Source: an uncultured Acidobacteriota bacterium (GTDB taxonomy: Bacteria; Acidobacteriota; Terriglobia; UBA7540). From it: 64,000 nt of DNA. The notes under the pieces were generated by a model. That model ran no database searches, had not been told where the DNA came from, and saw only the letters and a list, made by a program, of their open reading frames with translations. The DNA lies in contig CAZKXX010000005.1 of the NCBI GenBank assembly GCA_964556705.1, forward strand, positions 197 through 64,196. Reading direction: 5' to 3'. Below, piece after piece: positions 1 to 64,000 of the stretch (the stretch's first letter is position 1; every line of letters starts with the position of its first letter). The translations under genes were made by a program, and so were the position numbers.

Positions 1-405
1 GCGCTGATCCTCCGCGCGGACACGGTCTTTGTAGGCACCAGGCACCCGACCCGCGGCACAGACGCATCCCATCGGGGTGGCAACCCAGGCTTCGTCAGAG
101 TGCTCGACGAGATCAGCGTCAGGATCCCGGACTACCGGGGCAACAGCATGTTCAACACGCTGGGAAACCTGGCGGTAAATCCGAACGCCGGCCTGCTGTT
201 TCCAGATTTTGAGAACCGACGGGTTTTGCAACTCACCGGAACCGCCGAGATACTGTGGGATCAGGCGGACTCGAACGGCGAATCGGGCGGGACCGGAAGG
301 TTCTGGGATTTTCACGTGGAGCATTGGTTGGAGACGCGGCTCCCGAACTCGATCGCATGGGAGCTTCTCGACTACTCGCCATACAATCCGAAAACTGACC
401 CATGA
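1..405 (+). CDS. pyridoxamine 5'-phosphate oxidase-like FMN-binding split-barrel protein (5' end outside window)
   Basis: Frame 1 is open from nt 1 (ALILRADTVFVGTRHPTRGTDASHRGG...) into listed ORF 100..405. The sequence IPDYRGNSMFNTLGNLAVNPNAGLLF...LQLTGTAEI is typical of PNPOx-like proteins. Confidence 0.6.
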   Translation, partial: ALILRADTVFVGTRHPTRGTDASHRGGNPGFVRVLDEISVRIPDYRGNSMFNTLGNLAVNPNAGLLFPDFENRRVLQLTGTAEILWDQADSNGESGGTGRFWDFHVEHWLETRLPNSIAWELLDYSPYNPKTDP

Positions 406-747
406 GTGGGGACCTGTCGCCGTGCGCCCCGCACTTGCGGTCGCAAATGGAGAACACTATGCCTATCACTCGTCAGAATGCCTCCTTGCCTCAGACCGGG
501 ATCGCGGAGCTTAGCTGACCACTGGAAGTGCCTCGGTTGGAAGCATCCTGCGACGAGTGAGAAAGGGGCGCAAGATTACTAATGTACTGCCCACCGACAA
601 GCCGCAGTTCGAACGCTATCCTGTTCTGGGCAATACGGTTCGGAACCTTTCGGCGAATTACGAGAGGGCGACTTGTCTGGCCATTTGACCCGGTTCGACT
701 CGGAACAATGCTTCGGGCTCAGAACGAGAAGGCGAGTTTGGAATGTT

Positions 748-822
748 TGGCTCCTCAGCCAGGACTCGAACCTGGAACCCTCCGGTTAACAGCCGGATGC
801 TCTACCATTGAGCTACTGAGGA
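748..822 (-). tRNA. tRNA-Asn (anticodon GTT), CCA encoded
   Basis: The reverse complement reads tcctcag-ta-gctc-aatggta-gagc-a-tccgg-ctGTTaa-ccgga-gggtt-ccagg-ttcgagt-cctgg-ctgagga-g-cca. It folds as a full cloverleaf by hand. Confidence 0.9.
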
Positions 823-895
823 GCAGCGTCGTGAGGGAAAGCTTTCTACAACCTTTCGGGAAGCCGGACTTGCGAACCCGCGGGAAAGAGGCCCC

Positions 896-1150
896 TCATC
901 CCTTGGTGACTTGCGCCTCTTCCGGAGTTTCTTCGCTGGCGGCTTTGAACTTCTTCGTTTCCTTTTTCTCCTTGTCCTCGTCCCCTTCTTCCCCGCCGCG
1001 AATGGCATCCTTGAATTCGCGGATGCCCTTGCCCAGACTGCGTCCGAGGTCAGGGAGCTTGCCCGGACCAAACAGGATCAGAACGATAACCAGGATGAAC
1101 AGGAGATGAGTCGGCTGAAGCAGCCCACTGCCAATCCAAGCCGCAACCAT
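896..1150 (-). CDS. tatA: twin-arginine translocase subunit TatA/E (copy 1)
   Basis: The internal ATG at 1150 gives [49 protein letters not shown]..., i.e. a TM helix, the FGPxKLP hinge, an amphipathic helix and an acidic/lysine tail. The longer listed ORF (to 1297) has no coding-like N-terminus. Confidence 0.85.
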
Positions 1151-1205
1151 GCGTAAGTCCTCCGGCGCCAGACGGCTGAAAAGTCCCCGCTCAGCGCATC
1201 CCATG

Positions 1206-1234
1206 ATTATAGCCGAACCGGCCGCGAATCCCAA
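1206..1234 (-). promoter_or_regulatory. sigma70-like promoter TTGGGA-N17-TATAAT for tatA copy 1, with palindrome AATCCCGATTGGGATT over the -35
   Basis: On the minus strand the -35 TTGGGA lies at 1229-1234, the spacer is 17 nt and the -10 TATAAT lies at 1206-1211, about 55 nt upstream of the ATG. The same architecture is repeated upstream of copy 2. Confidence 0.45.
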
Positions 1235-1370
1235 TCGGGATTTCCGCCCCCCTGCGGGCACGGAACCGGGAGCCATGCCGTTCGTGCTCGCCTTCACGCA
1301 GATAAAGTGAATCCTTCGGGCTTACGGACGAGCGGGCAGACCGGAGCGTAAGGCAAACAAAGTCGGAGGG

Positions 1371-1619
1371 TTACCCCTTCTTGACCTCGGCTTCTTCCGT
1401 CTCATCTTCCTTGGCAGACTTGATCTTCTTCGAGTCCTTCTTGTCGTCGTCCCCTTCCGAAGCTCCGCGCAAGGCATCCTTGAACTCGCGGATCCCCTTG
1501 CCGAGGCCGCGTCCCAAGTCGGGCAGCTTGCCGGGTCCGAACAGAATCAGAACGATGAGCAGAATGAAGAACAGGTGCGACGGCTGAAGGAGCCCTTCGC
1601 CGATCCATGCTGGCACCAT
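1371..1619 (-). CDS. tatA: twin-arginine translocase subunit TatA/E (copy 2)
   Basis: [49 protein letters not shown]... is a close paralogue of 896..1150. Confidence 0.85.
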   Translation of the reverse strand: MVPAWIGEGLLQPSHLFFILLIVLILFGPGKLPDLGRGLGKGIREFKDALRGASEGDDDKKDSKKIKSAKEDETEEAEVKKG

Positions 1620-1669
1620 CTGGAAATCCTCCCCCGCCGGCCCGCGTGCGGCGCCTGGCGTATCACCAA

Positions 1670-1698
1670 ATTATATCGCAAGGCCGACGCAATCCCAA
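1670..1698 (-). promoter_or_regulatory. sigma70-like promoter TTGGGA-N17-TATAAT for tatA copy 2, with palindrome AATCCTGATTGGGATT
   Basis: On the minus strand the -35 lies at 1693-1698, the spacer is 17 nt and the -10 TATAAT lies at 1670-1675. It abuts the stop codon of the CYTH gene (1699-1701). Confidence 0.45.
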
Positions 1699-2286
1699 TC
1701 AGGATTTGCGGACCGAGAAGAACATCGCCTTGGGCTTCAGGCCGCGCTGCGCGCACCAGCGGCGATAAAGTGTCGGGTAGCTGCGGGTGATGTAGTCCTC
1801 GGGCTTGTACCCGAGCTGGCGCGCCGTCTCGTCAATCCAGCGCTCCGGACCCTCCAGCTCGAGATAGTTCCCGATGGGCGTTTCATCCAGCACGGCGAGG
1901 GGCGCTTCGGTCACACGGCTCTTGCCGCGCGGCGCGAAAGTAGTCCGGTATTTTTCGTAGTAGAAAGTCTCCTGGAGCCCCAGGCTCTCCAGAATCTCCC
2001 GAAGCCCGTGTCCGTCCTCGACCTCGGTCTCAATTTCCCGGCGGATTTTGTATCGCCGCGCGCTGAGCGGCGTGCCCTTGTAAGTCAGCACGCCCTGCCG
2101 CCCGACGAAGCGCAACCGCACCAGACAGCGCGCCTGGCGCAAGCGCTCGTCATCGAAATCAAAGAGGTGGTTGCTTTCAAAGTGGCGGGGCGTGACGGGG
2201 ACGAATCCGAGGTCTTTCAGGCGCCGCTTGACCGCGCGGAGGTCTTTGACGGGCAGCTTGATTTCGGTCTCGTGGCGATGCTTCAT
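1699..2286 (-). CDS. CYTH domain protein (class IV adenylate cyclase / triphosphatase family)
   Basis: The N-terminal ETEIKLPV (the ExExK signature of CYTH) is followed by RLR, YKG, ETEVED and a size of about 190 aa. Confidence 0.7.
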   Translation of the reverse strand: MKHRHETEIKLPVKDLRAVKRRLKDLGFVPVTPRHFESNHLFDFDDERLRQARCLVRLRFVGRQGVLTYKGTPLSARRYKIRREIETEVEDGHGLREILESLGLQETFYYEKYRTTFAPRGKSRVTEAPLAVLDETPIGNYLELEGPERWIDETARQLGYKPEDYITRSYPTLYRRWCAQRGLKPKAMFFSVRKS

Positions 2287-2304
2287 TCGGCCGGGAGGCG
2301 CACC

Positions 2305-3306
2305 TCAGAATTCGCGCTCGATGATGAACTCGGGCAACGACCGCAAGGCGTCCTTGTAAGGAGAATCCGGGAATCGCTCCAGCGACTGCCGCGCCTGCTC
2401 GGCGAGTTTCCGGGCCTTCTCGCGGGCTTCGCTCAGCGCGCCGTACCGCTCGATCAGCTCCAGGACCTCTTCGAACCGGACCGAATGGAAGCCGTTCTCT
2501 TCGAGCACCCGGGAAATCTTCTCCGCCTCCGCCGGGCCGCATCGCCGCAGGAGATAAATCAGCGGCAACGTGACTTTGCCTTCGCGCAAATCGCCGCCGA
2601 CGGGCTTGCCGAGCTTCTCTTCCGAGGAGGTGAAATCCAGGATGTCGTCCACGAGCTGGAACGCCAGGCCGAGGTTGATCCCGTAGGTCCCGAGCTTCAT
2701 CTCGTCTTCTTCGGATTTGTTTCCGAGCAGAGCGCCCAGGCGCAGCGAGGCCGAAAACAGGCACGCCGTTTTCCGGTACGAGAGCTCGAAATACTCGTCC
2801 TCGCTCAGGTCGAGCCGCCGCAGCAGCGTGAGTTGCAGCAGCTCGCCCTCCACCATCACCTGCGTCAGCCCGATCAGCAGGTCCAGGATCTTGAAGTTGC
2901 GCTCCGCCAGGGCCACGTTGAACGCCTGCATGTAAAGCCAGTCGCCGGCCAGCACGCTCATGTGATTGCCCCAGCGCGAGTTCGTCGAGGGCCGGCCGCG
3001 GCGCGTATCGGCGCCGTCAATCACATCGTCATGCACGAGCGTCGCCGTGTGAATCAATTCCACCACGGCGCCGAGGCGGATGGCGGCCTGGTTGTCGCCG
3101 CCGCACATCTTCGAGGAAAGGAGCACCAGGGCCGGCCGGAGCCGCTTGCCGCCGCTCACCTGGAGGTACTGGCCGATTTCCGTAATCGCCGGAACGCTCG
3201 AGACGCTCTGCTGGCAGAACTCGTCCTCGACCTTAAGCAGGTCGGCGCGAATCAGCTCAAAGATTTCTTTGCCGGTCAGGTTTTTGGTCGTGGACACGGA
3301 GCGCAC
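2305..3306 (-). CDS. trans-polyprenyl diphosphate synthase (IspB/heptaprenyl-octaprenyl type)
   Basis: It carries two aspartate-rich motifs, LVHDDVIDG and FQLVDDILD, plus GKRLRP. Length is 333 aa. Confidence 0.85.
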   Translation of the reverse strand: MRSVSTTKNLTGKEIFELIRADLLKVEDEFCQQSVSSVPAITEIGQYLQVSGGKRLRPALVLLSSKMCGGDNQAAIRLGAVVELIHTATLVHDDVIDGADTRRGRPSTNSRWGNHMSVLAGDWLYMQAFNVALAERNFKILDLLIGLTQVMVEGELLQLTLLRRLDLSEDEYFELSYRKTACLFSASLRLGALLGNKSEEDEMKLGTYGINLGLAFQLVDDILDFTSSEEKLGKPVGGDLREGKVTLPLIYLLRRCGPAEAEKISRVLEENGFHSVRFEEVLELIERYGALSEAREKARKLAEQARQSLERFPDSPYKDALRSLPEFIIEREF

Positions 3307-3419
3307 TCCCCGCTGGGCGTCAGCCGCTCAACATCCGGCGGGAAACCAGCCCTGCTCTGGTGAAATTCCATCCTCCCACAAATTCCGCTTGAAGAAAAGG
3401 ATGAAGTTCGGCAACGCCG

Positions 3420-4205
3420 CTAGGCGAGGGCGAAAAGGCGCCGGAAACTGGTATGGATTTCCCCTCCCATCGCCTCCAGAGACATGCCGCGCAACTCCGC
3501 CAGCGCTCGCGTCACTTCCACGACAAAGGCCGGCTCGTTGCGCTTGCCGCGATGCGGGACCGGCGCAAGGTAAGGGCTATCGGTTTCCGCCAGCAGCCGC
3601 TCGAGCGGGACTTCGCGCGCGACGGCGCGCAGGTCCTCCGCCTTCTTGAAGGTGAGGTTCCCCGCAAACGAGATGAAAAATCCCCAGTCCAGAAAACGGA
3701 AAGCGTCCTCGCGGGTTCCCGAAAAGCAGTGCAGGATTCCGCCCAGCCCCGCGGCCGCCCAGTGCGCCGCGATAACCTCCGCGAGGTCCGGCCACGCGTC
3801 GCGGCAGTGAATGACGATCGGCTTGCGCGCTTCGCGGGCGATCTCAAGCTGGCGCACCAGCACGCGCCGCTGCGTTTCTCGGGGCGAATGGTCGTAATAG
3901 TAGTCGAGACCGATTTCGCCCGCGGCGAGCACGCGCGGCCGCGCCAGCGTCTGCCGCAGTAACTCGAAGTGGCGTTCCTCCGCGCGCGCCGCTTCGTGCG
4001 GATGGATGCCCGCCGCAGCGTAAATCCAGTCGTGCTCGTCGGCCAGCGGCACGCTCGAGCCGAGAGCGTCCGGCCCCGCGCCGCCCCCGATGGCCAGCAG
4101 GCAGCCGAGCCCCGCTTCGCGCGCCCGCGCCATGACTTCGTCGCGGTCCGCTTCAAAACGGGAATCGTCCAAATGGCAGTGGGAATCCACGAAGAATCGG
4201 GTCAT
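3420..4205 (-). CDS. tatD: TatD family metal-dependent hydrolase
   Basis: It has MTRFFVDSHCHLDD at the N-terminus, then GEIGLDYYY, HCR, ILHCFSG and ETDSPYL. Confidence 0.85.
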   Translation of the reverse strand: MTRFFVDSHCHLDDSRFEADRDEVMARAREAGLGCLLAIGGGAGPDALGSSVPLADEHDWIYAAAGIHPHEAARAEERHFELLRQTLARPRVLAAGEIGLDYYYDHSPRETQRRVLVRQLEIAREARKPIVIHCRDAWPDLAEVIAAHWAAAGLGGILHCFSGTREDAFRFLDWGFFISFAGNLTFKKAEDLRAVAREVPLERLLAETDSPYLAPVPHRGKRNEPAFVVEVTRALAELRGMSLEAMGGEIHTSFRRLFALA

Positions 4206-4250
4206 CGAATCATTGACTCAGTGAATCATCGACCGCGGACCACGCACTTC

Positions 4251-6248
4251 TCACCGCAGCTTCGCTCCCTTCGGGACGTCTTCTTTGAACGTCACGAGCA
4301 CGGGCCGGCCTTCGTCGCCGACGGCGGCCGCGACGATCATGCCGTTCGACTCGACCCCGCGAAGCTTGCGCGGCTGCAGGTTCGTGACCAGCACGACCTT
4401 CATGCCCACAATCGCTTCGGGCTTGTAGTATTCAGCGATCCCGGCGACGACCTGGCGGACTTCCGTGCCGATGTCCACTTGAAGCTTCAGGAGTTTCTGA
4501 GCGCCCTGCACGGGCTCAGCCGAGACGATTTCTCCCACGCGCATGTCCACCTTGGCGAAATCCTCGATGGTGATGCGGTCTCCGGCGGGAGTGGGTGTTG
4601 CGGCTGACGACGGTGTGTCCACGGCGGTTTCTTTCTCCTTTCGAACGGGCTTCGCTTCCGATTCTTCGCGCACCTGGCGCAGTGTTGCTTCCTTTTCGAG
4701 ACGGGGGAAAACGGCTTCCGGCTTGGGAAGGCGTGTGCCGGGGGCGAGTCCGCCCCACCGGAGTGAGTCGAGTCGTTCAGACTGCACGTCGCCCTGTTGT
4801 CCGAATTGTTTCCACAAGCGTTCTGCGCTGCGCGGAAGCACAGGAGCCAGCAGAACGGCGGTGAAGCGCACGGCTTCGGCCGCCGAATAGAGAATCTCGG
4901 CCAGCTTCGCGCGGTTCTTCTCGAGGTCCGCCTCGGCCAGCACCCACGGCTGCTGCTCGACCAGATATTTGTTCATGCGGCCGATGAAGGCCCAAACGGC
5001 ATCCAATGCGCGGGAAAAATCGAACGCCTCCCAGCGCGCGCGGAATTCCCCCAGCGTTCGGGCGGAAAGCGCGGCGAGTTCCGCGCTGCCTGAAGTCTCC
5101 GGAACTTCGCCGCCGAAGTAGCGGTGGAGCATCGTCACGGTCCGGCTCGCGAGGTTGCCGAGATCGTTCGCGAGGTCGGAGTTGTACCGCTTGATGAGCG
5201 CCTCGTACGAGATGCTCGCGTCCTGTCCAAAGGGAATATCGCGCAGCACGAAATAGCGCAACACATCGGAGCCGCGCACCACGCCTTTCGTCCCCGACTC
5301 GAACATTTCACCCAGCGGCTCGGGATAAACGACGTTCCCTTTCGACTTCGACATCTTATCCTGGCCCGCCAGCAGCCAGCCGTGCGCGACCACGGAGCGC
5401 GGCAGGGGCAACTCCGCCGCCATCAGGAACGCCGGCCAGTAAACGGCGTGGAAGCGGATGATATCTTTGCCGACCATGTGAACGTCGGCGGGCCAGTACT
5501 TCTTGAACTCCGCGCTTCCCTCTTCGTCTTCGGCAAAGCCAATCCCCGTCAGGTATCCGGTCAGCGCGTCGTACCAGACGTAAAAGACCTGCTCGGGATC
5601 GTCGGGCCACGGCACGCCCCACTTGATTCGCTTGCGGCTGATGGAAATATCGCGTAATTCGCCGCGCACGAAGCTGCGGACCTCGTTGAAGCGGAAGGCC
5701 GGCAGGACGAAATCCGGATGATCGTCGTAGTGCCGGAGGAGGCGTTCGCGGAACGCGGAAAGCCGGAAGAAGTAGTTTTCTTCGCTCACCAGTTCGGCGG
5801 GCCGGCCGCAGATGTCGCAATCGGCCGGGTCGGCCCCGTCCGAGATGTAGCGCTCATCGTGAACGCAGTAACGGCCTTCGTAGCGCGCTTTGTAGATGAC
5901 GCCGGGATTCCGCTCGCGGGCGCGACGCAGAATCCGCTGCACCGAGACCGTGTGGTCAGCGCGGTCCGTGTATATGAAGTGCGTGTAATTAATGTCGAGC
6001 AGCTTCCAGAGCGCCTGGATACGCTCGCGTTCTTCGGCCACAAACTGGGGAGGCGTCTTCCGCGCCGCCTTCGCGGCGCGCTCCAGCTTCTCGCCGTGCT
6101 CGTCCGTGCCGGTCAGAAAAGCCACGTCGTAGCCACACAGGCGCTTGTAGCGCGCCACGGCGTCGCAAACCAGCGTCGTGTAGGCGTGCCCGGCGTGCAG
6201 CCGGGCGCTGGGGTAGTAGAGAGGCGTCGTCAGATAGAACTTTTTCAT
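4251..6248 (-). CDS. metG: methionine--tRNA ligase with C-terminal tRNA-binding (Trbp111-like) domain
   Basis: It carries a HIGH-type motif (HAGHAYT), the KMSKS motif, a CxxC...CxxC zinc knuckle (CVHDE...CDIC) and a C-terminal ITIEDFAKVDMRVGEI...VTNL OB-fold. Confidence 0.9.
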   Translation of the reverse strand: MKKFYLTTPLYYPSARLHAGHAYTTLVCDAVARYKRLCGYDVAFLTGTDEHGEKLERAAKAARKTPPQFVAEERERIQALWKLLDINYTHFIYTDRADHTVSVQRILRRARERNPGVIYKARYEGRYCVHDERYISDGADPADCDICGRPAELVSEENYFFRLSAFRERLLRHYDDHPDFVLPAFRFNEVRSFVRGELRDISISRKRIKWGVPWPDDPEQVFYVWYDALTGYLTGIGFAEDEEGSAEFKKYWPADVHMVGKDIIRFHAVYWPAFLMAAELPLPRSVVAHGWLLAGQDKMSKSKGNVVYPEPLGEMFESGTKGVVRGSDVLRYFVLRDIPFGQDASISYEALIKRYNSDLANDLGNLASRTVTMLHRYFGGEVPETSGSAELAALSARTLGEFRARWEAFDFSRALDAVWAFIGRMNKYLVEQQPWVLAEADLEKNRAKLAEILYSAAEAVRFTAVLLAPVLPRSAERLWKQFGQQGDVQSERLDSLRWGGLAPGTRLPKPEAVFPRLEKEATLRQVREESEAKPVRKEKETAVDTPSSAATPTPAGDRITIEDFAKVDMRVGEIVSAEPVQGAQKLLKLQVDIGTEVRQVVAGIAEYYKPEAIVGMKVVLVTNLQPRKLRGVESNGMIVAAAVGDEGRPVLVTFKEDVPKGAKLR

Positions 6249-6340
6249 GATCTGATGATTGTGTAATTCAGCGAGTTCGTGATTTGAAGCTCGAGCTGCG
6301 GAACCTGTGAAAAGAATCCGTAAAGCGCGAGATCACGCCG

Positions 6341-7534
6341 TCACCCGCCCTTCTTAGCATACGCCACTTGCGCGGCGAGGATGACGTCCTTGAGCGGCGC
6401 ACCCTTTTCGGTCGCCACCCGCCGGCAGTCGTCGTATTCGGGCGCCGCGTTCAGGACCTGGCCGTTCCGCTTCGCCACCTTGACGCGCACCTTGCCGTAG
6501 GGAGTTTCGACCTCGACGTGCTCGCGCTCGAGCACCTTGCGGCGGGCCTCGTGAATGCGCACGCCGATCGTCGTCGTCTCGGCAAAGAGGAGCTGGGCGA
6601 GCGCCTCCACTCTTTCGGGCTCGGCGAGTAGCGTCACCAGAAGCCCGGGCCGTCCCTTCTTCATCTGCACGCTCGAACACGTCACGTCAAGCGCTCCCGC
6701 GGCGAGCGCGCGTTCGACGAAATAGGCGTAAACCTGCGGGCTCATGTCATCGAGGTTCGTTTCCAGGACCGAAATCAATTCGTCGCCCGGAACGCCGGGT
6801 TGCGGCGCCTCGGCCTCCACCCGCTCGGCCAGGAACAGCCGGGCGATATTCGGGTGTCCGGGAAAATCCTTTTCGCCCGCGCCGTAGCCGATGCGTTCCA
6901 CCTTCATGGCCGGCATCGGCCCGAAGGATTTCGCCAGCGTCGAGACGATGGCAGCTCCGGTGGGCGTCACGAGCTCGCCTTCCACGCCCGAAGAATACGT
7001 CGGGATCCCCGCGAGGAGCTCCGCGGTCGCGGGCGCCGGCACGGGCAACGTCCCATGCGCGGCCTGGACGCGTCCGCCGCCCACATTCAGAGCGGAGGAG
7101 ACCAGCTCCGAGATTCCCAGTAGATCCAAGCCGACACAGGCTCCGACGATGTCAATGATGGCGTCCACAGCGCCGACTTCATGGAAGTGGACTTCCTCGG
7201 GCGACTTGCCGTGCAGCTTGCCTTCCACTTCGGCGAGGCGGCGGAAAATAGCGATTGCTTTCCCCTTCACAGGTGCGGCGAGGGCCGAATCGTTGATCAG
7301 GCCCTCGACGTGCGAGAGCTTGCGGTGCGGCTGCGTGCCCGGAACTTCAATCTCGACGCGCGTGCCCATCAATCCGCCCCGCGCAGCGCGCGTGCGCTTG
7401 AACTTGTAGAACCCCAGCTCGAGCTTCTTCAACTCCGCGAAGAGTTTTTCCGGGGGCAGGCCGGCATCGAGCAACGCCGCCAGGAACATGTCCCCGCTGA
7501 TGCCGGAAGAGCCGTCGAGATACGCCAGTCTCAT
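6341..7534 (-). CDS. larC: LarC family nickel insertion protein (DUF111)
   Basis: The internal ATG at 7534 gives MRLAYLDGSSGISGDMFLAALLDAGL..., the canonical LarC/DUF111 N-terminus. Upstream of it the listed ORF is Arg/Gly junk that overlaps the Sir2 gene. Confidence 0.8.
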   Translation of the reverse strand: MRLAYLDGSSGISGDMFLAALLDAGLPPEKLFAELKKLELGFYKFKRTRAARGGLMGTRVEIEVPGTQPHRKLSHVEGLINDSALAAPVKGKAIAIFRRLAEVEGKLHGKSPEEVHFHEVGAVDAIIDIVGACVGLDLLGISELVSSALNVGGGRVQAAHGTLPVPAPATAELLAGIPTYSSGVEGELVTPTGAAIVSTLAKSFGPMPAMKVERIGYGAGEKDFPGHPNIARLFLAERVEAEAPQPGVPGDELISVLETNLDDMSPQVYAYFVERALAAGALDVTCSSVQMKKGRPGLLVTLLAEPERVEALAQLLFAETTTIGVRIHEARRKVLEREHVEVETPYGKVRVKVAKRNGQVLNAAPEYDDCRRVATEKGAPLKDVILAAQVAYAKKGG

Positions 7535-8430
7535 AGGAGCCTCGCCAGAATTTCGCCCGCCGTGCCGCGAAGCACCCATTCGGCGCCGGTATCGAGCGGA
7601 GTTGGTTCCGGATTCACCACTGCAATCTTTGCGCCCGCCTGCCGCGCGACTTCGACCAGCCCGGCCGCGGGGTAAACCACACCCGAAGTCCCGATGACCA
7701 GAAAAACGCGCGCCGTCGCGCTCGCCTCCGCGGCGCGCGCCCATTCGCCGGCGGGGAGCAATTCGCCGAACCAGACCACGCCGGGCCGCAGAAGCCCGCC
7801 GCAGGCGCACCGCGGCGGCAGAGGGTCGAGCGGCACGCGCTCGTCGCGCCCTTCCCGGCCGCAGCCCAGACAGCGGAGCGTCCACAGGTCACCGTGGAGT
7901 TTCGCAATCTGTCGGCTGCCCGCGCGGTCGTGAAGCCCGTCCACGTTCTGGGTGATGAGCGTGAAGCGCCGCCCGCTTTCCACGAATCGCCGCTCGAGTT
8001 CGGCCAGCGCCCGGTGCCCCGCGTTCGGCCCGGCGCGCTCCACGCAGCCGCGCCGCCAGTCGTACCATTCCCACACCAGTCGCGGGTCGCGCTCGAACGC
8101 TTCCGGCGTGGCCAGTTGCTCGGGCCGGTAGTTCCGCCACAGAGCTCTCGCGTCCGATTGCCCCCGAAACGTCGCAACGCCGCTTTCCGCCGAGATCCCG
8201 GCGCCCGTCAGCGCGGCCACGCACTGCGCCTTCGCCAGCGCCCGGCGCAGTTCGCCGAGCGGCTCTCCCGCCGAGACTCGGTCCGCTTCTTGAGGCAAGC
8301 GTCTGAAGTTAACGATAGTAAGTTGCCCCTCGGGGGATGTCAATTCTCGGAATCGAAGGCACGTCCCCGGCGAGGCGTGGGGCGATCTCGAAAGGCTGCC
8401 GCCCGCCGCGGGGCGGGTGGGGTCCGGCAC
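7531..8430 (-). CDS. cobB: Sir2 family NAD-dependent protein deacylase (CobB-like); start uncertain
   Basis: It has TGAGISAESGVATFRG, QNVDGLH and a zinc ribbon (CLGCG...CACGG). The stop overlaps the larC start (ATGA). The N-terminal ~60 aa of the listed ORF look non-conserved, and a TTG start near RRLPQEADR is possible. Confidence 0.75.
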   Translation of the reverse strand: MPDPTRPAAGGSLSRSPHASPGTCLRFRELTSPEGQLTIVNFRRLPQEADRVSAGEPLGELRRALAKAQCVAALTGAGISAESGVATFRGQSDARALWRNYRPEQLATPEAFERDPRLVWEWYDWRRGCVERAGPNAGHRALAELERRFVESGRRFTLITQNVDGLHDRAGSRQIAKLHGDLWTLRCLGCGREGRDERVPLDPLPPRCACGGLLRPGVVWFGELLPAGEWARAAEASATARVFLVIGTSGVVYPAAGLVEVARQAGAKIAVVNPEPTPLDTGAEWVLRGTAGEILARLL

Positions 8431-8503
8431 GTCTCCCGTCGCAGAGCGCCTTTTTACAATTTACGGAGAAAAGGAAGTGGTGTAGGTTGAATAGTTGGAG
8501 TTC

Positions 8504-8578
8504 GGGCCGGTAGCTCAATGGTGGAGCACTGCCCTTTTAAGGCAGGGGTTCTGGGTTCGAGTCCCAGCCGGCTCACCA
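8504..8578 (+). tRNA. tRNA-Lys (anticodon TTT), CCA encoded
   Basis: The sequence reads gggccgg-ta-gctc-aatggtg-gagc-a-ctgcc-ctTTTaa-ggcag-gggtt-ctggg-ttcgagt-cccag-ccggctc-a-cca. Confidence 0.9.
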
Positions 8579-8645
8579 CTTGCACGCTCGATTTTCCCTG
8601 CCCGCAAGCCGTTCCGCGCCGAAGGTTCGCCGCCGGGTGCCGGTC

Positions 8646-10736
8646 TCACTCCTCGCTTTTCAGCCCCAACGCCACTGGAGGCCGCGGCTTGCCTCCGCGG
8701 ATGGCGTGAACCGGCCCTCTGAGTTTGTCTTCAGCTTCCACGCGGAAAAGCCGGAAGTCCGAGTAATGATGGATATTGCGGAAGGTCCGTCCCTTCCACC
8801 CAATCGTGACGCTGACATCCTGTGGGAGCCACATCCGGGACCCGAGTTCCTTGAAGTACGCCTCGCCGAACCGGATGAGGGTGGTCTGCTGGGAGAGTCC
8901 GTGTTCTTCAGGAATCCGGAGCAGCTCGGTCCTCATGCGCAGGATGCGGTGATCGGTTGCATCCACCCACACCACGCCCTGGATGAGTAACGGAAGCGAA
9001 CGCCGTGCCGACACGAAGCGAGAGAGAATCGTACCGCTGCCTAAGCGTTGCGCGAAGGCGAGGACGCGCGTGGGGCGTCCGTCCACCCTTTGACGCCCGA
9101 GATAACGGTAATCCGAACCGTCCTGGTAAGCGGGATGAAAGAAGAGCGGCGTCGAGGCAAACCCCGCCGTACTCACGGGGCCGCGGGGCTTGTTCGGGAG
9201 GTTCGGCTGGTCTTGGTTGGCCCGGTGTTCCGTCAAGCCCATGCCCCATCTTTCCTCGCGGGTGAGCATCAGGTATTCAAACTTCGCCGAATTCAGGTCC
9301 TCCATCTCCCCCCTCGACCCTTGATATTGATGTCGAATGTCTTCCTGGGACATGGTGTTGGGGAAGGCATGGAAAAGCGCCTGGACCACGCGACCGACCC
9401 GGCGCAACAGGCCCGGCAGCAGCCGCTGGTCAGCCGCGGGCTGAAGCCCCTTCAGTTCCGGCATCATCTCCACCATGTCCGCCGGCGAAAGCTCCAGCAC
9501 GGACCGGGCCGGCTGATAGGAATCGAGGACCATGCGGTCCTGCAAGTCGAGATAAATAAGGCGGGCGGGAAGCGACAGGTCGCGCGGCTGCTTGCCGGCA
9601 AGATAGGCATTGAAGTGCTGCTCCGCGTTGACGCGATCTCCCAGCTTCAACAGAGCGCGCATCCGCAGAAGGTGGGCCTCCTGCGAAGCGCCCGCCTCGA
9701 GCGCCTTCCCGAGCATTTCGGCAGCCTCCGCCCACTTTCCGGCCGCGACGAGGATACGACCGAGTTCCTGAGGCGCCAGCGGGTCGGAAGGGTCAAGCTT
9801 GTGGGCCTGCCGGAAGCGCTCCTCGGACAGTTTCAAATCGCCGCGCCACGCTTCCAGGAAGCCGAGGATGACAAAGATTTCGGACCGCCGGGCGGCGCCG
9901 GGGGAGGCGGCGGCCTGCGTCAGCTCACGTTCAGCGCTCACCCAGCTTCCCGAGGCCAGAAACGCCAGACTCAGGGCCAGCCGGCACTCCAGACAGGCCG
10001 GCTCGGCTTCCACGGCGCGCGTCAGAAACGGCGCGGCTGGAAGACCCTTCCCGGATTCCGCCAGCACCGAGCACCCTTCCTCGAAATTCCGCCGCGCCGA
10101 TTCTCCGGTCAGAACGCCTTTTCCCGCCTCGCGAAGGCGCGGACTCATTCCGGCCAGAAGCGTCTCGAGCCGCAGGTGCGTCACCTCCAGGTCCGAAGCT
10201 TCCGGCCTCATGACGACTTCAACGGCCTTTCGCCGCTCCGGCAGAACCGTTGCGGTCTCGCGGCCGTCAGAGAACCCCGGCTTGGTCGCCACGGCCGTCA
10301 CCAGGACAGGCGCGTCCCTGTTGATAGTTTCGGAATGTTCGCTCCGGAACTCACCGCGCAGATTCGTCTCAACAACGATGGGAGCCTGGAAATTCGCGCC
10401 AAGCGCCACCGTGACCCGCACCCCGCTGACGGGGTCTCCGGCCGGCGTTGTGACGCGTCCGAAGACGGTGAAGGGAGAATGCGACGCTGTCGCGGCATCC
10501 ACCTCCGGTTCCGGGAAAGCGGCAGGAGGAGCCGATTCGACGGGAGGAGCGTCGGCGGCTTCGTCGGCGGCCTGTTCCCACGCCTGGAGCGCGGGCGCAC
10601 TGAGTCCCGCCAGCAGCGTGAGGAGAATCGCCCGGAATTTCAAAAGTCCCCTCCTGGCGGCAAACCGCCCATGTTTCGACGCGAAGAGCCCGACTCGGTC
10701 TGATAGGCCCGATAGTAGCGCAACCTCCGGCGACAC
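8646..10736 (-). CDS. secreted multidomain protein: CarboxypepD_reg-like fold, TPR repeats, C-terminal LolA/RseB-like region
   Basis: It has a signal-like segment (LLKFRAILLTLLAGLSAPALQA), then FGRVTTPAGDPVSGVRVTV (a carboxypeptidase-regulatory-type beta-sandwich) and TPR-like helices (residues 250-400). The C-terminal ~250 aa carry YRYLGRQRVDGRPTRVL...VVWVD, reminiscent of lipoprotein-sorting folds. Function is unknown. Confidence 0.55.
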   Translation of the reverse strand: MSPEVALLSGLSDRVGLFASKHGRFAARRGLLKFRAILLTLLAGLSAPALQAWEQAADEAADAPPVESAPPAAFPEPEVDAATASHSPFTVFGRVTTPAGDPVSGVRVTVALGANFQAPIVVETNLRGEFRSEHSETINRDAPVLVTAVATKPGFSDGRETATVLPERRKAVEVVMRPEASDLEVTHLRLETLLAGMSPRLREAGKGVLTGESARRNFEEGCSVLAESGKGLPAAPFLTRAVEAEPACLECRLALSLAFLASGSWVSAERELTQAAASPGAARRSEIFVILGFLEAWRGDLKLSEERFRQAHKLDPSDPLAPQELGRILVAAGKWAEAAEMLGKALEAGASQEAHLLRMRALLKLGDRVNAEQHFNAYLAGKQPRDLSLPARLIYLDLQDRMVLDSYQPARSVLELSPADMVEMMPELKGLQPAADQRLLPGLLRRVGRVVQALFHAFPNTMSQEDIRHQYQGSRGEMEDLNSAKFEYLMLTREERWGMGLTEHRANQDQPNLPNKPRGPVSTAGFASTPLFFHPAYQDGSDYRYLGRQRVDGRPTRVLAFAQRLGSGTILSRFVSARRSLPLLIQGVVWVDATDHRILRMRTELLRIPEEHGLSQQTTLIRFGEAYFKELGSRMWLPQDVSVTIGWKGRTFRNIHHYSDFRLFRVEAEDKLRGPVHAIRGGKPRPPVALGLKSEE

Positions 10737-10792
10737 TCAACCGTCAAGCTCAGCGCGTCTCGCGGCGGGCGAAACCGCAGGACCCGTGAACG

Positions 10793-12265
10793 TCAGCCTT
10801 CCCAAACCGCGCGGAAACCCGCCAGCCGGGCAATGTGCTCGAACGGGCGCTTGAGATCGCCGTAGAACGTGACGCGATGCCAGCTCCAGCGGTCCCACTC
10901 CGTGAGCAGCTTCTCGACGTCCTTCACTTCCGCCGCCAGCTTCGTCCGGCAGGCTTTGTCCTCGTCAACGTTTTCGACCGCCCGGGCCTGGTGAATCACC
11001 ATCTCCCGGCGCGGCGCGCTGAATTTGACCGTGGTCGTCAATTCACCCAGCGGCAGGAGCGAACGCACCGAGGCGCCCTTGCGGTCTTCCGCGTGGCTGC
11101 GAATGTCGTAGGGATTTGACGGCCCGTCCGGCCCGAACACTTTGCTGGGCGCCACGCAGTGCGCGTAAACGATCTGGTTCTTCGCGGTGTCAATCACCGG
11201 GTCGGAAATGTAGCCCGGCCGGCCGGTGAGATAAGTGCCCAGCAGCATGGTGATGGTGGATTGCAGGTCGGCTTCGCACGCCCCCACCAGACCTTCGTTG
11301 TTCAGTTGGAAGAACCCCAGACAGGGATAGGCGGGGAGCTTGCCGCCGTAGAAAAGCGTCAGGCAGTCAATGGTAACCGCCTGAGCGCGATGCCGCTCCA
11401 TAACGTCGCGCATGGCCACGTACATCACCGCCGAGCGTTCGATTTCCTGCCGCGACGGCTCGACCACCCGCCTTGCCTCGCGTTGCCAGCGCGCCGCCCA
11501 GTCCTGCGCGGGCGAACGAGCCGCCCTGGTGTACGCGCAGTTCAGTTCGTCGCCCAAAATCTGACGGACCTTCGTCCCGAACACTTCTTCGATGGCGCGC
11601 GCCTGCTCGCCCAGGTCACGTTCGATAACGTCGAGAATCACCGACGAGCGCAGCTTCTTCAGACATTCGAAGGAGCGGACCGCTTCGACGACGTCGTTGA
11701 AACGCGAGGACGAGACACCCGTCACTTTCAGTCCCTCGCGCCGCGCCGCCGCGTACTGAATCAGAAACTCGCCCGAGCCGGCGTAGAGGTCATCGACGAA
11801 AAGCACAGGCCGGCCGGAAGCGGCGATAACTTCCGGCGCGCCCGACCAGATGCCGATCAGGTACACGACGTACCCGTCCACTTCGCTGTCGCTTTCCAGC
11901 AGGCGCCTCGCTTGCTCACCGTTCATCGCGGTGGCGGGAAGGAATTCGACTTCGGGGCAGGCCGCGGCAAGCGTTGCCGTCAGCTCTTTTTTGCGGCGTT
12001 CGTAATCGTAGCCCTGGTAGGGCCAGGTTTCCTTCTCCTTCGGAATGTGGGTGAAAACCAAACGCAGTCGCGTCTTGACATCCGGAAGCAGATTCTTCTG
12101 CTCCGTACGCGGCGCAGGCGCTGCGGCGGCGGCCACCCTCGCCTTTTGCGCCGCGAGTCGTGGGGCGCAGAACGCGCTCGCCGCGCAGGCCGCGCAGCCC
12201 GCGAGAAACTCGCGCCGGTTGACGGCGACCGGCAATCGCTGCAAGGTCCTGGTGGGATGAATCAT
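10793..12265 (-). CDS. TAT-signal protein, possibly L-fucose/arabinose isomerase-like
   Basis: The ATG at 12265 is preceded by GGGAGGA. It gives MIHPTRTLQRLPVAVNRREFLAGCAACAASAF (twin-Arg signal). The body (GIWSGAPEVI..., GACEADLQSTITMLLG) recalls sugar-isomerase-like folds from memory only. Confidence 0.5.
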   Translation of the reverse strand: MIHPTRTLQRLPVAVNRREFLAGCAACAASAFCAPRLAAQKARVAAAAAPAPRTEQKNLLPDVKTRLRLVFTHIPKEKETWPYQGYDYERRKKELTATLAAACPEVEFLPATAMNGEQARRLLESDSEVDGYVVYLIGIWSGAPEVIAASGRPVLFVDDLYAGSGEFLIQYAAARREGLKVTGVSSSRFNDVVEAVRSFECLKKLRSSVILDVIERDLGEQARAIEEVFGTKVRQILGDELNCAYTRAARSPAQDWAARWQREARRVVEPSRQEIERSAVMYVAMRDVMERHRAQAVTIDCLTLFYGGKLPAYPCLGFFQLNNEGLVGACEADLQSTITMLLGTYLTGRPGYISDPVIDTAKNQIVYAHCVAPSKVFGPDGPSNPYDIRSHAEDRKGASVRSLLPLGELTTTVKFSAPRREMVIHQARAVENVDEDKACRTKLAAEVKDVEKLLTEWDRWSWHRVTFYGDLKRPFEHIARLAGFRAVWEG

Positions 12266-12612
12266 GACGGAATCCTCCCGAAGAGAGCAATGCTCGCGGG
12301 CAACTGGGAAGGAATTCTCCCCTCGCTCGGAGACGGGCTTCCGCCCGCGAGGGATGGCGACCGGGCTCGAAAGCCAGGCCGGGACGAAGCCGTTGCGCCG
12401 ATTCTGCGCGCCAGAAGTGCCGGGGGCAAGACCCAAGAAGTCCCTCCGACTGTTTGTCCCTGCTGCGCCGCGCCACCCCGCCCCCAGGCGTCGCCGCTCC
12501 CAACCGTGGCCGAGCCCAAATCCCTTCAATCGCCTGCGCTTGCGGGTATAATTTCAGTTCACGCCCCTCAGGGTGTGAGCGGGCACGACCACCGATTCTT
12601 TTGAGCATCTCC

Positions 12613-13719
12613 ATGTCTCGCTCTCAACCGCCATTCCGAATCGTGGGCGCTGAGCATACGCCTTTCGGCTTCCAGGCCGGCAGCCTTGCGACGCGGCCGG
12701 TTAATCGGCGTGGGTTCCTTCAATCACTGGCGCTCCTCGCGCTGCCCGTGCCTGCGCAAGAACCTGTCCCGCGCGAACTCGCCACACCGCATAAGGTGGG
12801 TCGGCTCGTCATTGCGCCTTCAGCAGAAGCTGGCGCGTTCGATTCGCAGGGTGCCGACGTGCCCTTCGTGTTTCGCCACGACGGGATGTTCTACATGACC
12901 TATGTGGGCTTCGACGGGGAGGGCTATCAGACCGGCCTCGCCGTCTCATCAAACCTGCTCGACTGGCGCAAGGAAGGCGTGATTCTGCCGCGCGACGCAC
13001 GCCATCCGGTGTTGCGGTACAACGCCGCGCTCACCTGGATACTCCGCGAGAACGACGTCTTCTCTCCCGGCCGGCTGCGCAAGGTGCGCGGGCGCTATCT
13101 GGGCGTCTATCACGCTTACCCGAAACCAGGCTACGAGGAAGGACCGGCGGTCATCGGCCTGTGCTGGAGTCGCGATCTCAAGAACTGGGAAGTCGAAGAA
13201 CCCTGCCTTCGTCCCGACGATGGCGCGGGATGGGAGAACGGCGGCCTCTACAAGGCCTGCATCCTTGAAGACGCGGGAACGTACTACCTCTACTACAACG
13301 CGAAAGACCGCGGAGAACGCTGGAAGGAGCAGACAGGGTTCGCGACTTCGCGTGGCCTGAAGACCTGGACGCGTTACGAAGCGAATCCCACACTCACGAA
13401 CGGCCCGGCCGGCAGTCCCGATGAAATCTTTGCGAGCGACCCTTGCGTATTGCGCTATCGCAACCGCTGGGCCATCTTCTATTACGGGCTCGACGCAAAG
13501 GGTGTGGCACGCGATCTGCTGGCGCTATCGCCCGACCTGCGCCGCACCGTCAAATGCTCCGTCGCGCTGATTGACGTCGGCCCGCCCGGCAGCGTGGACT
13601 CGAAATACGCCCACAAGCCTTCCGTGGTCTTCCACCGCGGGACGCTCTACCACTTCTATTGCGCCGTCTCGAACGAGTTCGGGCGCGGAATCAGCGTCGC
13701 AACGTCTCGGCCCGCTTAA
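12613..13719 (+). CDS. TAT/Sec-signal five-bladed beta-propeller glycosidase-like protein (GH130/GH43/GH32 clan)
   Basis: The ATG at 12613 gives MSRSQPP...VNRRGFLQSLALLALPVPAQ. Repeated blade motifs follow (FRHDGMFYMTYVGFDG, GVYHAY...GLCWSRDLKNWE, YYLYYNAKD, WAIFYYG, LYHFYCAV). Confidence 0.55.
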   Translation: MSRSQPPFRIVGAEHTPFGFQAGSLATRPVNRRGFLQSLALLALPVPAQEPVPRELATPHKVGRLVIAPSAEAGAFDSQGADVPFVFRHDGMFYMTYVGFDGEGYQTGLAVSSNLLDWRKEGVILPRDARHPVLRYNAALTWILRENDVFSPGRLRKVRGRYLGVYHAYPKPGYEEGPAVIGLCWSRDLKNWEVEEPCLRPDDGAGWENGGLYKACILEDAGTYYLYYNAKDRGERWKEQTGFATSRGLKTWTRYEANPTLTNGPAGSPDEIFASDPCVLRYRNRWAIFYYGLDAKGVARDLLALSPDLRRTVKCSVALIDVGPPGSVDSKYAHKPSVVFHRGTLYHFYCAVSNEFGRGISVATSRPA

Positions 13720-13760
13720 GAACCTCAAATCGAGTTCCGCGGGGCAGTTTCACGCGCGCC

Positions 13761-15125
13761 TCACACTTCGACCGTTCCCGTCGCCGCGTCCCAGGAAACT
13801 TTCTTCCCTGTCCGGTAGGAGATGTTCACCATGTGTCCCGCAGCGGCCGCGTAGTGGCCGACTTCCGCATGTTCTGAGCACTCCTCGCGCGAGCGGACGC
13901 TTTCAAAGAACTCGAGCAGGTGGAGCGCCGTCGCGTCCATGCGTTCTTCGGTCTTGATCTCCTCGGGCGGCGGCGCGGTGCGTTTGGCCTCCTCGCGGTG
14001 CGCGCCCTGCTCCCAGAACCATTCCTGGAGCGCCTTCGGCCAGCTGTCGATCGAATAGCTGTAGCCTTCGCGCTTCGATTCGCCCGCCAGCGTCATCGTG
14101 CCCGCGCCGAGCAGGAGGTTGAGCGAAGCGTCCGTCCCCAGGATCTGGATGCCCTGCCCCGCCGTCGAGGCGCTGTTGAACGTCGCGGCCATGTTGACGT
14201 GGAACCCGTCGTACTCGAACAGCGCGTCGAGCGTGTCCGGCACCTCGCGCCCGTCGTGCCGGTAGAGAATCCCGCCCGTCGCCACAACACTCTTCGGCAT
14301 CTCCACGTCCATCAGGAAGTGAATGGAATTGATGAGGTGCACGAAGAGGTCGGTCGAGATGCCGCCGGAAAAATCCCAGTACTTACGATAGCGAAAAACG
14401 TATTCCGGATCGAACTCGCGTTTTTCCGCCGGGCCGAGCCATTCGTCCCAGAGCAAATTCACGCCGGGTTTCAGGTCCGGCGGAATGGGATAATTCCACG
14501 CGCCCGCCGAGCTGTTGCGGTTGTAGGTGGCGGTGATTTTCGTCACCTTGCCGAGCTTGCCGGTCTTGATGAGTTCGCGCGCCCTGCGATGCTGCTCGCT
14601 CGAAATCCACTGGCTGCCCACCTGCACGATGCGGTCGTAGCGTTTCGCCGCCTCGATGATGGGCCGGCCTTCCTCCACGGCCTTCGTCATCGGCTTTTCG
14701 ATGAAGACGTCCTTGCCGGCCGAGAGCGCATCCAGCGTCATCTGCAAGTGCCAGTGGTCGGGCGTGGCGATGACGACGGCATCCACATCTTTCCTTTCGA
14801 GAATCTTCTTGTACCCGCCCAGGCTGGTCTCAATCTTCCCTTCCGTGCGTTCCCTGGCGCGGACGAGGTGCCCTTCGTAGCAGTCGCTCGTGACCACCAG
14901 GTTCGCCTGCCCGGTCCTGGCCGCCTCATCCATGAGGATGTGGCCGCGAATACCCGCGCCGATAAACGCCACGCCCACGCGGTCGCTCGGAGGCGCGGGC
15001 TTCGGCCACGCCGGCGCGGCTTCGAGCGGCACCGCCTCGCCATTCAACAGCAGTCCCATTCCGGCGGCGCCCGCCGCCGTGTGGCGCAGAAACTCGCGCC
15101 GCGAGTAGTCCTTCTTCCGGCTCAT
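13761..15125 (-). CDS. Gfo/Idh/MocA family oxidoreductase with twin-arginine signal
   Basis: It starts MSRKKDYSRREFLRHTAAGAAGMGLL and has a Rossmann motif VGVAFIGAGIRG and EKP. The RBS is GGGAGGAAAG. Confidence 0.8.
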   Translation of the reverse strand: MSRKKDYSRREFLRHTAAGAAGMGLLLNGEAVPLEAAPAWPKPAPPSDRVGVAFIGAGIRGHILMDEAARTGQANLVVTSDCYEGHLVRARERTEGKIETSLGGYKKILERKDVDAVVIATPDHWHLQMTLDALSAGKDVFIEKPMTKAVEEGRPIIEAAKRYDRIVQVGSQWISSEQHRRARELIKTGKLGKVTKITATYNRNSSAGAWNYPIPPDLKPGVNLLWDEWLGPAEKREFDPEYVFRYRKYWDFSGGISTDLFVHLINSIHFLMDVEMPKSVVATGGILYRHDGREVPDTLDALFEYDGFHVNMAATFNSASTAGQGIQILGTDASLNLLLGAGTMTLAGESKREGYSYSIDSWPKALQEWFWEQGAHREEAKRTAPPPEEIKTEERMDATALHLLEFFESVRSREECSEHAEVGHYAAAAGHMVNISYRTGKKVSWDAATGTVEV

Positions 15126-15358
15126 AGCTCTTTCCTCCCGTCAGCCCCCGGCCGCCGGGTCCGCATGCCGCACCCGGCTGAGGGCATCGCCATCCAATCC
15201 CGTGTCATTCTCTTACTCCCACCTCCTGCCCCAATTCAATCGAAAACGCGCGGGCGGCCTCGGCGGGTTTCGGGCCGGTTGTTTCCCCTCAAGATTGTCG
15301 CCTCTGGTATGCTGTATCGTCATCGTCTTCGAGGTCGTACGCAGGCGAGGAACAAACG

Positions 15359-16222
15359 ATGGCGCGAAAGCGGGGAAATAGCGACACGACGCCGCGGCTG
15401 GCCTACCAGAACCCGCGGTTTCTGGAGAGCGCCGACGCGCGCACGCTGCGCATCGTCGCCGAATATCTCGAGCCGCAGTCGCGTTTGCGCCGTCTGGGGG
15501 TTCAGAACACCGTCGTCTTCTTCGGCTCGGCTCGCGTGCCGCCGCGCGAGGAGGCGCTGGCCCGCCTGCGCGAGCTCGAGGCCCGAAGGCGCTCGGGCGA
15601 CGGGCGCGTCACTGACAAGGCTCTGCGCGTCGCGCGCACCCAGCTCCAGATGGCGCGCTATTACGAAGAAGCGCGGGAGCTGGCGCGGTTGGTCACTCGC
15701 TGGTCGCTCTCGCTCAAGAACGGGGCGCATTTTCTCGTCGTCTGCTCGGGCGGCGGGCCGGGCATCATGGAAGCCGCCAACCTTGGCGCGCACGAAGCGG
15801 GCGGGCTCTCGATCGGGCTCAACATCAAGCTTCCGCACGAGCAGAAACCCAATCCCTACATCACGCCCAAACTCAACTTTCTGTTCCGCTACTTCTTCAT
15901 GCGCAAGCTCTGGTTCGCGCAGCCTTCGAAAGCGCTCGTGGTGTTTCCCGGCGGCTTCGGAACGATGGACGAGCTCTTCGAAATCCTCACGCTCACCCAG
16001 ACGCGCAAGCTCGGCCACCACGCCACCGTGCTGCTCTACGGCTCGAAATGGTGGAAGCGCGCCTTCGACTTCAACTGGCTTTACGAGTGCGGCACCGTGG
16101 ACGAACAGGACCTTCGCCTCATCCGCTTCGCCGATACGCCGCAGGAAGCGTTCCAGATCCTCAAACATAACCTGAGCCGCGACCGCGAACTACGCTCGGC
16201 CCTTCGAGCGCCGTTTGATTGA
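15359..16222 (+). CDS. LOG family protein (TIGR00730; nucleotide 5'-monophosphate nucleosidase-like)
   Basis: It carries the GGGPGIMEAAN and PGGFGTMDELFE motifs. Confidence 0.8.
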   Translation: MARKRGNSDTTPRLAYQNPRFLESADARTLRIVAEYLEPQSRLRRLGVQNTVVFFGSARVPPREEALARLRELEARRRSGDGRVTDKALRVARTQLQMARYYEEARELARLVTRWSLSLKNGAHFLVVCSGGGPGIMEAANLGAHEAGGLSIGLNIKLPHEQKPNPYITPKLNFLFRYFFMRKLWFAQPSKALVVFPGGFGTMDELFEILTLTQTRKLGHHATVLLYGSKWWKRAFDFNWLYECGTVDEQDLRLIRFADTPQEAFQILKHNLSRDRELRSALRAPFD

Positions 16223-16403
16223 TCGTCGGCGAAGCTGAGGATCAGAGCGGTCAGCCGTCGGCGGTCAGCCATCAGCGCTCAAGTTGAGCGCTCCGTGTTT
16301 CGAGTTGAGAGTTCCTATATCTTTCCTCTCTCATCCTTTGTCCTTCATCCTTTCATCGATCCCCGCTGTCTCGCCGATCCTCCTGACTCCTGGCTTCTGA
16401 CTT

Positions 16404-16432
16404 CTGACTTCTTCTTTGCGGAGCGCTATAAT
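16404..16432 (+). promoter_or_regulatory. sigma70-like promoter CTGACT-N17-TATAAT upstream of the fumarase gene
   Basis: The -10 TATAAT lies at 16427-16432. The -35 CTGACT at 16404-16409 sits inside a tandem ttctgac ttctgac repeat. The RBS GGGAGGA follows and the ATG is at 16489. Confidence 0.4.
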
Positions 16433-16488
16433 TCCCCCGAGGCCCCAAATCGTCGGGAGGACGGAATCCTCCCTAACCGAGGCGCATC

Positions 16489-18036
16489 ATGCAATTTTTC
16501 CGAGAGTCAATACTTGAACTCATCATCCAGACCTCGACGAACCTCCCGCCGGACGTCCGCCAGGCGATGAAGTGGGCGCTCGCGACCGAAGACCCGAAAA
16601 CGCAGGCCGGGCAGGCGCTCTCGATCATCGGCCAGAACATCGACATGGCCGAAGAAGACGAAGGCCCCATCTGCCAGGACACCGGCATGCCGACGTTTGA
16701 AATCAAGACGCCCATCGGCACGAACCAGATGGCCCTGCGCGAGGAAATCCGCGCCGCCGTCGCCGAAGCCACGCGCCGCGGCAAGCTGCGGCCGAATTCG
16801 GTGGATTCAATTACGGGCAAAAACAGCGGCAACAACCTCGGCCCCGGCACGCCGGTGATTCACTTCGAGCAGTGGGAAAAGCCCGACATCGAAGTTCGGC
16901 TCATCCTGAAGGGCGGCGGGTGCGAGAACAAGAACATCCAATATTCCGTCCCCTGCACGCTCGACCACCTGGGCCGCGCCGACCGCGACCTGGAAGGCGT
17001 GAAAAAATGCATTTTGCACGCCGTGTGGCAGGCGCAGGGACAGGGCTGCGCGCCGGGCGCCGTGGGGGTCTGCATCGGCAGCGACCGCGCGCACGGCTAC
17101 CACCTCGCCAAGCGGCAACTCTTCCGCACGCTCGATGACACCAATCCCGACCCGGCGCTCGCCAAACTCGAGCACGAAATCATGGACGAGGCGAACAAAC
17201 TCGGCGTGGGCGCGATGGGCTTCGGCGGAGGCGTCTCGCTCATCGGCTGCAAGATCGCGGCGGCCAACCGCCTGCCCGCCAGCTTCTTCGTCTCCGTCGC
17301 CTACGACTGCTGGGCGTTTCGCCGGCTCGGCGTGCTGCTCGATGCGGAAAGCGGCGCGATCAAGAAGTGGCTCTATCGCGACCCCGAACGCGCCGTCGAA
17401 CGGCTCATCAAAGACGGCGCGGGATTCCAGTTGACCGGGCGCGAAATCCGCCTGGAGACGCCGCTGACGGAAGAAAAAGTTCGCGGTTTGAAAGTCGGCG
17501 ACGTCGTGCTCCTCAACGGGCGACTCGTCACCGGCCGCGACGCCGCGCACCACTACCTGATGCACCACGAAGCGCCCTGCGATTTGAACGGCATGATCCT
17601 CTACCACTGCGGCCCGGTGATGATGAAGAACGGCGACCACTGGCGCACCACGGCCGCGGGGCCCACGACGAGCATCCGCGAAGAGCCTTACGAAGCCGAC
17701 GTCATCCGGCGTTTCGGCCTGCGCGGCGTGATGGGCAAGGGTGGCATGGGGAAGAAAACACTCGCGGCGCTCAAGGAGCACGGCGCCGTCTATCTCCACG
17801 CGATCGGCGGCGCGGCGCAGTTCTACGCGCGCTGCCTGCCGAGAGTTCACGACGTCCATCTACTGGAAGAACTCGGCGTCCCGGAAGCCATGTGGGTCTT
17901 CGAAGCGCGAGATTTCCCCGCCATCGTCACTATGGACGCCCACGGCAATTCACTGCACGAGGAAATGTGGGAGAAGACGGGAGCGGAGTTGGAGAAGGTC
18001 GGCGCTGGGGGCCAGGTGCGCGGCACCGGCCATTAA
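16489..18036 (+). CDS. class I (Fe-S) fumarate hydratase / tartrate dehydratase family, fused alpha+beta
   Basis: The N-terminal domain has ICQDTGMP and a C-terminal hydrolyase beta domain is present (GRLVTGRDAAHHYL, GPTTS, GKGGM). Length is 515 aa. Confidence 0.8.
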   Translation: MQFFRESILELIIQTSTNLPPDVRQAMKWALATEDPKTQAGQALSIIGQNIDMAEEDEGPICQDTGMPTFEIKTPIGTNQMALREEIRAAVAEATRRGKLRPNSVDSITGKNSGNNLGPGTPVIHFEQWEKPDIEVRLILKGGGCENKNIQYSVPCTLDHLGRADRDLEGVKKCILHAVWQAQGQGCAPGAVGVCIGSDRAHGYHLAKRQLFRTLDDTNPDPALAKLEHEIMDEANKLGVGAMGFGGGVSLIGCKIAAANRLPASFFVSVAYDCWAFRRLGVLLDAESGAIKKWLYRDPERAVERLIKDGAGFQLTGREIRLETPLTEEKVRGLKVGDVVLLNGRLVTGRDAAHHYLMHHEAPCDLNGMILYHCGPVMMKNGDHWRTTAAGPTTSIREEPYEADVIRRFGLRGVMGKGGMGKKTLAALKEHGAVYLHAIGGAAQFYARCLPRVHDVHLLEELGVPEAMWVFEARDFPAIVTMDAHGNSLHEEMWEKTGAELEKVGAGGQVRGTGH

Positions 18037-18199
18037 CAAGTATTCAATCGCCGCCCCAGCGCAGGCGTGCGCTCTGCGTCATTCCGCCGGCAACATTCTC
18101 GTATCGCGGGAGACGCTTGAACGCGACTCAAGTCGTAGTTTTCCTCACGAGTTCCTGCATAATCGAGACTCTCGTAAAAATCAACGGAGGTTTTTCGCC

Positions 18200-18700
18200 A
18201 TGGGAGTAATTGACGAAGTGTTGAAAGCCAACGAGAACTATGCCAAGGGATTCAACCAAGGGAATCTGCCCATGCCGCCGGCGCGGAAGCTGGCCGTGGT
18301 GGCCTGCATGGACGCGCGGCTGGTGGTCTCCCAGATTCTGGGTACCAAGCCCGGCGACGCGCACGTCATCCGCAACGCGGGCGGGATCGTCACCGAGGAC
18401 GCGCTGCGCTCGCTCATCATCTCCCACCACCTGCTCGGCACGCAGGAGTTCATGATCATCAATCACACTGACTGCGGCATGTTGACGTTTCGGGACGGCG
18501 ACCTGCACCGGCGACTCATCAACGAAACGGGGACCGACGCCGTCGCACCCGCGCGCTTCTTCGCCTTTCCGGAGCTCGAAGCCAACGTCCGCAACCAGAT
18601 CCAGAAAGTGAAGTCGCATCCCTGGATTCCCAAGCAGATTCCCGTGCGGGGTTTTATTTACGACGTCAAGACCGGACGGCTGAAAGAGGTGAAGGCCTGA
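18200..18700 (+). CDS. beta-class carbonic anhydrase
   Basis: The ATG at 18200 follows GGAGG. The product has VVACMDAR and INHTDCGM (the Cys-Asp-Arg...His-x-x-Cys zinc site). Length is 166 aa. Confidence 0.8.
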   Translation: MGVIDEVLKANENYAKGFNQGNLPMPPARKLAVVACMDARLVVSQILGTKPGDAHVIRNAGGIVTEDALRSLIISHHLLGTQEFMIINHTDCGMLTFRDGDLHRRLINETGTDAVAPARFFAFPELEANVRNQIQKVKSHPWIPKQIPVRGFIYDVKTGRLKEVKA

Positions 18701-18758
18701 CCGCGCAGGGGGCAAGGCTCGCATGGCCCGCACGAAGAGGGCACGGAACGCCGCGCCC

Positions 18759-19697
18759 TTACCCTTCCTTGGCCGGCGCGGCGTCGAAGAGCGAGCCGGT
18801 CTCGCCCGGCGGCACGGGCAGCGGCTCGGCGGAAGCGATTTCCTGAAGCTGCGGGTAGTGCGCGAGCATCGTTTCCGGCACGCGCACGGGGCCGCCGCGC
18901 AGCAGGCTCACGAGTTGCAGCGCGTTGGCAATGGCTTGGCCGCGGAAGTGGTTGTTGGTGACGACGAACGTGACGCCGGCGCTTTCCGCCACTTTGCGGA
19001 TGCGCTCCGCCCAAGGCTCAAGTTCCTCCATCGAGTAGAGGTAGTTGTAGCGCTCCGCGCCGGTCTCCGTGGAACTGAACCACTGCTCGTAGTTCCGCCC
19101 ATGCAGGCGCACATAGCCCACGGGCGCGGTGGCGCGAGCTGTGGGAGCAAGAGACCTTCCGATGACCGGCTGGTCGATATTGCAGAACCCGACCCCCGAT
19201 TCCGCCAGCCACTCGAAAACCTCCGCGCGATTCCAGGAGGCGTGCCTGACTTCGATGACCAGCGGGTGTTCCATGAACATCATCATCAGCCCGCCCAGAT
19301 ACTCGCGATTCGCCTTCGTGTTCTTGAACGACCAGGGAAACTGCACGAGCAATGCGCCCAGCCGGCCCGCTTCGACCAGCGGGCGGATTCCTTCCTTGAA
19401 GATTTTTTCGTCCTCGCGGTTGGCGTTGCGGTCGTGCGTAAAGCGTTGCCAGAGTTTGGCCGTAAACTGGAACGCGGGGTTTTCGGCAACGCGCCGCGCC
19501 CAGGCGCGCGCCATCCGCGCTTCGGGCGGATGGTAAAACGTCGTATTGATTTCGATGGTGTCGAAGAACCGCGCGAGGTAAGCCGCCTCGTGGAAACCGC
19601 GGGGTTTGCGCGCGGGATAGACGATCCCTGCCCAGTCGTCGTACGACCAGCCGGCGGGGCCGACGCGAATTTCGCCGCGAGCGGGTTTGCGGCTCAT
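18759..19697 (-). CDS. DUF72 (YecE-like) family protein
   Basis: It has IRVGPAGWSYDDWAGIVYP, FDTIEINTTFYHPP and VQFPWSF. Confidence 0.7.
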   Translation of the reverse strand: MSRKPARGEIRVGPAGWSYDDWAGIVYPARKPRGFHEAAYLARFFDTIEINTTFYHPPEARMARAWARRVAENPAFQFTAKLWQRFTHDRNANREDEKIFKEGIRPLVEAGRLGALLVQFPWSFKNTKANREYLGGLMMMFMEHPLVIEVRHASWNRAEVFEWLAESGVGFCNIDQPVIGRSLAPTARATAPVGYVRLHGRNYEQWFSSTETGAERYNYLYSMEELEPWAERIRKVAESAGVTFVVTNNHFRGQAIANALQLVSLLRGGPVRVPETMLAHYPQLQEIASAEPLPVPPGETGSLFDAAPAKEG

Positions 19698-19894
19698 CTT
19701 CGCCTTTTATTCGCCCCTCAAGAATATTCCGGAACGCCCTCAGTGTCAAGCCGCGAGCCGGGAATTGCAACCGGAAACGGCGGCGCGGGCCGGAAGCCTT
19801 CTCGAGCGCCGCGCAAGCCCGTCGTGACGGCGCGCGCCATTCTGGGATAGAATCCCCGGCTGGTCTTTATCCCTTCATACTCGGCAGGTGACGA

Positions 19895-20416
19895 ATGACG
19901 GAATGGAGCGCCCCTCTGAAGATCCGGCCGGCCCGCCCGGACGACGCGAAGGAAATCGCGCGCATTTACAACCAGGGCGTGCAGGACCGCGCCGCGACCT
20001 TTGAGAACGCCTTCGTCACGCCGGAAGAGCGGTACCTGTGGATCGTGGCCCGGCCGGAGAAATTTCCCGTGCTCGTCGCCGAGGTAAAGCACACGATGAT
20101 GGGCTGGGCGTCGCTCACGCCCTACAGCCCGCGCGCCTGCTACAGCGGCATCGCGGAGCTTTCCATCTACATCGACCGCAGCCTGCGCGGCCACGGCGTG
20201 GGCCAGGATCTGATGAAGGCCATGCAGGAGGCGGCGCGCGAACGCGGGTTCTACAAAATCGTGGGGCGCGTCATGGCGGATAACGAGCCGGCGCGCAAAC
20301 TCTGCCAGCTGATGGGCTGGCGCGAAGTGGGCGTGCACGCCAAACACGGCAAACTCGGCAACGCGTGGCACGATCTGGTGCTGGTGGAGTTTCTGATTCC
20401 CGAGAACCTGAAGTAG
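19895..20416 (+). CDS. GNAT N-acetyltransferase (phosphinothricin acetyltransferase-like)
   Basis: It has IRPARPDDAKEIARIYNQGVQDRAATFE and the acetyl-CoA loop RGHGVGQDLMKA. Confidence 0.75.
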   Translation: MTEWSAPLKIRPARPDDAKEIARIYNQGVQDRAATFENAFVTPEERYLWIVARPEKFPVLVAEVKHTMMGWASLTPYSPRACYSGIAELSIYIDRSLRGHGVGQDLMKAMQEAARERGFYKIVGRVMADNEPARKLCQLMGWREVGVHAKHGKLGNAWHDLVLVEFLIPENLK

Positions 20417-20442
20417 AAAAGCTCAGTGGACGGTCACGGCCC

Positions 20443-21453
20443 ATGCGACGGCGGAGCTTCGCGATCCGGATTCTTCTCGCCCTGGCGGGCGGCGCGCTGC
20501 TTCCGACGGCCCTCCTCGCCGAAGACACCGACGAACGCGAACGGACGCTCTTGTTTGCCGGCGACATCATGCTCTCGCGCGGCGTGGGCGCGCGCATGGC
20601 GGCAAAGGACGACTGGACGTTCCCCTTCCACAAAGTGGCGGAGACGCTGCGCGCCGCCGACCTGACGTTCGGTAATCTCGAGTGTCCCGTCTCCGACGCG
20701 GGCCGCGAGCGCGGGCACCTCTATTCTTTCCGCGCCGACCCGCGCGCGCTCGAAGGGCTCACCTTCGCCGGCTTCGACGTCGTCTCGCTGGCCAACAACC
20801 ACGCCTATGACTGGGGTCCGGACGCGCTGCTCGATTCCATCCAGCGGCTGGAAGATGCGGGCCTCCGCGTGGTCGGCGCGGGCGCGAGCGACCGGGCGGC
20901 CCATTACCCGGTCATCGTGGATCTCGACGGAGTCCGCATCGCGTTTCTCGCCTACGTCAACATCGAGCCGAAGGCGGCGGCCGCCGGACCGGAAAAGCCC
21001 GGCGTCGCCTGGCTCGATCCCGACCGCGTGCTCGCCGACATCCGCTTCGCGCGGCCGCTCGCTCACATCGTGGTGGTCTCGCCGCACTGGGGCGTCGAGT
21101 ACTCGCCCAAGCCCCAACGCGCGCAGGTGGAACTCGCTCGGCAGTGGATTGATGCCGGCGCCGACCTCGTCGTCGGCCACCATCCGCACGTCGTTCAGCC
21201 CATCGAAGAATACGGGGGCGGATGGATCGCCTACAGCCTCGGCAATTTCGTCTTCGACCAGGCGCCGCCCGCCACGCGCCGCGGGCTGCTGCTTCGGGTC
21301 ACCTTGCGCGGCAAGCGGATTGCCGAGGTGACGCCGATTAAGACCGTCATCGAACCAACATTCCAGGCGGCCATCCCCGATCTGAAAGCGCCCGTGGCTG
21401 AAACGGCTCGTCAAAGCGGAAAAGAACGACCGGCTTCCGCGCGGGGAGAGTGA
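20443..21453 (+). CDS. CapA family metallophosphatase-like protein, secreted
   Basis: The ATG at 20443 gives MRRRSFAIRILLALAGGALLPTALLA. It then has FAGDIMLSR, GNLECP, SLANNHAYDWG, SPHWGVEY and GHHPHV. Confidence 0.8.
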   Translation: MRRRSFAIRILLALAGGALLPTALLAEDTDERERTLLFAGDIMLSRGVGARMAAKDDWTFPFHKVAETLRAADLTFGNLECPVSDAGRERGHLYSFRADPRALEGLTFAGFDVVSLANNHAYDWGPDALLDSIQRLEDAGLRVVGAGASDRAAHYPVIVDLDGVRIAFLAYVNIEPKAAAAGPEKPGVAWLDPDRVLADIRFARPLAHIVVVSPHWGVEYSPKPQRAQVELARQWIDAGADLVVGHHPHVVQPIEEYGGGWIAYSLGNFVFDQAPPATRRGLLLRVTLRGKRIAEVTPIKTVIEPTFQAAIPDLKAPVAETARQSGKERPASARGE

Positions 21454-21627
21454 CGCCGCCGCCCGGCGGAGGGTTTTGCTTTTCCCGGACGGAATCCTGT
21501 CACACGCCGCGGGCGAGCGAATCACGCCCCCACATTGCGTTGGGTTTATTGCCACGACAGCACTATAATGATGAACGCGTTTCCCTGAAGTCGGGGGTCG
21601 GGTCGGGACCCATCCTCAGGAGAACTC

Positions 21628-23151
21628 ATGATGAAGAACTCGCGACGTTGGCCCTCCCTGCTTGGCGTGTTGCTGCTGGCCGGCCCAATCCTCGCCTCGT
21701 GCGGAAACGGCGGCGCCCCGGTTGAGGACCCGTTCGGGTCGCTCACGGGCAGCACGTTCGTATTCATCGGCGACGCGCCGCCCGCCGGTTCCAGCATCCT
21801 GAAGTTCGAAATCACCGTCACGGGGGCGGTGCTCTGCCCGCAGGTTTCCGGCAGCCAGTGCCAGGGCTCGCCGCAGGTGCAACTGCTCACGGAAGCCGTG
21901 GAGATTGAACTCCATCAACTGGAACTCGAGTCGGCGTTTCTGGCCCTGCGCTCGGCTCCCCTCGGGACGTACGCGGGCGTGCAACTGACCTTCGCGAATC
22001 CCGAGCTAAAGCTCCTTCAGTCCGACGGGACGGTGGTCGAACTGGAAGGCACGGGCCTGCCGCTCAATCCAACGACGGTCGTCGTGAGCTTCTCGCAGCC
22101 TCTCAACATCCAGGCCAACGAACACCGCGGTTTCCTGATTGACTTCAACGTTCGCGACTCGATTCAATCGTCGGGCGCCAGTGTGACCGGGGTTGCTCCC
22201 GTTGTCAGCCTGGTCGAACTTCCCGTTGTAACCGGCCAGGCGATTCATGAGTTGGAGGACACCAAGGGGACCGTTTCCAACCTGGCGAAGACCTGCCCGA
22301 CGGGAACCTTTACGCTCACGGACTCGCTGACGGGGCTGCCCATCACGAATATTCGCTTCGATGCGACGACGGAATTTGATGACGATCTCACCTGCGAGAC
22401 GTTCGCGAACGGTCAGGTGGTTGAAGCGGAAATCGAGTTCCGCTCGCCGGGCCAGCAGGCCGTCGAGTTTTTCGCCAAAGAAATTGAACTCGTGAATCCC
22501 GGCGATGAGGACGAACTGGAAGGTCTTGTCTTCGCCGTGAATTCGGCTTCGGAGTTCGTTCTTCTCGTCCAGAACGAGCACAACGTGCCGAATCTCTCAG
22601 GCGGAAATTTCGTGACGGTGACGCTGGACCCCGAGGGCGTGGAGTTCCGGATTGACATGGACGACCTGCCCGTCGAGTCGGTGGACTTCGACGCGGGCGG
22701 CGACCTCATTGTCGGCCAGCGCCTGGAGGTCAAGATCCTCGATGGAACGCTCGAGATTGCGACGGGCGGTTGCGGGACCGTGGACGCCGGCTGCGCGGCG
22801 ATGACGCGCCGACTGAAGCTGAAGAAGTCCACCCTCACGGGCCGCGTCGCGTTCGTCGCCGCACCGGACTTCACGCTGGACCAGCTTCCCAGCCTCTTCG
22901 GACACGCCAGCCTCTTCCGTCCCATCACCGCCGACTGCCAGGCCTGCTTCGTAGATTCCATTCAGGTCGCGACGTCAGACCAGACGCAATTTGAGGGCGG
23001 CCTGACCGACGTCAACACGATGCCGATCAACGTCACGGTGACCGTGCGCGGCCTGCTGGTGAGGGGGCAGTTTGCAGGGCCGGGCCCGATGAGCACGTTC
23101 CCGCCTCGGTTCATTGCGCGTAAAGTCCGGCAGCGCACGCCTTCGCCCTGA
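21628..23151 (+). CDS. lipoprotein, DUF4382-like
   Basis: It has a lipobox (LLAGPILASCG), an AGGAG RBS and beta-rich repeats. The family assignment is from memory only. Confidence 0.55.
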   Translation: MMKNSRRWPSLLGVLLLAGPILASCGNGGAPVEDPFGSLTGSTFVFIGDAPPAGSSILKFEITVTGAVLCPQVSGSQCQGSPQVQLLTEAVEIELHQLELESAFLALRSAPLGTYAGVQLTFANPELKLLQSDGTVVELEGTGLPLNPTTVVVSFSQPLNIQANEHRGFLIDFNVRDSIQSSGASVTGVAPVVSLVELPVVTGQAIHELEDTKGTVSNLAKTCPTGTFTLTDSLTGLPITNIRFDATTEFDDDLTCETFANGQVVEAEIEFRSPGQQAVEFFAKEIELVNPGDEDELEGLVFAVNSASEFVLLVQNEHNVPNLSGGNFVTVTLDPEGVEFRIDMDDLPVESVDFDAGGDLIVGQRLEVKILDGTLEIATGGCGTVDAGCAAMTRRLKLKKSTLTGRVAFVAAPDFTLDQLPSLFGHASLFRPITADCQACFVDSIQVATSDQTQFEGGLTDVNTMPINVTVTVRGLLVRGQFAGPGPMSTFPPRFIARKVRQRTPSP

Positions 23152-23299
23152 AGAAACCACGGCGTCCACCGGACGAAGCTTCAACTCGCGGCCGCGTCCT
23201 GACGCGATTCGAGCCGGCAAGCGAAAATGCCAAGGGGGCGCAACGTCGCCTGACGTTGCGCCCCCGACTCTTTCGGAGTCTTTCCGCAGACACTTTAAC

Positions 23300-24718
<1,419 letters not shown>

Positions 24719-24911
24719 TGCCCCCTCCGAAAGTTTTTCGCCCCTGCTTTTCAATTACCACAGCGGGCCGCGCCGCGTCCAGACACCTCGGGTGGCGCAG
24801 GTCTGTCTTTGGGCCCGCGGCTCTTCGCGCCGAAGGTCTCACGGCAGGCCCTCACCGCGAATGGTTGCTTTGACATGCAATCCAAAACCCCGGCGATGGG
24901 ACCGAACCGCG

Positions 24912-26993
24912 TTACGGCGTGTCGCTCAATTCCTCCAGCAATTCCTTTGCCTGGTAAACACTTCGCAGGGCCTCGCGGATGCCTTCCGAATGGACGGAGA
25001 TCGCGCGTGGAAGCTCTTCGCGGTAGAGGAACCGGTTGGGCAACTGGTGGATGTTGCCGTCGAAAATCAGTCCCACCACTTCGCCCGACGCGTTGACGAC
25101 GGGGCTGCCGGAATTGCCGCCGATGATGTCGTTGGTGGAAACGAAGTTGAACGGCGTTTTGAGCTTCAGCGCCGATTTGCGTTCGACAAAACTCTTCGGC
25201 AACCGGTATGGGGACCTGCCCGTGGCGCGCTTGTAGAGGCCGCGGAAATCGGTGGCCCAGGGGATCTTCTCCTTGTTTTCCACGTAGCCGCGGACCGCGC
25301 CGTAGCTGAGACGCAGCGTGAAGGTGGCTTCCGGCGCGACGCTGCGTCCGCGCGCGGCGAAGAGGGCTTTGGCCACGAGCGTTCCCTGCGTCTGCTCGAC
25401 GCTTTCGATTTCGTCTTCGTAGCGTTTCAGCAGCGCGCGCGCGTCGGCATCCACTTCGCGCGCGAAAACAATCATCGGGTCCTGAGAATTCTGGATGGCT
25501 TCGAGCCCCCCCGCGGCGAGCCGTTTGCGCTCCGCCACGTCCTGGAGCTTCGTGCCGCGCACCAGTTCTTCCGCCCGCTGCGCGGGAGTCTTGCCGGCGA
25601 GCAGCTTGCGCGCCAGCGGGTTCGCGCCGCCCAGCTCTTCCTGAAGGACGGCGAGCCCGTGCGTGAAGTTGGCGATTTCGAGCGAATCGTAGAGGGGGGC
25701 AGTGGAATAAAGCTGGAGTTCGAGCGAAGGCAGCGCGGACTCGCGATAGGGCGGCAGGCGCTGCTCGTTCGCCTTGGTCTTCTCCTCCGCCAGACGCACC
25801 AGATGGCGGGCGTGGGTGAACAGCTTCGAGGCTTTCAGCCCGACACCCGAAAATTCCACGAAGTACCAGGGCGCGAAGAAGGCGCGGAAGGATTGCTGCG
25901 CGCGAGCCAGCGCGTCCCAGGCGCCGCCGTACTGCCGCTGCCATTCGGGATTCGCCGCCACCCTGGCCCTCAGGTCTTCTTCATCCTTTCGCTTCGCCGC
26001 CATCAGTTGCGGGTCGAGCAGGCCGGACTGGTATCCTTTGATCGCCTTGAGCGAATTTTCGACGGAAAACAAATCGTCGGAGGCGACGCGGGCTTCTTCC
26101 TCGCCGCGCGCGCTGAATTCCGCCAAAGCCTTCCGCCAGCGCTCGAGCGCGCGCAGGATCGTCGGGTAGCGGACGTCGCGCAGAAATTCGAGCTGGGAGA
26201 GCGTCAGCAGCCGGCCCGTCGAGCCCGGATGGCCGGAGACGAACACGAGGTCGCCCTCGCGCGCGCCGTTCGGGCTCCAGCGCAGGAACTGCTCGGTCCG
26301 TGCCGGCTGGCCGTTTTCGTAGGCGCGGAAAAACGCCACGTCGAGACAGTAACGCGGGAACGTGAAGTTGTCCGGATCGCCCCCGAAGAAGGCGATATCT
26401 TCCTCCGGCGCGAAGACCAGCCGCACGTCGGTAAACTTCTTGTAGCGATAGACGTTGAAGAGTTCTCCGGCGTAGAGCGTCACCACGTCGCAGCGAAGTC
26501 CGGTCCGGTCGGCGCATTCCTTTTCGATGCGCGCCGTCTGCTCGCGCTGGGCGCGGGCGCGCTCGGCGTCCGACATTTCGGGCTTCAGCGTGGCGTTGAC
26601 CTGTTCGGTGACGTCGTCCAGGCTGACGAGCACGTTCAGCTCGAAATCCGGGCAGGGTTTTTCCTCGGCGTGCGTGCGGGCGTAAAACCCGTTGGCGATG
26701 TAGTTGTTTTCCGCGGTGCTCAGCGCCTGAATGCACTCACGGCCCACGTGATGGTTCGTCATCGCCAGGCCCTGCGGCGAAACGAACGAGCCCGAGCCGC
26801 CGTTGTTGAAGCGCACGGAAGCCAGGCGCAGCCGGTCGAGCCATTCCTCGGTGGGGTCGAACTTGTAGCGCTGCTTTACCTGCTCGACGGGAAATTCGTT
26901 GAACAGCCACATGCCCTCTTCGGCCGGCGCCGAAAGCGGCAGCGCCGCGAACGCCAGCGCAAGAGTCAGGGAACGAATGAGAGCTTTGACCAT
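24912..26993 (-). CDS. S46 family dipeptidyl-peptidase (DPP7/DPP11-like)
   Basis: The ATG at 26993 gives a signal peptide followed by AEEGMWLFNEFP, the family hallmark. It also has TNHHVG, and GGNSGSPVV carries the catalytic Ser. Confidence 0.85.
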   Translation of the reverse strand: MVKALIRSLTLALAFAALPLSAPAEEGMWLFNEFPVEQVKQRYKFDPTEEWLDRLRLASVRFNNGGSGSFVSPQGLAMTNHHVGRECIQALSTAENNYIANGFYARTHAEEKPCPDFELNVLVSLDDVTEQVNATLKPEMSDAERARAQREQTARIEKECADRTGLRCDVVTLYAGELFNVYRYKKFTDVRLVFAPEEDIAFFGGDPDNFTFPRYCLDVAFFRAYENGQPARTEQFLRWSPNGAREGDLVFVSGHPGSTGRLLTLSQLEFLRDVRYPTILRALERWRKALAEFSARGEEEARVASDDLFSVENSLKAIKGYQSGLLDPQLMAAKRKDEEDLRARVAANPEWQRQYGGAWDALARAQQSFRAFFAPWYFVEFSGVGLKASKLFTHARHLVRLAEEKTKANEQRLPPYRESALPSLELQLYSTAPLYDSLEIANFTHGLAVLQEELGGANPLARKLLAGKTPAQRAEELVRGTKLQDVAERKRLAAGGLEAIQNSQDPMIVFAREVDADARALLKRYEDEIESVEQTQGTLVAKALFAARGRSVAPEATFTLRLSYGAVRGYVENKEKIPWATDFRGLYKRATGRSPYRLPKSFVERKSALKLKTPFNFVSTNDIIGGNSGSPVVNASGEVVGLIFDGNIHQLPNRFLYREELPRAISVHSEGIREALRSVYQAKELLEELSDTP

Positions 26994-27148
26994 CGAATAT
27001 CTCCGGAATGAAGAATTGCGGCGAGCCTGATTGCGGCAGGGCATCTGCCTCCCTGCTCCGCTTGAGCAGGCAGAGCTGCGAAAAACGGAAAAACCATTCT
27101 CGCACCCTGGCGCGGTAAAGACAACACGCCACGCGCGAAGGCCGGCAT

Positions 27149-27177
27149 TTGACTTCGCCCGCCGTCCCACCTAGACT
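27149..27177 (+). promoter_or_regulatory. sigma70-like promoter TTGACT-N17-TAGACT upstream of the cyclase gene
   Basis: The hexamers lie at 27149-27154 and 27172-27177 with an exact 17-nt spacer. The site is about 70 nt upstream of the ATG at 27250. Confidence 0.35.
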
Positions 27178-27249
27178 CACGTTGAATCAAGCGGCTCCGA
27201 GCGCAGCGTTCCCGCCCGCCAGCGCGGGGAATGCGCGCGGGTTTGACTC

Positions 27250-29331
27250 ATGCCCAAAACGGTGACCGGCGGCAAGAAAGCGACGAAAGCGCCAGCGCCC
27301 CCGACCGCCAGCGTCGGGGCGGGAACGCACGCGGCCCTCTTCGAGGTGATGTGTTCGCTCGCCGCCGAGCGCGATCTGAACACGCTGCTCCAGAAAATCA
27401 TGGAGAAGACTTCGGCGGTCATGGACGCCGACCGCTCGACGTTGTTCGTGGTGGACGAAGTGCGCGGCGAACTGTGGTCGAAGGTGGCGCAGGGCGCGGC
27501 GATGAGCGAAATCCGCGTGCCGCTGGGAAGCGGCATCGCCGGCCACGTGGCCGCGACGGGCGAGACGGTGAACATCCAGGACGCCTACCAGGACCCGCGC
27601 TTCAACCCCGAAGTGGACCGCCGCACCGGCTACCGCACGCGCACGATCCTCTGCATGCCCATGCGGCGGCGGGACAGCAAAATCCTCGGCGTCATCCAAG
27701 TGCTCAACAAGCGCCGTGGCACATTTACGCCCGAGGACGAAGCGATGCTGGAAGCTTTCGCCAGCGGCGCCGCCATCGCCATCCGCAATGCGATGCTGAA
27801 CGAGGAACTCGCCAAGCGCATGCGCACTTCCGAAGTGCTGCTGAACGTGATGCGCGCCGTCAGTTCGGAACTCGAAATCGACCAGCTCCTTCAGAAGATC
27901 GTGACGACGACTTCGGAAGTGATGAACGCCGACCGCTGCACGCTCTTTCTGGTGCACCGCAAGTCGGGCGAACTGTGGTCGCGCGTGGCGCAGGGAACGG
28001 CGATGAACGAAATCCGCGTGCCGCGCGGCATGGGCATCGCCGGCCACGTGGCCGTGACCGGCGAGACGGTGAACATCCGCGACGCCTATCAGGACCCGCG
28101 TTTCAATCCGGAGGTAGACCGCCGCACCGGCTACCGGACGAAGACCATCCTCTGCATGCCGCTCAAGAACGACCAGGGCGAAATCATCGGCGTGATGCAG
28201 GTGCTGAACAAGAAAGACGGTGTGTTCACCGACGAGGACGAGCGGATGCTGGGGGCGCTGGGCTCGCAGACGGCCATCGCGCTCGAAAACTCCCGCCTGT
28301 TCGAAGAAGTCCGTTTCATGAAGAACTACAACGACAGCATCCTGCGGACGATGGCCACGGGCGTGGTGACGCTCGACCCGGACGGCAGGGTGGCCTTCGC
28401 CAACGCCGCCGGACTGCGGATTTTTTCGCGGGCGGAAAGCTACGAACCCGGCCGGCCCTTCGCCGAGCTCTTCCACGGCGAGGACAACCCGGCGCTCGTG
28501 GCGGGCGTTGAACAGGGGCTGCGCGGCGAGGCGTTCACCGCCTATGAGTTTCAGTACCACAAGGGCGACGACGAGATCCTGAACGTTAATCTCCACGTGC
28601 TGCCGCTGCGCCACGCCGAGAAGAACCGCTCGCTGGGGGTGGTCGTCATCGCCGAGGACATCACCCAGGAGCAGCGTCTGATGGGGACGCTCTGCCGCTA
28701 CATGACGCGCTCGCTGGCCGAACAGATCCTGAAAGACCGCGACAAGCTGAAGCTGGGCGGCAACCGCTCCGTGGTGGCTGTGCTCTTTTCCGATATCCGC
28801 GACTTCACGACGATTTCCGAAAACTCCACGGCCGAAGAAGTCGTGGCCTTGCTGAACGAGTATTTCTCGCGGATGATCGACCCCATCTTCGAGTACGAGG
28901 GAACGCTCGACAAATACATCGGCGACGCGATTATGGCGGTCTTCGGCGCGCCCGTGAACCGCGTGGACGACGGGCTGCGCGCCGTGCGGGCGGCCCTCGA
29001 AATGCGCCGCGCGCTGCGCCGCTTCAACCAGGACCGAACGGCCCGCGGCTTGCCGCCCATCGGCAACGGGATCGGCATCACCAAGGGCGAGGCCATTTCC
29101 GGCAACATCGGCTCGGAAGTGCGCATGGACTACACCGTGATCGGAGACACGGTCAACATCGCCGCGCGCCTCGAAGGGCTGACAAAGAACTACGAGTTCA
29201 AGATCCTCGTCAACGAGGAAATTTACCGGGAAATCAAAGGCGAGATCGATTGCGTGGACCTGGGATACGCCAAAGTTAAGGGCAAGGAAGGCGACGTTCA
29301 CATCTTCGGCATTCCGGACCCGCCTGAATAG
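27250..29331 (+). CDS. GAF-GAF-PAS class III adenylate cyclase (CyaB1-like architecture)
   Basis: Two GAF domains are followed by a PAS-like segment and a cyclase homology domain (VAVLFSDIRDFT, LDKYIGDAIMAVFGAP, DYTVIGDTVNIAARLE). The Lys (DKYIGD) and Asp (DYTVIGD) fit the adenine-specifying positions. Confidence 0.85.
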   Translation: MPKTVTGGKKATKAPAPPTASVGAGTHAALFEVMCSLAAERDLNTLLQKIMEKTSAVMDADRSTLFVVDEVRGELWSKVAQGAAMSEIRVPLGSGIAGHVAATGETVNIQDAYQDPRFNPEVDRRTGYRTRTILCMPMRRRDSKILGVIQVLNKRRGTFTPEDEAMLEAFASGAAIAIRNAMLNEELAKRMRTSEVLLNVMRAVSSELEIDQLLQKIVTTTSEVMNADRCTLFLVHRKSGELWSRVAQGTAMNEIRVPRGMGIAGHVAVTGETVNIRDAYQDPRFNPEVDRRTGYRTKTILCMPLKNDQGEIIGVMQVLNKKDGVFTDEDERMLGALGSQTAIALENSRLFEEVRFMKNYNDSILRTMATGVVTLDPDGRVAFANAAGLRIFSRAESYEPGRPFAELFHGEDNPALVAGVEQGLRGEAFTAYEFQYHKGDDEILNVNLHVLPLRHAEKNRSLGVVVIAEDITQEQRLMGTLCRYMTRSLAEQILKDRDKLKLGGNRSVVAVLFSDIRDFTTISENSTAEEVVALLNEYFSRMIDPIFEYEGTLDKYIGDAIMAVFGAPVNRVDDGLRAVRAALEMRRALRRFNQDRTARGLPPIGNGIGITKGEAISGNIGSEVRMDYTVIGDTVNIAARLEGLTKNYEFKILVNEEIYREIKGEIDCVDLGYAKVKGKEGDVHIFGIPDPPE
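27469..28160 (+). repeat. intragenic direct repeat: about 190 nt of GAF-A (27469-27659) repeated in GAF-B (27970-28160), offset 501 nt
   Basis: One example is ggcatcgccggccacgtggcc...ggcgagacggtgaacatcc...gaccgccgcaccggctaccg...atcctctgcatgcc in both copies. By eye this core is about 85-90% identical at the nucleotide level. Confidence 0.8.
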
Positions 29332-29536
29332 CTTCCCCGTCGCTTCAAATCTGGCGGCATCCGGCCAGGCCGCGCTGCCTCTTTTTGGCCAGGGGTCGGC
29401 CAGAATTGCACCACCCGGAATTCGACCGCCGAGCGAGTCTTCAGTGAGGCGTCCTGAATCCAATCACTTGGGAGCGGCAGAAAATACTCTGCAATGGAAG
29501 CGGACGTGCTCGTTCTCAGAGTGGAGGAGGGCGGCC

Positions 29537-29782
29537 ATGCGATACGCGGTCTCGCCGGGTGGTTTGCTGGTTCACGCTCGCGATGATTGGCCTTGCGCGG
29601 TCTGCCGGCCGGACGGCACGGCGGAACGCCGCGGCCTTCTCCTCTGCACGCGTTGCGCCCAGGGAATGATCCTCGCCGTCGAGGCGGGCGTGGAAGGGCC
29701 GCGGGCGCTGCTCGACGAACTGACGGACGCCCTGGTGTTGCTCGAGGGCGGCGAGTCCATGGCACAACCCTCGCTGGACTGA
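29537..29782 (+). CDS. small 4-Cys zinc-ribbon protein (81 aa), hypothetical
   Basis: The ATG at 29537 follows GGAGGAGG and gives MRYAVSPGG...WPCAVC-x13-CTRC.... GC3 is high. Confidence 0.45.
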   Translation: MRYAVSPGGLLVHARDDWPCAVCRPDGTAERRGLLLCTRCAQGMILAVEAGVEGPRALLDELTDALVLLEGGESMAQPSLD

Positions 29783-29891
29783 TCCTCTGCGCCCCTTGCG
29801 GATCAAGTTTACCCCAAGGTTAGCCCCTCATCGGGCAAGCATTTTTTTCTGGAATCAGCCTGCCTTCGGCGCTAAACTCTTCGTCCGGACG

Positions 29892-30395
29892 ATGACCCCT
29901 GTGCGACAGCGTCGCAGCCCTCGACTGGTGGTCCGGCTCCCCATCCGCGTCTTCGGAATCGATTATCGCGGCTTCGACTTTGTCGAAGACACGCGGACGC
30001 TGGTGGTGAACCTGCACGGGGCCAAGATTCCCCTCGAACGCCAGCTCATGCCCGAGCAGGAAATCGTGATCCAGAGCAAGACGACGAATCGCGAGTCCGT
30101 GTTCCGCGTGGTGGGCGCGGTCTCGGCGGGGGATGCGGAGGGGATTTCCTGGGGGGTCGAGTGCCTGAGTCCCGACGACAACGTCTGGGGGATTCAGTTC
30201 CCCGCCCTCGCCCCACAGGACCAGACGCAGGTCCGGCTGGAAATCGAGTGCCCACAGTGCCGGCGGCATGAGACGCTGCACATCGACGAGCGGACCGCTT
30301 CCTCCCTCTTGAGCGGCGAAGGCGTCCAGCGCGAGTGCCGCTCCTGCGGAACCGTCGTCTTGTGGAGGCCGGCCCCGGCCCCCAAGCCCGCCTGA
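29892..30395 (+). CDS. PilZ-like domain + 4-Cys zinc-ribbon protein (short paralogue)
   Basis: The ATG at 29892 gives MTPVRQRRSPRLVVRLPIRVFG...EDTRTLVVNLHGAKI...FRVVG...WGVECL...NVWGIQFP, then ECPQC-x24-CRSC. It aligns along its full length with the N-terminal halves of 31569..32405 and 42652..43491. Confidence 0.7.
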   Translation: MTPVRQRRSPRLVVRLPIRVFGIDYRGFDFVEDTRTLVVNLHGAKIPLERQLMPEQEIVIQSKTTNRESVFRVVGAVSAGDAEGISWGVECLSPDDNVWGIQFPALAPQDQTQVRLEIECPQCRRHETLHIDERTASSLLSGEGVQRECRSCGTVVLWRPAPAPKPA

Positions 30396-30399
30396 TTCC

Positions 30400-30720
30400 T
30401 TACTGTTCCCGGTAACCCAGAATGTCGGCGCGCACGCCGCGCAGGATGCGTCCCAGGTGTTCGCTTCCGCGGTCCAGCCTGACCGCCCAGGAAATGTCCT
30501 GGATGAGGATGCGGTATTTCTGGAACTCGCACTCCTCGGGCAGCAACAGCTCGTCGCTTTGGTTGATTTCCTGAAAGCGGATCTCTTTGGCTTCCAGATC
30601 CACTTCCGGCGCCACGACGCGCGCCACGACGCGGCCCTTCTGATAGATCGCGTCGGACTCGCGCCCCGCGGAGCCCGCGGCGCCGGGTTCGGAAGTCAGC
30701 TTGGCCGTCTCGTTGCTCAT
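30400..30720 (-). CDS. hypothetical protein (106 aa)
   Basis: It has a strong GC3 bias and a clean ATG and TAA. I recognised no family. Confidence 0.5.
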   Translation of the reverse strand: MSNETAKLTSEPGAAGSAGRESDAIYQKGRVVARVVAPEVDLEAKEIRFQEINQSDELLLPEECEFQKYRILIQDISWAVRLDRGSEHLGRILRGVRADILGYREQ

Positions 30721-30804
30721 CGTCGAAAAAACCTCGTGCAGGAATTGTGGGAGCGGCGTCCCCGACCAGGCCGGAGGATTCGCAAACCGTTGCGACAGGC
30801 GACG

Positions 30805-31467
30805 CTACGGCTTCTTGACGCTCACGGAGAACCCGCCGGGGCCCACGTCCAGGAACTGCGTTTCGAGTTGCGGGTGGGTCCTGACGGCCTGGATGAAATC
30901 CGCCAGCGCGTCGCGCAGGTTGCGCGTGTTGTGAGCGACGATCACTCCGCCCGGCGGGACCATCGGCAGCGTCATCTCCAGGTACTTGACGTAATCCTGT
31001 TTCCAGGCGTCGATGAAAACCACTTCGAAGGGGCCCTGCAGCCCGGGGATTTCCTTCAACGCGTCACCGTGAACGAGCGTGATGAATTTTTCGACGCCGG
31101 CCACGCGGAAATTCTCGCGCGCCAGTTGCGCGCGCGTGTCGTTGATCTCGAGCGTCGTGACGTGCCCGCCGGTGCGCCGCGCGCCCATCGCCAGCCAGAT
31201 GGTCGAATAGCCGTTCGACGTGCCGACTTCGAGGACGCGCTGGGCGTTCAACTTCACCACCTGGTCGCGCAGAAACGCGCCTTCGTTCGCATCCACATTC
31301 ATCATTCCCGTCTGGTTACGGGGCATCCACGCGAGCCGCTCGAGCGCCGGCCGGTCGAGCGCCTCGAAGTTGTCCGCGCCGGCCCGCGCGGCGAGCCCCG
31401 CCGCGAGCGCCAGCGCCATCACCGCACCGCAGCACCAAACCACCGAGCGTTTCAGAATCCGTCTCAT
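30805..31467 (-). CDS. class I SAM-dependent O-methyltransferase (family 3, caffeoyl-CoA OMT-like) with N-terminal signal peptide
   Basis: It has VLEVGTSNGYSTIWLA (SAM motif I) and VFIDAWKQDY. The N-terminus MRRILKRSVVWCCGAVMALALAAGLAARAGA looks like a signal peptide. Confidence 0.7.
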   Translation of the reverse strand: MRRILKRSVVWCCGAVMALALAAGLAARAGADNFEALDRPALERLAWMPRNQTGMMNVDANEGAFLRDQVVKLNAQRVLEVGTSNGYSTIWLAMGARRTGGHVTTLEINDTRAQLARENFRVAGVEKFITLVHGDALKEIPGLQGPFEVVFIDAWKQDYVKYLEMTLPMVPPGGVIVAHNTRNLRDALADFIQAVRTHPQLETQFLDVGPGGFSVSVKKP

Positions 31468-31568
31468 GCTTTTCCCCTCTCGCCCTGCCTGGGATGACCG
31501 ATATCCAGTTTCTCCGATTCGCGAAAATCCGGCAAGGGGGAAGCGTCCGGAAAAGGCGGCGAGCAGCC

Positions 31569-32405
31569 TCAGCCCTGGTTCGCCTCGAAGCGCACGCCGT
31601 AGAGGCGGCGCGACGAGCCGCCGATCGCCGCGCTGCGCACGATCCGGGCTGGCGTTGCGGGCGCTTTGCTTTTCTCCTCATACGGGCAGGTCACGACGAC
31701 GCCCTGGCCCACCTGGTAGGGCCTCGAACTGATGAAGCAGAGACCGCTCGGCGAGACGTTCTCCGTGTGGGCGATTTCTTCCTGGCCGTCGAAATCGCGA
31801 ACGCGCAGCGGGAGTTGAAGCGCCTCGCGCGGTTCGGCCCGCTGCTCGCGCCGCGCGATTTCCTCGCGCGCCTGCTCGAACAGGTCCGTCTCCTCGGGCG
31901 GGCCTTCCATGGCGATGCGCCGCTCCGGGTAGCCCCACGCCGTTTCGGCCGCGCAGCGCGAGCACTTGCGCGTCAGGATGCCCGCCGACCGCAGCACGTC
32001 CACTTCAATCATCGACAGCCGTTCGAGCACCACGCGCTGGCAGCCGCGGCACTCCAGCAGCGCCGTCGGCGGCATCGCCCGGTCTTCTGACGGCGGCGGA
32101 AAATCAATGTCCCAGATGTTGTCGCGCGCGCGCAGGCATTCGATGCCGTACTCGCCGCCTTCTTCCGTGAACGGAATGAGCGGGCCCACAACGCGGAACT
32201 CGGCTTCGCGGTGCGTGGCGAGGTTGACCACCGTGACCTTCTGAGAAGATTTGAGTGGACGGAAGATGCGGATGTGCGCGCCGTAACGGTTCACGTTCAA
32301 GGTGCGCGCGTCCTCGATGAAGGGAAATCCCTTCGGGTGAGTCCCCATCACCCAGAGCGGCACCGTCAGCGTGACGCGCTCCGACCGCCTCTTTTCCGCG
32401 CCCAT
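31569..32405 (-). CDS. PilZ-like + 4-Cys zinc ribbon + canonical PilZ protein
   Basis: The N-terminal domain has RRSER...NVNRYGAHI. The ribbon is ECRGC-x24-CSRC. The C-terminal domain has RAEPR...LPLRVRD...TENVSPSGL (RxxxR plus NxSxxG). Confidence 0.75.
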   Translation of the reverse strand: MGAEKRRSERVTLTVPLWVMGTHPKGFPFIEDARTLNVNRYGAHIRIFRPLKSSQKVTVVNLATHREAEFRVVGPLIPFTEEGGEYGIECLRARDNIWDIDFPPPSEDRAMPPTALLECRGCQRVVLERLSMIEVDVLRSAGILTRKCSRCAAETAWGYPERRIAMEGPPEETDLFEQAREEIARREQRAEPREALQLPLRVRDFDGQEEIAHTENVSPSGLCFISSRPYQVGQGVVVTCPYEEKSKAPATPARIVRSAAIGGSSRRLYGVRFEANQG

Positions 32406-32585
32406 CGATTCTCCGCGAAATGCTTCGTCGGCTCGGACTGAGTCTAGTCGCCGCCGAGCCGCGAAGCAAGGTGTCGGCGAAATTTCCGGGAGCGGGTTAT
32501 TCTTCTGGTTAACAAGTATTCTAAATTTCGGCCGCGCGGCGGGCCTGATCTCTAAAAACCCCTAGGTTGCCTGGAATCAACAACC

Positions 32586-32627
32586 TGGCGGCTTTCACAA
32601 CCAATATTCAATAACTTGGCGGCTTTG
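32586..32627. repeat. direct repeat TGGCGGCTTT x2 (31-nt spacing) inside a low-GC 475-bp intergenic region
   Basis: The copies aacCTGGCGGCTTTCAcaacc (32586-) and aacTTGGCGGCTTTGAtcttg (32617-) lie upstream of the minus-strand PilZ gene 31569..32405. Confidence 0.5.
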
Positions 32628-32880
32628 ATCTTGCCCCCATTTTGATGCAACGCATTGAAATGGCTCGGGATAAGAGAAATCGAAAAGTGGCACTTTTTCG
32701 TGTTTGCAAGCGTTTTGGCGCCGAGTCCTATTTTTGAAGTTTGGAAACACATATCGTCCGCGGCCCATGTTCCGCGGGAGAAACCGGAAACTCGAAATTC
32801 GAGTGGCGGCCGCGACGGCGCGCCAGCTTCCAATATCCAATTTCCAGTTTTTTTGCTGACTACGGACCAAGGACTGCGCG

Positions 32881-34083
32881 CTATTGCGGACGCTTCATCT
32901 GACTTAAGGCAGACAGGGCAGGTCGTTGGCCCCGAAGTGGAGCAAAGGGGGCAGGGCCGGTGATCCGCGCTGATTCGCCCTCCCGATCTCCGAGACGCTC
33001 TCGCAGCCAGGAGAGGATCTCTCGCACAACCGGGCCTTCATCAACGCGGCCGTTTTGACCTTTGACTGCGTCTTCGGGCCGGGAATACACGACGAAGTGA
33101 TGGTCCGTCTTGGGAATGACGACGACCCGTCCGTTGCCGGGGCGATTTTGACTAACGATTCGCGCAATCAACTCCGCGCTGCGAGCGTCTTCATACCAGT
33201 CGTATTCCGCGTAAAAAACCAGGACAGGACTGCGCACCTGGTTCCAGGCCTGCGTCCAGTTCTGATCCTGGGCTTGCTGATGGAAGGAGGCCGGCCGGCC
33301 GTAGAGCAGGTTTCCCTCCGCCCCTACGATTTTCGACCAAACGGCCCCCAGCTCCGGACTTTCGGCGGCGATCAGCAGCGGAGACTTCTTCTGGACCAGG
33401 TAAGCGAAAAGAAAGGCGGCCACGCTCTTCATCTCGTCGTTGAGCGTGTCGCCGGAGACTCCCGAGAGTTCGCGGAAGTTGCGCTCAAACACCAGCATGC
33501 GCTCAAACCAATTGCGCGCGCCCGCGCCCCAGACGATGATGCCGGCCACCTCCTGATGGGCCGCGACGAGCGGCGCGTAAGTACCCCCGATGCTGGCTCC
33601 AAAAATGACCATCTTCCCGGGGTCCACCCACTCGGATGATTTGAGCGCTTCAAGCGCCTGCACGTGGTCAGAGAGTTCGGTGCGGTAGTCGAGCGCGGAA
33701 CACGGTCCTCCTTCGCTGTCTCCCACGCCGCGCTTCTCCGTTCTCATCATGACCACGCCGGACTCCTGCGCCACCCGACGCATCATGCGGCTCCAGCCAT
33801 CCTGAGCTGAGCCCGGAAGCTCAATGGAGTCGCAGGAGAGCCACTGCACGAAGAGAATTGCGGGGAACTTGCCGCTTCGTCCCTCGGGCTTGGTCAGAAT
33901 AGTGCGCAACCGGACTCCATCGCGTGTCTTGAGAACGTCATAGACGCTGTCCAAGCCGGGTATTGTTTCCAGGGGCCGGTTGCCAGCCCTCGGCAGGTTG
34001 CCACGGAGCATGGATTCGGCCTGAGCGATCCCGGTGGAGACGAAACATACAGTGAGCAAACATCCGAGGACAAATGCCTTCAT
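32881..34083 (-). CDS. secreted alpha/beta hydrolase (S9/dienelactone hydrolase-like)
   Basis: The ATG at 34083 follows GGGAGG and gives the signal MKAFVLGCLLTVCFVSTGIAQA. The nucleophile elbow is GASIGG, and a late HH is present. Confidence 0.7.
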   Translation of the reverse strand: MKAFVLGCLLTVCFVSTGIAQAESMLRGNLPRAGNRPLETIPGLDSVYDVLKTRDGVRLRTILTKPEGRSGKFPAILFVQWLSCDSIELPGSAQDGWSRMMRRVAQESGVVMMRTEKRGVGDSEGGPCSALDYRTELSDHVQALEALKSSEWVDPGKMVIFGASIGGTYAPLVAAHQEVAGIIVWGAGARNWFERMLVFERNFRELSGVSGDTLNDEMKSVAAFLFAYLVQKKSPLLIAAESPELGAVWSKIVGAEGNLLYGRPASFHQQAQDQNWTQAWNQVRSPVLVFYAEYDWYEDARSAELIARIVSQNRPGNGRVVVIPKTDHHFVVYSRPEDAVKGQNGRVDEGPVVREILSWLRERLGDREGESARITGPAPFAPLRGQRPALSALSQMKRPQ

Positions 34084-34397
34084 GAGGGAGCACCTCCCTG
34101 GCTCTAAGACAGGATTGCAGCCCTTGGGTTGCGGGCGCCTGCGCTCTGGCAAGGTTCGTGAGTAGGCTCAAGGAGAGGAACATCATGGCCGGGGTGTTCA
34201 TTCCGGCTAAAATGTTCTTGACTCGCGGCCTTCGGGGCATAGGCTCAGTGCGGTCCATGGATTGAGCGCATCACTCCTTCCATTTGACGAAGACCGCTTG
34301 CTTTTTCTTCCCTCGATCGGGGCCGGATTCCGAGGTCAGAGGGGAGGCCCTCCAACGGGTAGGATCTCCGCAGCAGCGAAGGACTCGGGAAGAAAAA

Positions 34398-34991
34398 ATG
34401 GCGCATGACCGTCTTATGAGCGTGAGCCCGGACCAGGCTCTACAACTGCAGCCCGACCTCATCGAGGCATGCCGCCGAGGCGAGCGGGAGGCCATTCGTG
34501 TGTTTTATGATGCGTACAAGGATGGGGTGTTTTCGCTCGCGTACCACATCCTGGGGGACGCGGCCTCTGCCGGGGACGTCACCCAGCAGGTTTTTCTGAA
34601 GGTCTTCTCGCGCATCGGGCAGTATCGCGGCGATGGAAGCTTTTCGGCCTGGCTTCACCGCCTGGTCGTCAACGAATGCCTGGATGAGCGACGGTCCCGG
34701 CGCCGGTTCGTCTCCCTGGAGATCGGCGCGGCGGACGGCGAGATTCCGGTCGAGAGTTCCCAGGAGCGAAATTACCTTAAGGGACAGCTCGCCGCGGCGG
34801 TCCACGCAGCCCTCGCCCAGCTCAAGCCGGAGTTCCGCGCGCCGGTCGCGCTGCGTTATCTCAAGGGGCTCTCTTACGAGGAAATCGGCAGTGTACTCGG
34901 CTGTTCGAGCGGCACTGTAGCCTCCCGGCTGAACCGGGCGCATAAGATGCTGGCCAAGAAGCTCGCGCCGTGGCGCGGGATGCTGGGGTGA
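34398..34991 (+). CDS. ECF (group IV) sigma-70 factor
   Basis: Region 2 reads FYDAYKDGVFSLAYHILGD...DVTQQVFLKVF...FSAWLHRLVVNECLD. Region 4 reads LRYLKGLSYEEIGSVLGCSSGTVASRLNRA. Confidence 0.85.
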   Translation: MAHDRLMSVSPDQALQLQPDLIEACRRGEREAIRVFYDAYKDGVFSLAYHILGDAASAGDVTQQVFLKVFSRIGQYRGDGSFSAWLHRLVVNECLDERRSRRRFVSLEIGAADGEIPVESSQERNYLKGQLAAAVHAALAQLKPEFRAPVALRYLKGLSYEEIGSVLGCSSGTVASRLNRAHKMLAKKLAPWRGMLG

Positions 34992-34999
34992 GGATCAAC

Positions 35000-35881
35000 A
35001 TGCTTTGGAGTCACGTTCGCAAAGACCTTTCGGCGTATTGCGAAGGGCAGCTTCCGGCGGACTCGGCGCGGCGCGTGGCCGAGCACCTCAAGCGCTGCGA
35101 CCAGTGCCGCCGTGAATGCGAAGAGGTCCGGCTCGGCATCGCCTTCGCCCGCCAACTGCGGCCCGCCAATGCGCCTGAGGCGCTCTGGGCCGAGATCGAA
35201 TCGAAGCTCAATGCCGAAGATTCGACCCGGTCAGATGGGCACCCGGCCGCACGCGCTGCGCTCGCCTTCTGGAAACCCGCCGTGGTCGTGGCGGCGGCCC
35301 TGCTCGTTGCGCTGGCGGTGCTGATGGCCCGGCGGCCCTCGCCCATCGCGCCCCGCACGGTGGCGCCCCCGGTTTTTCTCGACCTCGGCGACTATCTGCG
35401 ACCCCTGCAAGCCGCGAGCAGCGACGCCAGCCGGCAAGCGGTCCTCAGTGCGCCGCCGCGCTTCGCGCCGCAGGAGTTGCCTGCAGTGTTGCGCGCGGCG
35501 GGCCTTCGCGAGGCTCAAATCTCCGCCCTGCCGGAGTTCCGCCTGGCCGCCCACCGGGCCGCAAAGCTGGAAGGTATGGAAATTGTCCAGCTCGTTTACA
35601 CGCGCGATGATGAGGCGTTCTCGGTCTTCGTCGCGCCTGACCGTGTAACCTTCGGCTTTGGAAGGGAATCGGCCGTGGAAGCCCTCGTAGGCGGTATTCG
35701 CTGTCTGAAAGTCGATTGCCCCAAGCAGGAAACCTACGCCTTCACTGAGGCCGGTTTCCGCTGCGTGCTGGTTTCGAAATCGCTCGACGCCGAGCGCGCC
35801 GTCGCCATCATCAAGCACTTCATGACCGCGCAGCGGCCGGAGGGTTCAAGGGGCCGCCACGGGCGCGGCGGCAATTCCTGA
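35000..35881 (+). CDS. anti-sigma factor (zf-HC2, single TM)
   Basis: It has HLKRCDQCRRECEE, the TM segment VVVAAALLVALAVLMA, and it lies immediately downstream of the ECF sigma gene. Confidence 0.7.
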   Translation: MLWSHVRKDLSAYCEGQLPADSARRVAEHLKRCDQCRRECEEVRLGIAFARQLRPANAPEALWAEIESKLNAEDSTRSDGHPAARAALAFWKPAVVVAAALLVALAVLMARRPSPIAPRTVAPPVFLDLGDYLRPLQAASSDASRQAVLSAPPRFAPQELPAVLRAAGLREAQISALPEFRLAAHRAAKLEGMEIVQLVYTRDDEAFSVFVAPDRVTFGFGRESAVEALVGGIRCLKVDCPKQETYAFTEAGFRCVLVSKSLDAERAVAIIKHFMTAQRPEGSRGRHGRGGNS

Positions 35882-35976
35882 TGGACAGGGAAAAATTCGG
35901 CGAGGGCGCGGCTCAACTCAGGCCGCACCAACCGGCGTTTCCGGAGAATCGCCGGGCGCGTCAACGAAACCGCAAT

Positions 35977-36267
35977 CTAATTCATCCGTTCAAGGCCGGC
36001 TTCGGTGGGCCGCTGCGCGCCCGCCGTGCGCACCCATACGACGCGGTAATCCCCGAAAGGCGTTTCGCCCCAGGGACAAACCACAGACACCGATTGTCCG
36101 GTTTTCAGCGCTGTCCCCGTCTGGATGCGGAGACCGTGCGGCGAAAAGTCAACCGTGGAAGCCACCTGCTCCGCAGTCCCATCGTCTGCTGTGAAGCGCA
36201 GGGTGATGGGAAGCCTGCTGGGAATTCGGCCTGAGCGGCGGTGGACTTCCTGAGCGGCGTGGGTCAT
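35977..36267 (-). CDS. single-domain PilZ protein (96 aa)
   Basis: It carries both canonical c-di-GMP-binding motifs, RRSGR...LPITLRF...VDFSPHGLRI. Confidence 0.7.
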   Translation of the reverse strand: MTHAAQEVHRRSGRIPSRLPITLRFTADDGTAEQVASTVDFSPHGLRIQTGTALKTGQSVSVVCPWGETPFGDYRVVWVRTAGAQRPTEAGLERMN

Positions 36268-36539
36268 CGAAAACCTCCTTCGATGACTGGCCAGAGAAGA
36301 CGCGTCCCCTCCCCCTAACTATACTCTCGCAACTGCAAACGTCAATAAATTGTTGAGGGGGCAAGAAATTACCGGGCGGCAGGGTTTTGCCGTGAGCCCC
36401 TTCGAAAAGCCGCGGACATTCTGTGGCCCAGGCGATCCTTCGAGAGTCGAACAGTCCGGAGTCGCATTCTCGTTGCCGGGAGCAGGATACGTGCCTATCA
36501 TGGAGAGGTCTGACAAAGGGTCATGGTGAGGTGCGGGAG

Positions 36540-37844
36540 ATGAAAAAATCCCTTTTTGTCTTGGCGACTGCGGGCTTTCTGACCGGAATTCTGAGCGCGC
36601 TGCCTGAACCGGGCGATGCTCGCGGCTCCGCGTCGGTGCCGGCGAGCGTCGAAATGGTCGTGCCGCGTGGCGAAGCGCAGTCCTACTGGCCGCGCTGGCG
36701 CGGGCCCTCGGGCCAGGGACTGGTGACAGACTCCGGCTACCCCGACCGCTGGTCGGATACCGAAAACGTCCTTTGGAAATCGCCGGTTCCCGGCCGCGGA
36801 CATTCCTCGCCCATCGTCTGGGCGGACCGCATCTTTCTGACCACGGCGTTTGAGGACGAGCGCGCCGCGGTGCTCTGCTATCGCCGCACGGACGGGAAGC
36901 TCCTGTGGCAGGCGGAAGTGCCCGACCGGACGCCCGAACGCACGTACCCGAAAAACAGCAACGCGTCGCCCACGCCTTCCACGGACGGCCGCCTGGTTTA
37001 CGCCTCGTTCGGGAACAAAGGCCTCGTCGCCGTGGATTTTGACGGCAAGGTGGTCTGGCACCGCTCGCTGGGGAAGATTGACAACTATCACGGCTCGGCG
37101 GGCTCGCCGCTGCTCTACAAGGACCGCCTCATCATCTACCAGGACCAGCGCGGCGGCGCCTTTGTGGCGGCGTTCGACACGAAAACCGGCAAGCCGCTGT
37201 GGCACACCGACCGCCGCGCGTCGGTCGGCTGGGGAACGCCCGTGGCGGTGCGCGTCGGCGACCGCGACGAAATCATCGTCAGCAGCCAGGAGCGCGTCAC
37301 CGCCTACGACCCGCAAACCGGCAAGGAACTGTGGCACTGCTCGGGAAACACGGCGGAAGTGATTCCAACGCCCGTGGTGGGGCACGGCATGGTCTTCTGT
37401 TCTTCGGGGCGCGCCGGCCCGACGCTCGCCATCCGCCCGGGCGGACGCGGCGATGTGACCGAAACGCACCTGGTGTGGCAATCGCCGCGCGGCTCGCCGT
37501 TCGTCCCCTCGCCGCTCCTTTACGGCGATTTGCTTTATCTCGTGAACGACATGGCGAGCATCGCGACCTGCCTGGATGCGAAGACGGGTGAGACGGTGTG
37601 GCAGGGGCGGCTCGGCGTGGCTCGCAAGGAGGGCTTTTCGGCTTCACCCGTGGGCGTGGACGGGAAAGTGTTCTTCACGAACGACGACGGCGAGACGTTC
37701 GTGCTCAAGGCGGGACGCGAGTTCAGCCTGCTGCACGTGAACCGTCTGAATGCAAGCGTGCTGGCTTCACCCGCGCTCGTGGACGGCAGGTGGTACTTCC
37801 GCACCGACCGCGAACTGATTGCCATCGGAAAATGTGGCGGGTAA
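36540..37844 (+). CDS. secreted PQQ-like / BamB-like beta-propeller repeat protein
   Basis: The ATG at 36540 gives a signal peptide. Repeated motifs follow (SSPIVWADRIFL, KLLWQ, GKVVWH, GKPLWH, GKELWH, GETVWQ, SPALVDGRWYF). Confidence 0.75.
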   Translation: MKKSLFVLATAGFLTGILSALPEPGDARGSASVPASVEMVVPRGEAQSYWPRWRGPSGQGLVTDSGYPDRWSDTENVLWKSPVPGRGHSSPIVWADRIFLTTAFEDERAAVLCYRRTDGKLLWQAEVPDRTPERTYPKNSNASPTPSTDGRLVYASFGNKGLVAVDFDGKVVWHRSLGKIDNYHGSAGSPLLYKDRLIIYQDQRGGAFVAAFDTKTGKPLWHTDRRASVGWGTPVAVRVGDRDEIIVSSQERVTAYDPQTGKELWHCSGNTAEVIPTPVVGHGMVFCSSGRAGPTLAIRPGGRGDVTETHLVWQSPRGSPFVPSPLLYGDLLYLVNDMASIATCLDAKTGETVWQGRLGVARKEGFSASPVGVDGKVFFTNDDGETFVLKAGREFSLLHVNRLNASVLASPALVDGRWYFRTDRELIAIGKCGG

Positions 37845-37929
37845 GAATCTCCGCGAGGTCCGCGCCACGCGAGGAGCCGAATTCGCTTGCCTGAATTTCT
37901 CGAGACGGGTCGAAGGGCTTGGCGTCCCC

Positions 37930-38007
37930 GACGGGATTTGAACCCGTGTTACCGCCGTGAAAGGGCGGTGTCCTAGGCCGGGCTAGACGACGGGGACGAC
38001 AATTTCC
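37930..38007 (-). tRNA. tRNA-Glu (anticodon TTC), CCA encoded
   Basis: The reverse complement reads gtccccg-tc-gtct-agcccggccta-ggac-a-ccgcc-ctTTCac-ggcgg-taac-acggg-ttcaaat-cccgt-cggggac-g-cca. Confidence 0.9.
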
Positions 38008-38209
38008 CATCCTAGCAGCGGCGCGCCAAAAGTGTCAAACGCTGCGAGGGCGCGCCGAGGGCCGCGAATGGGCTCGCGCCGAGCAGATTCCCCGCCGCGG
38101 CAGCTGCGCCTCCCTTGACATCCTTCCGGCGGCGTCGATAAAATTTAGAACATCTCGATAACCCAGAAGGACGGGTGCTGAGCCCGCCCGGTGAAAAGGA
38201 GGATGTCCG

Positions 38210-38518
38210 ATGCTGAGAAAGTTGGCATTGCTTACGGCAGTCAGCGGTCTGATGTTGTGGACCGCGCAGGTCAATTGGGCCATCCCCGCGCCTGGCGAGA
38301 AAACTCACTCGATGAAGGCTGAGGTGGTCTCGGTGGATACGGCTGGGAAGAAGATCACCATCAAAGACGAAAAAGGCGAGACAAAGACCGTGCCGGTGCT
38401 CGATTCGGCGGCCGCGATGCTGAAGAACTTCAAGGCCGGCGACAAGGTCACGCTGACCTGTAAGGACAGCGACAAGGGCGAGCATCAGGGCGTCAGCGAC
38501 ATCGCCAAAGCCACCTAA
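38210..38518 (+). CDS. small secreted protein (102 aa), hypothetical
   Basis: It has the signal peptide MLRKLALLTAVSGLMLWTAQVNWA and the RBS AAGGAGGA. A hairpin plus T-tract terminator follows it. Confidence 0.65.
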   Translation: MLRKLALLTAVSGLMLWTAQVNWAIPAPGEKTHSMKAEVVSVDTAGKKITIKDEKGETKTVPVLDSAAAMLKNFKAGDKVTLTCKDSDKGEHQGVSDIAKAT

Positions 38519-38544
38519 TCCCTTCCCCCTCTTGGAATCAACTA

Positions 38545-38579
38545 CCGGCTCGGGAAGCGGCGTCCCGAGACCGGCTTTT
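38545..38579 (+). terminator. rho-independent terminator
   Basis: The hairpin ccggctcggga-agcggcg-tcccgagaccgg is followed by CTTTT, 27 nt after the stop at 38518. Confidence 0.6.
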
Positions 38580-38979
38580 CCGCCTCAACCGGGAACTTTC
38601 GACGAGGCCAACTTCATGCCGGAGGGGGACGTCACGTCGCCGCCCATCACATTTTCTTCAAGTATTCGAGGTCGAAGATCAGGGCCAGCCTGGTTGGATC
38701 CTGCGTAGAAGTCTCCGTTCCCGGACAGGCACTGCGAACGTCGCAACCGCCGGCGTAACGCAGGATGAGCGTGTGGACGCGGATTCCCGATCAGACAAAG
38801 GCGGAGAGAAAACCTCGATTTGCGCACGAGGATCGGCGCGTGCCGCCAAAAGCGTCAAGAAGGTTTCCGCCTGGACACTGGCGGTTTGACGCGCGTCAGG
38901 ATTCCATCTCCGTTCCTCGCCGAGGCGCGTGCAAGGAATCAAGCCGACGAGGTCCGCAACATGGGGCGAGAAACGCGCC

Positions 38980-41900
38980 TCACGCGCGGTCGGCGGGGAC
39001 GGCGTCAAGGACTTCGCGGACTTTGCGCTCCAGGGTCTCCGGGGAAAAAGGTTTGGGGAGATATCCGGCGAGGGGATCGCGCACGCCGCGCCGCGCCTGT
39101 TCCTGGTCCGCATATCCGGAGATATAGAGCACGCGAAGGCGGGGATGGAGGGCGCGGGCGTGCTCGGCGAGTTCGTGCCCGCTCATTTCCGGCATGACGA
39201 TGTCGGTGAGGAGGAGGTGCAAGGGCCCGCCGTGCTCGCGCGCGCGGTCCAGCGCTTCGACGCCTCCGCGCGCTTCCAGCACGCGATAGCCGCGGGATTC
39301 CAGCACCATGCGGACGAGGTTGCGCACCGCATCGTCGTCCTCAACCACCAGAATCGTCTCACTCGCCGGGCGCGCCGCCGGGCGATGCCCAGCGAGCCTT
39401 TCCGCGTCGGTGGCCACGCCCACGCGCGGCAGATAGACGCGGAAGACGGTCCCTTCGCCTTTCTGGCTGGACACGGAGACCGAGCCGCCACTCTGCCGAA
39501 CGATGCCGTACACGGTAGCCAACCCCAGGCCCGTCCCCTTTCCCCGGTCCTTGGTGGTGAAGAAGGGCTCGAAAATGTGCGGAAGGATTTCGGGATCGAT
39601 TCCGCAGCCTGTATCGCTGACCGAGAGCGCCACGTACGAACCGGGGGCCAGCGTGGCGTGCTGCGTCGTGTAAGTCTCGGTGAGCTCCACGTTGGCGGTG
39701 GAAATGGTAACGCGTCCGCCCCGGGGCATGGCGTCGCGGGCGTTGACGGTCAGGTTGAGCAGCACCTGGTCAATCTGGCCCGGGTCGGCCTTGACGGGGC
39801 CCAAGTCGGAGGCGAGATCCAGGACAAGCTCCACGTCCTCGCCGATCAGGCGCCGGAGCATCTTGTGCATGTCGCGGATGGCCGCGTTCAGGTCGAGCAC
39901 GTGCGCCTCGACCGGCTGGCGGCGGCTGAAGGCGAGCAACTGCTGGGTGAGCGCGGCGGCGCGGCCTCCCGCTTTGCGGATCTCGTCGAGATAGTCCCGC
40001 GCGCGGCCTTGCGGGGGGAGGATGGCCTGCAACAGTTCGCTGTAACCGGTGATGGCCGTGAGCAGGTTGTTAAAATCGTGCGCGACGCCGCCCGCCAGGC
40101 GTCCCAGGGCTTCCATCTTTTGCACCTGGCGGAGCTGCTCCTGAAGCGCGCGCTCGCGCGTCACGTCACGTTCGACGGCAACGTAATAGGCGGGCCGCCC
40201 GGCGGCGTCGCGCACCGGGGAAATGACCGCTTCAGTTTCGACCAGGCTTCCGTCCTTCGTCCGGTTGATGAAGCACCCCGCCCACACTTCTCCCGCCTCG
40301 ATCGTTTGCCACAAGTGCCGATAGTAGGCGTCGTCCTGCCGTCCGCTCTTGAGGAAGCGGGGGTTCTTCCCCACGGCTTCCGCGCGCGTGTAGCCGGTGA
40401 CGCGCTCGAAGGAGGGGTTGACGTAAACAATTGTTCCGTCGAGTTCGGTAATCACGACACACTCGGCCGTGTTCTCGACCGCCGAGGCCAGCCGGCGGTG
40501 CTCTTCCTCCAGACGCTTGCGCTCCGTGATGTCTTCCAGCACGCCGACGAAGCCGGTGTGCCGGCCCTGCGCGTCGCGAAGGGGCGCGACGGAAAGGTTT
40601 ACGAGCACGGGCGAACCATCTTTCCGACGGCGCCACACTTCGATCCCCTTCACACCGTTCGCGTCCAAAGTCCTGCGCAGGATGGTTTCGAACTCGGCTT
40701 TCTTCTCCTCAGGAATGAAAGGAAGCGGGCGTCCCACCACTTCTTCGGCCTGCCACCCGAAGGTCTGCTCGGCGGCCGAGTTCCAGAGTTTTACGGTTCC
40801 GTCCGGCGCAATCACGTTGACGGCGACGGGCGAGGCTTCGATGATGGCGCGCAGCATTTCGCTCGATTCGTGCAGCGCGCGTTCGGTGAGAAGGCGGGGG
40901 CGGAGGTCGCGGAGAGCCGCATAGACGAGCGGCCCAGCGGACGTGTCCAAGCGGCTGAGGCTGATTTCGACGGGCACCTCGCCGCCCTCGGCCGAGAGGA
41001 CTTCGGCTTCCGCGGGCGTGTCCGGCGAAGCCGCGGCGTCGTCCCCGAGGCAGAGTTCATGCCGCCGGCGCAACTCATCGCGCAGGCGCTCCGGGAAGAG
41101 TCCCTCGAACGGCTGGCCGAGCATGTCCTCGTCCCGGAAGCCGAACAGTTGCCGCGCCCGCCGATTCAGGAAGACGATCCGCGCCTCGCGGTCCGAGGCC
41201 ACGATGGGGTGCAGTTGAGCCTCCAGCAGGGCGCGGAACCGCTCCTGTTCAGACTTCCATGCGCCCGCCAAAGTGTGCCGGCGACGGGCCGCGAGCAGGC
41301 CCGCGAGAGCCAGCAGCAGCAGGAGGGTCAGCGCTCCTTCTCGGACCGCCTTGGCGCGAAACTCCGCCATCACCTCTTCAAGGTCCACCTTCTGCACCAG
41401 GCCCCAGCCGGTGGCCGCAATGTGGCGGGTCGCCGCCAGCACCGCGACGCCACGATAGTCGCGGAACTCGCCCTCAACCTGACGGCCTTCCACTGCCGGC
41501 ACGGCCGCCGTGCCACTGTTCCAAGGGAACTGAACGGGCAAGTCCCCTTCTGGCCCGTGGCGGCGAGGAGAAAAGAACTCAACCTCGTTTCCGACGCGGC
41601 GGGCCAGCAACGTCTCGCCCGTCTCCGTCACCTCCCAGCGCGGCAGGAGGAGCGGATACAAGCTGGAGTCAGGATCCATTCTCAGCACGACCGCGCCCAG
41701 AGGCTTCGGCGGGAGCGCGCCAGCCGTCACCCGGGCCGCGTCGGAGACGGGAACGCCGACGCTGGCGAGACCGCCGGGGGTCATTTCGATCCGCCACCGG
41801 TTCCCTTCCATGACCTGACGCGCCAGTTCCTGGTTCTCCGCATCGAGGGGCGCACCCCGCGCGGTGCGGGCGACGGTCTCACCCTGCCGATTGACGACCT

Positions 41901-42291
41901 GTATGTCGCGGTAGCCGTAGGCGGCCGCCACATGGTCCAGGATTGATGAAAGGTGGCTCGCCTCAGCGTGAGCCCTTCGGGCGCCGGGACGGGAAGCGAG
42001 GATCTTCACGACCGTCGGAAAGCCCGCCACGACTTCCGCGTCCGCCTTTCTCTCCTTCAACCACACGGCGACGAGCTGGGCTTTTTCGTCGGCCAGGCCG
42101 GAAAGGCGGGACTTCCACGACTCCGTCGTCTCGATGCGCAGGCTGTGAAAGAGGTACGCGACGTAGGCGGCGCCGGCGAGGACGGCCAGCACAAACACCA
42201 GAACGTAATGACCCCAGGCCGCATCGGCGACCGGCGAGAACGTCCGCCGCCGGGATGGGTCCCGACCACCGATGGGCCTGACGGTCTTCAC
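38980..42291 (-). CDS. hybrid sensor histidine kinase: TM, periplasmic Cache-like domain, TM, about 3 PAS, HisKA, HATPase_c, receiver
   Basis: It has the H-box [17 protein letters not shown], the N/G boxes ([23 protein letters not shown]) and the receiver ILVVEDDD...[13 protein letters not shown]. The start is proposed as GTG at 42291 (RBS GGGAGA), because the 113 codons up to the ATG at 42630 are Arg/Pro-rich junk. Confidence 0.85.
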
Positions 42292-42651
42292 TTGATCTGT
42301 GTCTCCCAAGTGCCGGTGCCTCGACGGAGGGGATGGCACCCCTCTTCTTCCCGCTCGACACCCCTCTGCCCCCCCGGCGCGCACGCTGGCTCCTCTGCCG
42401 CGCGGCGAAGGTTCAATGGCGCTTATCACATGACGTATCGGCGGAATTTCAAACAGTCTTGAGTTGAGGCTGGGCCTCGGGCTTTTTGACCGTCGTTCCC
42501 CGCGCCGGCGATTTCGCCGCGACGCGAGGGAGTTGGCTTCAGTTAGGAAGGCCCGGACCGCGGGTTTAGGCCGTCTTCTTGACTCGAAGATGCGTGAGGG
42601 AGGACATCCGGCGGCGGCGTGCGGGCTCAAGCTCTGGAGCGCGGGTGCGAT

Positions 42652-43491
42652 TTACGCTTCGCGCTCGTAGCGGACGCCATAGAGGTGTCGCGCGGGTCCG
42701 CTGTTTTCGAACCGCCGCGCGACGCGCCCGCGCATTTCGGGGTTCTGGCCGGAGGGATCGTAGGGGCAGGTCACCATCAACGCCTCGCCGACTTCGTAAA
42801 CCTTCTCGCTGGTGAAGGCGAGACCGACGCGCGAGACGTTCTCACTTCGCGTCAGTTCCTCGTTGCCGTACCAGCTTCGCACGCGCAGGGGAAGGCGCAT
42901 GAGCGAGCGGGGCGCGGCGCGGCGCGAGCCCTCCGCCTGATCCAACTGGAGAATTTCGCGGAAGACGCGGTCCATTTCCGGCCCCGGCGCAGGCATCCCC
43001 ACCTGCTTTTCCACGTGTCCCCACGGCGTGGATTTCCCGCACCCGCCGCACTCGCGCGTCAGCAGGCCGGAGGCCTGGAGGACATCCACTTCCACCAGCG
43101 ACAGGCGGGAGAGCTGGACTTCGTGACATCGCCGGCATTCCAGCAGCACGCTGCACGCCTGCTCGCCTCCGTTGGCAGGGGGAAATTCGATTCCCCAGAC
43201 GTTGCGGCTTTCCTCGAGGCATTCAACGCCCCATTCGCCGCCCTTCTGGGTGGGAGGCTGGGTTGGGCCGACGACACGGAACTCCGCCCGCTGATTGGCG
43301 ACCAGGTTGGTAACGCGCACCGTCTCCCCGGAGTTGAGGAATCGCGCCAGTTGAATTCGCGCCCCGTGACGGTTCACGGCGAGCGTCCGCGTTGTATCCG
43401 CGAACGGGTGGCCGTTGCGGTCTTTTCCTTCCACACGGATCGGGATGGTGATCAGAAGGCGTTCGCTGCGGCGCCTGAGAGAAACATTCAT
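42652..43491 (-). CDS. PilZ-like + 4-Cys zinc ribbon + canonical PilZ protein
   Basis: The N-terminal domain has RRRSER...AVNRHGARI. The ribbon is ECRRC-x24-CGGC. The C-terminal domain has RAAPR...LPLRVRS...SENVSRVGL. It is collinear with 31569..32405. Confidence 0.75.
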   Translation of the reverse strand: MNVSLRRRSERLLITIPIRVEGKDRNGHPFADTTRTLAVNRHGARIQLARFLNSGETVRVTNLVANQRAEFRVVGPTQPPTQKGGEWGVECLEESRNVWGIEFPPANGGEQACSVLLECRRCHEVQLSRLSLVEVDVLQASGLLTRECGGCGKSTPWGHVEKQVGMPAPGPEMDRVFREILQLDQAEGSRRAAPRSLMRLPLRVRSWYGNEELTRSENVSRVGLAFTSEKVYEVGEALMVTCPYDPSGQNPEMRGRVARRFENSGPARHLYGVRYEREA

Positions 43492-43782
43492 GGCAGAATC
43501 ATCCGGCGTTGCCGAACCTTTCTCTGAAGACGTTCAGTTTAGGGCGACTGGAGGGCGAAATCAAGACGCTTTGGGCGCGGATCACCACCTGCGCCGTAGT
43601 CCGGCGTCTCGCTTTCTTGTGGCCCGAACCGCGCGCGGCCGCGTCGGGGCGCGGCCGGCGACTTGTTGTCGCGGCGCAGGAAGGACGTTGACGCTTCGCG
43701 AGCTCGCAAGGTATCTTGCGGAGCGCGCCCGAAGCCCGCAGGCATGCCGGTCCGATCCCGTCGGAGGCAGGAAGGACACCCG

Positions 43783-44703
43783 ATGAAACTCCACCACGTG
43801 GTCGAAGCCCAGCAGTTTGACCAGGCCACGCTGCTCGACCTGCTCCAGACCGCCGCCGAGATGGAAAAGCTGGTCGAGCAGGGGGGCAGCAACCAGTTCC
43901 ACAACCGAATTATGGCCACGCTCTTCTACGAGCCCTCGACGCGCACCCGCTTTTCGTTTGAGACGGCGATGCTGCGGCTGGGCGGGCGCGTCATCTCCAC
44001 CGAAAACGCCGCGATGTTTTCCTCCGTCGCCAAGGGCGAAACGCTCGAGGACACGGTGCGCATGTTGAACGGCTACGCCGACGTCATCGTGATCCGGCAC
44101 TTCGAGGTCGGCGCCGCGAAGCGCGCCGCCGCGGTCTCGCGCGTCCCTGTCATCAACGCCGGAGACGGCGTCGGGCAGCACCCCACGCAGGCCCTCCTCG
44201 ACCTCTACACGATTCGCAAGGAAATCGGCCACATCGACGGACTGCGCATCGCCATGGTCGGCGACCTCGCGCAGGGCCGCACCGTCCGCTCGCTCGCCTA
44301 CCTGTTGAGCAAATTCCGCGGCGTGAGAATTTACTTCGTCGCGCCGGCGCTGCTGAAAATGAAGGAAGACATCCTCGAACACCTGCGCGAGAAACACGTC
44401 GAGTATGTCGAAGAAACTTCGCTCGAGAAAGTCCTTCCGGAAGTGGAGGTGGTCTATCAGACCCGCGTGCAGAAGGAGCGCTTCGGCGACCGCATCGCCG
44501 ACTACGAGCAGTGCCGCGGAGTTTACGTCCTGACCGCCGAAAGCCTCCGGCTCATGAAACCGAACGCCATCATCATGCACCCGCTGCCGCGCCTCGACGA
44601 AATCGCCATGGAAGTGGACCAGGATCCGCGCGCTGCCTATTTCCGTCAGGCGCAGAACGGGCTCTACGTCCGCATGGCACTGCTGGCGAACGTCCTCGGA
44701 TAA
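43783..44703 (+). CDS. pyrB: aspartate carbamoyltransferase catalytic subunit
   Basis: It carries the STRTR, HPTQ and HPLPR motifs. The ATG at 43783 follows GGAGGCAGGAAGGA. Confidence 0.9.
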   Translation: MKLHHVVEAQQFDQATLLDLLQTAAEMEKLVEQGGSNQFHNRIMATLFYEPSTRTRFSFETAMLRLGGRVISTENAAMFSSVAKGETLEDTVRMLNGYADVIVIRHFEVGAAKRAAAVSRVPVINAGDGVGQHPTQALLDLYTIRKEIGHIDGLRIAMVGDLAQGRTVRSLAYLLSKFRGVRIYFVAPALLKMKEDILEHLREKHVEYVEETSLEKVLPEVEVVYQTRVQKERFGDRIADYEQCRGVYVLTAESLRLMKPNAIIMHPLPRLDEIAMEVDQDPRAAYFRQAQNGLYVRMALLANVLG

Positions 44704-44822
44704 TTTGTCACCACGGGCCGACGCTCACCCCTCGCCCAACTTTCGCGGGACTTTGGTACTGGTACCGGAGTGCCGTTGAATTGCCGATAGACTACGGAGA
44801 CAATCGCGCTGTCAAAACGACC

Positions 44823-45248
44823 ATGACGGCGCGAAAAACAAAGAAGCCGAAAGGCCAGGGAGTGATGGCTATGTCCATTGGAATGAGAATCCGCCGATTA
44901 CGGGAGCAGAAGGGACTTTCTCAGGGCGACATCGAGCGGGTGACGGGGTTGCTGCGCTGCTACACATCGCGCGTCGAGAACGGGCACACGGTGCCGTCCA
45001 TTGAGACGCTCGAGCGCTTTGCCGTGGCGCTGGACATTCCCCTCTACCAGCTCTTCTATTCGGGCGGTGAGGACGATCCCACGCCCAACCTTGCGCCCCG
45101 TAAGACGCTGGAGGAACTCGCTGCGGAGGACACCAAGGAAGGGTCTGACGCGCGCTTTCTGCTCAAGTTAAAGGGTTTGGTCGAGAAGATTACGGAAGCG
45201 GACCGGCAAGTGCTGCTGGCCATGGCCAAGAAGCTGGCCGCTCGCTAA
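44823..45248 (+). CDS. XRE family helix-turn-helix transcriptional regulator
   Basis: It has IRRLREQKGLSQGDIERVTGLLRCYTSRVENGHTVPSIETLERFAVALDIPLYQLF. The start could also be the downstream MAMSIG. Confidence 0.7.
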   Translation: MTARKTKKPKGQGVMAMSIGMRIRRLREQKGLSQGDIERVTGLLRCYTSRVENGHTVPSIETLERFAVALDIPLYQLFYSGGEDDPTPNLAPRKTLEELAAEDTKEGSDARFLLKLKGLVEKITEADRQVLLAMAKKLAAR

Positions 45249-45255
45249 GTCTCGC

Positions 45256-45324
45256 GCCTGCCTTTCCGGGGGCAGGCATCCCTCCCACGGCGGGGAACGC
45301 GACGCTCAACGGGTCGCGCTCCCC
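45256..45324. terminator. two GC-rich hairpins between convergent genes (possible bidirectional terminator)
   Basis: The hairpins are gcctgcc-tttccggg-ggcaggc (45256-45277) and ggggaacgcgac-gctcaacgg-gtcgcgctcccc (45292-45324). Neither has a clear T-tract. Confidence 0.35.
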
Positions 45325-45331
45325 GCTCCCT

Positions 45332-45859
45332 TCACTCCTTATCGTAAATGAAGCGGACGTGCTCGTCGGCCGCTTCCCGTTCAGTGGCTTTGGCGGGCGT
45401 GGCGCCTGCGAATGAGCGGAGGAAGTTGACGAGGTTCCACTTCTGCCTCTCGCGCATCCGCTCTCCCTGCGCCGGCATCACCTCCGATCCCTGGCCAAGA
45501 ATTGCAAACAGTTCGCCGTCCGTGCGCTTCTCGAGCGCCTTGGGCTTCGTGAAATCGGGCGGTGAAATCCCCATGTCTTCGACCGCCTCGCCTTTGCCGT
45601 CCCCGCGGTCGCCGTGGCACATGGCACACTGGGTCATGTAGAGCTTCCGGCCGCGCTCGACGGAGACGTCGGTGTAGCGAATCGGATTTTTGCGGGCTGC
45701 CTCCTCGGGCGAAATCTTAAACGTGTGGACCGTCGGCGTGTCCACGGCCGCGGGCGCGCCTTCGGCGGGCGGCTTCTGTTCGTCCTGCGGCTTCTCCTGA
45801 GCGGCAAGGCTCAGCGCCAGAACCAGGATAGCCAAGCCAATCCACGTTTTGCGCGTCAT
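45332..45859 (-). CDS. secreted monohaem c-type cytochrome
   Basis: It has a signal peptide, the CAMCHG haem motif and a distal MP. Confidence 0.75.
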   Translation of the reverse strand: MTRKTWIGLAILVLALSLAAQEKPQDEQKPPAEGAPAAVDTPTVHTFKISPEEAARKNPIRYTDVSVERGRKLYMTQCAMCHGDRGDGKGEAVEDMGISPPDFTKPKALEKRTDGELFAILGQGSEVMPAQGERMRERQKWNLVNFLRSFAGATPAKATEREAADEHVRFIYDKE

Positions 45860-46091
45860 ACGTCACCCCCGGCGGGGGTTCAATCCTCTCGCGCCCAATC
45901 CCGGCAAGAGTCGCCGAGATTGGGTGTTTTTGAACCACCTCATCCTCTTTCCAGCAATTCCCATGCCCCGCTTGATATTGATCAGGAGAGAGGAGTACAG
46001 GCAAGGAGGCTATTTCGCGGAAATCTGCGACATAAAGTCCTTAACCATGCACTCTGGACGGTGCGGCGCGGGAAAGACGAATTGTCCAGAG

Positions 46092-46125
46092 AGAAAAAGG
46101 GCCCGCGCGATGCACCACGCGGGCC
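46092..46125 (-). terminator. rho-independent terminator
   Basis: On the minus strand ggcccgcg-tggtgcat-cgcgggcc is followed by CTTTTTCT. It begins 5 nt after the TGA at 46130-46132. Confidence 0.65.
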
Positions 46126-46129
46126 TGGG

Positions 46130-46324
46130 TCAGGTTATGCTCATTTTGTCGGTTGGCTCAGACAGCGCCTTTCGTCGGGACCTCATCTGAAACCAACCGA
46201 ATACCCCGCTCGACTCAGCCTCGCCCTCCGCGTGCTGCGCTTTGGTGTTCTTTCCGCATCCGGCAGCCGCAGGCACCATTGCCAGACAAAGGGACAAGGC
46301 ATGATGATACCTGCGATTTCGCAT
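46130..46324 (-). CDS. small putative lipoprotein (64 aa)
   Basis: The sequence MRNRRYHHALSLCLAMVPAAAGCGKNT contains a lipobox, and a strong terminator follows directly. The RBS is weak and local GC is lower than average. Confidence 0.4.
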   Translation of the reverse strand: MRNRRYHHALSLCLAMVPAAAGCGKNTKAQHAEGEAESSGVFGWFQMRSRRKALSEPTDKMSIT

Positions 46325-46514
46325 TTTCAACCCTGCCATACTCTCTCGAATTCGATCCGCTCCGCCCTGGGGCGGTCTGGTCATGCAATCCCCTGCCTAG
46401 GTTTCTGCCAGGCTCGCCACCAAACCGTTCGGAACGCAATCAAGTCATTTATTGTCAGCAGGATGATGGATATTCAGGTAGCACGCGAACCGCACCATAA
46501 GGCATGTAAGTTTT

Positions 46515-47297
46515 TCAGTCATGAGGCGAGGCTGAGGTTGTGCCGTGCAGTCCCGCTTTGCGGCGGGGTTCTTCCAGGCACTCAACTCGTTCATGCTGCA
46601 TCGAGTCGAGGTCCATGACAAAGCAATTGGCGACGAAGGCCAGCGCGTCGTCTTCGGTGCGGCAATTATCGAGCAGCGTCCGCACGTGAAGCTGGCGGCC
46701 TTCGACGCGAACCACTTCATAGCCCAGCGGGCTGGCGGGGGTGAAGAGTCGCCGAGTTTGCCCGGCGCGGCCGTCGAATAAGGCGACGGCATAACTGCAA
46801 TCGTCGTGGACATTGCCGGCGGCGCGCAACTCGTCCACCCACAGGAGTTCGTGCAGGCGGAAGGGCTCGCTTTCCCAGGGCAGCGTCGGGTCGAGCGCCA
46901 CGGCCCGGCGTTCCGGTGCACCCGGCGCGCGCGCCCAGTCTTCTTCATCGAGGACGGCGAAGTGCTCGCCCGGGCTCCACGAAACTGCCTTAAACAACTC
47001 TGCCGGTTCGGCCGGCCGCGCGTCCGCTGACCAGCCGTACACGTCCGCGAACTCCACGCTGGCGCGCGGCTGCGAAGCGCCCACCGCGAAGAAAATGACC
47101 CTGTAGCGAACGTGGCTGATGCGGTCGATGCTTTCGGCGGACTCGGCGAGAGGATAGCGAACATGCTGAAGCTCTTCGAAAGTCACTTCGTAGCGGCCGC
47201 CCGGGGAGCGAAAGCGCGCGGTTTCTGCGCCGCGAGCCGCAAGCCCCAGGACCAGGACCACGAACGAAGCAAGCGTGAATGAACCTGTCAGGCGCAT
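46515..47297 (-). CDS. secreted hypothetical protein (260 aa)
   Basis: The ATG at 47297 gives MRLTGSFTLASFVVLVLGLAARGAE, and GC3 is high. The listed ORF extension to 47789 overlaps the upstream epimerase gene and is Arg/Pro junk. Confidence 0.55.
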   Translation of the reverse strand: MRLTGSFTLASFVVLVLGLAARGAETARFRSPGGRYEVTFEELQHVRYPLAESAESIDRISHVRYRVIFFAVGASQPRASVEFADVYGWSADARPAEPAELFKAVSWSPGEHFAVLDEEDWARAPGAPERRAVALDPTLPWESEPFRLHELLWVDELRAAGNVHDDCSYAVALFDGRAGQTRRLFTPASPLGYEVVRVEGRQLHVRTLLDNCRTEDDALAFVANCFVMDLDSMQHERVECLEEPRRKAGLHGTTSASPHD

Positions 47298-47314
47298 GAT
47301 GGGAACGCGCGGAG

Positions 47315-48208
47315 CTACTTTCCCAAAAGGTGCCGGAGGGCCGGCTCGAGTTCGGGGTAACGGAACGCGAAGCCCGCGGCCGCGAGGCGCGCGGGGACGA
47401 CGCGCGTGCTGGCGAGCAGGAGGGCTTCTGCCATTTCGCCGAGAACCAGTTTCAGCATAAAAGCCGGTGCGGGAAATAGGGTGGGGCGGCTGAGGACGCG
47501 ACCAAGCACCTTCGTGAACTCGGCGTTGGTGAGGGGATTGGGCGCCACGGCGTTCACGGGGCCGCGCAGCGGTTCCGTCGTGAGCGCCAGCCGGTAGACG
47601 TCCAGCAGGTCGTCCATTGAAATCCAGCTCCACCACTGGCGGCCGCTGCCCACGCGCCCGCCGACCCCGAGGCGGAAAGGCGTCAGCATGCGCGCCAGCG
47701 CGCCACCTTTCGGCGAAAGCACGATGCCCGTGCGAAGCCGCACCACCCGCACACCGCGGTCTTCGGCCGGCCGCGTTGCGTTCTCCCATTCGACAGCAAC
47801 TTGAGAAAGGAAATCATTCCCGGGCGGACTTTCTTCGGTCAGCGGCTCGTCGCCGCGATCGCCGTAATAGCCGATGGCTGAAGAGCAGACCAGAACTTTC
47901 GGCGGCTGTGACAATCGCGCAAGCGCTTCAGCCAGCAGCGTCGTCCCCGTGACGCGGCTGGAGCGGATTTTTTCCTTCACGGAGGCCGTCCAGCGGCCCG
48001 CAGCAATGTTGTGCCCCGCGAGGTGAACGACGGCGTCGTGCCCTTCCAGCCCCGCAGAGTCAATGTGACCCGACGCGGGGTCCCAATGGACCTCGCCCGG
48101 TTGCGCCGCGTGGCGGACGATTCGAGCAACAGAGTGTCCTGCGGCAGTCAGGTGCGGCAGGAGCGCCGAGCCGATCAGGCCCGTCGAGCCGGTGACCAGA
48201 ATCTTCAT
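47315..48208 (-). CDS. TIGR01777-type NAD-dependent epimerase/dehydratase (SDR39U1/DUF1731-like)
   Basis: The ATG at 48208 follows GGAGGAGGGAGG and gives MKILVTGSTGLIGSAL. The C-terminus has the DUF1731-like ARLAAAGFAFRYPEL. Confidence 0.75.
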   Translation of the reverse strand: MKILVTGSTGLIGSALLPHLTAAGHSVARIVRHAAQPGEVHWDPASGHIDSAGLEGHDAVVHLAGHNIAAGRWTASVKEKIRSSRVTGTTLLAEALARLSQPPKVLVCSSAIGYYGDRGDEPLTEESPPGNDFLSQVAVEWENATRPAEDRGVRVVRLRTGIVLSPKGGALARMLTPFRLGVGGRVGSGRQWWSWISMDDLLDVYRLALTTEPLRGPVNAVAPNPLTNAEFTKVLGRVLSRPTLFPAPAFMLKLVLGEMAEALLLASTRVVPARLAAAGFAFRYPELEPALRHLLGK

Positions 48209-48656
48209 CGCCCGACCTCCCTCCTGCGCCCGGTGCGACGCGAGGTCCAGCGCGGTCACACGATGGCGATAGGAAAAGGTTCGCCGAAGCCTCGCCCGGA
48301 CGCTGCCGCCCCCTATTATCCTGCCAAGGACGCCGAGGGGCAACGCGGACCCTCGGGAAATGACACGCCGGCATACGACCGAGGCCCCCGAGAGTTGAGG
48401 ACCCTGTCTCAGACGGGATTTCCACGAGAGGTCAGTCAATCACGGCGCTCTCACCCCTCCGGGCGATGAGCGTTTCGAAATGCTGGAGGATTTTGTCGCG
48501 GCGCGCCATCAGCGCCTTGACCTGGTCCCTGGTGAGGTATGGCTTGGATGCGGAAAACAGACGCCGCAAGCCGCATGGGAAAGCATAATGGGGCGTTTGA
48601 ATGTTTACGGGTATAATCCGCCTTCGCCCGGCGGGGTGGGAAGGAGTGCGGAGGCG

Positions 48657-49217
48657 ATGGAATGGCTGGCGGCGGCGGTCGTGGCGGCGGCGTTAGTTTC
48701 CGGGGTCGTGATTTACAACGGCCTCGTCAAGCTGCGCGTGCAGGCGGAAAGCGCCTGGGCGGACATCGACGTGCAACTGAAGCGCCGGCACGACCTGGTG
48801 CCGAATCTGGTGGAGACGGTCAAGGGCTACGCCGCTCACGAGCGCGCCACCTTCGAGCGCGTGACGGAAGCGCGAACCAGGGCGCTAGCCGGCGGAGGAC
48901 CGGCGGCGCGCGCCGAAGCCGAAGGCGCGCTGACGGCCGCATTGAAATCGCTCTTCGCGCTGGCGGAAAACTATCCGCAGTTGCGCGCGGTCCAGAATTT
49001 CATGCAACTTCAGGAGGAAATCAGCCGCGTCGAAGACCACATTCAGAACGCGCGGCGCTATTACAACGCCGTGGTGCGCGACCTCAATACGCGCATCCAG
49101 CAGTTCCCTTCCAACCTGGTTGCCACGTTGTTTTCCTTTCAGCCGCGCGAGTTCTTCGAGGCGCGGGGCGTCGAGCGCGAATCGCCCGACGTGCATTTCC
49201 GCTCCGACCGCTCCTGA
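48657..49217 (+). CDS. LemA family protein
   Basis: It has an N-terminal TM segment, then YNGLVKLRVQAESAWADIDVQLKRRHDLVPNLVETVKGYAAHE and ENYPQLRA... Confidence 0.8.
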   Translation: MEWLAAAVVAAALVSGVVIYNGLVKLRVQAESAWADIDVQLKRRHDLVPNLVETVKGYAAHERATFERVTEARTRALAGGGPAARAEAEGALTAALKSLFALAENYPQLRAVQNFMQLQEEISRVEDHIQNARRYYNAVVRDLNTRIQQFPSNLVATLFSFQPREFFEARGVERESPDVHFRSDRS

Positions 49218-49267
49218 GTCCTTGCGACCCGTATCCCTTTCCTGCGACCTCGGTATAGAATAAGGCG

Positions 49268-50944
49268 ATGCGTCGAATCGGCCTTTTCGCACTGAGTCTG
49301 GCGGGGCTCTGGAATGCCCTCTACCTGTTGTGGGCGTACACGACGCCTTCCATTCCGATGACCTGCGTCGGCGACGGGTGCGACGCGGTCCGCGCCAGCG
49401 AATACGCTTTCCTGTGGGGAGTGCCGCTGCCCGCTTTCGGCGTGGCCATGTTCCTGACGCTGGCGCTGCTGGTATTCATCGGCCCGTTGCTCAACGCCGA
49501 CCTGGAACGCCTGGCGCGCTACGCGCTGGTGGCGATTTCGGGATTCGGCTTCGCTTTTTCCCTTTATCTGACGGCCCTGGAAGCGTTCGTCATTCGCGCC
49601 TGGTGTTTCTGGTGCGTGGTCTCGGCGGTGCTGATTACGGTGATATTCGCGCTGGCGGTCCTCGACATGGTGCGCCCCCGCCCGCGCGGGGCAGCGGCGG
49701 GGCCGCCCGCCGCCCTCGCCGCGTTGCGGGGATTCGTGGTGACCGCCGTCATCGCGGTCGCCCTCGGCGTCCCGGCCTTCATCCTCCTGATGCGCCAGGC
49801 CGCGGTGGAGCCGCTCGAGGTGGCGGCGGGTGAGGGCGTGGCGGAGCGGCTGGTGCGCCCCGACAGCCACATCACCGGAAACGCGCTGGCGCCCGTCACC
49901 GTCGTCGAGTGGGCCGACTTCCAGTGTCCCGCGTGTTCGCGCGCCGAAGAGACGGCGAGAGAAATCCGGCGCCAGTACGGCGACCGCGTGCGTTTCGTCT
50001 TCCGGCAATTCCCGCTGGAACGCCTCCACCCCCACGCGCGGAGGGCGGCCGAAGCCAGCGAATGCGCCGGCGAGCAGGGGAAGTTCTGGGAGGCGGTCGA
50101 GAAATTCTTCGATCACCAGGAGGACTTGAGCGAGGCGGCGATGGTCCGCTCCGCAGGCGAGATGAGGCTGGACGTCGAGCGCTTCCGCGAGTGTCTCGCC
50201 AGCGCGCGAATGGCCGCCCGCGTGGAGCGCGACGTTCAGGACGCGCGGGCCCTCGGGCTGCGCGCCACGCCGACGTTCTTCGTCGGCCGGACCGTGGTGG
50301 AAGGGCCCCTGGCGGTGCGCGACTTCGCTCGGCTCGTGGAGGCCGAACTGGCCCGCGCCAAGGTCACGGGCCCCCGGGAAGAATCGGTCGCCGCGACTCC
50401 ACCGGGTCCGCCGAGCAATGATAAGCCGCCCTTGGAGGAAAAGAGTGGAACGAGCGCCCAAGCCCCCGAGGCGGCGGGTCAAGCCTCCGCCGGGAGCGGC
50501 GGCGGCCTGTCAGGTTTCGGAACCCTGCGGCTGGGGGGCGGAGCTTTCTCCACCTTTCAATCCTCCGCCACCACGTGCAGTGAAGAAGATCTGGCCCGGC
50601 AGCAGCCGGACATGATTCACACGGCGCAGGCGCGACAGATGTTTGAACGAGACTCTTCCGCCCTGTTTGTGGACGTCCGCCCGGCGCGCGAATTCGCCAC
50701 GCGGAGGATTCGCGGCGCCGTCAGCATCCCCGTTGAGGAAATCGAACAGCGCTGGAGCGAGTTGCCGCAGGACCGCGAAATCGTTCTGTATGAAAGCGGC
50801 AAAGGGCGCGGCGACGACCTTTGCGCCGCGGCCGTCGCGGCCGGGCGGGTGCTGCTGGCTCGCGGTTTCGCCCAGGAACGCGTAAAAGTCTTCCAGGACG
50901 GACTCGCCGCCTGGGAGCGGAGCGGCCTGCCCGTCGAGCCTTAA
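49268..50944 (+). CDS. VKOR (vitamin K epoxide reductase) + DsbA-like thioredoxin + rhodanese-like triple fusion
   Basis: The VKOR part has 4-5 TM segments with CVGDGC and CFWC. The thioredoxin part has EWADFQCPAC. A Gly/Ser/Pro linker precedes a C-terminal rhodanese-like fold (FVDVRPAREF...IRGAVSIP...VLYESGKGRG). Confidence 0.7.
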   Translation: MRRIGLFALSLAGLWNALYLLWAYTTPSIPMTCVGDGCDAVRASEYAFLWGVPLPAFGVAMFLTLALLVFIGPLLNADLERLARYALVAISGFGFAFSLYLTALEAFVIRAWCFWCVVSAVLITVIFALAVLDMVRPRPRGAAAGPPAALAALRGFVVTAVIAVALGVPAFILLMRQAAVEPLEVAAGEGVAERLVRPDSHITGNALAPVTVVEWADFQCPACSRAEETAREIRRQYGDRVRFVFRQFPLERLHPHARRAAEASECAGEQGKFWEAVEKFFDHQEDLSEAAMVRSAGEMRLDVERFRECLASARMAARVERDVQDARALGLRATPTFFVGRTVVEGPLAVRDFARLVEAELARAKVTGPREESVAATPPGPPSNDKPPLEEKSGTSAQAPEAAGQASAGSGGGLSGFGTLRLGGGAFSTFQSSATTCSEEDLARQQPDMIHTAQARQMFERDSSALFVDVRPAREFATRRIRGAVSIPVEEIEQRWSELPQDREIVLYESGKGRGDDLCAAAVAAGRVLLARGFAQERVKVFQDGLAAWERSGLPVEP

Positions 50945-51433
50945 CGCGGAAGTTAAGCCGCGTATTTTAGCGGTTTTCTAATCTGGTAAGCACCAAGGTA
51001 CTGTGGACAGCCTGCGAAAAAATGTGGCAGGTTTGCCCCGGTGTGTATATAATCCCGCGCACTTCCGCGCACCAAGGGGTCGGACGGGTTTGAGTGTGCG
51101 CTTGACCGGCGGCGGGTCGGGCATCCTTGCGGGATCGCAGGCGTCCGCTCTCGCGAAGGCGGAAGCGGTGTTTCCCGAGCAGCGGTGCCAACAAGCGGCC
51201 GGACCAGTCGGTTGGGGGACAACCATCGGAATGGCCCTGCGCTCGCCGAGGGTACGGGAATTTTTGGAGAAACTTGCGGGCTCAGATGCCGATATGTTAG
51301 GGGGCGTCGGCGGAGAGCGCCGTGTCCGGCCGTTGACCCCGCTGGCGGGGCCTAGCCGGCGGGCGGGCGCGCCGGTCGTCGTCCTCGGCGTCGAAGAGCG
51401 CGAAAGGCGCTTCCGCGAAAGATCGGGCAAACC

Positions 51434-52912
51434 ATGCCGGTACTGATCGAACACATCACCGAATTCGTGATCGCAGTCCTGATTCTGGTCGTGCTGGGGA
51501 CCGGAGCGCTGGTGGCGGCGGCCATCGCGCGACGCCAGCGGCGGGAGCGCTACTTCCAGCGGATCGATGACCTCCGCCAGCGATACAAGCCGGTGATCAC
51601 CGCCGTTCTGGCGCAAAAGCTCGAATACGTCCGCGGCGTCGAACTGTTGCGCGGCATCTCCGGGTTCGACCGCGAGTATGTCCTCGAGCAGCTTTGTCTG
51701 GAGGTTCATGCCACCGGCGAAGAGATTCCCATCCTGCGTCACCTCTGCGAGGACCTGGGCCTGGTGCGGCTGTGGCAGTCGCGGCTTTCCGGGCAGATGA
51801 ACATCGCTTCCCTGCGCGAAGCCTTCACGCGGCCCGAGGGATTTCTGGAGTGGTTCGGGGGACTGCGTTTTCTGCTGCGCGCCAAAAGCGCCGACAACCT
51901 GGGCATCATCCGCCATCGGGCGAGCTGGCCGCTGCTGGTGAAGGCGCTGGAGGATTCGCATCCGGACGTGCAGAGCGTCGCCGTACGGTCGCTCGCGGCG
52001 ATTCAGGAGCCGGAGAGCTTTCCGGCGCTGGTCCAGAGGCTGCACGACGTGGTTCTGAAACCCTCCACGCGCCTTTCGCTGCGCGCCGTCAAGACGGCGC
52101 TGGTGAGCTTCCCGCTCTCCTACGGCCCGAAGCTGATTCCCTCCCTGACCCACTCGCACCGCCGGATCCGTTTTCTGGCCACCGACGTCATCCGGGAAAT
52201 CGTCGAGCGCCTGGCGGGACAGGACGAGGAGTTCATGCTCGACCCGCGCGACTTTTCGCCGGCGCTGGCGGAAGTCTTCCTCACCCAGCTCTGCTTCGAC
52301 GAAAACCCGGACGTGCGGGCGCGCGCCGCGCCGGTGGTGGCCTATCTGGCCGACCCGCGGTCCACGCCCGTGCTGCTGACGCTGCTCGAAGACGCGCAGT
52401 GGTTCGTTCGGCTGCACACCGTTCGCGCCTTCGCCAGGCGGCGATTCATCTCGCAGGCGGCCCACCTGGCCCACCGGCTGACCGACCCGCACTGGATGGT
52501 CCGCGAGGCGGCGGCGCGCACCATGCTGGTCTACGGACAAGTCGGCAACGAGCAGCTGGCCACGCACTTCCTGAGCACCGAGGACCGCTACAGCCAGGAA
52601 CAGATCGCCGACGAAATGCAGCGCGCCGGACTCATCCCTTCGCTCCTCGCTCAATACGCCACCGAGAGCGGCGGCTCGACGGGCCGCGTTCTGGAGCGGC
52701 TGGTGAGCATGGGGAAGACCAGTTACCTAGTCAGCCTGTTGGCGCAGACTTCCGAACGCTCAGTCCGTCAGAAATTTCTCCAGAAATGGGGACGCAGCAG
52801 CGACCCGCAAATCAAGGGCTGGGTGGTGGACGTCGCTTCGAGCGAGGTTGACCCGACTCTGCGCACGCTGGCCGTCGAGTTCCTGCGGACGAGGGTCGAA
52901 CCGGGGGCCTGA
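51434..52912 (+). CDS. N-terminally TM-anchored HEAT-repeat protein
   Basis: The TM segment is FVIAVLILVVLGTGALVAAAIA. Repeated HEAT signatures follow (DSHPDVQSVAVRSLAAI, HRRIRFLATDVI, NPDVRARAAPVVAYL, QWFVRLHTVRAFA, HWMVREAAARTM). Confidence 0.7.
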   Translation: MPVLIEHITEFVIAVLILVVLGTGALVAAAIARRQRRERYFQRIDDLRQRYKPVITAVLAQKLEYVRGVELLRGISGFDREYVLEQLCLEVHATGEEIPILRHLCEDLGLVRLWQSRLSGQMNIASLREAFTRPEGFLEWFGGLRFLLRAKSADNLGIIRHRASWPLLVKALEDSHPDVQSVAVRSLAAIQEPESFPALVQRLHDVVLKPSTRLSLRAVKTALVSFPLSYGPKLIPSLTHSHRRIRFLATDVIREIVERLAGQDEEFMLDPRDFSPALAEVFLTQLCFDENPDVRARAAPVVAYLADPRSTPVLLTLLEDAQWFVRLHTVRAFARRRFISQAAHLAHRLTDPHWMVREAAARTMLVYGQVGNEQLATHFLSTEDRYSQEQIADEMQRAGLIPSLLAQYATESGGSTGRVLERLVSMGKTSYLVSLLAQTSERSVRQKFLQKWGRSSDPQIKGWVVDVASSEVDPTLRTLAVEFLRTRVEPGA

Positions 52913-52925
52913 GGAGCATCGGCTC

Positions 52926-54356
52926 ATGGAATGGGATGTCGTAAGACAGTGGTTCATCCACGGTATGAACATGTTTACCGTGGTGATCATCAGCTACTTC
53001 TTCCTCGCCAACGGCGGCTACACCATCCTGATGCTGCTGTCGCTCGGCTCGACCTGGCTTCACAACCGGCGGCTCACTTACCAGGGGCTCGATGAACTGC
53101 GCGAATCGGTTGTGACGCCGCCCGTCACGATCATCATTCCCGCCTGGAACGAAGAGGAAGTCATCGTCGAATCGGTGCGCTCCGTCCTGCGCACCGAATA
53201 CCCCAGCTTCGAAGTCGTGGTCGTGGACGACGGCTCGACGGACAAGTCGCTGGAACGTCTCATCACCGCCTTTCGCCTGGTCAGGATGGACCTCATCTAC
53301 CGCCCCCGCCTGCAGACCAAGCATGTCAAGGGCATCTATATGAACCCGCGGCTGCCGAACCTGCTGGTGGTGAGCAAGGTCAACGGCGGGAAGCCCGACG
53401 CTCTGAACGCCGGCATCAACATCTGCCGCACGCCCTACTTCTGCACGCTCGACGCCGACTGCATTCTGGAGCGGGACGCGCTGCTGCGGCTGATGCGTCC
53501 CATCGTGCGCTCGCCCGTCAATACGGTCGCCAGCGGCGGCATCGTGCGCATCCTGAACGGCTGCGAGGTCCGCGACGGCCGGGTGGTGGACGTCCGCCTG
53601 CCCCCCACTGCTATCGAGCGTTTCCAGGTCGTCGAATACCTCCGCAGCTTTCTGTTCGGCCGGACCGGCTGGGACATCCTGGGCGGGACGCTGATCGTTT
53701 CCGGCGCCTTCGCCGTGTTCCACCGCGAGACGGTGGTGGAGGCGAATGGATTTCACCACGACACGGTCACCGAGGACATGGACCTGATCGTCCAAATCCA
53801 TCGCTGGGCCGTCCACAATAACCGCAAGATCAAAATGAAGTTCACGTCGGACCCCGTCTGCTGGACCGAGTGTCCGACGTCCATGAGGATGCTCGGCCGA
53901 CAACGGCGGCGCTGGCAGCTCGGACTGTGCCAGACGTTGTGGAAGCACTCCGAGATGCTGTTCAACAGCCGTTACGGCGCCATCGGTATGGGGAGTTTTC
54001 CTTTCCACCTCTACGTCGAGGCGCTGGGAGCGCCGGTGGAGTTCCTCGGATACTTCATGGTCCCTCTGGCGCTGGCGTTTGGCATGGTTCCGCCGCAACT
54101 GTTCATTCTGTTTGTGCTCCTCAGTCTGGTTTACGGAGCGTTCCTCTCGGTGGGCGCGGTCCTGCTCGAGGAACTCACCTACCGGCGTTACCCCCGCTTC
54201 ACCGAATTGATGACCCTGTTGAAATACGCGATGCTGGAGAATATCGGATACCGGCAGGTCATTCTGTTCTACCGCGTTCAGGGCGTCTGGCATTTCCTGA
54301 CAGGCTTCCGAAAATGGGAAAAGGTCGTCCACGTGGGAGCCACGGAGCAGGCCTAG
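52926..54356 (+). CDS. processive family-2 glycosyltransferase (PgaC/IcaA/cellulose-synthase-like polysaccharide synthase)
   Basis: It has N- and C-terminal TM segments and the motifs IIIPAWNEE, VVVDDGSTD, GGKPDALNAG, LDADC, TEDMDL and QRRRWQLG (QxxRW). Confidence 0.85.
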   Translation: MEWDVVRQWFIHGMNMFTVVIISYFFLANGGYTILMLLSLGSTWLHNRRLTYQGLDELRESVVTPPVTIIIPAWNEEEVIVESVRSVLRTEYPSFEVVVVDDGSTDKSLERLITAFRLVRMDLIYRPRLQTKHVKGIYMNPRLPNLLVVSKVNGGKPDALNAGINICRTPYFCTLDADCILERDALLRLMRPIVRSPVNTVASGGIVRILNGCEVRDGRVVDVRLPPTAIERFQVVEYLRSFLFGRTGWDILGGTLIVSGAFAVFHRETVVEANGFHHDTVTEDMDLIVQIHRWAVHNNRKIKMKFTSDPVCWTECPTSMRMLGRQRRRWQLGLCQTLWKHSEMLFNSRYGAIGMGSFPFHLYVEALGAPVEFLGYFMVPLALAFGMVPPQLFILFVLLSLVYGAFLSVGAVLLEELTYRRYPRFTELMTLLKYAMLENIGYRQVILFYRVQGVWHFLTGFRKWEKVVHVGATEQA

Positions 54357-54359
54357 ACC

Positions 54360-57287
54360 ATGCGGATTCTCGGCAATCGAATTGTCATCTCGCTGATTGT
54401 CATCGCCATCGCCACGACGTTGTGGGAATTCGTGGTCAAGCCGGTGAGCGGGCCGCTTTACACGGCGGCCGTGAACGAATACCGGGCGGGCAACTACGAA
54501 CGTTCGCTCGAACTGCTCCAGCAGGCCTACCGGATCGATCCCAACAGCGCCGCCGTGCTGGCGCTGATGGGCTGGAATTACCTGAAACTGGGCCAGCCGG
54601 CGCAGGCTGAAGAGCCCTATTTCCGCCGCGCCCACATGCTGGCTCCCAACGAGCCGGATATCGCGCTGGGTTATGCTTACACCCAGGTCGAGCTGGGAAA
54701 AGTCGACGAAGCCTTCCGCATCCTGAACCAGCTTCGCGAACGCGGCGTCGCCGGCGCGGACGTGCACGTTGCCCAAGGCGCGCTTTATCGCCAGCTCGGC
54801 CGCAATCGGGAGGCCGCCCGCGAGTTTCAACTGGCCCTGGCGGCGGACACTTCGAATCCGACCGCGGAACAGAACCTGCGCGAGCTTTACGCCACCACGG
54901 GCGATTTGGAGGGGCTGCGCGGGGAGCGCCGCCCGTTCGTCCGCCCCGAGAAACTCACGCAGACCTTCCGCGCGCGCGGGGAGGCCTTCGAATACTTGAG
55001 CGGGGGCGAGTGGAAGACCGTTTATCTGGCCGGCGTCTCGCTCACGGCCGCCCTTCCCGGACGTTTCCCGGCGGAATCGCGCGTGGAAGCGGCGCTCTAT
55101 CGCCAGTGGCTCACGCAGATCAGCGGCCTCGGCGCCAACACCGTCCGCGCCTCCCTGCTGCTGCCTCCGGCGTTTTACCGCGCGCTGAGGGAGCACAACC
55201 TTTCCGGCGCAAGTCCCCTCTTCCTCGTGCAGGGCGTTCCGCTGGGTGAGCCGCCGCAGGCCGACCTGCTCGACCCCGATTTCCTGCGTGCCAGCCAGAA
55301 CGAGATTCGCTTCGCGCTGGACGCGCTGCACGGCCAGGGGGACGTTCCCTGGCGGCCCGGCCGCATCGGCGGCATCTACGACGACTCGGTGGCCGAATGG
55401 ACGGCGGGACTGGTGATCGGCGACACCTGGCTTCCCCACCTCGTCATCGCCAACAACCAGCGCCATCCGGAAACCGGCAGCTTTAACGGGACGTATTTCC
55501 AGGTCGCTTCGGGCAGCGCCACGGAAGTCTTCCTCGGCCGGCTGCTCGACTTCGCCGCCGAGTATGAGGAGAAGGCTTACAACTGGCAACGGCCGCTGGC
55601 CTTCCTGACCTGGCCGTCCCTCGACCCGATGCGCCATCCGACGGAGAGCACGATTCTGGAAGAGGTGGCCATCCGGCGGGCGCGCGGAGAACGCGTGCCG
55701 GTGCCTTCCGGCCCTTACGATGACGACGACAGCGTTTCCGTGGACCCCCTGCGGCTTCAGCCCAAGCCGCGCCTCGCGGCCGGCTACTTCGCCGCCTACA
55801 GCGTCTTCCCTTCTTATCCCGACTTCATGAACTATCAACCCAGCTACCAGGCCGTGCGCGACGCGCAAGGCAGCAATCCCTTTCTCGGCTACCTGCGCGA
55901 CTTGAAGGCCAACCATCGCGGCCTTCCGCTGCTCGTCGCCGACTACGGAATCCCCTCGAGCCACGGCATCGGCCACCTGAGCCCCGCCGGGTTCCATGAG
56001 GGCGGACACAACGAACGGCAGCAGGGTGAATTGCTGGCGCGGCTGACGCGCAGCGTTCACGAGGCGGGCGCCGCCGGCGGCATGATCTACGAATGGCTGG
56101 ACCAGTGGTTTCGCCAGTCCTGGCAATTCCGCCGTTTTGAGGTTCCCTCGGAGCGCAGTCCGCGCTGGCTGAACGCTCTGGATCCCGCCGAGCAGTTCGG
56201 TCTGGTCGCCGCAGAACCCGCCTCACGCGGCCCGCTCGCGTTGCGCGGCTTGCCGGAAGATTTTGAGGGGAAACCTCCGCTTTACTCTTCGCGCAGCAGC
56301 GGGCCGGCGCGCCCGGCGGAAGACGCCTTTGACGCGGCGCGGCACCTCAAGGCTCTCTACGTGGACGCGGATGAAGCTTTTCTGCACCTGCGGCTGGAAG
56401 TGGGACGTCTGGACAACAACGGAGACGGCCAGCCGGACTGGAACCAGGCCCGGTACGTGATCGGCCTCTCCACGCTTCCCGGACGGGCGGGCCTGCAGAC
56501 GCTGCCTTTCATCGCGCCGCTCGTGTTCCCCATGGGGATGACGTACGCCGTCCAGTTGGGCGGGCCCGAGGAGACCCGGGTTCTCGTGGCCTCCTCGTAC
56601 ACGCCCTTCCGCATCGACCCGATCGAGGGGATTCGCGGGCAGACGGGCATGCGCCTCGACTTGGGATGGCAGGCGGAGCTGGCAAGCGAAGGGGAGTTCG
56701 AGCCCCAAATGGCCGAGCCGAACCGGCGACGCTACGGGCGCGACGGGCGTTACTTCCCGCCCCTGCGTTACGAACGCGGACTGCTGCGTTTCGGAAGTCT
56801 CGACCCGCAATCGCCCAACTACAATTCGCTGGCCGGCTGGAACGTCAACCTGGCGACGAACACGGTGGACGTCCGCATCCCCTGGGGGCTCCTGGGTGTC
56901 ACCGACCCTTCGAGCTTCCAAGTGATGACCGCGGTCCGCGAAGACGGCTCGGTTGAAACCGCGGAAACACCCGGATTTCTTATCACGGCGTTCTCCTATC
57001 GGCCCGCGGACGCTGCGCGCCAACGTCCGCCGATGGAACAGCACCACGCCGTCGCGGATTCGCTTCCGGCCCTCTCCGCCACCCAGACGCGCGTCGATGC
57101 GGCCTCGCTGCGATCCTACCGCTGGACGGGCTGGGACCAGCCTCAGTACAAGCTGCGGCCGAAGGAGTCCTGGGCGGCGTTGCGCAAGGCGTTCCAGGCG
57201 CTGCCCGCCGGCCCGGAGAGCGCGGCCCCGCCAGCCACGCGAACGGCCCAGGGGCGGAGCGCCGCGGCGGGGCGCGCCGGCCGCTGA
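54360..57287 (+). CDS. TM/signal anchor + TPR + clan-GH-A-like TIM-barrel protein (paralogue 1, candidate catalytic Glu positions substituted)
   Basis: The N-terminal TPR block is followed by GANTVRASLLLPPAFYRAL, VIGDTW, FLTWPSLDP, LLVADYGIPSS and IYEWLDQWF. It is collinear with 57353..60124. Confidence 0.65.
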   Translation: MRILGNRIVISLIVIAIATTLWEFVVKPVSGPLYTAAVNEYRAGNYERSLELLQQAYRIDPNSAAVLALMGWNYLKLGQPAQAEEPYFRRAHMLAPNEPDIALGYAYTQVELGKVDEAFRILNQLRERGVAGADVHVAQGALYRQLGRNREAAREFQLALAADTSNPTAEQNLRELYATTGDLEGLRGERRPFVRPEKLTQTFRARGEAFEYLSGGEWKTVYLAGVSLTAALPGRFPAESRVEAALYRQWLTQISGLGANTVRASLLLPPAFYRALREHNLSGASPLFLVQGVPLGEPPQADLLDPDFLRASQNEIRFALDALHGQGDVPWRPGRIGGIYDDSVAEWTAGLVIGDTWLPHLVIANNQRHPETGSFNGTYFQVASGSATEVFLGRLLDFAAEYEEKAYNWQRPLAFLTWPSLDPMRHPTESTILEEVAIRRARGERVPVPSGPYDDDDSVSVDPLRLQPKPRLAAGYFAAYSVFPSYPDFMNYQPSYQAVRDAQGSNPFLGYLRDLKANHRGLPLLVADYGIPSSHGIGHLSPAGFHEGGHNERQQGELLARLTRSVHEAGAAGGMIYEWLDQWFRQSWQFRRFEVPSERSPRWLNALDPAEQFGLVAAEPASRGPLALRGLPEDFEGKPPLYSSRSSGPARPAEDAFDAARHLKALYVDADEAFLHLRLEVGRLDNNGDGQPDWNQARYVIGLSTLPGRAGLQTLPFIAPLVFPMGMTYAVQLGGPEETRVLVASSYTPFRIDPIEGIRGQTGMRLDLGWQAELASEGEFEPQMAEPNRRRYGRDGRYFPPLRYERGLLRFGSLDPQSPNYNSLAGWNVNLATNTVDVRIPWGLLGVTDPSSFQVMTAVREDGSVETAETPGFLITAFSYRPADAARQRPPMEQHHAVADSLPALSATQTRVDAASLRSYRWTGWDQPQYKLRPKESWAALRKAFQALPAGPESAAPPATRTAQGRSAAAGRAGR

Positions 57288-57352
57288 GGGGAACGGCCGA
57301 AAAGTCAGGATGGGCCCCCGCGATCTCGTCCGGGGGCAGACGAACTGGGTGA

Positions 57353-60124
57353 ATGCGGCTGTTCCGTAAACCGATCGTCGTCGTGGCGATTCTGGCCCTG
57401 ACCGGCGGCTTCGTCTCCTGGTGGCGCAACTGGCGTCCGGTCAGCGGCGCTTTCTACACCGTGGCCGTGGACCAGTACCAGGCCGGCGAGTTCGAAGGGT
57501 CGCTCGAGAACCTGAGGAAGGCTTACCGGCTGAATCCGCTCGACACGGCGATCCTTCGACAGATCGGCTGGAGCCATTTGAGGCTGGGGAACTACGACGA
57601 GGCGCACCGCTACTTTCTGCGCGCCTTGCGCTTCAACCCCCGGCTTGATGAGGCGCGCCTCGGCCTGGGCTACGCACTGCTCGAAAAGCGAGAATTCGCG
57701 CGCGCCCTGGCGTTATTCGACCGGCTGCCGGAGGAGATGCGCGAGGCTTCGGACGTGCAGGGGGCGCTGGCGCGAGTCGCGCGGCTTCAAGGCCGCAACC
57801 GCGACGCGCTCGGCATCGTGGAGAAGATGTTGCAGAAGAATTCCCAGGACGCCCTCGGCCTTCAGGAGCTCGCCTTCCTGACGGGCGCCGGAAGCCTCCA
57901 GGAGCTGGAGGCCCGTCGCAGCGGACCGGCCGAACGGCCCGACTCGCGGACGCTGCGCGCCCGGATTCGCGACGGCTTCTTTGAAGTCCCTGCGGGCGGC
58001 GGCTGGAAGAGGCTCTACATCGCCGGAGTCAACATCGGACCGGCAGTTCCCGGCCGTTTCGCCTCCGAGCCCCCCGTCGAAATGAGCGTGTACCTTGAAT
58101 GGCTGAACCTGATCCGCGAAATGGGCGCCAACACGGTCCGCCTCTACACGCTCCTTCCCCCGGCCTTTTACCGCGCGCTCGACGAGCACAACGCCGTGCA
58201 CGCGGCGACGCCCCTTTATCTCTTTCAGGAAGTCTGGCTCGAAGACCCGCCGCTCGACAACCTTCTCGACCCTTCCTTCACGGCGGGGTTCGAGAAAGAA
58301 ATCCGGCGCGTCATTGACGCCCTGCACGGCCGGGCGGACATCGCGTTCGAGCGCGGCCACGCGGCGGGCCTCTACGAGGTGGACGTCTCCCGCTACGTCC
58401 TCGCCTGGGTGATCGGGCGGGAGATCGAGCCGCATGTAGTCATCACCACGAACCTGCGGAATCCCGGCGTCAGCAACTTCCGGGGACGCTACCTCCGGAT
58501 CGAGGACGGAAACCCGACGGAAGTCTGGCTGACGCGCATGTGCGACGGCGCGGTGGCCTACGAAATCGAAGCGTACAACCAGGAGCGGCCGGTGGCGTTT
58601 GTGAACTGGCCGCCGCTCGACCCCCTTGAGCATCCCAGCGAATCGCGGCTCGTGGATGAATTGAAGATTCGCGCCGCGCGGGGCGAAAAACTGGCGCCGC
58701 TCGGTCTGGGCGTTCAGGACGATCTCGACGTCGTTTCCGTGGACGAGGAAAAAGTCACCGCCCAGCCCCACTTCGAGGCGGGTTACTTCGGTTTCCTGCA
58801 CGTGTACCCCTTCTGGCCCGACTTCATGTTCCAGGAGCCGCAGTTCCTGGAGGCGCGCGACCACCTCGGCCCCAGCGCCTACTGGGGCTACCTCCAGGCG
58901 CTCAAGCGGCACTATCGCCGCACCCCCCTGCTGATTGGCGAGTATGGGATGTCCACGAGCCTCGGCATCGCGCACTTCCATCCTCATGGCATGCATCACG
59001 GCGGAATGAGCGAGCAGCGGCAGGGCGAGATGGTCGTGCGCCTCACCAAGAACATTCGCGACGCGGGGTTTGCAGGCGGCATCCTGTTCGAGTGGATAGA
59101 CGAGTGGTGGAAACACAACTGGATTGCCGACGAGTGGGAGAAGCCGTTCCACCGCAAAGCGTTCTGGCACAACGAGCTGAACCCGGAGCAGTCATTCGGA
59201 TTGGCGAAGTTCCTGCCTCGGGCCCTCCTCCACTACACTCCCCTCGGGACGCCGGCTCCGGCCACCGAAGCGCAAACGCGCCCGCCCCGAATCCGCGGGG
59301 TCGAGTGGGCCCGGGACGCGGCGGCTTTTTATGTGGATGTCGTCCTCGACCTGCCGCGCGGCGCTGAGCCCGACTGGAGCCGCGACCGTTACCTGATTAC
59401 GCTCAACACCTGCGACGCGCCTTGCGGGTCGGGAACGTTGCCTTACGCCAACGTGCGGGTTGAGCCGGGAGCGAATTTTCTGGTCCACGTGGCCGGCCCG
59501 GACTCGACGCGCCTGCTGGTGGCGCGGAACTACAACCCTTACCGTGCGGTGACGGTCGAAGGCGTCTCGGGCGGCGTGGAGCTGACCGTGCCGCCTAACC
59601 TCGACCTGTCGTTCGACGCCGCGGGCGCGTTCGACGAGCTGGTGATCGAAACCAACCGCCGCCGCTACGCGCGCGACGGGCGCGTTTTCGAGCCCATCCG
59701 CTACAGCCGCAGCCCGCTCGGCTACGGCGTGTTCGACACCATCTCCAGCGCCTACGACTCGCGCGCCCAGTGGTATTACGACTCCGCCTCGCGCCGTCTG
59801 CGCTTCCGGCTCTCCTGGGCGCTGCTGCTGACCCTCGACCCTTCCCAGGGATTCATCTACGCGGGAACCAACGGCCGCGCGGAAACCTTGGGACGCACGT
59901 CGAACCGCATCGAATTGAGCGCGGTCGCGTACCCGGAAGGCGGAGACGCGGCACAGGTGGTCGCCGGGGAGGCTGCGGGCGGGGTGATTACCCAGGGACT
60001 GGAAGTGCCCTGGCCCCGGTGGAACGAACTGCCCCACCGGCTGAAACTGAAGCAGAGCTATCCGATCGTCGCTGAAGCGCTTGGCCGCCTGACCGGCTAC
60101 GGCGCCTCGGCAGGAGGCCCGTAA
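57353..60124 (+). CDS. TM/signal anchor + TPR + clan-GH-A-like TIM-barrel glycosidase/transglycosylase candidate (paralogue 2)
   Basis: It has GANTVRLYTLLPPAFYRAL, VIGREIEPH (acid/base-like Glu), FVNWPPLDP, LLIGEYGMSTS (nucleophile-like Glu) and LFEWIDEWW. Confidence 0.65.
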   Translation: MRLFRKPIVVVAILALTGGFVSWWRNWRPVSGAFYTVAVDQYQAGEFEGSLENLRKAYRLNPLDTAILRQIGWSHLRLGNYDEAHRYFLRALRFNPRLDEARLGLGYALLEKREFARALALFDRLPEEMREASDVQGALARVARLQGRNRDALGIVEKMLQKNSQDALGLQELAFLTGAGSLQELEARRSGPAERPDSRTLRARIRDGFFEVPAGGGWKRLYIAGVNIGPAVPGRFASEPPVEMSVYLEWLNLIREMGANTVRLYTLLPPAFYRALDEHNAVHAATPLYLFQEVWLEDPPLDNLLDPSFTAGFEKEIRRVIDALHGRADIAFERGHAAGLYEVDVSRYVLAWVIGREIEPHVVITTNLRNPGVSNFRGRYLRIEDGNPTEVWLTRMCDGAVAYEIEAYNQERPVAFVNWPPLDPLEHPSESRLVDELKIRAARGEKLAPLGLGVQDDLDVVSVDEEKVTAQPHFEAGYFGFLHVYPFWPDFMFQEPQFLEARDHLGPSAYWGYLQALKRHYRRTPLLIGEYGMSTSLGIAHFHPHGMHHGGMSEQRQGEMVVRLTKNIRDAGFAGGILFEWIDEWWKHNWIADEWEKPFHRKAFWHNELNPEQSFGLAKFLPRALLHYTPLGTPAPATEAQTRPPRIRGVEWARDAAAFYVDVVLDLPRGAEPDWSRDRYLITLNTCDAPCGSGTLPYANVRVEPGANFLVHVAGPDSTRLLVARNYNPYRAVTVEGVSGGVELTVPPNLDLSFDAAGAFDELVIETNRRRYARDGRVFEPIRYSRSPLGYGVFDTISSAYDSRAQWYYDSASRRLRFRLSWALLLTLDPSQGFIYAGTNGRAETLGRTSNRIELSAVAYPEGGDAAQVVAGEAAGGVITQGLEVPWPRWNELPHRLKLKQSYPIVAEALGRLTGYGASAGGP

Positions 60125-63100
60125 TGACCGAGCAAGTTGGATTCCCGCGCGCCTGGCCCCGCCCCGGCGGGCTGGCGCGAGTCTTCGTCCTGACCGGGCT
60201 CCTGGTCGGGATGAGCGCCCCTGTCCCGGCCGGCGCTTTCCCGCCGCAGGCGACGACACAGGTGCGTCAGGCGGCGATTGCCAAGTCCAACCGTCGTCTG
60301 GCCGTCGAGCCCATGGACTTCGGGACGCGCGTGGAACTGGCGCGGCTGCTCGCGCAGGAGCGCGACTTTGCCGCTGCGCTCGAAAATTACGAGTTTGTTC
60401 TCCGCCATCGTCCGGAAAACCTCGCGGCGCGCATCGGCCGCGCGCAGGTGCTCGGCTGGACGGGCCGCCATCGCGAAGCTCTCGCCGAGGTGGAAAAGGT
60501 CCTCGCCGCGAACCCCAGGAACTTCGAAGCGCGGATCGTCAAGGCCTACAACCTGCTCTGGCTGGGTGAACTGAGTCAGGCGAAATCCCTCTTTGAGCAG
60601 TTGGCCCGCGAGAACCCACGCCATTCCGACGCGCGCGAAGGGCTGATCGAAGTCGAAAAAGCCGAACGCGCCGCCGCCGATGCGCCGCCGCCGGCTCCCG
60701 CCCGCACACCGGCTCTGGAAGCCGCCGAGCGCGCCGAAGCGGAAGGGAATTACGCGGAGGCGGTCCGCCAGTACCGCCAGCACCTCGCCCAGTCTCCGCG
60801 CGACTCCGACGCCGAATTCCGCCTGGCGCGCGTCCTGGGCTGGAACCGCGATTACGCGGAGTCGGAAAAGGTGCTCCGCGACTACGCTCAGCGCTTTCCC
60901 TCTAACCCCGAGGCGTTCTTCCAGCTCGCCCGCGTGCTGAGCTGGCAGGAGAAATATCCCGAGGCCGTGGACTATTACCGCAAAGGCCTGGCCTTGCGTC
61001 CCGAAGCCGACGCGCAGCGCGTGGAGTTGGCGCGCGTGCTGGCCTACACGGGCGAGCACGCCCGCGCCCTCGATGAATATCGAGTCGCCCTCCAGATGCG
61101 CCCTGACAATCGCGAGGCGCAGGTGGGTGTCGTGGAAGCGCTGATCCAAACCGGGGAAATCGGCACGGCCCGGCGGGAAATAAACCGGCTGAGCCAGCAG
61201 TATCCGGGCGACCGGCAAATCGAGGCGCTCAAGCAGGACTTGGAATCGGCCACGCTGCGCCGGGCCCGCGACCAGGCCACCGGCCCCGAGGCCGAGGCCC
61301 GCCTGCGCGCGCTCGTAAACGAAAATCCCGAAAGCGTCGAGGCGCGCATGGCGCTGGCCGAAGTGCTGCTGGCGCGCAACGACTTTCCCGGCGCGCTCCA
61401 GGAGTTCCGCGCCGTCCGCCAGCTTCGTCCTGACGATGAGGCGTTGCAACTGCAACTGGCACGCGTGCTGAGCTGGAACCAGCAGTTCGCCGAGTCCGTC
61501 AAGCTCTATCAGGAGTATCTCGTCCGGAACCCGCAGGATCTGCCGGTGCGCCAGGAAATGGCCCGCGTGATGAGCTGGTGGCGCGACTACAACGCCTCCG
61601 TCGCCGAATACCGGCGCATCCTGGCCGAGAACCCCGACGACACACAGACGCGACTGGAAATGGCGCGCGTGCTCTCCTGGTCGCGCGAATACGGCCCCGC
61701 GTTGGAGGAGTTTGAGGACCTGATTCGCCGCGACCCGAAGAATTTTGACGCCTGGCTCGGCAAAGGGCGCGTCCACACTTACCGCCAGCAGTGGAAGGAC
61801 GCGCGGCGGGCACTGGATACGGCGCTCGAAATCAAGCCCGGAGACCGTGAAGCGACGACCGCACGGGCCCAGGTGGAACTCTGGTCGGGCAATCCCGACG
61901 GCGCGCAGAAGATGTTGTCCGAACTCCATGCGGCTGACCCCTCGGATACGACCGTCCTGCTCTCGATGGCCTCCGCCGAGAATTCCCTGGGCCGGCCCGA
62001 CCGCGCCCTCAATTTGCTCGAAGAAGCCGAACGTATCGAGCCGCGCAACACCGACGTCCGCGCCCTGCGCGAGGCTATCCAGCGTGGCATGCGCCCCGAA
62101 CTTCGCTTCGGCTGGAGCTACGTCCGCGACACCGAAGGGCTCAACATCTGGCGCTACCAGCTTCTGGATTTCCGCTTCAATCTCCACCCGCGGCTGCGAA
62201 ACTTCATTACCGTGGACGTGTTGCCCTCGTCGGCGCTGGCCGAAATTTTCGGCTATCGAGTGTTTCAGAACGGCGAGTCCTTTTTCTCCCCGCGCGTACC
62301 CGTGGAGCCCTTTGTTCCCGCCCCGACCGCGCTGGGGTTTGACGACTTCCCGCCGGATGTGCTGGTCTCCGGCGGTGACCGCATCGCCCAGAACGCGCTC
62401 CAGTTTCAGTTCGGCGGGACGGCGCAAATCTCCTCGGCGTTCTCGCTTACGGCGAGCGGGGGCTTGATCCAATTGCGCCACGGTGCTCGCGATTTCAGTG
62501 GATTGCCTGCCACACACGAGCGGGCCATCTGGTCCGTCTCGCCGACGTTCAAGCTTGGCCGGCATGTGCAAATCAACCTGGGCACTGCGCGGCGGTATTT
62601 CCCTTACACCCCGAAGTCGGTGGCGCAGACCATGCACGCCGACGAATACACGGGCGACCTCATCCTGAGCCCCGATTCGCGCACGCGCATCGCCTTCGGT
62701 TATTACCACCGCGCCCTTTCGCCGGAATTCCTCCTGCCCGACATCCCGTTGCCCGACGGCGGCACTTTTGCCGGCCGCGTCTTCCGGAGAAAAGGCAACG
62801 GCGGCACCCTCTCCGCCACCCGTATTCTCTGGCGCGGCGAGAAGGCGGAGTTCGAAGCGGGTTACGACGCCATGCTCTTTGGCTATACGAGCCCGGAGGG
62901 ACTGCCCTCGCCGGAGTTCTTCCTGAACACCGGCTTCTTCACGCCCAGCTTCTACCAGCGCCACGCGGGGCTGGCGCGCGTCACCTTGAAGCCTTCGCGT
63001 TACATCGTCTGGGACCTTCACGGGACGGCGGGCCCGCAGCAGATCCGGCAGCGGTCCGATTTCAGCTTCAGCTCGACGGCGGGCTCGCGGCTGGATTTCG

Positions 63101-63240
63101 TCTTTACCCCCGACTTCGTGCTGAGTGTCGGGTACGACTATTTCAACACAGCTTCCGCGCTCCAGGCGCTCATCGTGCCCGGCCGCGCGGCCGCCTATCA
63201 CAGCAACAACGTCTATGCGACGTTGCTGATTCGATTTTAG
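60124..63240 (+). CDS. TPR-rich outer-membrane export porin (PgaA/BcsC-like): signal peptide, about 15 TPR, C-terminal beta-barrel
   Basis: Its start overlaps the previous stop (TAATG). It has many TPR units (LARVLGW/LARVLSW repeats). The last ~380 aa show an alternating beta pattern ending in YATLLIRF, with an aromatic C-terminus. Confidence 0.7.
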   Translation: MTEQVGFPRAWPRPGGLARVFVLTGLLVGMSAPVPAGAFPPQATTQVRQAAIAKSNRRLAVEPMDFGTRVELARLLAQERDFAAALENYEFVLRHRPENLAARIGRAQVLGWTGRHREALAEVEKVLAANPRNFEARIVKAYNLLWLGELSQAKSLFEQLARENPRHSDAREGLIEVEKAERAAADAPPPAPARTPALEAAERAEAEGNYAEAVRQYRQHLAQSPRDSDAEFRLARVLGWNRDYAESEKVLRDYAQRFPSNPEAFFQLARVLSWQEKYPEAVDYYRKGLALRPEADAQRVELARVLAYTGEHARALDEYRVALQMRPDNREAQVGVVEALIQTGEIGTARREINRLSQQYPGDRQIEALKQDLESATLRRARDQATGPEAEARLRALVNENPESVEARMALAEVLLARNDFPGALQEFRAVRQLRPDDEALQLQLARVLSWNQQFAESVKLYQEYLVRNPQDLPVRQEMARVMSWWRDYNASVAEYRRILAENPDDTQTRLEMARVLSWSREYGPALEEFEDLIRRDPKNFDAWLGKGRVHTYRQQWKDARRALDTALEIKPGDREATTARAQVELWSGNPDGAQKMLSELHAADPSDTTVLLSMASAENSLGRPDRALNLLEEAERIEPRNTDVRALREAIQRGMRPELRFGWSYVRDTEGLNIWRYQLLDFRFNLHPRLRNFITVDVLPSSALAEIFGYRVFQNGESFFSPRVPVEPFVPAPTALGFDDFPPDVLVSGGDRIAQNALQFQFGGTAQISSAFSLTASGGLIQLRHGARDFSGLPATHERAIWSVSPTFKLGRHVQINLGTARRYFPYTPKSVAQTMHADEYTGDLILSPDSRTRIAFGYYHRALSPEFLLPDIPLPDGGTFAGRVFRRKGNGGTLSATRILWRGEKAEFEAGYDAMLFGYTSPEGLPSPEFFLNTGFFTPSFYQRHAGLARVTLKPSRYIVWDLHGTAGPQQIRQRSDFSFSSTAGSRLDFVFTPDFVLSVGYDYFNTASALQALIVPGRAAAYHSNNVYATLLIRF

Positions 63241-63411
63241 GCGGCTCGAAAGGCGCGACACCGAACGGTCGGTCGGCGAGCTGACGGCCCGGGAGGAACT
63301 GGAACTTTAGTACTATTCCCATCCGGCGGGGAAAGGGTATACTCCCTGCCCTGAAGTCACCGGTTCACAGCCTTGAGCAAAGCACGGCCATCCGCGGATG
63401 GCCAAAGGAGC

Positions 63412-64000
63412 ATGAACATGACGCGCCCGCGTCTGGTTTCGGTCCTCGCACTCGTCTGTCTGGCCCTGTTCACCGCCACCCTCGCCTCCGCTGCCAAGAA
63501 GGGCAAGGGGAGCACGACGCCGCTGACCGCCACCTGGTCGAACCCTGTCGCGGTCGGAGTCCACGACGACGGCAACCCCGTTTACGACCACGGGACTTCC
63601 GGCGTTCAGTGCTACTTCGGCGTGAACCAGAAGGACGCCAACCTCGTCACCTACAACACGCCGCGCAAACTCCGCTTCTTTTTCGATTCCAGTTCGACGG
63701 CCTGGCAGAATTCCGGCCTGGCTCAGGACTTTTTGGCGGAAGTGGATTTGTTCGGGGTCAATTACTTCGGCCCCTATCCGAGCATGGGTGTCGGCACCAC
63801 CGCTCAGGTGCAGATGGACCTGGAGTTCAAAGTCGGCAAGTTGACATACGAACTGGATTATCCTTCGCTGGCGGCGATGAGGCTTTCGGAAACTGAGTGG
63901 CTCATCACTTCAGACCCGGGTGACATCCCCGGCAATCCGGGGTTTACCGCGAGCGACTTGGCTTCGCTGAACGTCATCCGCCGTCGCAGCCAGGAGCAGT
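63412..64000 (+). CDS. secreted hypothetical protein (3' end outside window)
   Basis: This ORF is not in the supplied track because it has no stop in the window. The ATG at 63412 follows AAAGGAG and gives MNMTRPRLVSVLALVCLALFTATLASAAKK.... I translated frame 1 by hand to nt 64000 without finding a stop. Confidence 0.6.
   Translation, partial: MNMTRPRLVSVLALVCLALFTATLASAAKKGKGSTTPLTATWSNPVAVGVHDDGNPVYDHGTSGVQCYFGVNQKDANLVTYNTPRKLRFFFDSSSTAWQNSGLAQDFLAEVDLFGVNYFGPYPSMGVGTTAQVQMDLEFKVGKLTYELDYPSLAAMRLSETEWLITSDPGDIPGNPGFTASDLASLNVIRRRSQEQ

Follow-up and report, generated by a model that had tools for sequence, protein, structure and literature searches.

Three paralogous genes at the locus

The window, by which we mean the whole 64,000-nt stretch of DNA that was analyzed, carries three genes, A, B, and C (Table 1), whose products are genuine paralogues of one undescribed family. 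The three open reading frames lie where the initial annotation had placed them, their translations agree with those it quoted, and all of the motifs it listed are present, namely RRSxR, FRVVG, and W.I.FP in the shared N-terminal module, two CxxC pairs, and RAEPR...NVSPSG or RAAPR...NVSRVG in the long copies. Common to A, B, and C are an N-terminal barrel and a CxxC-x25-CxxC ribbon. We refer to this barrel-plus-ribbon unit as NR, and to an NR followed by a canonical-motif PilZ domain, as in B and C, as NRC. A family HMM run against the six-frame translation of the window recovered A (E 1.5e-56), B (2.4e-124), and C (6.3e-124), with scores far above chance, and no further ribbon-family member. 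Searches of A, B, and C with Pfam and NCBIfam recognized nothing except the C-terminal PilZ domain.

Table 1. Genes and features of the locus, in positions of the window unless residues are given.
Feature	Position	Strand	Description
Class III nucleotide cyclase	27250..29331	+	GAF-GAF-PAS-cyclase (Pfam); 5' of p81 and A
p81, 81 aa	29537..29782	+	Unannotated; WPCxxCRP...LCxxCA invariant; conserved 5' neighbor of A-type genes
p81 cysteine pairs	CAVC 29594..29605; CTRC 29645..29656	+	
A, short form, 167 aa	29892..30395	+	PilZ-like barrel and C4 zinc ribbon, without a second PilZ
A PilZ-like barrel	residues ~12-91		
A RRSPR	29910..29924	+	
A VVNLHGA	30003..30023	+	
A ribbon cysteine pairs	CPQC 30249..30260; CRSC 30336..30347	+	
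p106, 106 aa	30400..30720	-	Conserved hypothetical; convergent with A, stops 4 nt apart
Methyltransf_3	30805..31467	-	O-methyltransferase-like, PF01596 E 4e-23; hydrophobic N-terminus; between p106 and B
B, long form, 278 aa	31569..32405	-	N-barrel, ribbon, linker helix, C-terminal PilZ
B N-terminal PilZ-like barrel	32091..32405	-	RRSER 32376..32390; NVNRYGA 32277..32297
B ribbon cysteine pairs	CRGC 32040..32051; CSRC 31953..31964	-	
B linker helix	residues 170-186		
B C-terminal PilZ	31584..31847	-	RAEPR 31827..31841; NVSPSG 31743..31760
D, stand-alone canonical PilZ, 96 aa	35977..36267	-	RRSGR 36226..36240; DFSPHG 36133..36150
Hybrid histidine kinase	38980..42222	-	dCache-PAS x3-HisKA-HATPase-REC (Pfam); downstream of C
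C, long form, 279 aa	42652..43491	-	N-barrel, ribbon, C-terminal PilZ
C N-barrel motifs	RRSER 43459..43473; AVNRHGA 43360..43380	-	
C ribbon cysteine pairs	CRRC 43126..43137; CGGC 43039..43050	-	
C C-terminal PilZ	42667..42924	-	RAAPR 42907..42921; NVSRVG 42823..42840
Aspartate/ornithine carbamoyltransferase	43663..44703	+	Pfam; divergent from C; synteny marker of the C-type group

The N-terminal barrel and its altered second motif

Profile and structure comparisons, the two checks proposed for the N-terminal module by the initial annotation, both showed it to be PilZ-like. The N-domain and C-domain profiles aligned with an hhalign probability of 97.7% (E 2e-12, 86 columns) and with both motifs in register, and the N-terminal module of one homologue (P0132) matched Pfam PilZ at E 2e-13. 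Within the locus, the N-barrel of A scored 17.3 bits with Pfam PilZ, below the 22.5 cut-off, while B has no reported N-terminal stretch and C has a second matched stretch that is given only as a count. The AF2 model of A (pLDDT 89.1, pTM 0.81) found its best Foldseek matches in the PilZ domains of Alg44, MapZ, BcsA, and PA0012 (probability 1.00), with PA0012 (8u0i) superposing at a target-normalized TM of 0.78 and an rmsd of 2.5 Å over 93 columns; MapZ (5xly) and Alg44 (4rt0) are among the other matches. Judged by these profile and model comparisons, the N-terminal barrel is a true PilZ paralogue, and the family originated by tandem PilZ duplication, with the first barrel having lost its C-terminal helix and leading into an invariant W-x-I-x-F-P segment and the C4 ribbon. 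Unlike the canonical PilZ definition, neither barrel has a C-terminal helix in the AF2 models.

Conservation was counted over about 260 relatives (n = 259 for the N-barrel, 256 for the ribbon, and 222 for the C-domain). The RRSxR arm is 98-99% conserved (R6 in 255 and R10 in 256 of 259), and the motif glycine, G42, is present in all 259. The second motif takes the form xh[N/S]RHGA, in which R40 (227/259), H41 (167/259), and A43 (226/259) recur, and in which the serine position, 39, holds asparagine in 176 (68%) and serine in 66 (25%) of the 259 sequences. At the D/N position, which in canonical PilZ domains contacts guanine, V, T, S, I, A, or L is mostly found, with neither D nor N among the six commonest residues. 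The earlier view that the module keeps RxxxR therefore stands, and its view that (D/N)xSxxG is replaced holds for the family overall but not for B, which retains asparagine at the D/N position (NVNRYG). AF2 models RRSxR with low confidence, as part of an N-terminal arm like that of canonical PilZ domains without ligand.

The C4 ribbon

The four ribbon cysteines are conserved in 256, 256, 256, and 254 of 256 homologues, which answers the question of cysteine conservation raised by the initial annotation; the spacer between the two pairs is 25 residues in A, B, and C, rather than the 24 given there. In the AF2 model of B, each cysteine pair forms a knuckle within a beta-hairpin (strands 114-119/125-129 and 144-148/153-158), and a short helix (residues 132-141) is inserted between the two knuckles. 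Basic residues flank the knuckles, with R120 in 145 and R/K146 in 230 of 256 sequences. We infer that the ribbon is a C4 fold holding a structural zinc.

Pfam searches of 30 ribbon segments gave no family matched by more than 6 of the 30, and none at its cut-off. Neither the full family profile nor the ribbon of B matched any PDB sequence, while the best PDB match of a ribbon-only profile was ribosomal protein bL33, at a marginal E of 0.002 and limited to the knuckles. The likeness to bL33 of the Thermus type consists of two CxxC knuckles in 'LLEC..C' and '(R/K)xC..C..T' contexts with similar spacing. The family ribbon differs by its inserted helix and its constant attachment to a PilZ barrel, and at this score common descent is unsupported.

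The long forms and the stand-alone PilZ protein

As first described, the two long copies add a linker and a second PilZ domain with textbook motifs, and both C-terminal domains lie above the Pfam PilZ cut-off of 22.5 bits (B, E 1.1e-11, 45.4 bits, residues 187-274; C, E 5.3e-12, 46.4 bits, with two matched stretches). RxxxR and [D/N]xSxxG are kept in 97-98% of 222 homologues (R189 in 217, R193 in 216, N/D216 in 218, S218 in 215, and G221 in 218). The Pfam match to the C-terminal domain covers model positions 1-86 of 102; in B, six strands are predicted (199-273), and the chain ends at residue 278 without a helix. The AF2 model of B (pLDDT 83.7, pTM 0.74) shows two six-stranded barrels and a ribbon, and Foldseek aligned the long form over about 280 columns with the two-domain PilZ proteins MotI (5vx6), PlzD (2rde), MrkH (5kec), PlzA (7mie), and YcgR (5y6f).

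D is the single-domain canonical PilZ protein that had been noted as a fourth gene, and it is confirmed by Pfam PilZ (E 7.6e-8). It matches the family HMM at E 3e-8 over profile positions 3-91, which correspond to the N-terminal barrel, and is outside the ribbon family.

The short form

A ends past the ribbon without a second PilZ domain, as the initial annotation had it. The 29 homologues that match A best range from 163 to 234 aa, all without a Pfam match, and A belongs to a real and distinct short-form clade. We also considered a truncation artefact as the origin of the short copy and rejected it, because short forms have their own clade and their own synteny. The NCBI gene call gives the 167-aa protein, whereas the JGI call starts at 29928, a start with which the conserved RRSPR of A would be lost. 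Short forms are now annotated as 'hypothetical protein' with no domain, and recognition of their PilZ kinship improves the annotation of many MAGs. Two short database entries, P0106 and P0121, look like fragments of long forms.

Gene neighborhoods

A-type genes have a conserved context. Among about 28 A-type loci, whose genes are at least 41% identical to A, about 25 have p81 on the same strand 5' of the A-type gene, at a distance of about 110-150 nt and up to about 350 nt; 26 p81 orthologues were aligned, and p81 is 60% identical to its orthologue in L064. C-type genes often lie directly upstream of the p81-A pair. On the other side, p106 adjoins A-type genes in about 20 loci altogether, counting metagenome loci together with L062, L063, and L064, in which its orthologues are 58-65% identical. 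Neither p81 nor p106 belongs to a Pfam or NCBIfam family. The O-methyltransferase gene occupies the same place by A-type genes and p106 in six loci (L007, L062, L064, L068, L083, and L087). The class III cyclase has a 76% identical orthologue in the same place in L064 and is found 5' of p81 and A in 8 loci, most A-type loci having no cyclase.

In the C orthologous group, an OTCase-HTH-cytochrome c synteny is conserved, and the carbamoyltransferase-C arrangement is repeated in L005, L007, L059, L060, L061, and L064. The hybrid kinase downstream of C is 78% identical to the kinase of L061 from residue 142 of its open reading frame onward, which places its true start near 42222 rather than 42630. 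Translational coupling of C to the kinase across a 21-nt gap was considered and rejected, the kinase orthologue placing the true start about 136 codons downstream; because the kinase frame is over-extended at its 5' end, the gap is about 430 nt. Long-form neighborhoods vary overall. PAS-containing signaling genes, variable and mostly kinases, are also among the family's conserved neighbors. B is flanked by the O-methyltransferase and an alpha/beta hydrolase, so that the earlier remark that each copy lies beside signaling genes applies to A (cyclase upstream) and C (kinase downstream) but not to B.

The signaling enzymes encoded by conserved neighbors are PAS kinases and a cyclase of class III (cAMP/cGMP type), and not c-di-GMP enzymes. 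The annotated ORFs of the window include no GGDEF, EAL, or HD-GYP gene, and its six-frame translation contains no GGDEF or HD-GYP motif. Between 29.3 and 32.9 kb, promoter and terminator signals did not exceed the shuffled background.

Family architecture and genome range

The family is modular: 272 sequences comprise 197 NRC proteins, about 30 NR proteins, and other fusions, in which NR is joined to GGDEF, Ser/Thr kinase, transmembrane, or extra PilZ modules. One homologue, P0233, joins an intact GGDEF cyclase to an NRC. The NR unit is an autonomous module. A profile search at E<=1e-10 gave 892 clusters at 50% identity. In a genome survey whose query was a narrower alignment, biased toward B-like relatives, 48 of 49 genome loci came from Terriglobia/Acidobacteriota MAGs, with 2-4 copies per MAG and usually three or more. 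The family is almost only found in soil Acidobacteriota, mainly of the class Terriglobia, which are among the most abundant bacteria of soil and peat.

No record in Pfam, NCBIfam, the PDB, or the literature covers the N-terminal module plus ribbon, in agreement with the initial claim that PilZ-zinc ribbon-PilZ is undescribed. Full-text literature searches for the architecture were empty, a search for literature on c-di-GMP effectors of Acidobacteriota (Terriglobia) found none, and a survey of PilZ-related domains (bioRxiv 10.1101/814665) mentions neither zinc, nor ribbons, nor Acidobacteria. What is new is the domain architecture, in a type of receptor that is itself well known, and not the kind of system; it adds to the known PilZ architectures one that contains a zinc ribbon.

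Comparison with known PilZ proteins

The long form resembles YcgR-like proteins (YcgR, MotI/DgrA, PlzD/VCA0042, MrkH, and PlzA) in having (i) two PilZ-fold barrels in about 230-280 aa and (ii) a canonical-motif PilZ domain at the C-terminus with no enzymatic output. It differs from them in that (i) a C4 ribbon of about 50 residues and a linker helix lie between the barrels and (ii) an RxxxR and the S/N-x-x-G remnant of a second motif persist in the N-barrel itself. Moreover, A, B, and C gave no match at E<=1 to Pfam YcgR (PilZN, PF07317), YcgR_2 (PilZNR, PF12945), or DUF5634_N (PF18672), and the family is set apart from YcgR-like proteins by its restricted range.

MapZ, PA0012, and the PilZ domain of Alg44 are small and act purely through protein-protein contact. 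A is akin to these stand-alone adaptors, its best structural matches, but has a C-terminal zinc ribbon and no D/N-x-S signature, and its c-di-GMP binding is putative. Tandem PilZ-PilZ proteins (Bll4394 and Blr5568 of Bradyrhizobium and SMc00999 of Sinorhizobium) arose by internal duplication and have motifs in both halves, and this route has been proposed for all xPilZ-PilZ proteins (10.1101/814665). From these, as described, the present family is set apart by the missing helices of both barrels and by a first motif 2 without D/N.

Predicted function and alternative readings

With moderate confidence, we predict that A, B, and C are small cytoplasmic c-di-GMP receptor or adaptor proteins with a structural zinc ribbon, specific to Acidobacteriota. 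The proposal of a dedicated adaptor family fits, since neither enzymatic nor DNA-binding output domains occur in A, B, and C; the GT2 pair once suggested as partner is not supported, as the GT2/TPR genes (52.8-63 kb) are 9 kb away and show no conserved neighborhood. The C-terminal barrel would bind c-di-GMP via RxxxR and [D/N]xSxxG. Nucleotide binding is probably retained in the N-terminal barrel, because its flexible RRSxR arm and motif glycine are virtually invariant, and the simplest candidate is c-di-GMP, bound with altered affinity or stoichiometry; it may, however, not bind c-di-GMP, because the guanine-contacting D/N is missing and its Pfam score is under the cut-off. The missing C-terminal helices of both barrels and the lack of c-di-GMP enzymes among the annotated window ORFs and the conserved neighbors also count against the prediction; the GGDEF-NRC fusion P0233 links the family to c-di-GMP. 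The ribbon, holding its zinc, would provide a rigid interaction surface, and once ligand is bound, barrels and ribbon would shift in orientation, altering the binding of partner proteins. The likeliest partners of the short form would be p81 and/or the C-type long form encoded beside it in many genomes; those of the long forms are conjectural because their neighborhoods vary.

An unlikely alternative, of the YcgR/MrkH type, is that only the C-terminal PilZ binds c-di-GMP and that the N-barrel and ribbon form a ligand-free interaction domain, with RRSxR kept for another purpose, such as contact with the other domain's ligand, a partner, or nucleic acid, and with short forms acting as ligand-independent decoys or long-form partners. 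The full-length Foldseek matches, which are best for MotI, PlzD, MrkH, PlzA, and YcgR, the loss of the motif 2 D/N in nearly all members, and the frequent adjacency of A-type genes to a C-type long form agree with it. Against it, the xPilZ N-domains described so far lack binding motifs (10.1101/814665), whereas RRSxR is nearly invariant here and lies in a low-confidence arm like that of ligand-free canonical PilZ domains; serine is kept in a quarter of the sequences and replaced by hydrogen-bonding asparagine in most others; and the short form finds its top structural matches in canonical PilZ domains with bound ligand, not in those of the PilZN type. Very improbably, the ribbon binds nucleic acid and the proteins regulate transcription or RNA in a c-di-GMP-dependent way, in the manner of MrkH and PlzA, both of which Foldseek listed for the long form. 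Many nucleic-acid-binding proteins contain zinc ribbons, and the bL33 match and the conserved basic residues by the knuckles point the same way, but that match has a marginal score and does not extend beyond the knuckles, the segments hit no ribbon or DNA-binding Pfam family consistently, and variants anchored in the membrane or fused to a kinase or GGDEF suggest signaling at the protein level.

The N-barrel might instead sense another nucleotide, such as cAMP or cGMP from the co-located class III cyclase or a different cyclic dinucleotide, so that long forms would integrate two messengers. We consider this improbable: the cyclase lies on the same strand 5' of p81-A in several loci, with closely related orthologues, and motif 2 is systematically altered yet strongly conserved in its altered form, but the majority of A-type loci have no cyclase, the retained RxxxR suggests that the ligand, as with c-di-GMP, has guanine and phosphate groups, and a GGDEF fusion is known (P0233). 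Furthermore, we know of no PilZ domain that binds a cyclic mononucleotide. We give equally little credence to NR as a self-standing second-messenger receptor whose altered pocket (RRSxR plus xh[N/S]RHGA) prefers a ligand other than that of canonical PilZ domains, which may be a non-canonical cyclic dinucleotide or the product of the class III cyclase, and which works in a hetero-complex with p81 and the C-type long form; if true, Terriglobia would have a two-messenger integration module without counterpart in model bacteria.

The family is probably a major messenger read-out in Acidobacteriota, given its hundreds of clusters, the at least three paralogues typical of a genome, and its GGDEF, kinase, and membrane fusions. 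Its N-barrel also allows one to ask, in a naturally occurring case, if ligand binding needs the D/N or if RxxxR with the S/N-x-x-G remnant suffices.

Identity of the barrel-ribbon proteins

The initial annotation had described a paralogous family, with three copies in the window, that joins a variant PilZ domain to a zinc ribbon, and our analyses confirmed this observation and supported its interpretation. A family HMM built from 34 homologues and scanned against the six-frame translation of the entire window matched only the short form A (barrel and ribbon), the long forms B and C (barrel-ribbon-PilZ), and the stand-alone canonical PilZ protein D. The positions and translations of these four ORFs proved right, and all of the quoted motifs were found, except that the spacer between the CxxC pairs is 25 residues in A, B, and C rather than 24. 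Overall identity between B and C is 44-45%, and that between A and B in the shared module is 33-36%. The start of A at 29892 (NCBI; 167 aa), which the initial annotation also used, is supported by orthologue alignment; the JGI start at 29928 (155 aa) would cut off the conserved RRSPR arm. D is flanked by genes for an ECF sigma factor with a zf-HC2 anti-sigma factor and for a BamB/PQQ-like beta-propeller (34284..35881 and 36423..37844, both + strand).

Family members and neighbouring genes in the window
Feature	Position	Strand	Remarks
GAF-GAF-PAS class III cyclase	27250..29331		upstream of p81 in 8 loci
p81 (81-aa ORF)	29537..29782	+	invariant WPCxxCRP-x11-LCxxCA; four cysteines; helical tail
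A	29892..30395	+	family HMM E 1.5e-56
106-aa hypothetical protein	30400..30720	-	orthologues 58-65% identical
Methyltransf_3 gene	30805..31467	-	hydrophobic N-terminus
B	31569..32405	-	family HMM E 2.4e-124
D	35977..36267	-	family HMM E 3e-8
Hybrid histidine-kinase ORF	38980..42630	-	over-extended
C	42652..43491	-	family HMM E 6.3e-124
GT2 glycosyltransferase, then three large ORFs	52848..63240	+	two scanned ORFs are TPR proteins

Pfam PilZ recognizes the C-terminal domain alone in B and C (45-46 bits; cut-off 22.5) and gives the N-terminal module of A 17.3 bits; an NCBIfam search of the family proteins returned no specific family. Despite this sub-cut-off score, three independent tests show that the N-terminal module is a PilZ paralogue, bearing out its description as PilZ-like: (i) a profile of ~270 N-domains aligned with one of 220 C-domains over 86 columns (97.7% probability, E 2e-12), in a register that places RRSxR on RxxxR and T-h-x-h-[N/S]-R-H-G on T-E-N-V-S-K-G-G; (ii) D aligned with positions 3-91 of the family HMM; and (iii) the best PDB matches of an AF2 model for the short form (pLDDT 89.1, pTM 0.81) were the c-di-GMP-bound PilZ domains of Alg44 (4rt0, 4xrn), MapZ (5xly), BcsA, and PA0012 (8u0i; TM-score 0.78 normalized to the target, rmsd 2.5 A). 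In the long-form model (pLDDT 83.7, pTM 0.74), residues 16-90 form a six-stranded barrel, residues 114-158 a ribbon in which two beta-hairpins surround a helix, residues 170-186 a linker helix, and residues 199-273 a second six-stranded barrel. The best matches of this model are the two-barrel PilZ proteins MotI/DgrA, PlzD, MrkH, PlzA, PP4397, and YcgR. The C-terminal helix of the canonical PilZ structure is missing from both of its barrels.

Architectures, distribution, and novelty

Searching 1.84 billion cluster representatives with an N-barrel and ribbon profile returned 3007 proteins at E<=1e-3, of which 892 also passed E<=1e-10 and 79 passed E<=1e-30. Among 272 sequences, 197 have the barrel-ribbon-PilZ architecture and about 30 have barrel-ribbon alone; this unit also occurs with a third PilZ (P0185, P0201, P0247), with a transmembrane and coiled-coil tail (P0140 type), or joined to an enzyme, either an intact GGDEF cyclase (P0233) or a Ser/Thr kinase (P0211); a few sequences (P0193 type) lack the ribbon and carry two N-type barrels. 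The analysis shows that barrel-ribbon is an autonomous unit reused across several architectures and that proteins of the B/C type are tandem-PilZ proteins whose C4 ribbon is invariant. The short form is a genuine subfamily: the nearest relatives of A are all short, and its 29 best database matches (163-234 aa, without Pfam annotation) rank ahead of every long form. These relatives retain RRSPR, the N/S-x-H-G-A motif, and the four cysteines. Separately, one metagenome contig (L074) carries two tandem A-type copies (7001..7486, 8374..8859) downstream of a C-type long form.

When one genome per species was scanned, MAGs labelled Terriglobia, Acidobacteriota, or Acidobacteria accounted for 48 of the 49 loci, and the remaining locus lay on a contig of 3 kb that was binned as Anaerolineae; copy numbers in individual MAGs were 2-4. 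Because the genome scan relied on patterns derived from B-like sequences, this restriction to the phylum is provisional. A survey of PilZ-related domains covers canonical, tetramer-forming, and divergent (xPilZ) domains, as well as tandem PilZ-PilZ proteins and the xPilZ-PilZ types PilZN to PilZN7, and mentions neither zinc, ribbon, nor Acidobacteria (bioRxiv 10.1101/814665); full-text literature searches for PilZ with zinc-ribbon terms or acidobacterial taxa gave nothing relevant. The family stands between tandem PilZ-PilZ proteins, which keep the motifs in both halves, and YcgR-like proteins, whose N-domain has lost the helix, and it carries a ribbon in addition. It is no surprise in kind. 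What is new here is the PilZ architecture and its paralogous, provisionally phylum-restricted family, which extends the diversity of c-di-GMP receptors in a clean and testable way and comes from a poorly studied yet abundant phylum.

Genomic neighbourhoods

The surroundings of A are conserved across A-type loci. Among ~28 such loci (identity to A of at least 41%), about 25 carry p81 upstream on the same strand, typically at 110-150 nt and at most about 350 nt. This ORF is unannotated at 81 aa (the JGI gene call there is only 38 aa), and matches no Pfam family; finding a small, conserved partner gene of this kind, encoding four cysteines, was unexpected. In about 20 loci the 106-aa gene lies downstream of the A-type gene and converges on it, with stop codons 4 nt apart in the window; the Methyltransf_3 gene often comes next, and the pair is conserved. 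The L064 locus has a compact order in which a C-type gene, the cyclase, p81, and an A-type gene diverge from OTCase, and a 107-aa gene and a methyltransferase converge on this run. Seven further loci (L074, L075, L078, L079, L080, L082, L118) place a same-strand C-type long form upstream of p81-A; in five it directly abuts p81, and in all seven no intervening cyclase was detected. Synteny between C-type and A-type genes is therefore frequent; in the window itself, 12 kb separates the two halves, which are on opposite strands.

An OTCase-HTH-cytochrome c block is always found divergent to C-type genes, and in 5/6 contexts the C-type gene is followed by same-strand PAS-containing signalling genes of variable content (hybrid kinases; a MEDS-PAS kinase with receivers; a PAS/STAS/anti-sigma-kinase/SpoIIE set). 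Since the L061 orthologue of the window kinase (78% identical) aligns only from residue 142 of its ORF, the true start lies near 42222, and the C-to-kinase gap is thus about 430 nt (374-428 nt in orthologous loci). The GT2 and TPR genes, probably the "GT2/HEAT pair" of the initial annotation, lie 9 kb from C, and comparing neighbourhoods turned up nothing to associate them with the family.

Next to B lie the Methyltransf_3 gene and a gene for an alpha/beta hydrolase. Elsewhere, B-like genes are commonly accompanied by another long-form gene, divergent and ~1 kb upstream, and by a downstream gene for a 133-aa membrane/coiled-coil protein. Such head-to-head full-length pairs, absent from the window, occur in many Terriglobia MAGs (L012-L014, L016-L018, L020, L022, L025, L030-L032, L035, L037, L038, L045, L055), often followed by the conserved 133-aa protein and an H+-pyrophosphatase, and hint at hetero-pairing of paralogues.

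Residue conservation and possible mechanism

Conservation was counted over ~260 family sequences in B numbering. The C-barrel would bind c-di-GMP, since it keeps both canonical motifs (97-98%) and a GGDEF fusion exists. In the N-barrel, R6 (255/259), R7 (236/259), S8 (222/259), R10 (256/259), and G42 (259/259) are retained; the canonical-serine position holds N in 176 sequences and S in 66, and the D/N position is mostly V, T, S, I, A, or L, with D/N not among the six commonest residues, although B itself retains N. Such a domain might be silent, as in YcgR-like proteins, or might have altered ligand specificity, possibly tied to the adjacent class III cyclase. The main argument that it still binds something is the strong conservation of the unstructured RRSxR arm, whose low confidence in the long-form model is as expected of a flexible arm in a ligand-free PilZ; we favour an N-barrel that probably also binds nucleotide.

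The four ribbon cysteines are kept in homologues (256/256, 256/256, 256/256, and 254/256), along with W157 (251/256). A rival reading has the ribbon bind nucleic acid; the best PDB matches of its profile, to bL33, are marginal (E 0.002). We favour a structural zinc site that would double as a docking surface. Output would occur through binding to partners, the leading candidates being p81 and the C-type/A-type pairing.

Follow-up and report, generated by a model that had tools for sequence, protein, structure and literature searches.

Only a few of the synthase-dependent machines for polysaccharides are understood, and those few dominate thinking on biofilm matrices. Five genes at positions 51434-63240 of a 64,000-nucleotide stretch of DNA from an uncultured Acidobacteriota bacterium (the whole stretch is referred to here as the window) encode a HEAT-repeat protein, a GT2 synthase, two paralogues that we designated X1 and X2, and a TPR-porin. 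The question raised by this locus is whether it is a divergent copy of a known pga, bcs, pel or alg operon or represents a system of its own. We conclude that the five genes probably form one operon and belong to a distinct, so far uncharacterised family of synthase-dependent exopolysaccharide secretion systems that operates by the mechanism proposed below. Such a family would introduce the HEAT solenoid as a novel type of synthase partner, together with a likely new glycoside hydrolase family (X) and a natural pair of enzyme and pseudo-enzyme (X2 and X1) inside one export system. Glycanases dedicated to a matrix polymer have time and again turned out to be useful for dispersing biofilms. The module is common in Acidobacteriota, Gemmatimonadota and Nitrospirota, phyla of soil and sediment with hardly any described matrix polymers.

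Organization of the locus

All five genes in the ORF listing are co-directional and lie on the plus strand (Table 1). The junctions, read directly from the sequence, are gaps of 13, 3 and 65 nt followed by a 1-nt overlap (TAATG) between genes 4 and 5, which reproduces the spacing on which a single operon had originally been predicted. GGAG precedes the GT2 ATG within the 13-nt gap between the HEAT and GT2 genes. In the presumed promoter region, three promoter-like sites were found against 1.4 expected from shuffling, a difference that is not significant, and a single weak sigma-70-like match upstream of the operon is located at 51024-51053. A terminator scan at the operon gave no excess over the shuffled expectation. 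An Rfam scan of the whole window returned three tRNAs only, and no riboswitch, whether for c-di-GMP or for another ligand, was found ahead of the operon.

Table 1. Positions of the genes, domains and motifs discussed, counted from the first letter of the window.
Feature	Position	Strand	Description
Upstream intergenic region	50945..51433	+	490 bp; presumed operon promoter region
Gene 1, HEAT protein	51434..52912	+	492 aa; Pfam HEAT_2 E 4.9e-26
Gene 2, GT2 synthase	52926..54356	+	476 aa from ATG; Pfam Glycos_transf_2 E 5e-23
GT2 DDGSTD	53226-53243	+	residues 101-106
GT2 DAD	53451-53459	+	residues 176-178
GT2 TED	53769-53777	+	residues 282-284
GT2 QRRRW	53901-53915	+	residues 326-330
Gene 3, X1	54360..57287	+	975 aa; signal-anchor TM, TPR, barrel, beta-sandwich
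X1 periplasmic TPR	54447-54890	+
X1 clan GH-A-like (beta/alpha)8 barrel	about 55008-56219	+	AlphaFold2 model
X1 GDTWLP	55419-55436	+	strand-4 position; glutamates lost
X1 ADYG	55938-55949	+	strand-7 position; glutamate lost
X1 beta-sandwich	about 56337-57164	+	AlphaFold2 model
Gene 4, X2	57353..60124	+	923 aa; architecture as X1
X2 GREIEP	58415-58432	+	end of strand 4
X2 GEYG	58937-58948	+	end of strand 7
Gene 5, TPR-porin	60124..63240	+	1038 aa; predicted outer-membrane exporter; signal peptide; ends ...LLIRF
Gene 5 periplasmic TPR solenoid	about 60241-62070	+	9 TPR_19 stretches, E 7e-62
Gene 5 C-terminal beta-barrel	about 62098-63237	+	AlphaFold2 pLDDT 91
Gene 5 GFFTPSFYQ	62932-62958	+	conserved
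PilZ protein	42652-43491	-	Pfam
PilZ protein	31569-32405	-	Pfam
PilZ protein	35977-36267	-	Pfam
Fourth ORF	29724-30392	+	shares only the N-terminal domain of the three PilZ proteins above; no PilZ match

The GT2 synthase and the adjoining HEAT protein

The DxD, TED and QRRRW motifs from which a processive GT2 had been predicted were all located in gene 2, and hydrophobic segments flank both ends of the protein (residues 10-38 and 367-417). At the level of motifs, this combination of D, DxD, TED, Q(R/Q)xRW and flanking TM segments suggests a processive glycosyltransferase that polymerises and translocates its product. The start may lie further upstream, at a TTG codon at 52848, while public gene calls begin 15 codons after the ATG. 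In size and topology the protein is PgaC-like. A PDB sequence search returned BcsA (E 9.5e-5) and hyaluronan synthase, both as weak matches. As a side observation, two features lean toward a GlcNAc polymer: the best curated model for the GT2 is that of the GlcNAc-polymerising PgaC/IcaA, and several members gave chitin-synthase matches, which were weak.

Gene 1 agrees with the predicted TM-anchored HEAT-repeat protein, combining its HEAT_2 match with one N-terminal TM segment (approximately residues 8-31) that is followed by RRQRRER; the sole hydrophobic segment spans residues 1-34. We infer a single-pass inner-membrane protein whose HEAT solenoid is cytoplasmic. Homologues with the same N-terminal TM lie directly upstream of GT2 in many phyla, and in related loci a REC or degenerate GGDEF-REC gene often directly precedes HEAT. 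Because of this strict adjacency to GT2 across phyla, and because of the REC or degenerate GGDEF-REC genes lying ahead of it at other loci, we propose that the HEAT protein is an adaptor or regulator of the synthase. In Clostridium grantii, a GGDEF-REC gene is followed by a HEAT-like region fused to GT2, with Pfam HEAT_2 in the N-terminal half of the fusion, and then by X. We considered this fusion as Rosetta-stone evidence: BLASTP against a stand-alone HEAT partner was not significant and hhalign gave 78% (E 1.7e-5), so that at the sequence level its tie to the stand-alone HEAT family is suggestive only.

The TPR-porin

The C-terminal part of gene 5, approximately 380 aa, had no Pfam or NCBIfam match, and a PDB sequence search with the barrel was empty. 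The AlphaFold2 model of this region was confidently folded, and its best Foldseek match was BcsC (6tzk, E 4e-11, TM 0.61), with PelBC (9h80, TM 0.59/0.62) and PgaA (4y25, TMt 0.83) also among the top matches; other porins reached TM values of 0.34-0.42 only. The modelled barrel fold singles out BcsC, PelB and PgaA, the three known exporters of synthase-dependent systems, which bears out the TPR and beta-barrel porin originally proposed. Short TPR-porins from other phyla are homologues of gene 5 as well (hhalign 99.35%).

X1 and X2, two paralogues with TPR and clan GH-A-like domains

X1 and X2 share 36.6% identity. After the N-terminal TM and TPR regions, approximately 750 aa of each protein are without a Pfam or NCBIfam match. 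The AlphaFold2 model of X1 (pLDDT 87.7) consists of a (beta/alpha)8 barrel and a beta-sandwich, and its top Foldseek matches, at probability 1.00, were GH157 (E 6e-12) and many GH2 structures. The closest structures were the GH157 endo-beta-1,3-glucanase 9g4n and GH2 beta-glucuronidases, at 9-13% identity and TM values of 0.25-0.47. Together with the TM and TPR matches, this supports the predicted architecture of an anchor, a TPR block and a clan GH-A-like barrel. Since PDB sequence searches with the X domain, run with a single sequence and with a 30-sequence profile, gave no match, these relationships were found by fold comparison alone. When 30 diverse X domains were compared with Pfam, no family was found apart from one stray GH113 match (E 0.007). 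The family comprises 1359 clusters, and its RefSeq name is 'hypothetical protein'.

X resembles clan GH-A hydrolases in that a beta-sandwich follows its (beta/alpha)8 barrel, and in X2 and most of the family a Glu appears to stand at the end of both strand 4 and strand 7, within NEP-like and xE[YF]G-like motifs, as in that clan. Unlike these relatives, the X family has invariant LDPxxHPTE and WxDEW motifs that are peculiar to it. The catalytic positions were placed from DSSP strands of the predicted model, not by superposition. In a column analysis of 84 family members, the strand-7 Glu was present in 82/84 and the two strand-4 Glu positions in 78/84 and 75/84, the second rising to 81/84 when Asp is included. 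X2 keeps the glutamates at both strands, as E357 and E359 at strand 4 and E530 at strand 7, whereas X1 and its orthologues are without the conserved Glu/Glu pattern; the corresponding residues of X1 are T356, L358 and D528. Judged from the model, X2 is a putative retaining endo-glycanase or transglycosylase that would act on the nascent polymer. Because the glutamates at its catalytic positions are lost, X1 is probably a non-catalytic, polymer-binding paralogue. The original prediction had treated both proteins as periplasmic modifying enzymes with their own TPR scaffolds; the TPR blocks were found in both, but their equivalence as enzymes probably does not hold. Some Terriglobia loci (L001, L004, L005) carry only an X1-type protein within the 10-kb flank on each side, which implies either residual activity of X1 or, at these loci, no need for hydrolysis.

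Conservation of the module across phyla

Neighbourhood analysis indicated that all four protein families travel together across phyla, as would be expected of one system. HEAT-GT2 together with X-porin was found in Acidobacteriota, Gemmatimonadota, Nitrospirota, Desulfobacterota-type MAGs and Eisenbacteria. The HEAT-GT2-X-porin order is identical in other Acidobacteriota, HEAT-GT2-X occurs in Nitrospirota, Geobacteraceae, Eisenbacteria and others, and relatives of Bacillus, Paenibacillus and Clostridium carry a porin-less module. Of the 39 loci in which X is flanked by 7 kb or more to each side, 27 have a GT2, and HEAT is present too in 24 of these 27. Gemmatimonadota have ORFs in which X is fused to the TPR-porin, and 12 Gemmatimonadales loci have X and porin without GT2 or HEAT within 10 kb. 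A CE4 gene immediately follows X in 9/82 loci. The parts list is non-canonical, as first noted, yet it is not a one-off; it recurs as a widespread, unannotated family of systems.

A literature search for HEAT with GT2 and for synthase-dependent systems, including those of Acidobacteria, found no description of the module and no experiment on any member, and the operon survey PMC7112194 makes no mention of HEAT or of the phyla that carry the module. The helper proteins, namely the HEAT membrane protein and the unannotated glycanase-like family, match no characterised system.

Comparison with Pga, Bcs, Pel and Alg systems

A search for orthology with pga, bcs, pel or alg operons, made to refute the claim that the locus is distinct, did not refute it, since all curated models scored far under their cut-offs. 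The top NCBIfam match of the GT2, PgaC_IcaA (TIGR03937), reached 110.5 bits against a cut-off of 422.3, and CelA (TIGR03030) reached 41.9 against 699. For gene 5, PgaA (TIGR03939) reached 117.8 bits against 366.65, through six TPR stretches only, and BcsC (NF008520) 76 against 858. The accessory absences noted at the outset also stood: Pfam and NCBIfam searches of the five proteins found no CE4, PgaD, BcsB, PilZ, Alg44/AlgK or PelD-type domain, and these searches likewise gave no match to Alg8, Alg44, AlgK, AlgE or the Pel families. With respect to PgaB, the operon has no Polysacc_deac_1 match, and no homologue of the CE4 protein of a related locus (L037) was found anywhere in the window. The spacing of the five genes (13-, 3- and 65-nt gaps and the 1-nt overlap) leaves no space for PgaD/IcaD.

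The system resembles Pga/Ica in its small PgaC-like GT2 with TM helices at both ends, its TPR and 16-stranded-type porin, its periplasmic (beta/alpha)8 glycanase-like module, the CE4 deacetylase of some related loci, and what may be an obligate accessory partner of the synthase in the inner membrane. It differs in having a TM-anchored HEAT solenoid in place of PgaD, in the lack of CE4 in the window, and in a glycanase-like domain that is of clan GH-A (GH157/GH2-like) rather than GH153, is duplicated, is membrane-anchored and has its own TPR. As relatives sometimes carry CE4 and REC or degenerate GGDEF-REC genes, the logic of the system lies nearer to that of Pga than one would judge from the window by itself. 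Like Bcs, it has a processive GT2 followed by a gene for a large extracytoplasmic protein, a BcsC-type TPR-porin and a dedicated endoglycanase, here the putative X2. Unlike Bcs, its GT2 is without PilZ and approximately 400 aa shorter than BcsA, it has no BcsB fold, and its putative glycanase is of clan GH-A rather than GH8. The exporter is PelB-like in its TPR and barrel, and a periplasmic hydrolase bound to the TPR exporter, as in Pel, is proposed here as well; among Firmicute relatives, the synthase has a degenerate GGDEF protein as its neighbour, in the manner of PelD. However, PelF is a soluble GT4 in contrast to the membrane GT2 here, homologues of PelD, PelE and PelG are absent, and PelA is GH166 plus CE4. 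Separately, the B. subtilis ydaJKLMN operon, which we take to be Pss-like (GH8 YdaJ, GGDEF-type YdaK), was considered as a counterpart with YdaM and YdaN as GT2 and X, and was dropped as unsupported.

Proposed mechanism and alternative explanations

Domain content, folds, conservation and linkage are what the analysis established; the roles, enzyme activity, polymer and regulation set out here are proposals built on them. From its family features (processive and inverting, with QRRRW and TM helices on both sides), the synthase would polymerise a beta-linked glycan from a nucleotide sugar in the inner membrane and thread the chain across. HEAT would be anchored beside it, with the solenoid in the cytoplasm, either as an obligate partner of the synthase or as a signal adaptor. 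Once it reaches the periplasm, the chain may be taken over by X1 and X2, which would be TPR proteins tethered to the membrane and bearing clan GH-A-type barrels: X2, which has glutamates at both catalytic positions, would serve as a processing or clearing glycanase or as a transglycosylase, and X1, which has lost them, as a binding or escort subunit. The chain would then exit through the TPR-porin, whose TPR solenoid would span the periplasm and probably dock X1 and X2. As to the polymer, we would guess at a beta-linked glycan that possibly contains HexNAc/GlcNAc.

The same parts could be read as a very divergent Pga system making poly-beta-1,6-GlcNAc, in which the GT2 is PgaC, gene 5 is PgaA, PgaB has been split or replaced and HEAT stands in for PgaD. 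The curated match to PgaC_IcaA, the similar size and TM layout, the superposition of the gene 5 barrel on PgaA and the CE4 gene right after X in related loci, which recalls a logic of deacetylase, hydrolase and porin, all fit this reading. We nevertheless consider it unlikely. The PgaC and PgaA scores are far below threshold, the latter reflecting TPR repeats only, and the gene 5 barrel fits BcsC and PelB equally well. PgaD is lacking, CE4 is absent from the window and carried by only 9 of 82 loci, and X resembles GH157 and GH2, with no PgaB or GH153 structure among the best 50 of 451 significant Foldseek matches to X1.

X might instead be a counterpart of BcsB, an essential subunit for translocation in the periplasm or outside the cell, with catalytic-looking residues that serve only for binding. 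It directly follows GT2 as bcsB follows bcsA, is membrane-anchored with approximately 750 aa outside the membrane, and is kept in porin-less Gram-positives; moreover, the X1 clade persists as the only X within 10 kb at some loci despite its lost glutamates. This is improbable to much the same degree. A near-universal strand-7 Glu together with an almost equally conserved strand-4 GREWE is what active clan GH-A enzymes of the retaining type usually show, fold comparison points to enzymes and not to BcsB, and in Gemmatimonadota X is linked more tightly to the porin than to GT2, fusions included. That the cluster is not one system at all, with a GT2/HEAT pair for an envelope glycan lying beside unrelated TPR proteins, could be argued from the 12 Gemmatimonadales loci in which the two halves are separable. 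It is hardly credible given the tight or overlapping spacing, an order repeated across at least six phyla, and porin and X families that co-vary with the GT2 and HEAT families.

Signalling input

No PilZ, GGDEF, GAF or MshEN domain was found in the five proteins with Pfam or NCBIfam. Four stand-alone PilZ proteins elsewhere in the window had been put forward as c-di-GMP inputs. Pfam recognised three of them, and the fourth shares only the N-terminal domain of these three (Table 1). When the window's PilZ protein served as phmmer query, none of 83 related loci (L001-L083) returned a PilZ gene, which leaves these proteins without support as the input of the system; any link between them and the operon is pure speculation. 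No CE4 or REC homologue adjoins the operon in the window.

Taken with the genes that precede HEAT elsewhere, the distinct-family reading can be extended into a fuller proposal, which is plausible but tentative. HEAT-GT2-X-porin would be a separate, phylum-spanning synthase-dependent family, on a par with those for alginate, cellulose, PNAG and Pel, that makes an undescribed polymer. The HEAT adaptor would switch the synthase on, signalled in most lineages by a receiver-domain or degenerate-GGDEF protein rather than by PilZ, PgaD, PelD or Alg44, and X would found a new clan GH-A family with a dead escort paralogue in Terriglobia. Culturable strains of Bacillus-type bacteria, Paenibacillus, Clostridium and Geothrix carry the module, which makes it directly testable; carriers that can be grown include Geothrix paludis, Gottfriedia acidiceleris, Paenibacillus selenitireducens and Peribacillus SCS-155. 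The (GGDEF/REC)-HEAT-GT2-X order is found in Peribacillus and Paenibacillus, and Bacillus FJAT-25509 has the same set with X on the opposite strand.

Organization of the operon

Five co-directional ORFs of 492, 476, 975, 923 and 1038 aa occupy positions 51434-63240 of the plus strand. They encode a HEAT-repeat membrane protein (HEAT), a family-2 glycosyltransferase (GT2), two TPR and TIM-barrel paralogues (X1 and X2, members of a family here called X) and a TPR-porin. The junctions, read directly, agreed with the original prediction. The HEAT stop is followed by a 13-nt gap containing GGAG and the GT2 ATG at 52926, 3 nt lie between the GT2 stop and the X1 ATG and 65 nt between the X1 stop and the X2 ATG, and the X2 stop overlaps the porin start in the sequence TAATG. 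No terminator-like or promoter-like signals above background were found within the block by a signal scan. The GT2 start is slightly ambiguous, the frame being extendable to a TTG at 52848 and public gene calls of an identical locus placing it 15 codons later; this is without effect on the conclusion. The same block was carried by independent metagenome contigs, both with an identical X2 and with X1 at 91% identity.

Genes for a LemA protein and a VKOR fusion lie directly upstream. The fusion gene holds the same upstream place in L001, a distant relative from Terriglobia, and in the two metagenome contigs that carry the identical locus (L088 and L089); this synteny has no obvious link to the polysaccharide genes. 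About 60 nt past the porin gene begins a further gene, whose product has a clear signal peptide (MNMTRPRLVSVLALVCLALFTATLASA...). The three tRNA genes were the sole Rfam matches in the 64-kb window.

Coordinates of features in the window and in related loci
Feature	Locus	Position	Strand	Remark
tRNA gene	window	751-822	-	
tRNA gene	window	8504-8575	+	
tRNA gene	window	37923-37997	-	
ORF with N-terminal domain of PilZ paralogues only	window	29724-30392	+	no PilZ match
PilZ protein	window	31569-32405	-	~279-aa paralogue, shared N-terminal domain
PilZ protein, stand-alone	window	35977-36267	-	96 aa
Hybrid sensor kinase	window	38980-42630	-	1216 aa; dCache, three PAS, HisKA, HATPase, C-terminal REC
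PilZ protein	window	42652-43491	-	~279-aa paralogue, shared N-terminal domain
LemA protein	window	48480-49217	+	
VKOR fusion	window	49268-50944	+	VKOR-thioredoxin/DsbA-rhodanese
Downstream gene	window	63300-64000	+	runs off window
X::TPR-porin ORF	L022 (Gemmatimonadota)	9893-14320		
X::TPR-porin ORF	L035 (Gemmatimonadota)	2924-7438		
X::TPR-porin ORF	L056 (Gemmatimonadota)	1644-6182		
X::TPR-porin ORF	L077 (Gemmatimonadota)	9746-14425		
Long GT2	L073 (Clostridium grantii)	1049-4012		987 aa
Long GT2	L073 (Clostridium grantii)	6084-8951		955 aa
CE4 gene between X and porin	L037	12416-13186		
CE4 gene between X and porin	L018, L029, L030, L044, L045, L048, L068, L074			

Relation to known polysaccharide operons

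In the proposed mechanism the operon would work like Pga, Bcs and Pel; by membership tests it belongs to none of them. Curated equivalog models for PgaC, PgaA, BcsA/CelA and BcsC all scored three- to seventeen-fold under their own thresholds. For PgaA and BcsC, the score on the porin stemmed from its TPR repeats. GT2 has the motifs DDGSTD, DAD, TED and QRRRW, with hydrophobic segments at its N- and C-terminal ends. Its top curated model was PgaC/IcaA (110.5 bits; cut-off 422), ahead of cellulose synthase, NodC and others, and matches to BcsA and hyaluronan synthase among PDB sequences were marginal. The five proteins contained no detectable CE4, GH153, PgaD, BcsB, PilZ, Alg44/AlgK or PelD/E/F/G, and the intergenic gaps are too short to hide a small gene. 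The view that the locus is not an orthologue of a known operon was thereby upheld.

HEAT (Pfam HEAT_2, E 4.9e-26) has one N-terminal hydrophobic helix followed by RRQRRER, so that the positive-inside rule places its solenoid in the cytoplasm. It is about 110-150 aa longer than HEAT partners from other phyla, and the N-terminal TM helix is common to all stand-alone partners. We rate the module as one more family among the synthase-dependent exopolysaccharide systems, with HEAT as a new synthase partner; no published description was found in the open-access library searched. While not conceptually shocking, the module occurs widely without annotation and lends itself to direct tests in culturable strains.

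Distribution of the module

The closest relatives of X1 all came from Acidobacteriota/Terriglobia and bore no name beyond 'tetratricopeptide repeat protein'. When one genome was scanned for each species, X was encoded in at least 594 stretches, which lay in Acidobacteriota, Gemmatimonadota, Nitrospirota, Eisenbacteria, Geobacteraceae, other deltaproteobacterial MAGs and Bacteroidota, and in cultured Paenibacillus, Bacillus/Gottfriedia, Peribacillus, Clostridium and Geothrix. An exhaustive HMMER search of 1.84 billion representatives with the X2 domain yielded 1359 clusters (50% identity), of which 526 had E <= 1e-30.

The co-occurrence of HEAT, GT2, X and porin that the original claim requires was borne out, their order being repeated in the neighborhoods of diverse homologues. 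When ORFs of 82 fetched loci were classified with the window proteins and a few extra queries, X was assigned in 81, a homologous porin in 60, GT2 in 48 and HEAT in 43. In 39 loci X was flanked on each side by 7 kb or more of sequence; GT2 was present in 27 of them, and HEAT accompanied it in 24 of the 27. Twelve Gemmatimonadales loci had the X-porin pair only, and Firmicutes loci kept HEAT-GT2-X, the porin being absent as expected.

X1 and X2

X1 and X2 are 36.6% identical, and each comprises an N-terminal anchor, about 150 aa of TPR and a region of about 750 aa that matched no Pfam, NCBIfam or PDB sequence. A profile of 30 X domains from many phyla likewise matched no PDB sequence, and these domains matched no Pfam family; in cultured strains X proteins bear the RefSeq name 'hypothetical protein'. 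The AlphaFold2 model of X1, built from 44 homologues, was confident (pLDDT 87.7, pTM 0.84); in it a TM helix and TPR helices precede a (beta/alpha)8 barrel, and a beta-sandwich forms the C-terminal part. In a Foldseek search of the PDB it matched a GH157 endo-beta-1,3-glucanase (E 6e-12) and many GH2 beta-glucuronidases, all of clan GH-A and at 9-13% identity, so the clan GH-A-like TIM barrel originally proposed was right. X is probably a new GH family.

Family-wide conserved motifs were placed on the strands of the predicted model, and the positions rest on this model and the alignment. GREWEP maps just past barrel strand 4 and xAE[YF]GVP to the end of strand 7, the canonical acid/base and nucleophile positions, and motif styles, of retaining clan GH-A enzymes. 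Of 84 X sequences taken from genomes, 82 kept the strand-7 Glu, and 78 and 75 kept the first and second strand-4 Glu (81 for the second counting Asp); D422, H426, E429, D581 and W583 were invariant. X2 keeps GREIEP at the strand-4 site and GEYG at the strand-7 site, whereas the X1 motifs are GDTWLP and ADYG. Throughout the Terriglobia clade of X1 the three Glu positions are T/S/P, L/P and a variable D/E/A/G. The roles are therefore predicted to differ: X2 is a probable active glycanase or transglycosylase, and X1 is a degenerate, probably non-catalytic, paralogue. Some Terriglobia loci (L001, L004 and L005) had an X1-type protein as the sole X within the 10 kb of flank examined, implying either that X has an essential non-catalytic role or that an active copy lies elsewhere in the genome.

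The TPR-porin

The fifth protein opens with a segment resembling a signal peptide, followed by some 600 aa of TPR (Pfam TPR_19, E 7e-62) and by a C-terminal domain of 380 aa for which no sequence match was found. This domain was modeled from 40 sequences as a beta-barrel (pLDDT 91), whose top structural neighbors were precisely the three synthase-dependent exporters of solved structure: BcsC (6tzk and 9b8a, TM ~0.6), PelB in PelBC (9h80, TM 0.59/0.62) and PgaA (4y25, TMt 0.83). All other porins gave TM 0.34-0.42. Outside Terriglobia, short TPR proteins (~500-650 aa) that follow X finish in OMP-like beta-signals, and the last 300 aa of these proteins share homology with the window barrel (hhalign 99.35%, E 6e-21, 303 columns). 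In several Gemmatimonadota, X and the TPR-porin are fused in one ORF of about 1500 aa, which argues for a physical X-porin complex; the exhaustive X search also yielded proteins of 1360-1516 aa.

Polymer and proposed mechanism

Nine loci, from Nitrospirota, Geobacteraceae and related MAGs, have a gene for a CE4 polysaccharide deacetylase inserted between X and the porin; the window and most other phyla lack it. Because of these genes, and because GT2 leans towards PgaC and chitin-synthase models, a beta-linked, HexNAc-containing polymer is a reasonable guess, and no more. In some acidobacterial variants (L002, L084, L085 and L086) the gene of another enzyme stands between duplicated X and porin genes. 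It encodes either a sulfatase-superfamily protein of 847 aa or a GT-C glycosyltransferase (PMT_2/Glyco_transf_22, GT22), which suggests lineage-specific, periplasmic decoration of the polymer.

By family resemblance, GT2 would polymerize and translocate the chain, and linkage points to HEAT binding and controlling the synthase on its cytoplasmic face. In the periplasm the chain would be bound and trimmed by X1 and X2, which have TPR arms and are anchored in the inner membrane, and the TPR-porin would conduct it outward as the last step of export.

Regulation

A receiver-domain gene, alone or fused to GGDEF, lies directly upstream of HEAT in many loci of several phyla. The Peribacillus protein is a REC-REC-GGDEF with an intact GGEEF and RxxD site; the GGDEF-REC proteins of Paenibacillus, Bacillus FJAT-25509 and C. 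grantii lack the GG[DE]EF motif. Together with the TM helix of the stand-alone HEAT partners, these genes suggest that HEAT is the adaptor through which a phospho-relay or a c-di-GMP input reaches the synthase. C. grantii GT2 has an N-terminal extension of about 540 aa with a HEAT_2 match, whose link with the stand-alone HEAT proteins is weak (BLASTP not significant; hhalign 78%, E 1.7e-5). In this locus two long GT2 genes stand in tandem, each preceded by a GGDEF-REC gene, one product of which has an ODP metallo-beta-lactamase-like sensor domain, and a single X gene follows.

No REC or GGDEF-REC gene adjoined the window operon, and no riboswitch was found in the window. Of four stand-alone PilZ proteins originally reported there, three contain PilZ and the fourth ORF gave no PilZ match. 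The proposal that they are the c-di-GMP input of the system was unsupported, since a PilZ gene was found in none of 83 related loci. With three of them so near one another, candidate c-di-GMP receptors are unusually dense here. One of their genes (42652-43491) directly adjoins that of the hybrid sensor kinase, with which it may form a signaling pair.

Follow-up and report, generated by a model that had tools for sequence, protein, structure and literature searches.

The window, by which we mean the whole 64,000-nucleotide stretch of DNA analyzed, carries a putative exopolysaccharide (EPS) operon with the gene order HEAT-repeat protein, GT2, P1, P2 and TPR-porin candidate (Table 1), the start of the last gene overlapping the stop codon of P2 in the ORF list. 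The HEAT-repeat protein, P1 and P2 each possess one N-terminal hydrophobic segment, which in the HEAT-repeat protein comprises residues 1–34. The GT2 reading frame opens at a TTG (52848), with the ATG at 52926 being the likelier start, and orthologues measure 471–476 aa. Its product features the D, DxD, (T/E)ED and QxxRW motifs of the processive GT2 enzymes of synthase-dependent EPS systems (DDGS at 127, DAD at 202, TED at 308 and QRRRW at 352) together with flanking hydrophobic segments at the N- and C-terminus, and residues 90–380 align with BcsA. The porin candidate has at least ten Pfam TPR matches, partial NCBIfam PgaA and BcsC matches under the cut-off, and a C-terminal non-TPR region of about 380 aa; a protein in the same position is found in related loci. 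The best NCBIfam match of the GT2 is PgaC_IcaA, yet at 110 bits versus a cut-off of 422, and with PgaA at 118 versus 367 bits for the porin candidate and no CE4 domain detected by Pfam in the operon proteins, the PNAG (pgaABCD) system was rejected as an assignment. No PilZ or GGDEF domain was matched by Pfam in the five operon proteins; in the Peribacillus locus L026, a GGDEF response regulator lies ahead of the module. The operon is conserved in loci L001, L002 and L093. Directly upstream of it resides a VKOR-fusion protein, an architecture that recurs in L002, L085–L088 and L090, and the protein of the window shows 44–54% tblastn identity in the nine P1-carrying loci compared; whether it is a functional part of the EPS system is uncertain.

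Table 1. Features of the putative EPS operon and its upstream neighbour (window coordinates)
Feature	Position	Strand	Basis or remark
VKOR / thioredoxin-DsbA / rhodanese fusion	49268..50944	+	ORF list; conserved upstream neighbour of the operon
HEAT-repeat protein, one N-terminal hydrophobic segment	51434..52912	+	Pfam HEAT_2, 4.9e-26; first module gene
Membrane-embedded processive GT2, putative polymer synthase	52926..54356	+	Pfam Glycos_transf_2, Glyco_tranf_2_3; motifs
P1, 975 aa, ATG start	54360..57287	+	TM anchor, TPR, degenerate GH-A-type barrel, β-rich C-terminal domain
P1 D355-T356-W357-L358	55422..55433	+	Aligned with P2 R356-E357-I358-E359; acid/base position lost
P1 D528 (GAC)	55941..55943	+	Aligned with P2 nucleophile candidate E530
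P2, 923 aa, ATG start	57353..60124	+	TM anchor, TPR, intact-signature GH-A-type barrel, β-rich C-terminal domain
P2 E357 (GAG), acid/base candidate	58421..58423	+	Three residues past β4
P2 H483-V484-Y485, H-x-Y motif	58799..58807	+	End of β6, as in GH5-type barrels
P2 E530 (GAG), nucleophile candidate	58940..58942	+	Penultimate residue of β7
Long TPR protein, 1038 aa, C-terminal non-TPR region; putative outer-membrane export porin	60124..63240	+	

P1 and P2 had been described in a first-pass annotation as tandem paralogues that align along their length, and this description stands: BLASTP returns 567 bits (E = 0) over 850 columns, of which 39% are identical and 56% positive, the alignment starting at the N-terminal hydrophobic segment and extending to around residue 850, and all peptides quoted at the time are present. 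The codons named there were read correctly as well. In P2, the two GAG codons encode E357 within VIGREIEP and E530 within LLIGEYG, while in P1 an ACC (55425–55427) encodes T356 within VIGDTWLP and the GAC encodes D528 within LLVADYG; in a MAFFT alignment P2 E357 and P1 T356 share one column, and P2 E530 and P1 D528 another. A tblastn search of the window revealed no further copies beyond these two. In P1, the TM segment comprises approximately residues 1–30, the TPR module 33–185, the barrel 200–620 and the C-terminal domain 620–950.

AlphaFold2 models of both proteins (pLDDT 95.9 for P2 and 94.1 for P1) comprise a TM anchor, a TPR module, a (β/α)8 barrel with eight β/α units and a β-rich C-terminal domain. 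The 50 best Foldseek matches listed for each paralogue in the PDB are all clan GH-A enzymes (probability 1.00), among which GH157, GH2, GH5, GH1, GH164, GH39 PslG and GH72 Gas2, with the GH157 enzyme LaGH157 being the top match for both (E 6e-12 and 2e-12 across the two models). The claim of catalytic loss had been made contingent on a GH-A-type barrel, and models and structural matches of both paralogues alike bear this fold out. It had further placed the named glutamates at the ends of strands 4 and 7, and in the P2 model E357 is indeed predicted three residues past β4 (strand 349–354) and E530 as the penultimate residue of β7 (526–531), a placement that derives from DSSP strand order and from motif alignments that agree with it but carry little statistical weight (E = 0.05; hhalign probability 5.8%). 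In the P1 model, β4 comprises residues 348–353, with D355-T356-W357-L358 following, and D528 lies inside β7 (524–529). As to the motif alignments, PDB searches with full-length P2 or with an untrimmed alignment were dominated by TPR matches and were repeated with a trimmed barrel alignment. The resulting barrel profile ranks LaGH157 first among PDB sequences (E = 0.05 over about 100 residues) and aligns LLIGEYG with FITTEFG, the Glu of which is E224, the residue mutated in PDB 9g4n and presumably catalytic judging from the PDB title and the motif. With hhalign, LLIGEYG pairs with IIITEYG of E. coli β-glucuronidase (nucleophile region only, probability 5.8%), and WVIG-R-E of P2 parallels WSIA-N-E of the same enzyme.

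P2 displays a GH5-like signature consisting of R263, W295, E357 after β4, H483-x-Y485, E530 in β7 and W585. Across 78 genome loci, representing relatives from more than 10 phyla of Bacteria and Archaea, each of the positions R263, Y265, W295, E357, N418, H483, Y485, E530, E584 and W585 has at most two exceptions, and 126 metagenomic relatives of the P2 type or single-copy type show at least 94% conservation at the same ten positions (E357 98%, E530 99%). The acid/base and nucleophile glutamates that clan GH-A enzymes carry at the C-terminal ends of β4 and β7 thus have their counterparts in E357 and E530 of P2; P1 has T356 and D528 instead. We considered E359 as an alternative acid/base, since it stands in an x-E-P context like the N-E-P of GH5, and rejected it: other phyla have D, Y, H, G, P or F in place of E359, whereas 77 of 78 relatives in other genomes have Glu at the E357 position, and E357 is therefore preferred. 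The residue preceding E357 is Arg, Ile, Thr or Val within the family, whereas Asn is typical of clan GH-A, and chemistry or substrate may therefore differ. No Pfam or NCBIfam family accommodates the barrel by sequence. Pfam gives no match to the barrel alone even at E ≤ 10, Pfam and NCBIfam together match neither the barrel alone nor the C-terminal domain alone, and in Bacillota, archaeal and Nitrospirota homologues both regions are equally unmatched, the sole matches there being two sub-threshold TPRs at the N-terminus of the Nitrospirota protein. GH5 (Pfam Cellulase, PF00150) was rejected for want of a Pfam match, although six of its eight conserved residues have equivalents in P2 (R263, E357, H483, Y485, E530 and W585, with the β3 His replaced by W295 and the Asn by R356). 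GH157 was likewise rejected by sequence (E = 0.05 in the profile search, 10–12% identity in structural alignments), as were GH2 and GH72, which match at the level of fold only and give no Glyco_hydro_2_C or Glyco_hydro_72 Pfam match. The barrel is thus a clan-GH-A-like family without any Pfam or NCBIfam model.

Clustered at 90% identity, P1-type proteins number at least 116 representatives, 51–60% identical to P1 of the window, and in a simple neighbour-joining tree calculated without support values the 124 P1-clade sequences, all from Terriglobia, are monophyletic on a long stem. In the 116 representatives retrieved by protein searches Glu occupies the E357 position in 11% and the E530 position in 20%, versus 98% and 99% in P2-type and single-copy relatives, and the pattern seen in the window is therefore not due to chance. 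The first-pass annotation had staked its claim on P1 orthologues lacking the glutamate pair, and none of the 124 sequences keeps both. The loss extends beyond the two glutamates, as W295, R356, E359, H483 and Y485 are gone too: W295, H483 and E359 are kept in 0 of 124 sequences, and the H483 and Y485 positions hold S/N and F/L. Position 530 varies between P1 subclades, with D in about 56% of the clade, E in about 20%, and A, G or S in roughly a quarter. D528 of P1 could in principle still serve as a weak nucleophile, and one may ask whether P1 is still an enzyme, with an active site rebuilt around D528 and another carboxylate or with different chemistry on a modified polymer. The prevalence of D and E at position 530 fits this idea, as do the cleft residues that P1 has kept (D322, H325, W419, D423, H427, H541, W585 and W605) and the clade-specific conserved residues, 54 positions at least 90% conserved, which include a near-invariant Trp inserted between the former Glu positions. 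Yet no nucleophile is conserved, given that roughly one in four P1-clade sequences has A, G or S at position 530. The acid/base position is lost as well, W295 and the H-x-Y motif, which in GH-A enzymes holds the nucleophile in position, are gone in 100% of the clade, and none of the conserved positions specific to P1 close to β4 or β7 holds a replacement carboxylate. We consider a catalytically rebuilt P1 quite improbable.

P1 is under strong purifying selection. Compared with the closest relative, L093, dN/dS amounts to 0.079 for P1 and 0.132 for P2 (0.082 for each barrel), and with a mean pairwise barrel identity of 0.62 among P1-clade and 0.64 among P2-clade sequences, P1 is as tightly conserved as P2. 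Loss of catalytic residues and a variable nucleophile position would also be expected of a duplicate in decay, on its way to becoming a pseudogene and without a function of its own. However, P1 has an uninterrupted reading frame of 975 codons, dN/dS is below that of P2, the clade of at least 116 representatives holds many invariant residues, and seven of the loci read have no barrel protein other than the P1-type one; selection and distribution thus already refute decay, to which we assign hardly any probability.

P1-carrying locus types were sampled via contigs encoding homologues, after a contig scan with P1 as single protein had returned one locus. In 7 of the 11 P1-carrying Terriglobia loci read directly, the P1-type protein is the only barrel protein, "dead-only" here referring to the approximately 20 kb read per locus, so that such genomes may still have an active paralogue elsewhere. 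The proposed pairing of an active enzyme with an altered copy is thus apt for this window but does not hold as a rule, since the P1-type protein usually stands alone in the loci read. The accompanying suggestion that P1 is a pseudoenzyme gains support from the invariant signature of P2, its loss in the P1 clade and the persisting purifying selection on P1; the notion that such a pseudoenzyme is merely the partner of a live copy has to be given up. Searches with the barrel alone yielded 1292 cluster representatives (50% identity), which suggests a compact family. The barrel protein almost always neighbours a processive GT2 synthase, and in most cases a HEAT-repeat protein as well: most of 80 genome loci, these spanning monoderm Bacillota, Thermus, diderm phyla and archaea including haloarchaea, have a GT2 homologue in the flanks of about 10 kb around the barrel gene, and the HEAT gene is located ahead of the GT2 gene in loci from Terriglobia, Nitrospirota, Eisenbacteria and Peribacillus.

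This distribution bears on what P2 does. The whole family, P2 included, might not be hydrolases in the main but transglycosylases or polymer-remodelling co-synthase subunits, after the models of the fungal GH72 Gas enzymes, GH17, or BcsB as an obligatory synthase partner, in which case the P2 Glu pair would serve chain transfer or cross-linking and P1 would have kept a guiding role only. The proximity of a GT2 to the barrel in most of these 80 loci is more in line with a core subunit than with an accessory clean-up enzyme, the fold matches include GH72 ScGas2, the canonical Asn preceding the acid/base is absent, and dead-only loci represent a system without an intact barrel in the locus. Nevertheless, the best match in both fold and sequence is an endo-glucanase, and since transglycosylases and hydrolases of clan GH-A share their catalytic residues, sequence cannot tell the two apart. 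We regard a mainly non-hydrolytic family as unlikely, if a more serious contender than a catalytically rebuilt P1.

The best explanation, which we hold to be probable when its parts are taken together, is that the window carries a synthase-dependent EPS operon of a Terriglobia (Acidobacteriota) bacterium in which P1 and P2 are ancient paralogues, P2 being a live hydrolase that appears to keep the full retaining-glycosidase machinery (acid/base and nucleophile, with R263, W295, H483-x-Y485 and W585 around them) and P1 a non-hydrolytic subunit, as residue conservation and predicted models suggest. Both proteins would be anchored in the inner membrane via one N-terminal helix, with TPR, barrel and β-rich domain extending into the periplasm. 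P2 would most likely cut or trim the nascent polymer, by analogy with PslG, BcsZ, PelA and PgaB elsewhere, and P1 would most likely act as a polymer-binding or scaffolding subunit between synthase and porin.

Known systems offer partial parallels. PslG of P. aeruginosa (GH39), found among the Foldseek matches (9g17_A, E 4e-6), resembles P1 and P2 in featuring a GH-A (β/α)8 barrel followed by a β-sandwich and in being encoded within an EPS operon, but Psl is a Wzx/Wzy-type system and not a synthase-dependent one. PslG moreover has no TPR module and no detectable sequence similarity to P1 or P2, and we know of no dead paralogue of it. Its inner-membrane association and hydrolytic activity contribute to polymer biosynthesis (PMC6813494). 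LaGH157, an endo-β-1,3-glucanase (PDB 9fz9, 9g4n and 9g5g), is the best structural match for both paralogues and the best, if marginal, sequence-profile match, with the β7 x-E-[FY]-G motif aligned at E224; at only 10–12% identity, however, GH157 substrate specificity is not transferable to P1 and P2. GH157 enzymes lack the TM and TPR module and, as described for Bacteroides GH157, are catabolic surface enzymes of polysaccharide-utilisation loci rather than synthase partners (PMC10229575). The C-terminal domain of PgaB (GH153) offers another parallel, as a barrel of the periplasm that belongs to a synthase-dependent operon alongside a PgaC-like GT2; the TPR-porin there is PgaA, to which the porin candidate of the window would correspond. 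This PgaB domain was at first taken to bind polymer without catalysis and to be required for export (PMC5933820), and polymer binding by the TPR domain of PgaA, which also modulates the hydrolase, is reported (PMC9384988). PgaB differs in being a lipoprotein with a CE4 deacetylase domain, none of which is encoded here, it is absent among the listed fold matches, and in the present operon TPRs are fused to the barrel protein itself. The GH18 chi-lectins retain a glycosidase fold under selection after loss of the catalytic acid, with glycan binding presumed or shown. They are, however, secreted eukaryotic lectins of another fold clan, whereas P1 is a predicted membrane-anchored part of a bacterial polymer-export operon, and the P1-type dead copy, unlike chi-lectins, is often the sole family member in the loci read. 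The term "pseudoenzyme" is used in the review PMC7828330.

A broader proposal, which we put forward tentatively and with less confidence than the assignment of P1 and P2, is that HEAT protein, GT2 and barrel may constitute a previously undescribed EPS synthase module across Bacteria and Archaea (literature searches found no description of this operon type), with the barrel as core subunit and, in Terriglobia, a duplication of which one copy became a non-catalytic polymer-handling subunit. With 1292 clusters, no model and a GT2 nearby, the barrel is a candidate for a new CAZy family and for a marker of a polymer not yet characterised; the EPS of acidobacteria is ecologically interesting with regard to soil aggregation. 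For the hydrolases in EPS operons (PslG, PelA, BcsZ, PgaB and AlgL), catalysis versus a structural role in export is debated, and if true, the proposal would provide a natural experiment that parts the structural from the catalytic role of an EPS "hydrolase". At one chromosomal locus, this lineage has three natural genotypes (the live copy alone, the dead copy alone, or both), making the question testable by comparison and gene swaps. In dead-only loci, P1 is followed by a TPR protein of 320–330 aa, which we considered as a truncated P2 and rejected as such because it matches P2 only within the TPR repeats; its N-terminal domain is of another kind and contains a PTP-like HCx5R motif, the TPRs being C-terminal.

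P1 and P2, two adjacent barrel proteins of the window, align in BLASTP from the N-terminal hydrophobic segment to about residue 850 with 39% identity and 56% positives (850 columns, E = 0), in line with the first-pass annotation, which had described tandem paralogues aligning end to end; tblastn found no third copy in the window. Each protein carries a single N-terminal hydrophobic segment, in neither case with a lipobox cysteine, and TPR repeats at about residues 33–185 that are the sole Pfam/NCBIfam matches, the remaining 730–780 or so residues having no Pfam counterpart at a cut-off as lax as E ≤ 10. From residue 195 onwards both proteins were modelled with AlphaFold2 on alignments of 141 and 143 homologues, with very high confidence (pLDDT 95.9 and pTM 0.94 for P2; 94.1 and 0.92 for P1); DSSP assigns to each model eight β/α units and, after them, a β-rich stretch some 300 residues long. 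The best 50 Foldseek PDB matches listed for each model are all clan GH-A enzymes, so that the proposed GH-A barrel stands. For both models the top match is the GH157 endo-β-1,3-glucanase LaGH157 (E 6e-12 for P2, 2e-12 for P1), next come GH2 β-glucuronidases, galacturonidases and LacZ, and further matches include GH5, GH1 and GH164 enzymes, GH39 PslG and GH72 Gas2, at identities of 9–14%.

Coordinates of the features discussed (window nucleotides unless a locus or P2 residues are named)
Feature	Position	Strand	Remarks
metG	4251-6248	-	
LarC-type nickel insertion protein	6341-7885	-	
Fumarase	16489-18036	+	
S46 peptidase	24912-27170	-	
dCache/PAS hybrid histidine kinase	38980-42630	-	1216 aa
VKOR + thioredoxin/DsbA + rhodanese fusion	49268-50944		conserved neighbour immediately upstream of operon
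HEAT-repeat protein	51434-52912		first gene of operon; N-terminal TM segment
Processive GT2	52926-54356		DDGS, DAD, TED, QRRRW; N- and C-terminal TM segments
P1	54360-57287	+	975-aa ORF, directly before P2
P1 T356 codon	55425-55427		ACC
P1 D528 codon	55941-55943		GAC
P2	57353-60124	+	923-aa ORF, directly after P1
P2 E357 codon	58421-58423		GAG
P2 E530 codon	58940-58942		GAG
TPR protein (putative porin)	60124-63240		1038 aa; partial PgaA/BcsC matches; start overlaps P2 stop codon
P2 strand β1	residues 223-228		DSSP of model
P2 strand β2	residues 261-264		DSSP of model
P2 strand β3	residues 289-294		DSSP of model
P2 strand β4	residues 349-354		DSSP of model
P2 strand β5	residues 414-418		DSSP of model
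P2 strand β6	residues 480-483		DSSP of model
P2 strand β7	residues 526-531		DSSP of model
P2 strand β8	residues 575-578		DSSP of model
PTP-like/TPR protein gene	L085:11969-12934		
PTP-like/TPR protein gene	L086:12373-13335		
PTP-like/TPR protein gene	L087:11930-12922		
PTP-like/TPR protein gene	L088:11956-12948		
PTP-like/TPR protein genes in L005, L084			

The four codons quoted in the first-pass annotation do encode E357 and E530 in P2 (whose numbering is used unless P1 is named) and T356 and D528 in P1. Clan GH-A enzymes carry the acid/base after β4 and the nucleophile on β7, the sites occupied by E357 and E530: in the P2 model E357 lies three residues past β4 and E530 is the second-last residue of β7, which would put both named glutamates at the catalytic strand ends, as had been proposed. 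An HMM of the alignment trimmed to the barrel alone has LaGH157 as its best, weak match among PDB sequences (E 0.05) and aligns P-L-L-I-G-E-Y-G of P2 with P-F-I-T-T-E-F-G, the glutamate of which, E224 by count along the alignment, is the residue replaced in 9g4n, a ligand complex of the E224A variant. Equally weak is the hhalign alignment (probability 5.8%) of the LLIGEYG motif with I-I-I-T-E-Y-G of E. coli β-glucuronidase, in which E504 is the nucleophile and E413, within W-S-I-A-N-E-P, the acid/base; W-V-I-G-R-E of P2 resembles W-S-I-A-N-E, a likeness weak by itself. These three alignments, individually weak, concur on the putative catalytic placement, for which conservation is the stronger argument. 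Across 78 relatives on one-genome-per-species contigs (Terriglobia, Nitrospirota, Gemmatimonadota, Eisenbacteria, Bacteroidota, Thermus, many Bacillota, haloarchaea and Thermoplasmatales), each of R263, Y265, W295, E357, N418, H483, Y485, E530, E584 and W585 is fixed or almost so, being replaced in no more than two sequences. Position 356 is R, I, T, V or S and position 359 is E, D, Y, H, G, P or F; because E359 thus varies whereas E357 is conserved, E357 is upheld as the acid/base candidate in preference to E359. As read from sequence, the P2 signature is a GH5-type constellation of R (β2), E (after β4), H-x-Y (β6), E (β7) and W (β8), from which it differs in having Trp for the β3 His and no Asn before the acid/base.

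A joint alignment and neighbour-joining tree of 240 representatives from two protein searches resolve three groups. The P1 clade, which numbers 116 sequences with the window protein counted in and 124 once genome loci are added, is monophyletic and sits on a long stem; the P2 clade, of some 44 sequences, is monophyletic too; the third group holds about 80 other sequences, mostly single-copy. W295, R356, E357, E359, H483, Y485, E530 and W585 each occur in at least 94% of the P2 and other sequences; in the P1 clade they occur in 0%, 5%, 11%, 0%, 0%, 1% (mostly Phe), 20% (D 56%, A 16%, also G and S) and 100%, respectively. Both glutamates are retained in none of the 124 P1-clade sequences, and the loss first noticed in P1 thus extends to its orthologues. 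Since some of the early branches have E at position 530 and other subclades have D, A or G there, the tree suggests a single loss of the cleft residues on the P1 stem, after which the orphaned nucleophile position drifted repeatedly. Sister to the P1 clade in this tree stands a 958-aa metagenomic protein, P0041, with the signature RYWRDEDSYEEW, in which E357 is changed to D, N418 to D and H483 to S while E359, E530, W295 and Y485 are retained; such a protein may stand midway in the change from live to dead.

Measured against L093, the relative closest to the window and identical to it in gene order, dN/dS is 0.079 for P1 (barrel 0.082), 0.132 for P2 (barrel 0.082) and 0.025 for the GT2. Conservation of at least 90% is seen at 54 positions specific to the P1 clade, among them a near-invariant Trp between both former Glu sites and a conserved insertion of the C-terminal domain; barrels compared pairwise have a mean identity of 0.62 in this clade and of 0.64 in the P2 clade. 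The dN/dS of P1 and this clade-wide constraint contradict a decaying gene, and that P1 is a relic is scarcely credible. Cleft-side residues common to all clades are still in place in P1 (D322, H325, W419, D423, H427, H541, W585 and W605); that it keeps a rebuilt activity is nevertheless very unlikely. The pseudoenzyme reading of the first-pass annotation is well supported by clade-wide loss of the whole constellation under strong purifying selection, and the profile of P1 is that of a neofunctionalised pseudoenzyme, which may continue to bind sugar chains.

P1 and P2 are part of an apparent operon that resembles synthase-dependent EPS secretion systems, yet is none of the Pga, Bcs, Pel or alginate systems. 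Its GT2 aligns with BcsA and has PgaC/IcaA as best NCBIfam match, scoring 110 bits where the cut-off is 422. Called from TTG 52848, the GT2 ORF shares 65 nt with the HEAT gene; since orthologues are 471–476 aa long, translation more likely begins at ATG 52926 (MEWDVV...), 14 nt past the stop codon of the HEAT gene. The VKOR-DsbA-rhodanese fusion lies upstream in 10 related Terriglobia loci as well (L001, L002, L004, L005, L084–L088 and L090), and is possibly linked to disulfide formation in periplasmic components. The remainder of the window (1–49000) resembles ordinary chromosome with an even GC content of 60–68%, and holds tRNA-Asn, tRNA-Lys and tRNA-Glu besides the genes in the table. In the mechanism that we consider most probable, the GT2 would polymerise a β-linked polymer and translocate it across the inner membrane with the HEAT protein as cytoplasmic or membrane partner, and P1 and P2 would be tethered to that membrane, their TPR modules docking onto each other or onto the long TPR arm of the porin, as the PgaA TPR domain and PgaB interact in the Pga system (PMC9384988). 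P2 would then act as a retaining GH-A enzyme that cleaves or trims the chain, and P1 would hold the chain or guide it, leaving it uncut.

Searching with the barrel alone at E ≤ 1e-3 yields 1292 cluster representatives (50% identity), a number that falls to 501 at E ≤ 1e-30, and the family looks compact and self-contained by these sequence searches. Most of 80 genome loci have a GT2 (28–52% identity) within about 10 kb of the barrel gene, usually adjoining it and often with a HEAT protein before it. That the barrels are transglycosylases or obligatory co-synthase subunits is rather unlikely; we prefer the chain-cleaving role for P2. On the Peribacillus sp. SCS-155 chromosome (L026:4764-15347) the order is response-regulator-GGDEF, HEAT, GT2 and a 1082-aa barrel protein with an N-terminal extension of about 370 aa that has no family match, followed by a PAS/GAF hybrid histidine kinase; this Bacillota version of the module suggests c-di-GMP control. 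Scanned against Pfam/NCBIfam, homologues from Bacillota, archaea and Nitrospirota match nothing save for two sub-threshold N-terminal TPR matches in one, and the literature searched holds no description of the module. Dead glycosidase folds and hydrolases within EPS operons are both known kinds; new are the unannotated GH-A-like family, which throughout the prokaryotes goes together with a GT2 synthase, and, judging from the loci below, a lineage in which the dead version is the regular operon component.

Terriglobia loci sharing flanking genes (VKOR-DsbA upstream; short-chain dehydrogenase, Lar_N and UxaE downstream) take three forms: dead plus live (window, L001, L002 and L093), dead only (L004, L005 and L084–L088) and live only (L090 and L091). 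The pairing of an active with an altered copy, as first proposed, therefore holds for the first form but not for the dead-only loci; P1- and P2-type clusters on equal-sized contigs suggest four additional pairs. Within the roughly 20 kb read per locus, the dead copy is a stand-alone component in most P1-type loci sampled, and an active paralogue could lie elsewhere in those genomes. Paired members are dispersed over the P1 clade in the neighbour-joining tree, which is compatible with an old tandem pair and repeated loss of either partner. Six of the seven dead-only loci encode, between the P1-type and porin genes, a protein of 320–330 aa with an N-terminal TM segment, a domain of about 150 aa with a PTP-like HCx5R motif (HCxxGxxR; HCYLGKHRV), its Cys replaced by Gly in L086, and C-terminal TPRs, the only part that Pfam recognises; it is absent from the window, L001 and L002, and was rejected as a P2 remnant. 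At L089:10001-16287, on the same contig as L015, an intact P2-type barrel gene and a TPR-porin gene stand with no HEAT or GT2 gene at the locus, surrounded by Replic_Relax (relaxase), ParB, RuvC and DUF932 genes, and may form a hydrolase-porin module borne by a mobile element. The window porin shares 50% identity with its counterpart in L001 and 43% with the one on the L015/L089 contig, against just 24–31% with porins of dead-only loci; because of these identities and the synthase-free pair in L089, P2 and its porin may travel as a unit.
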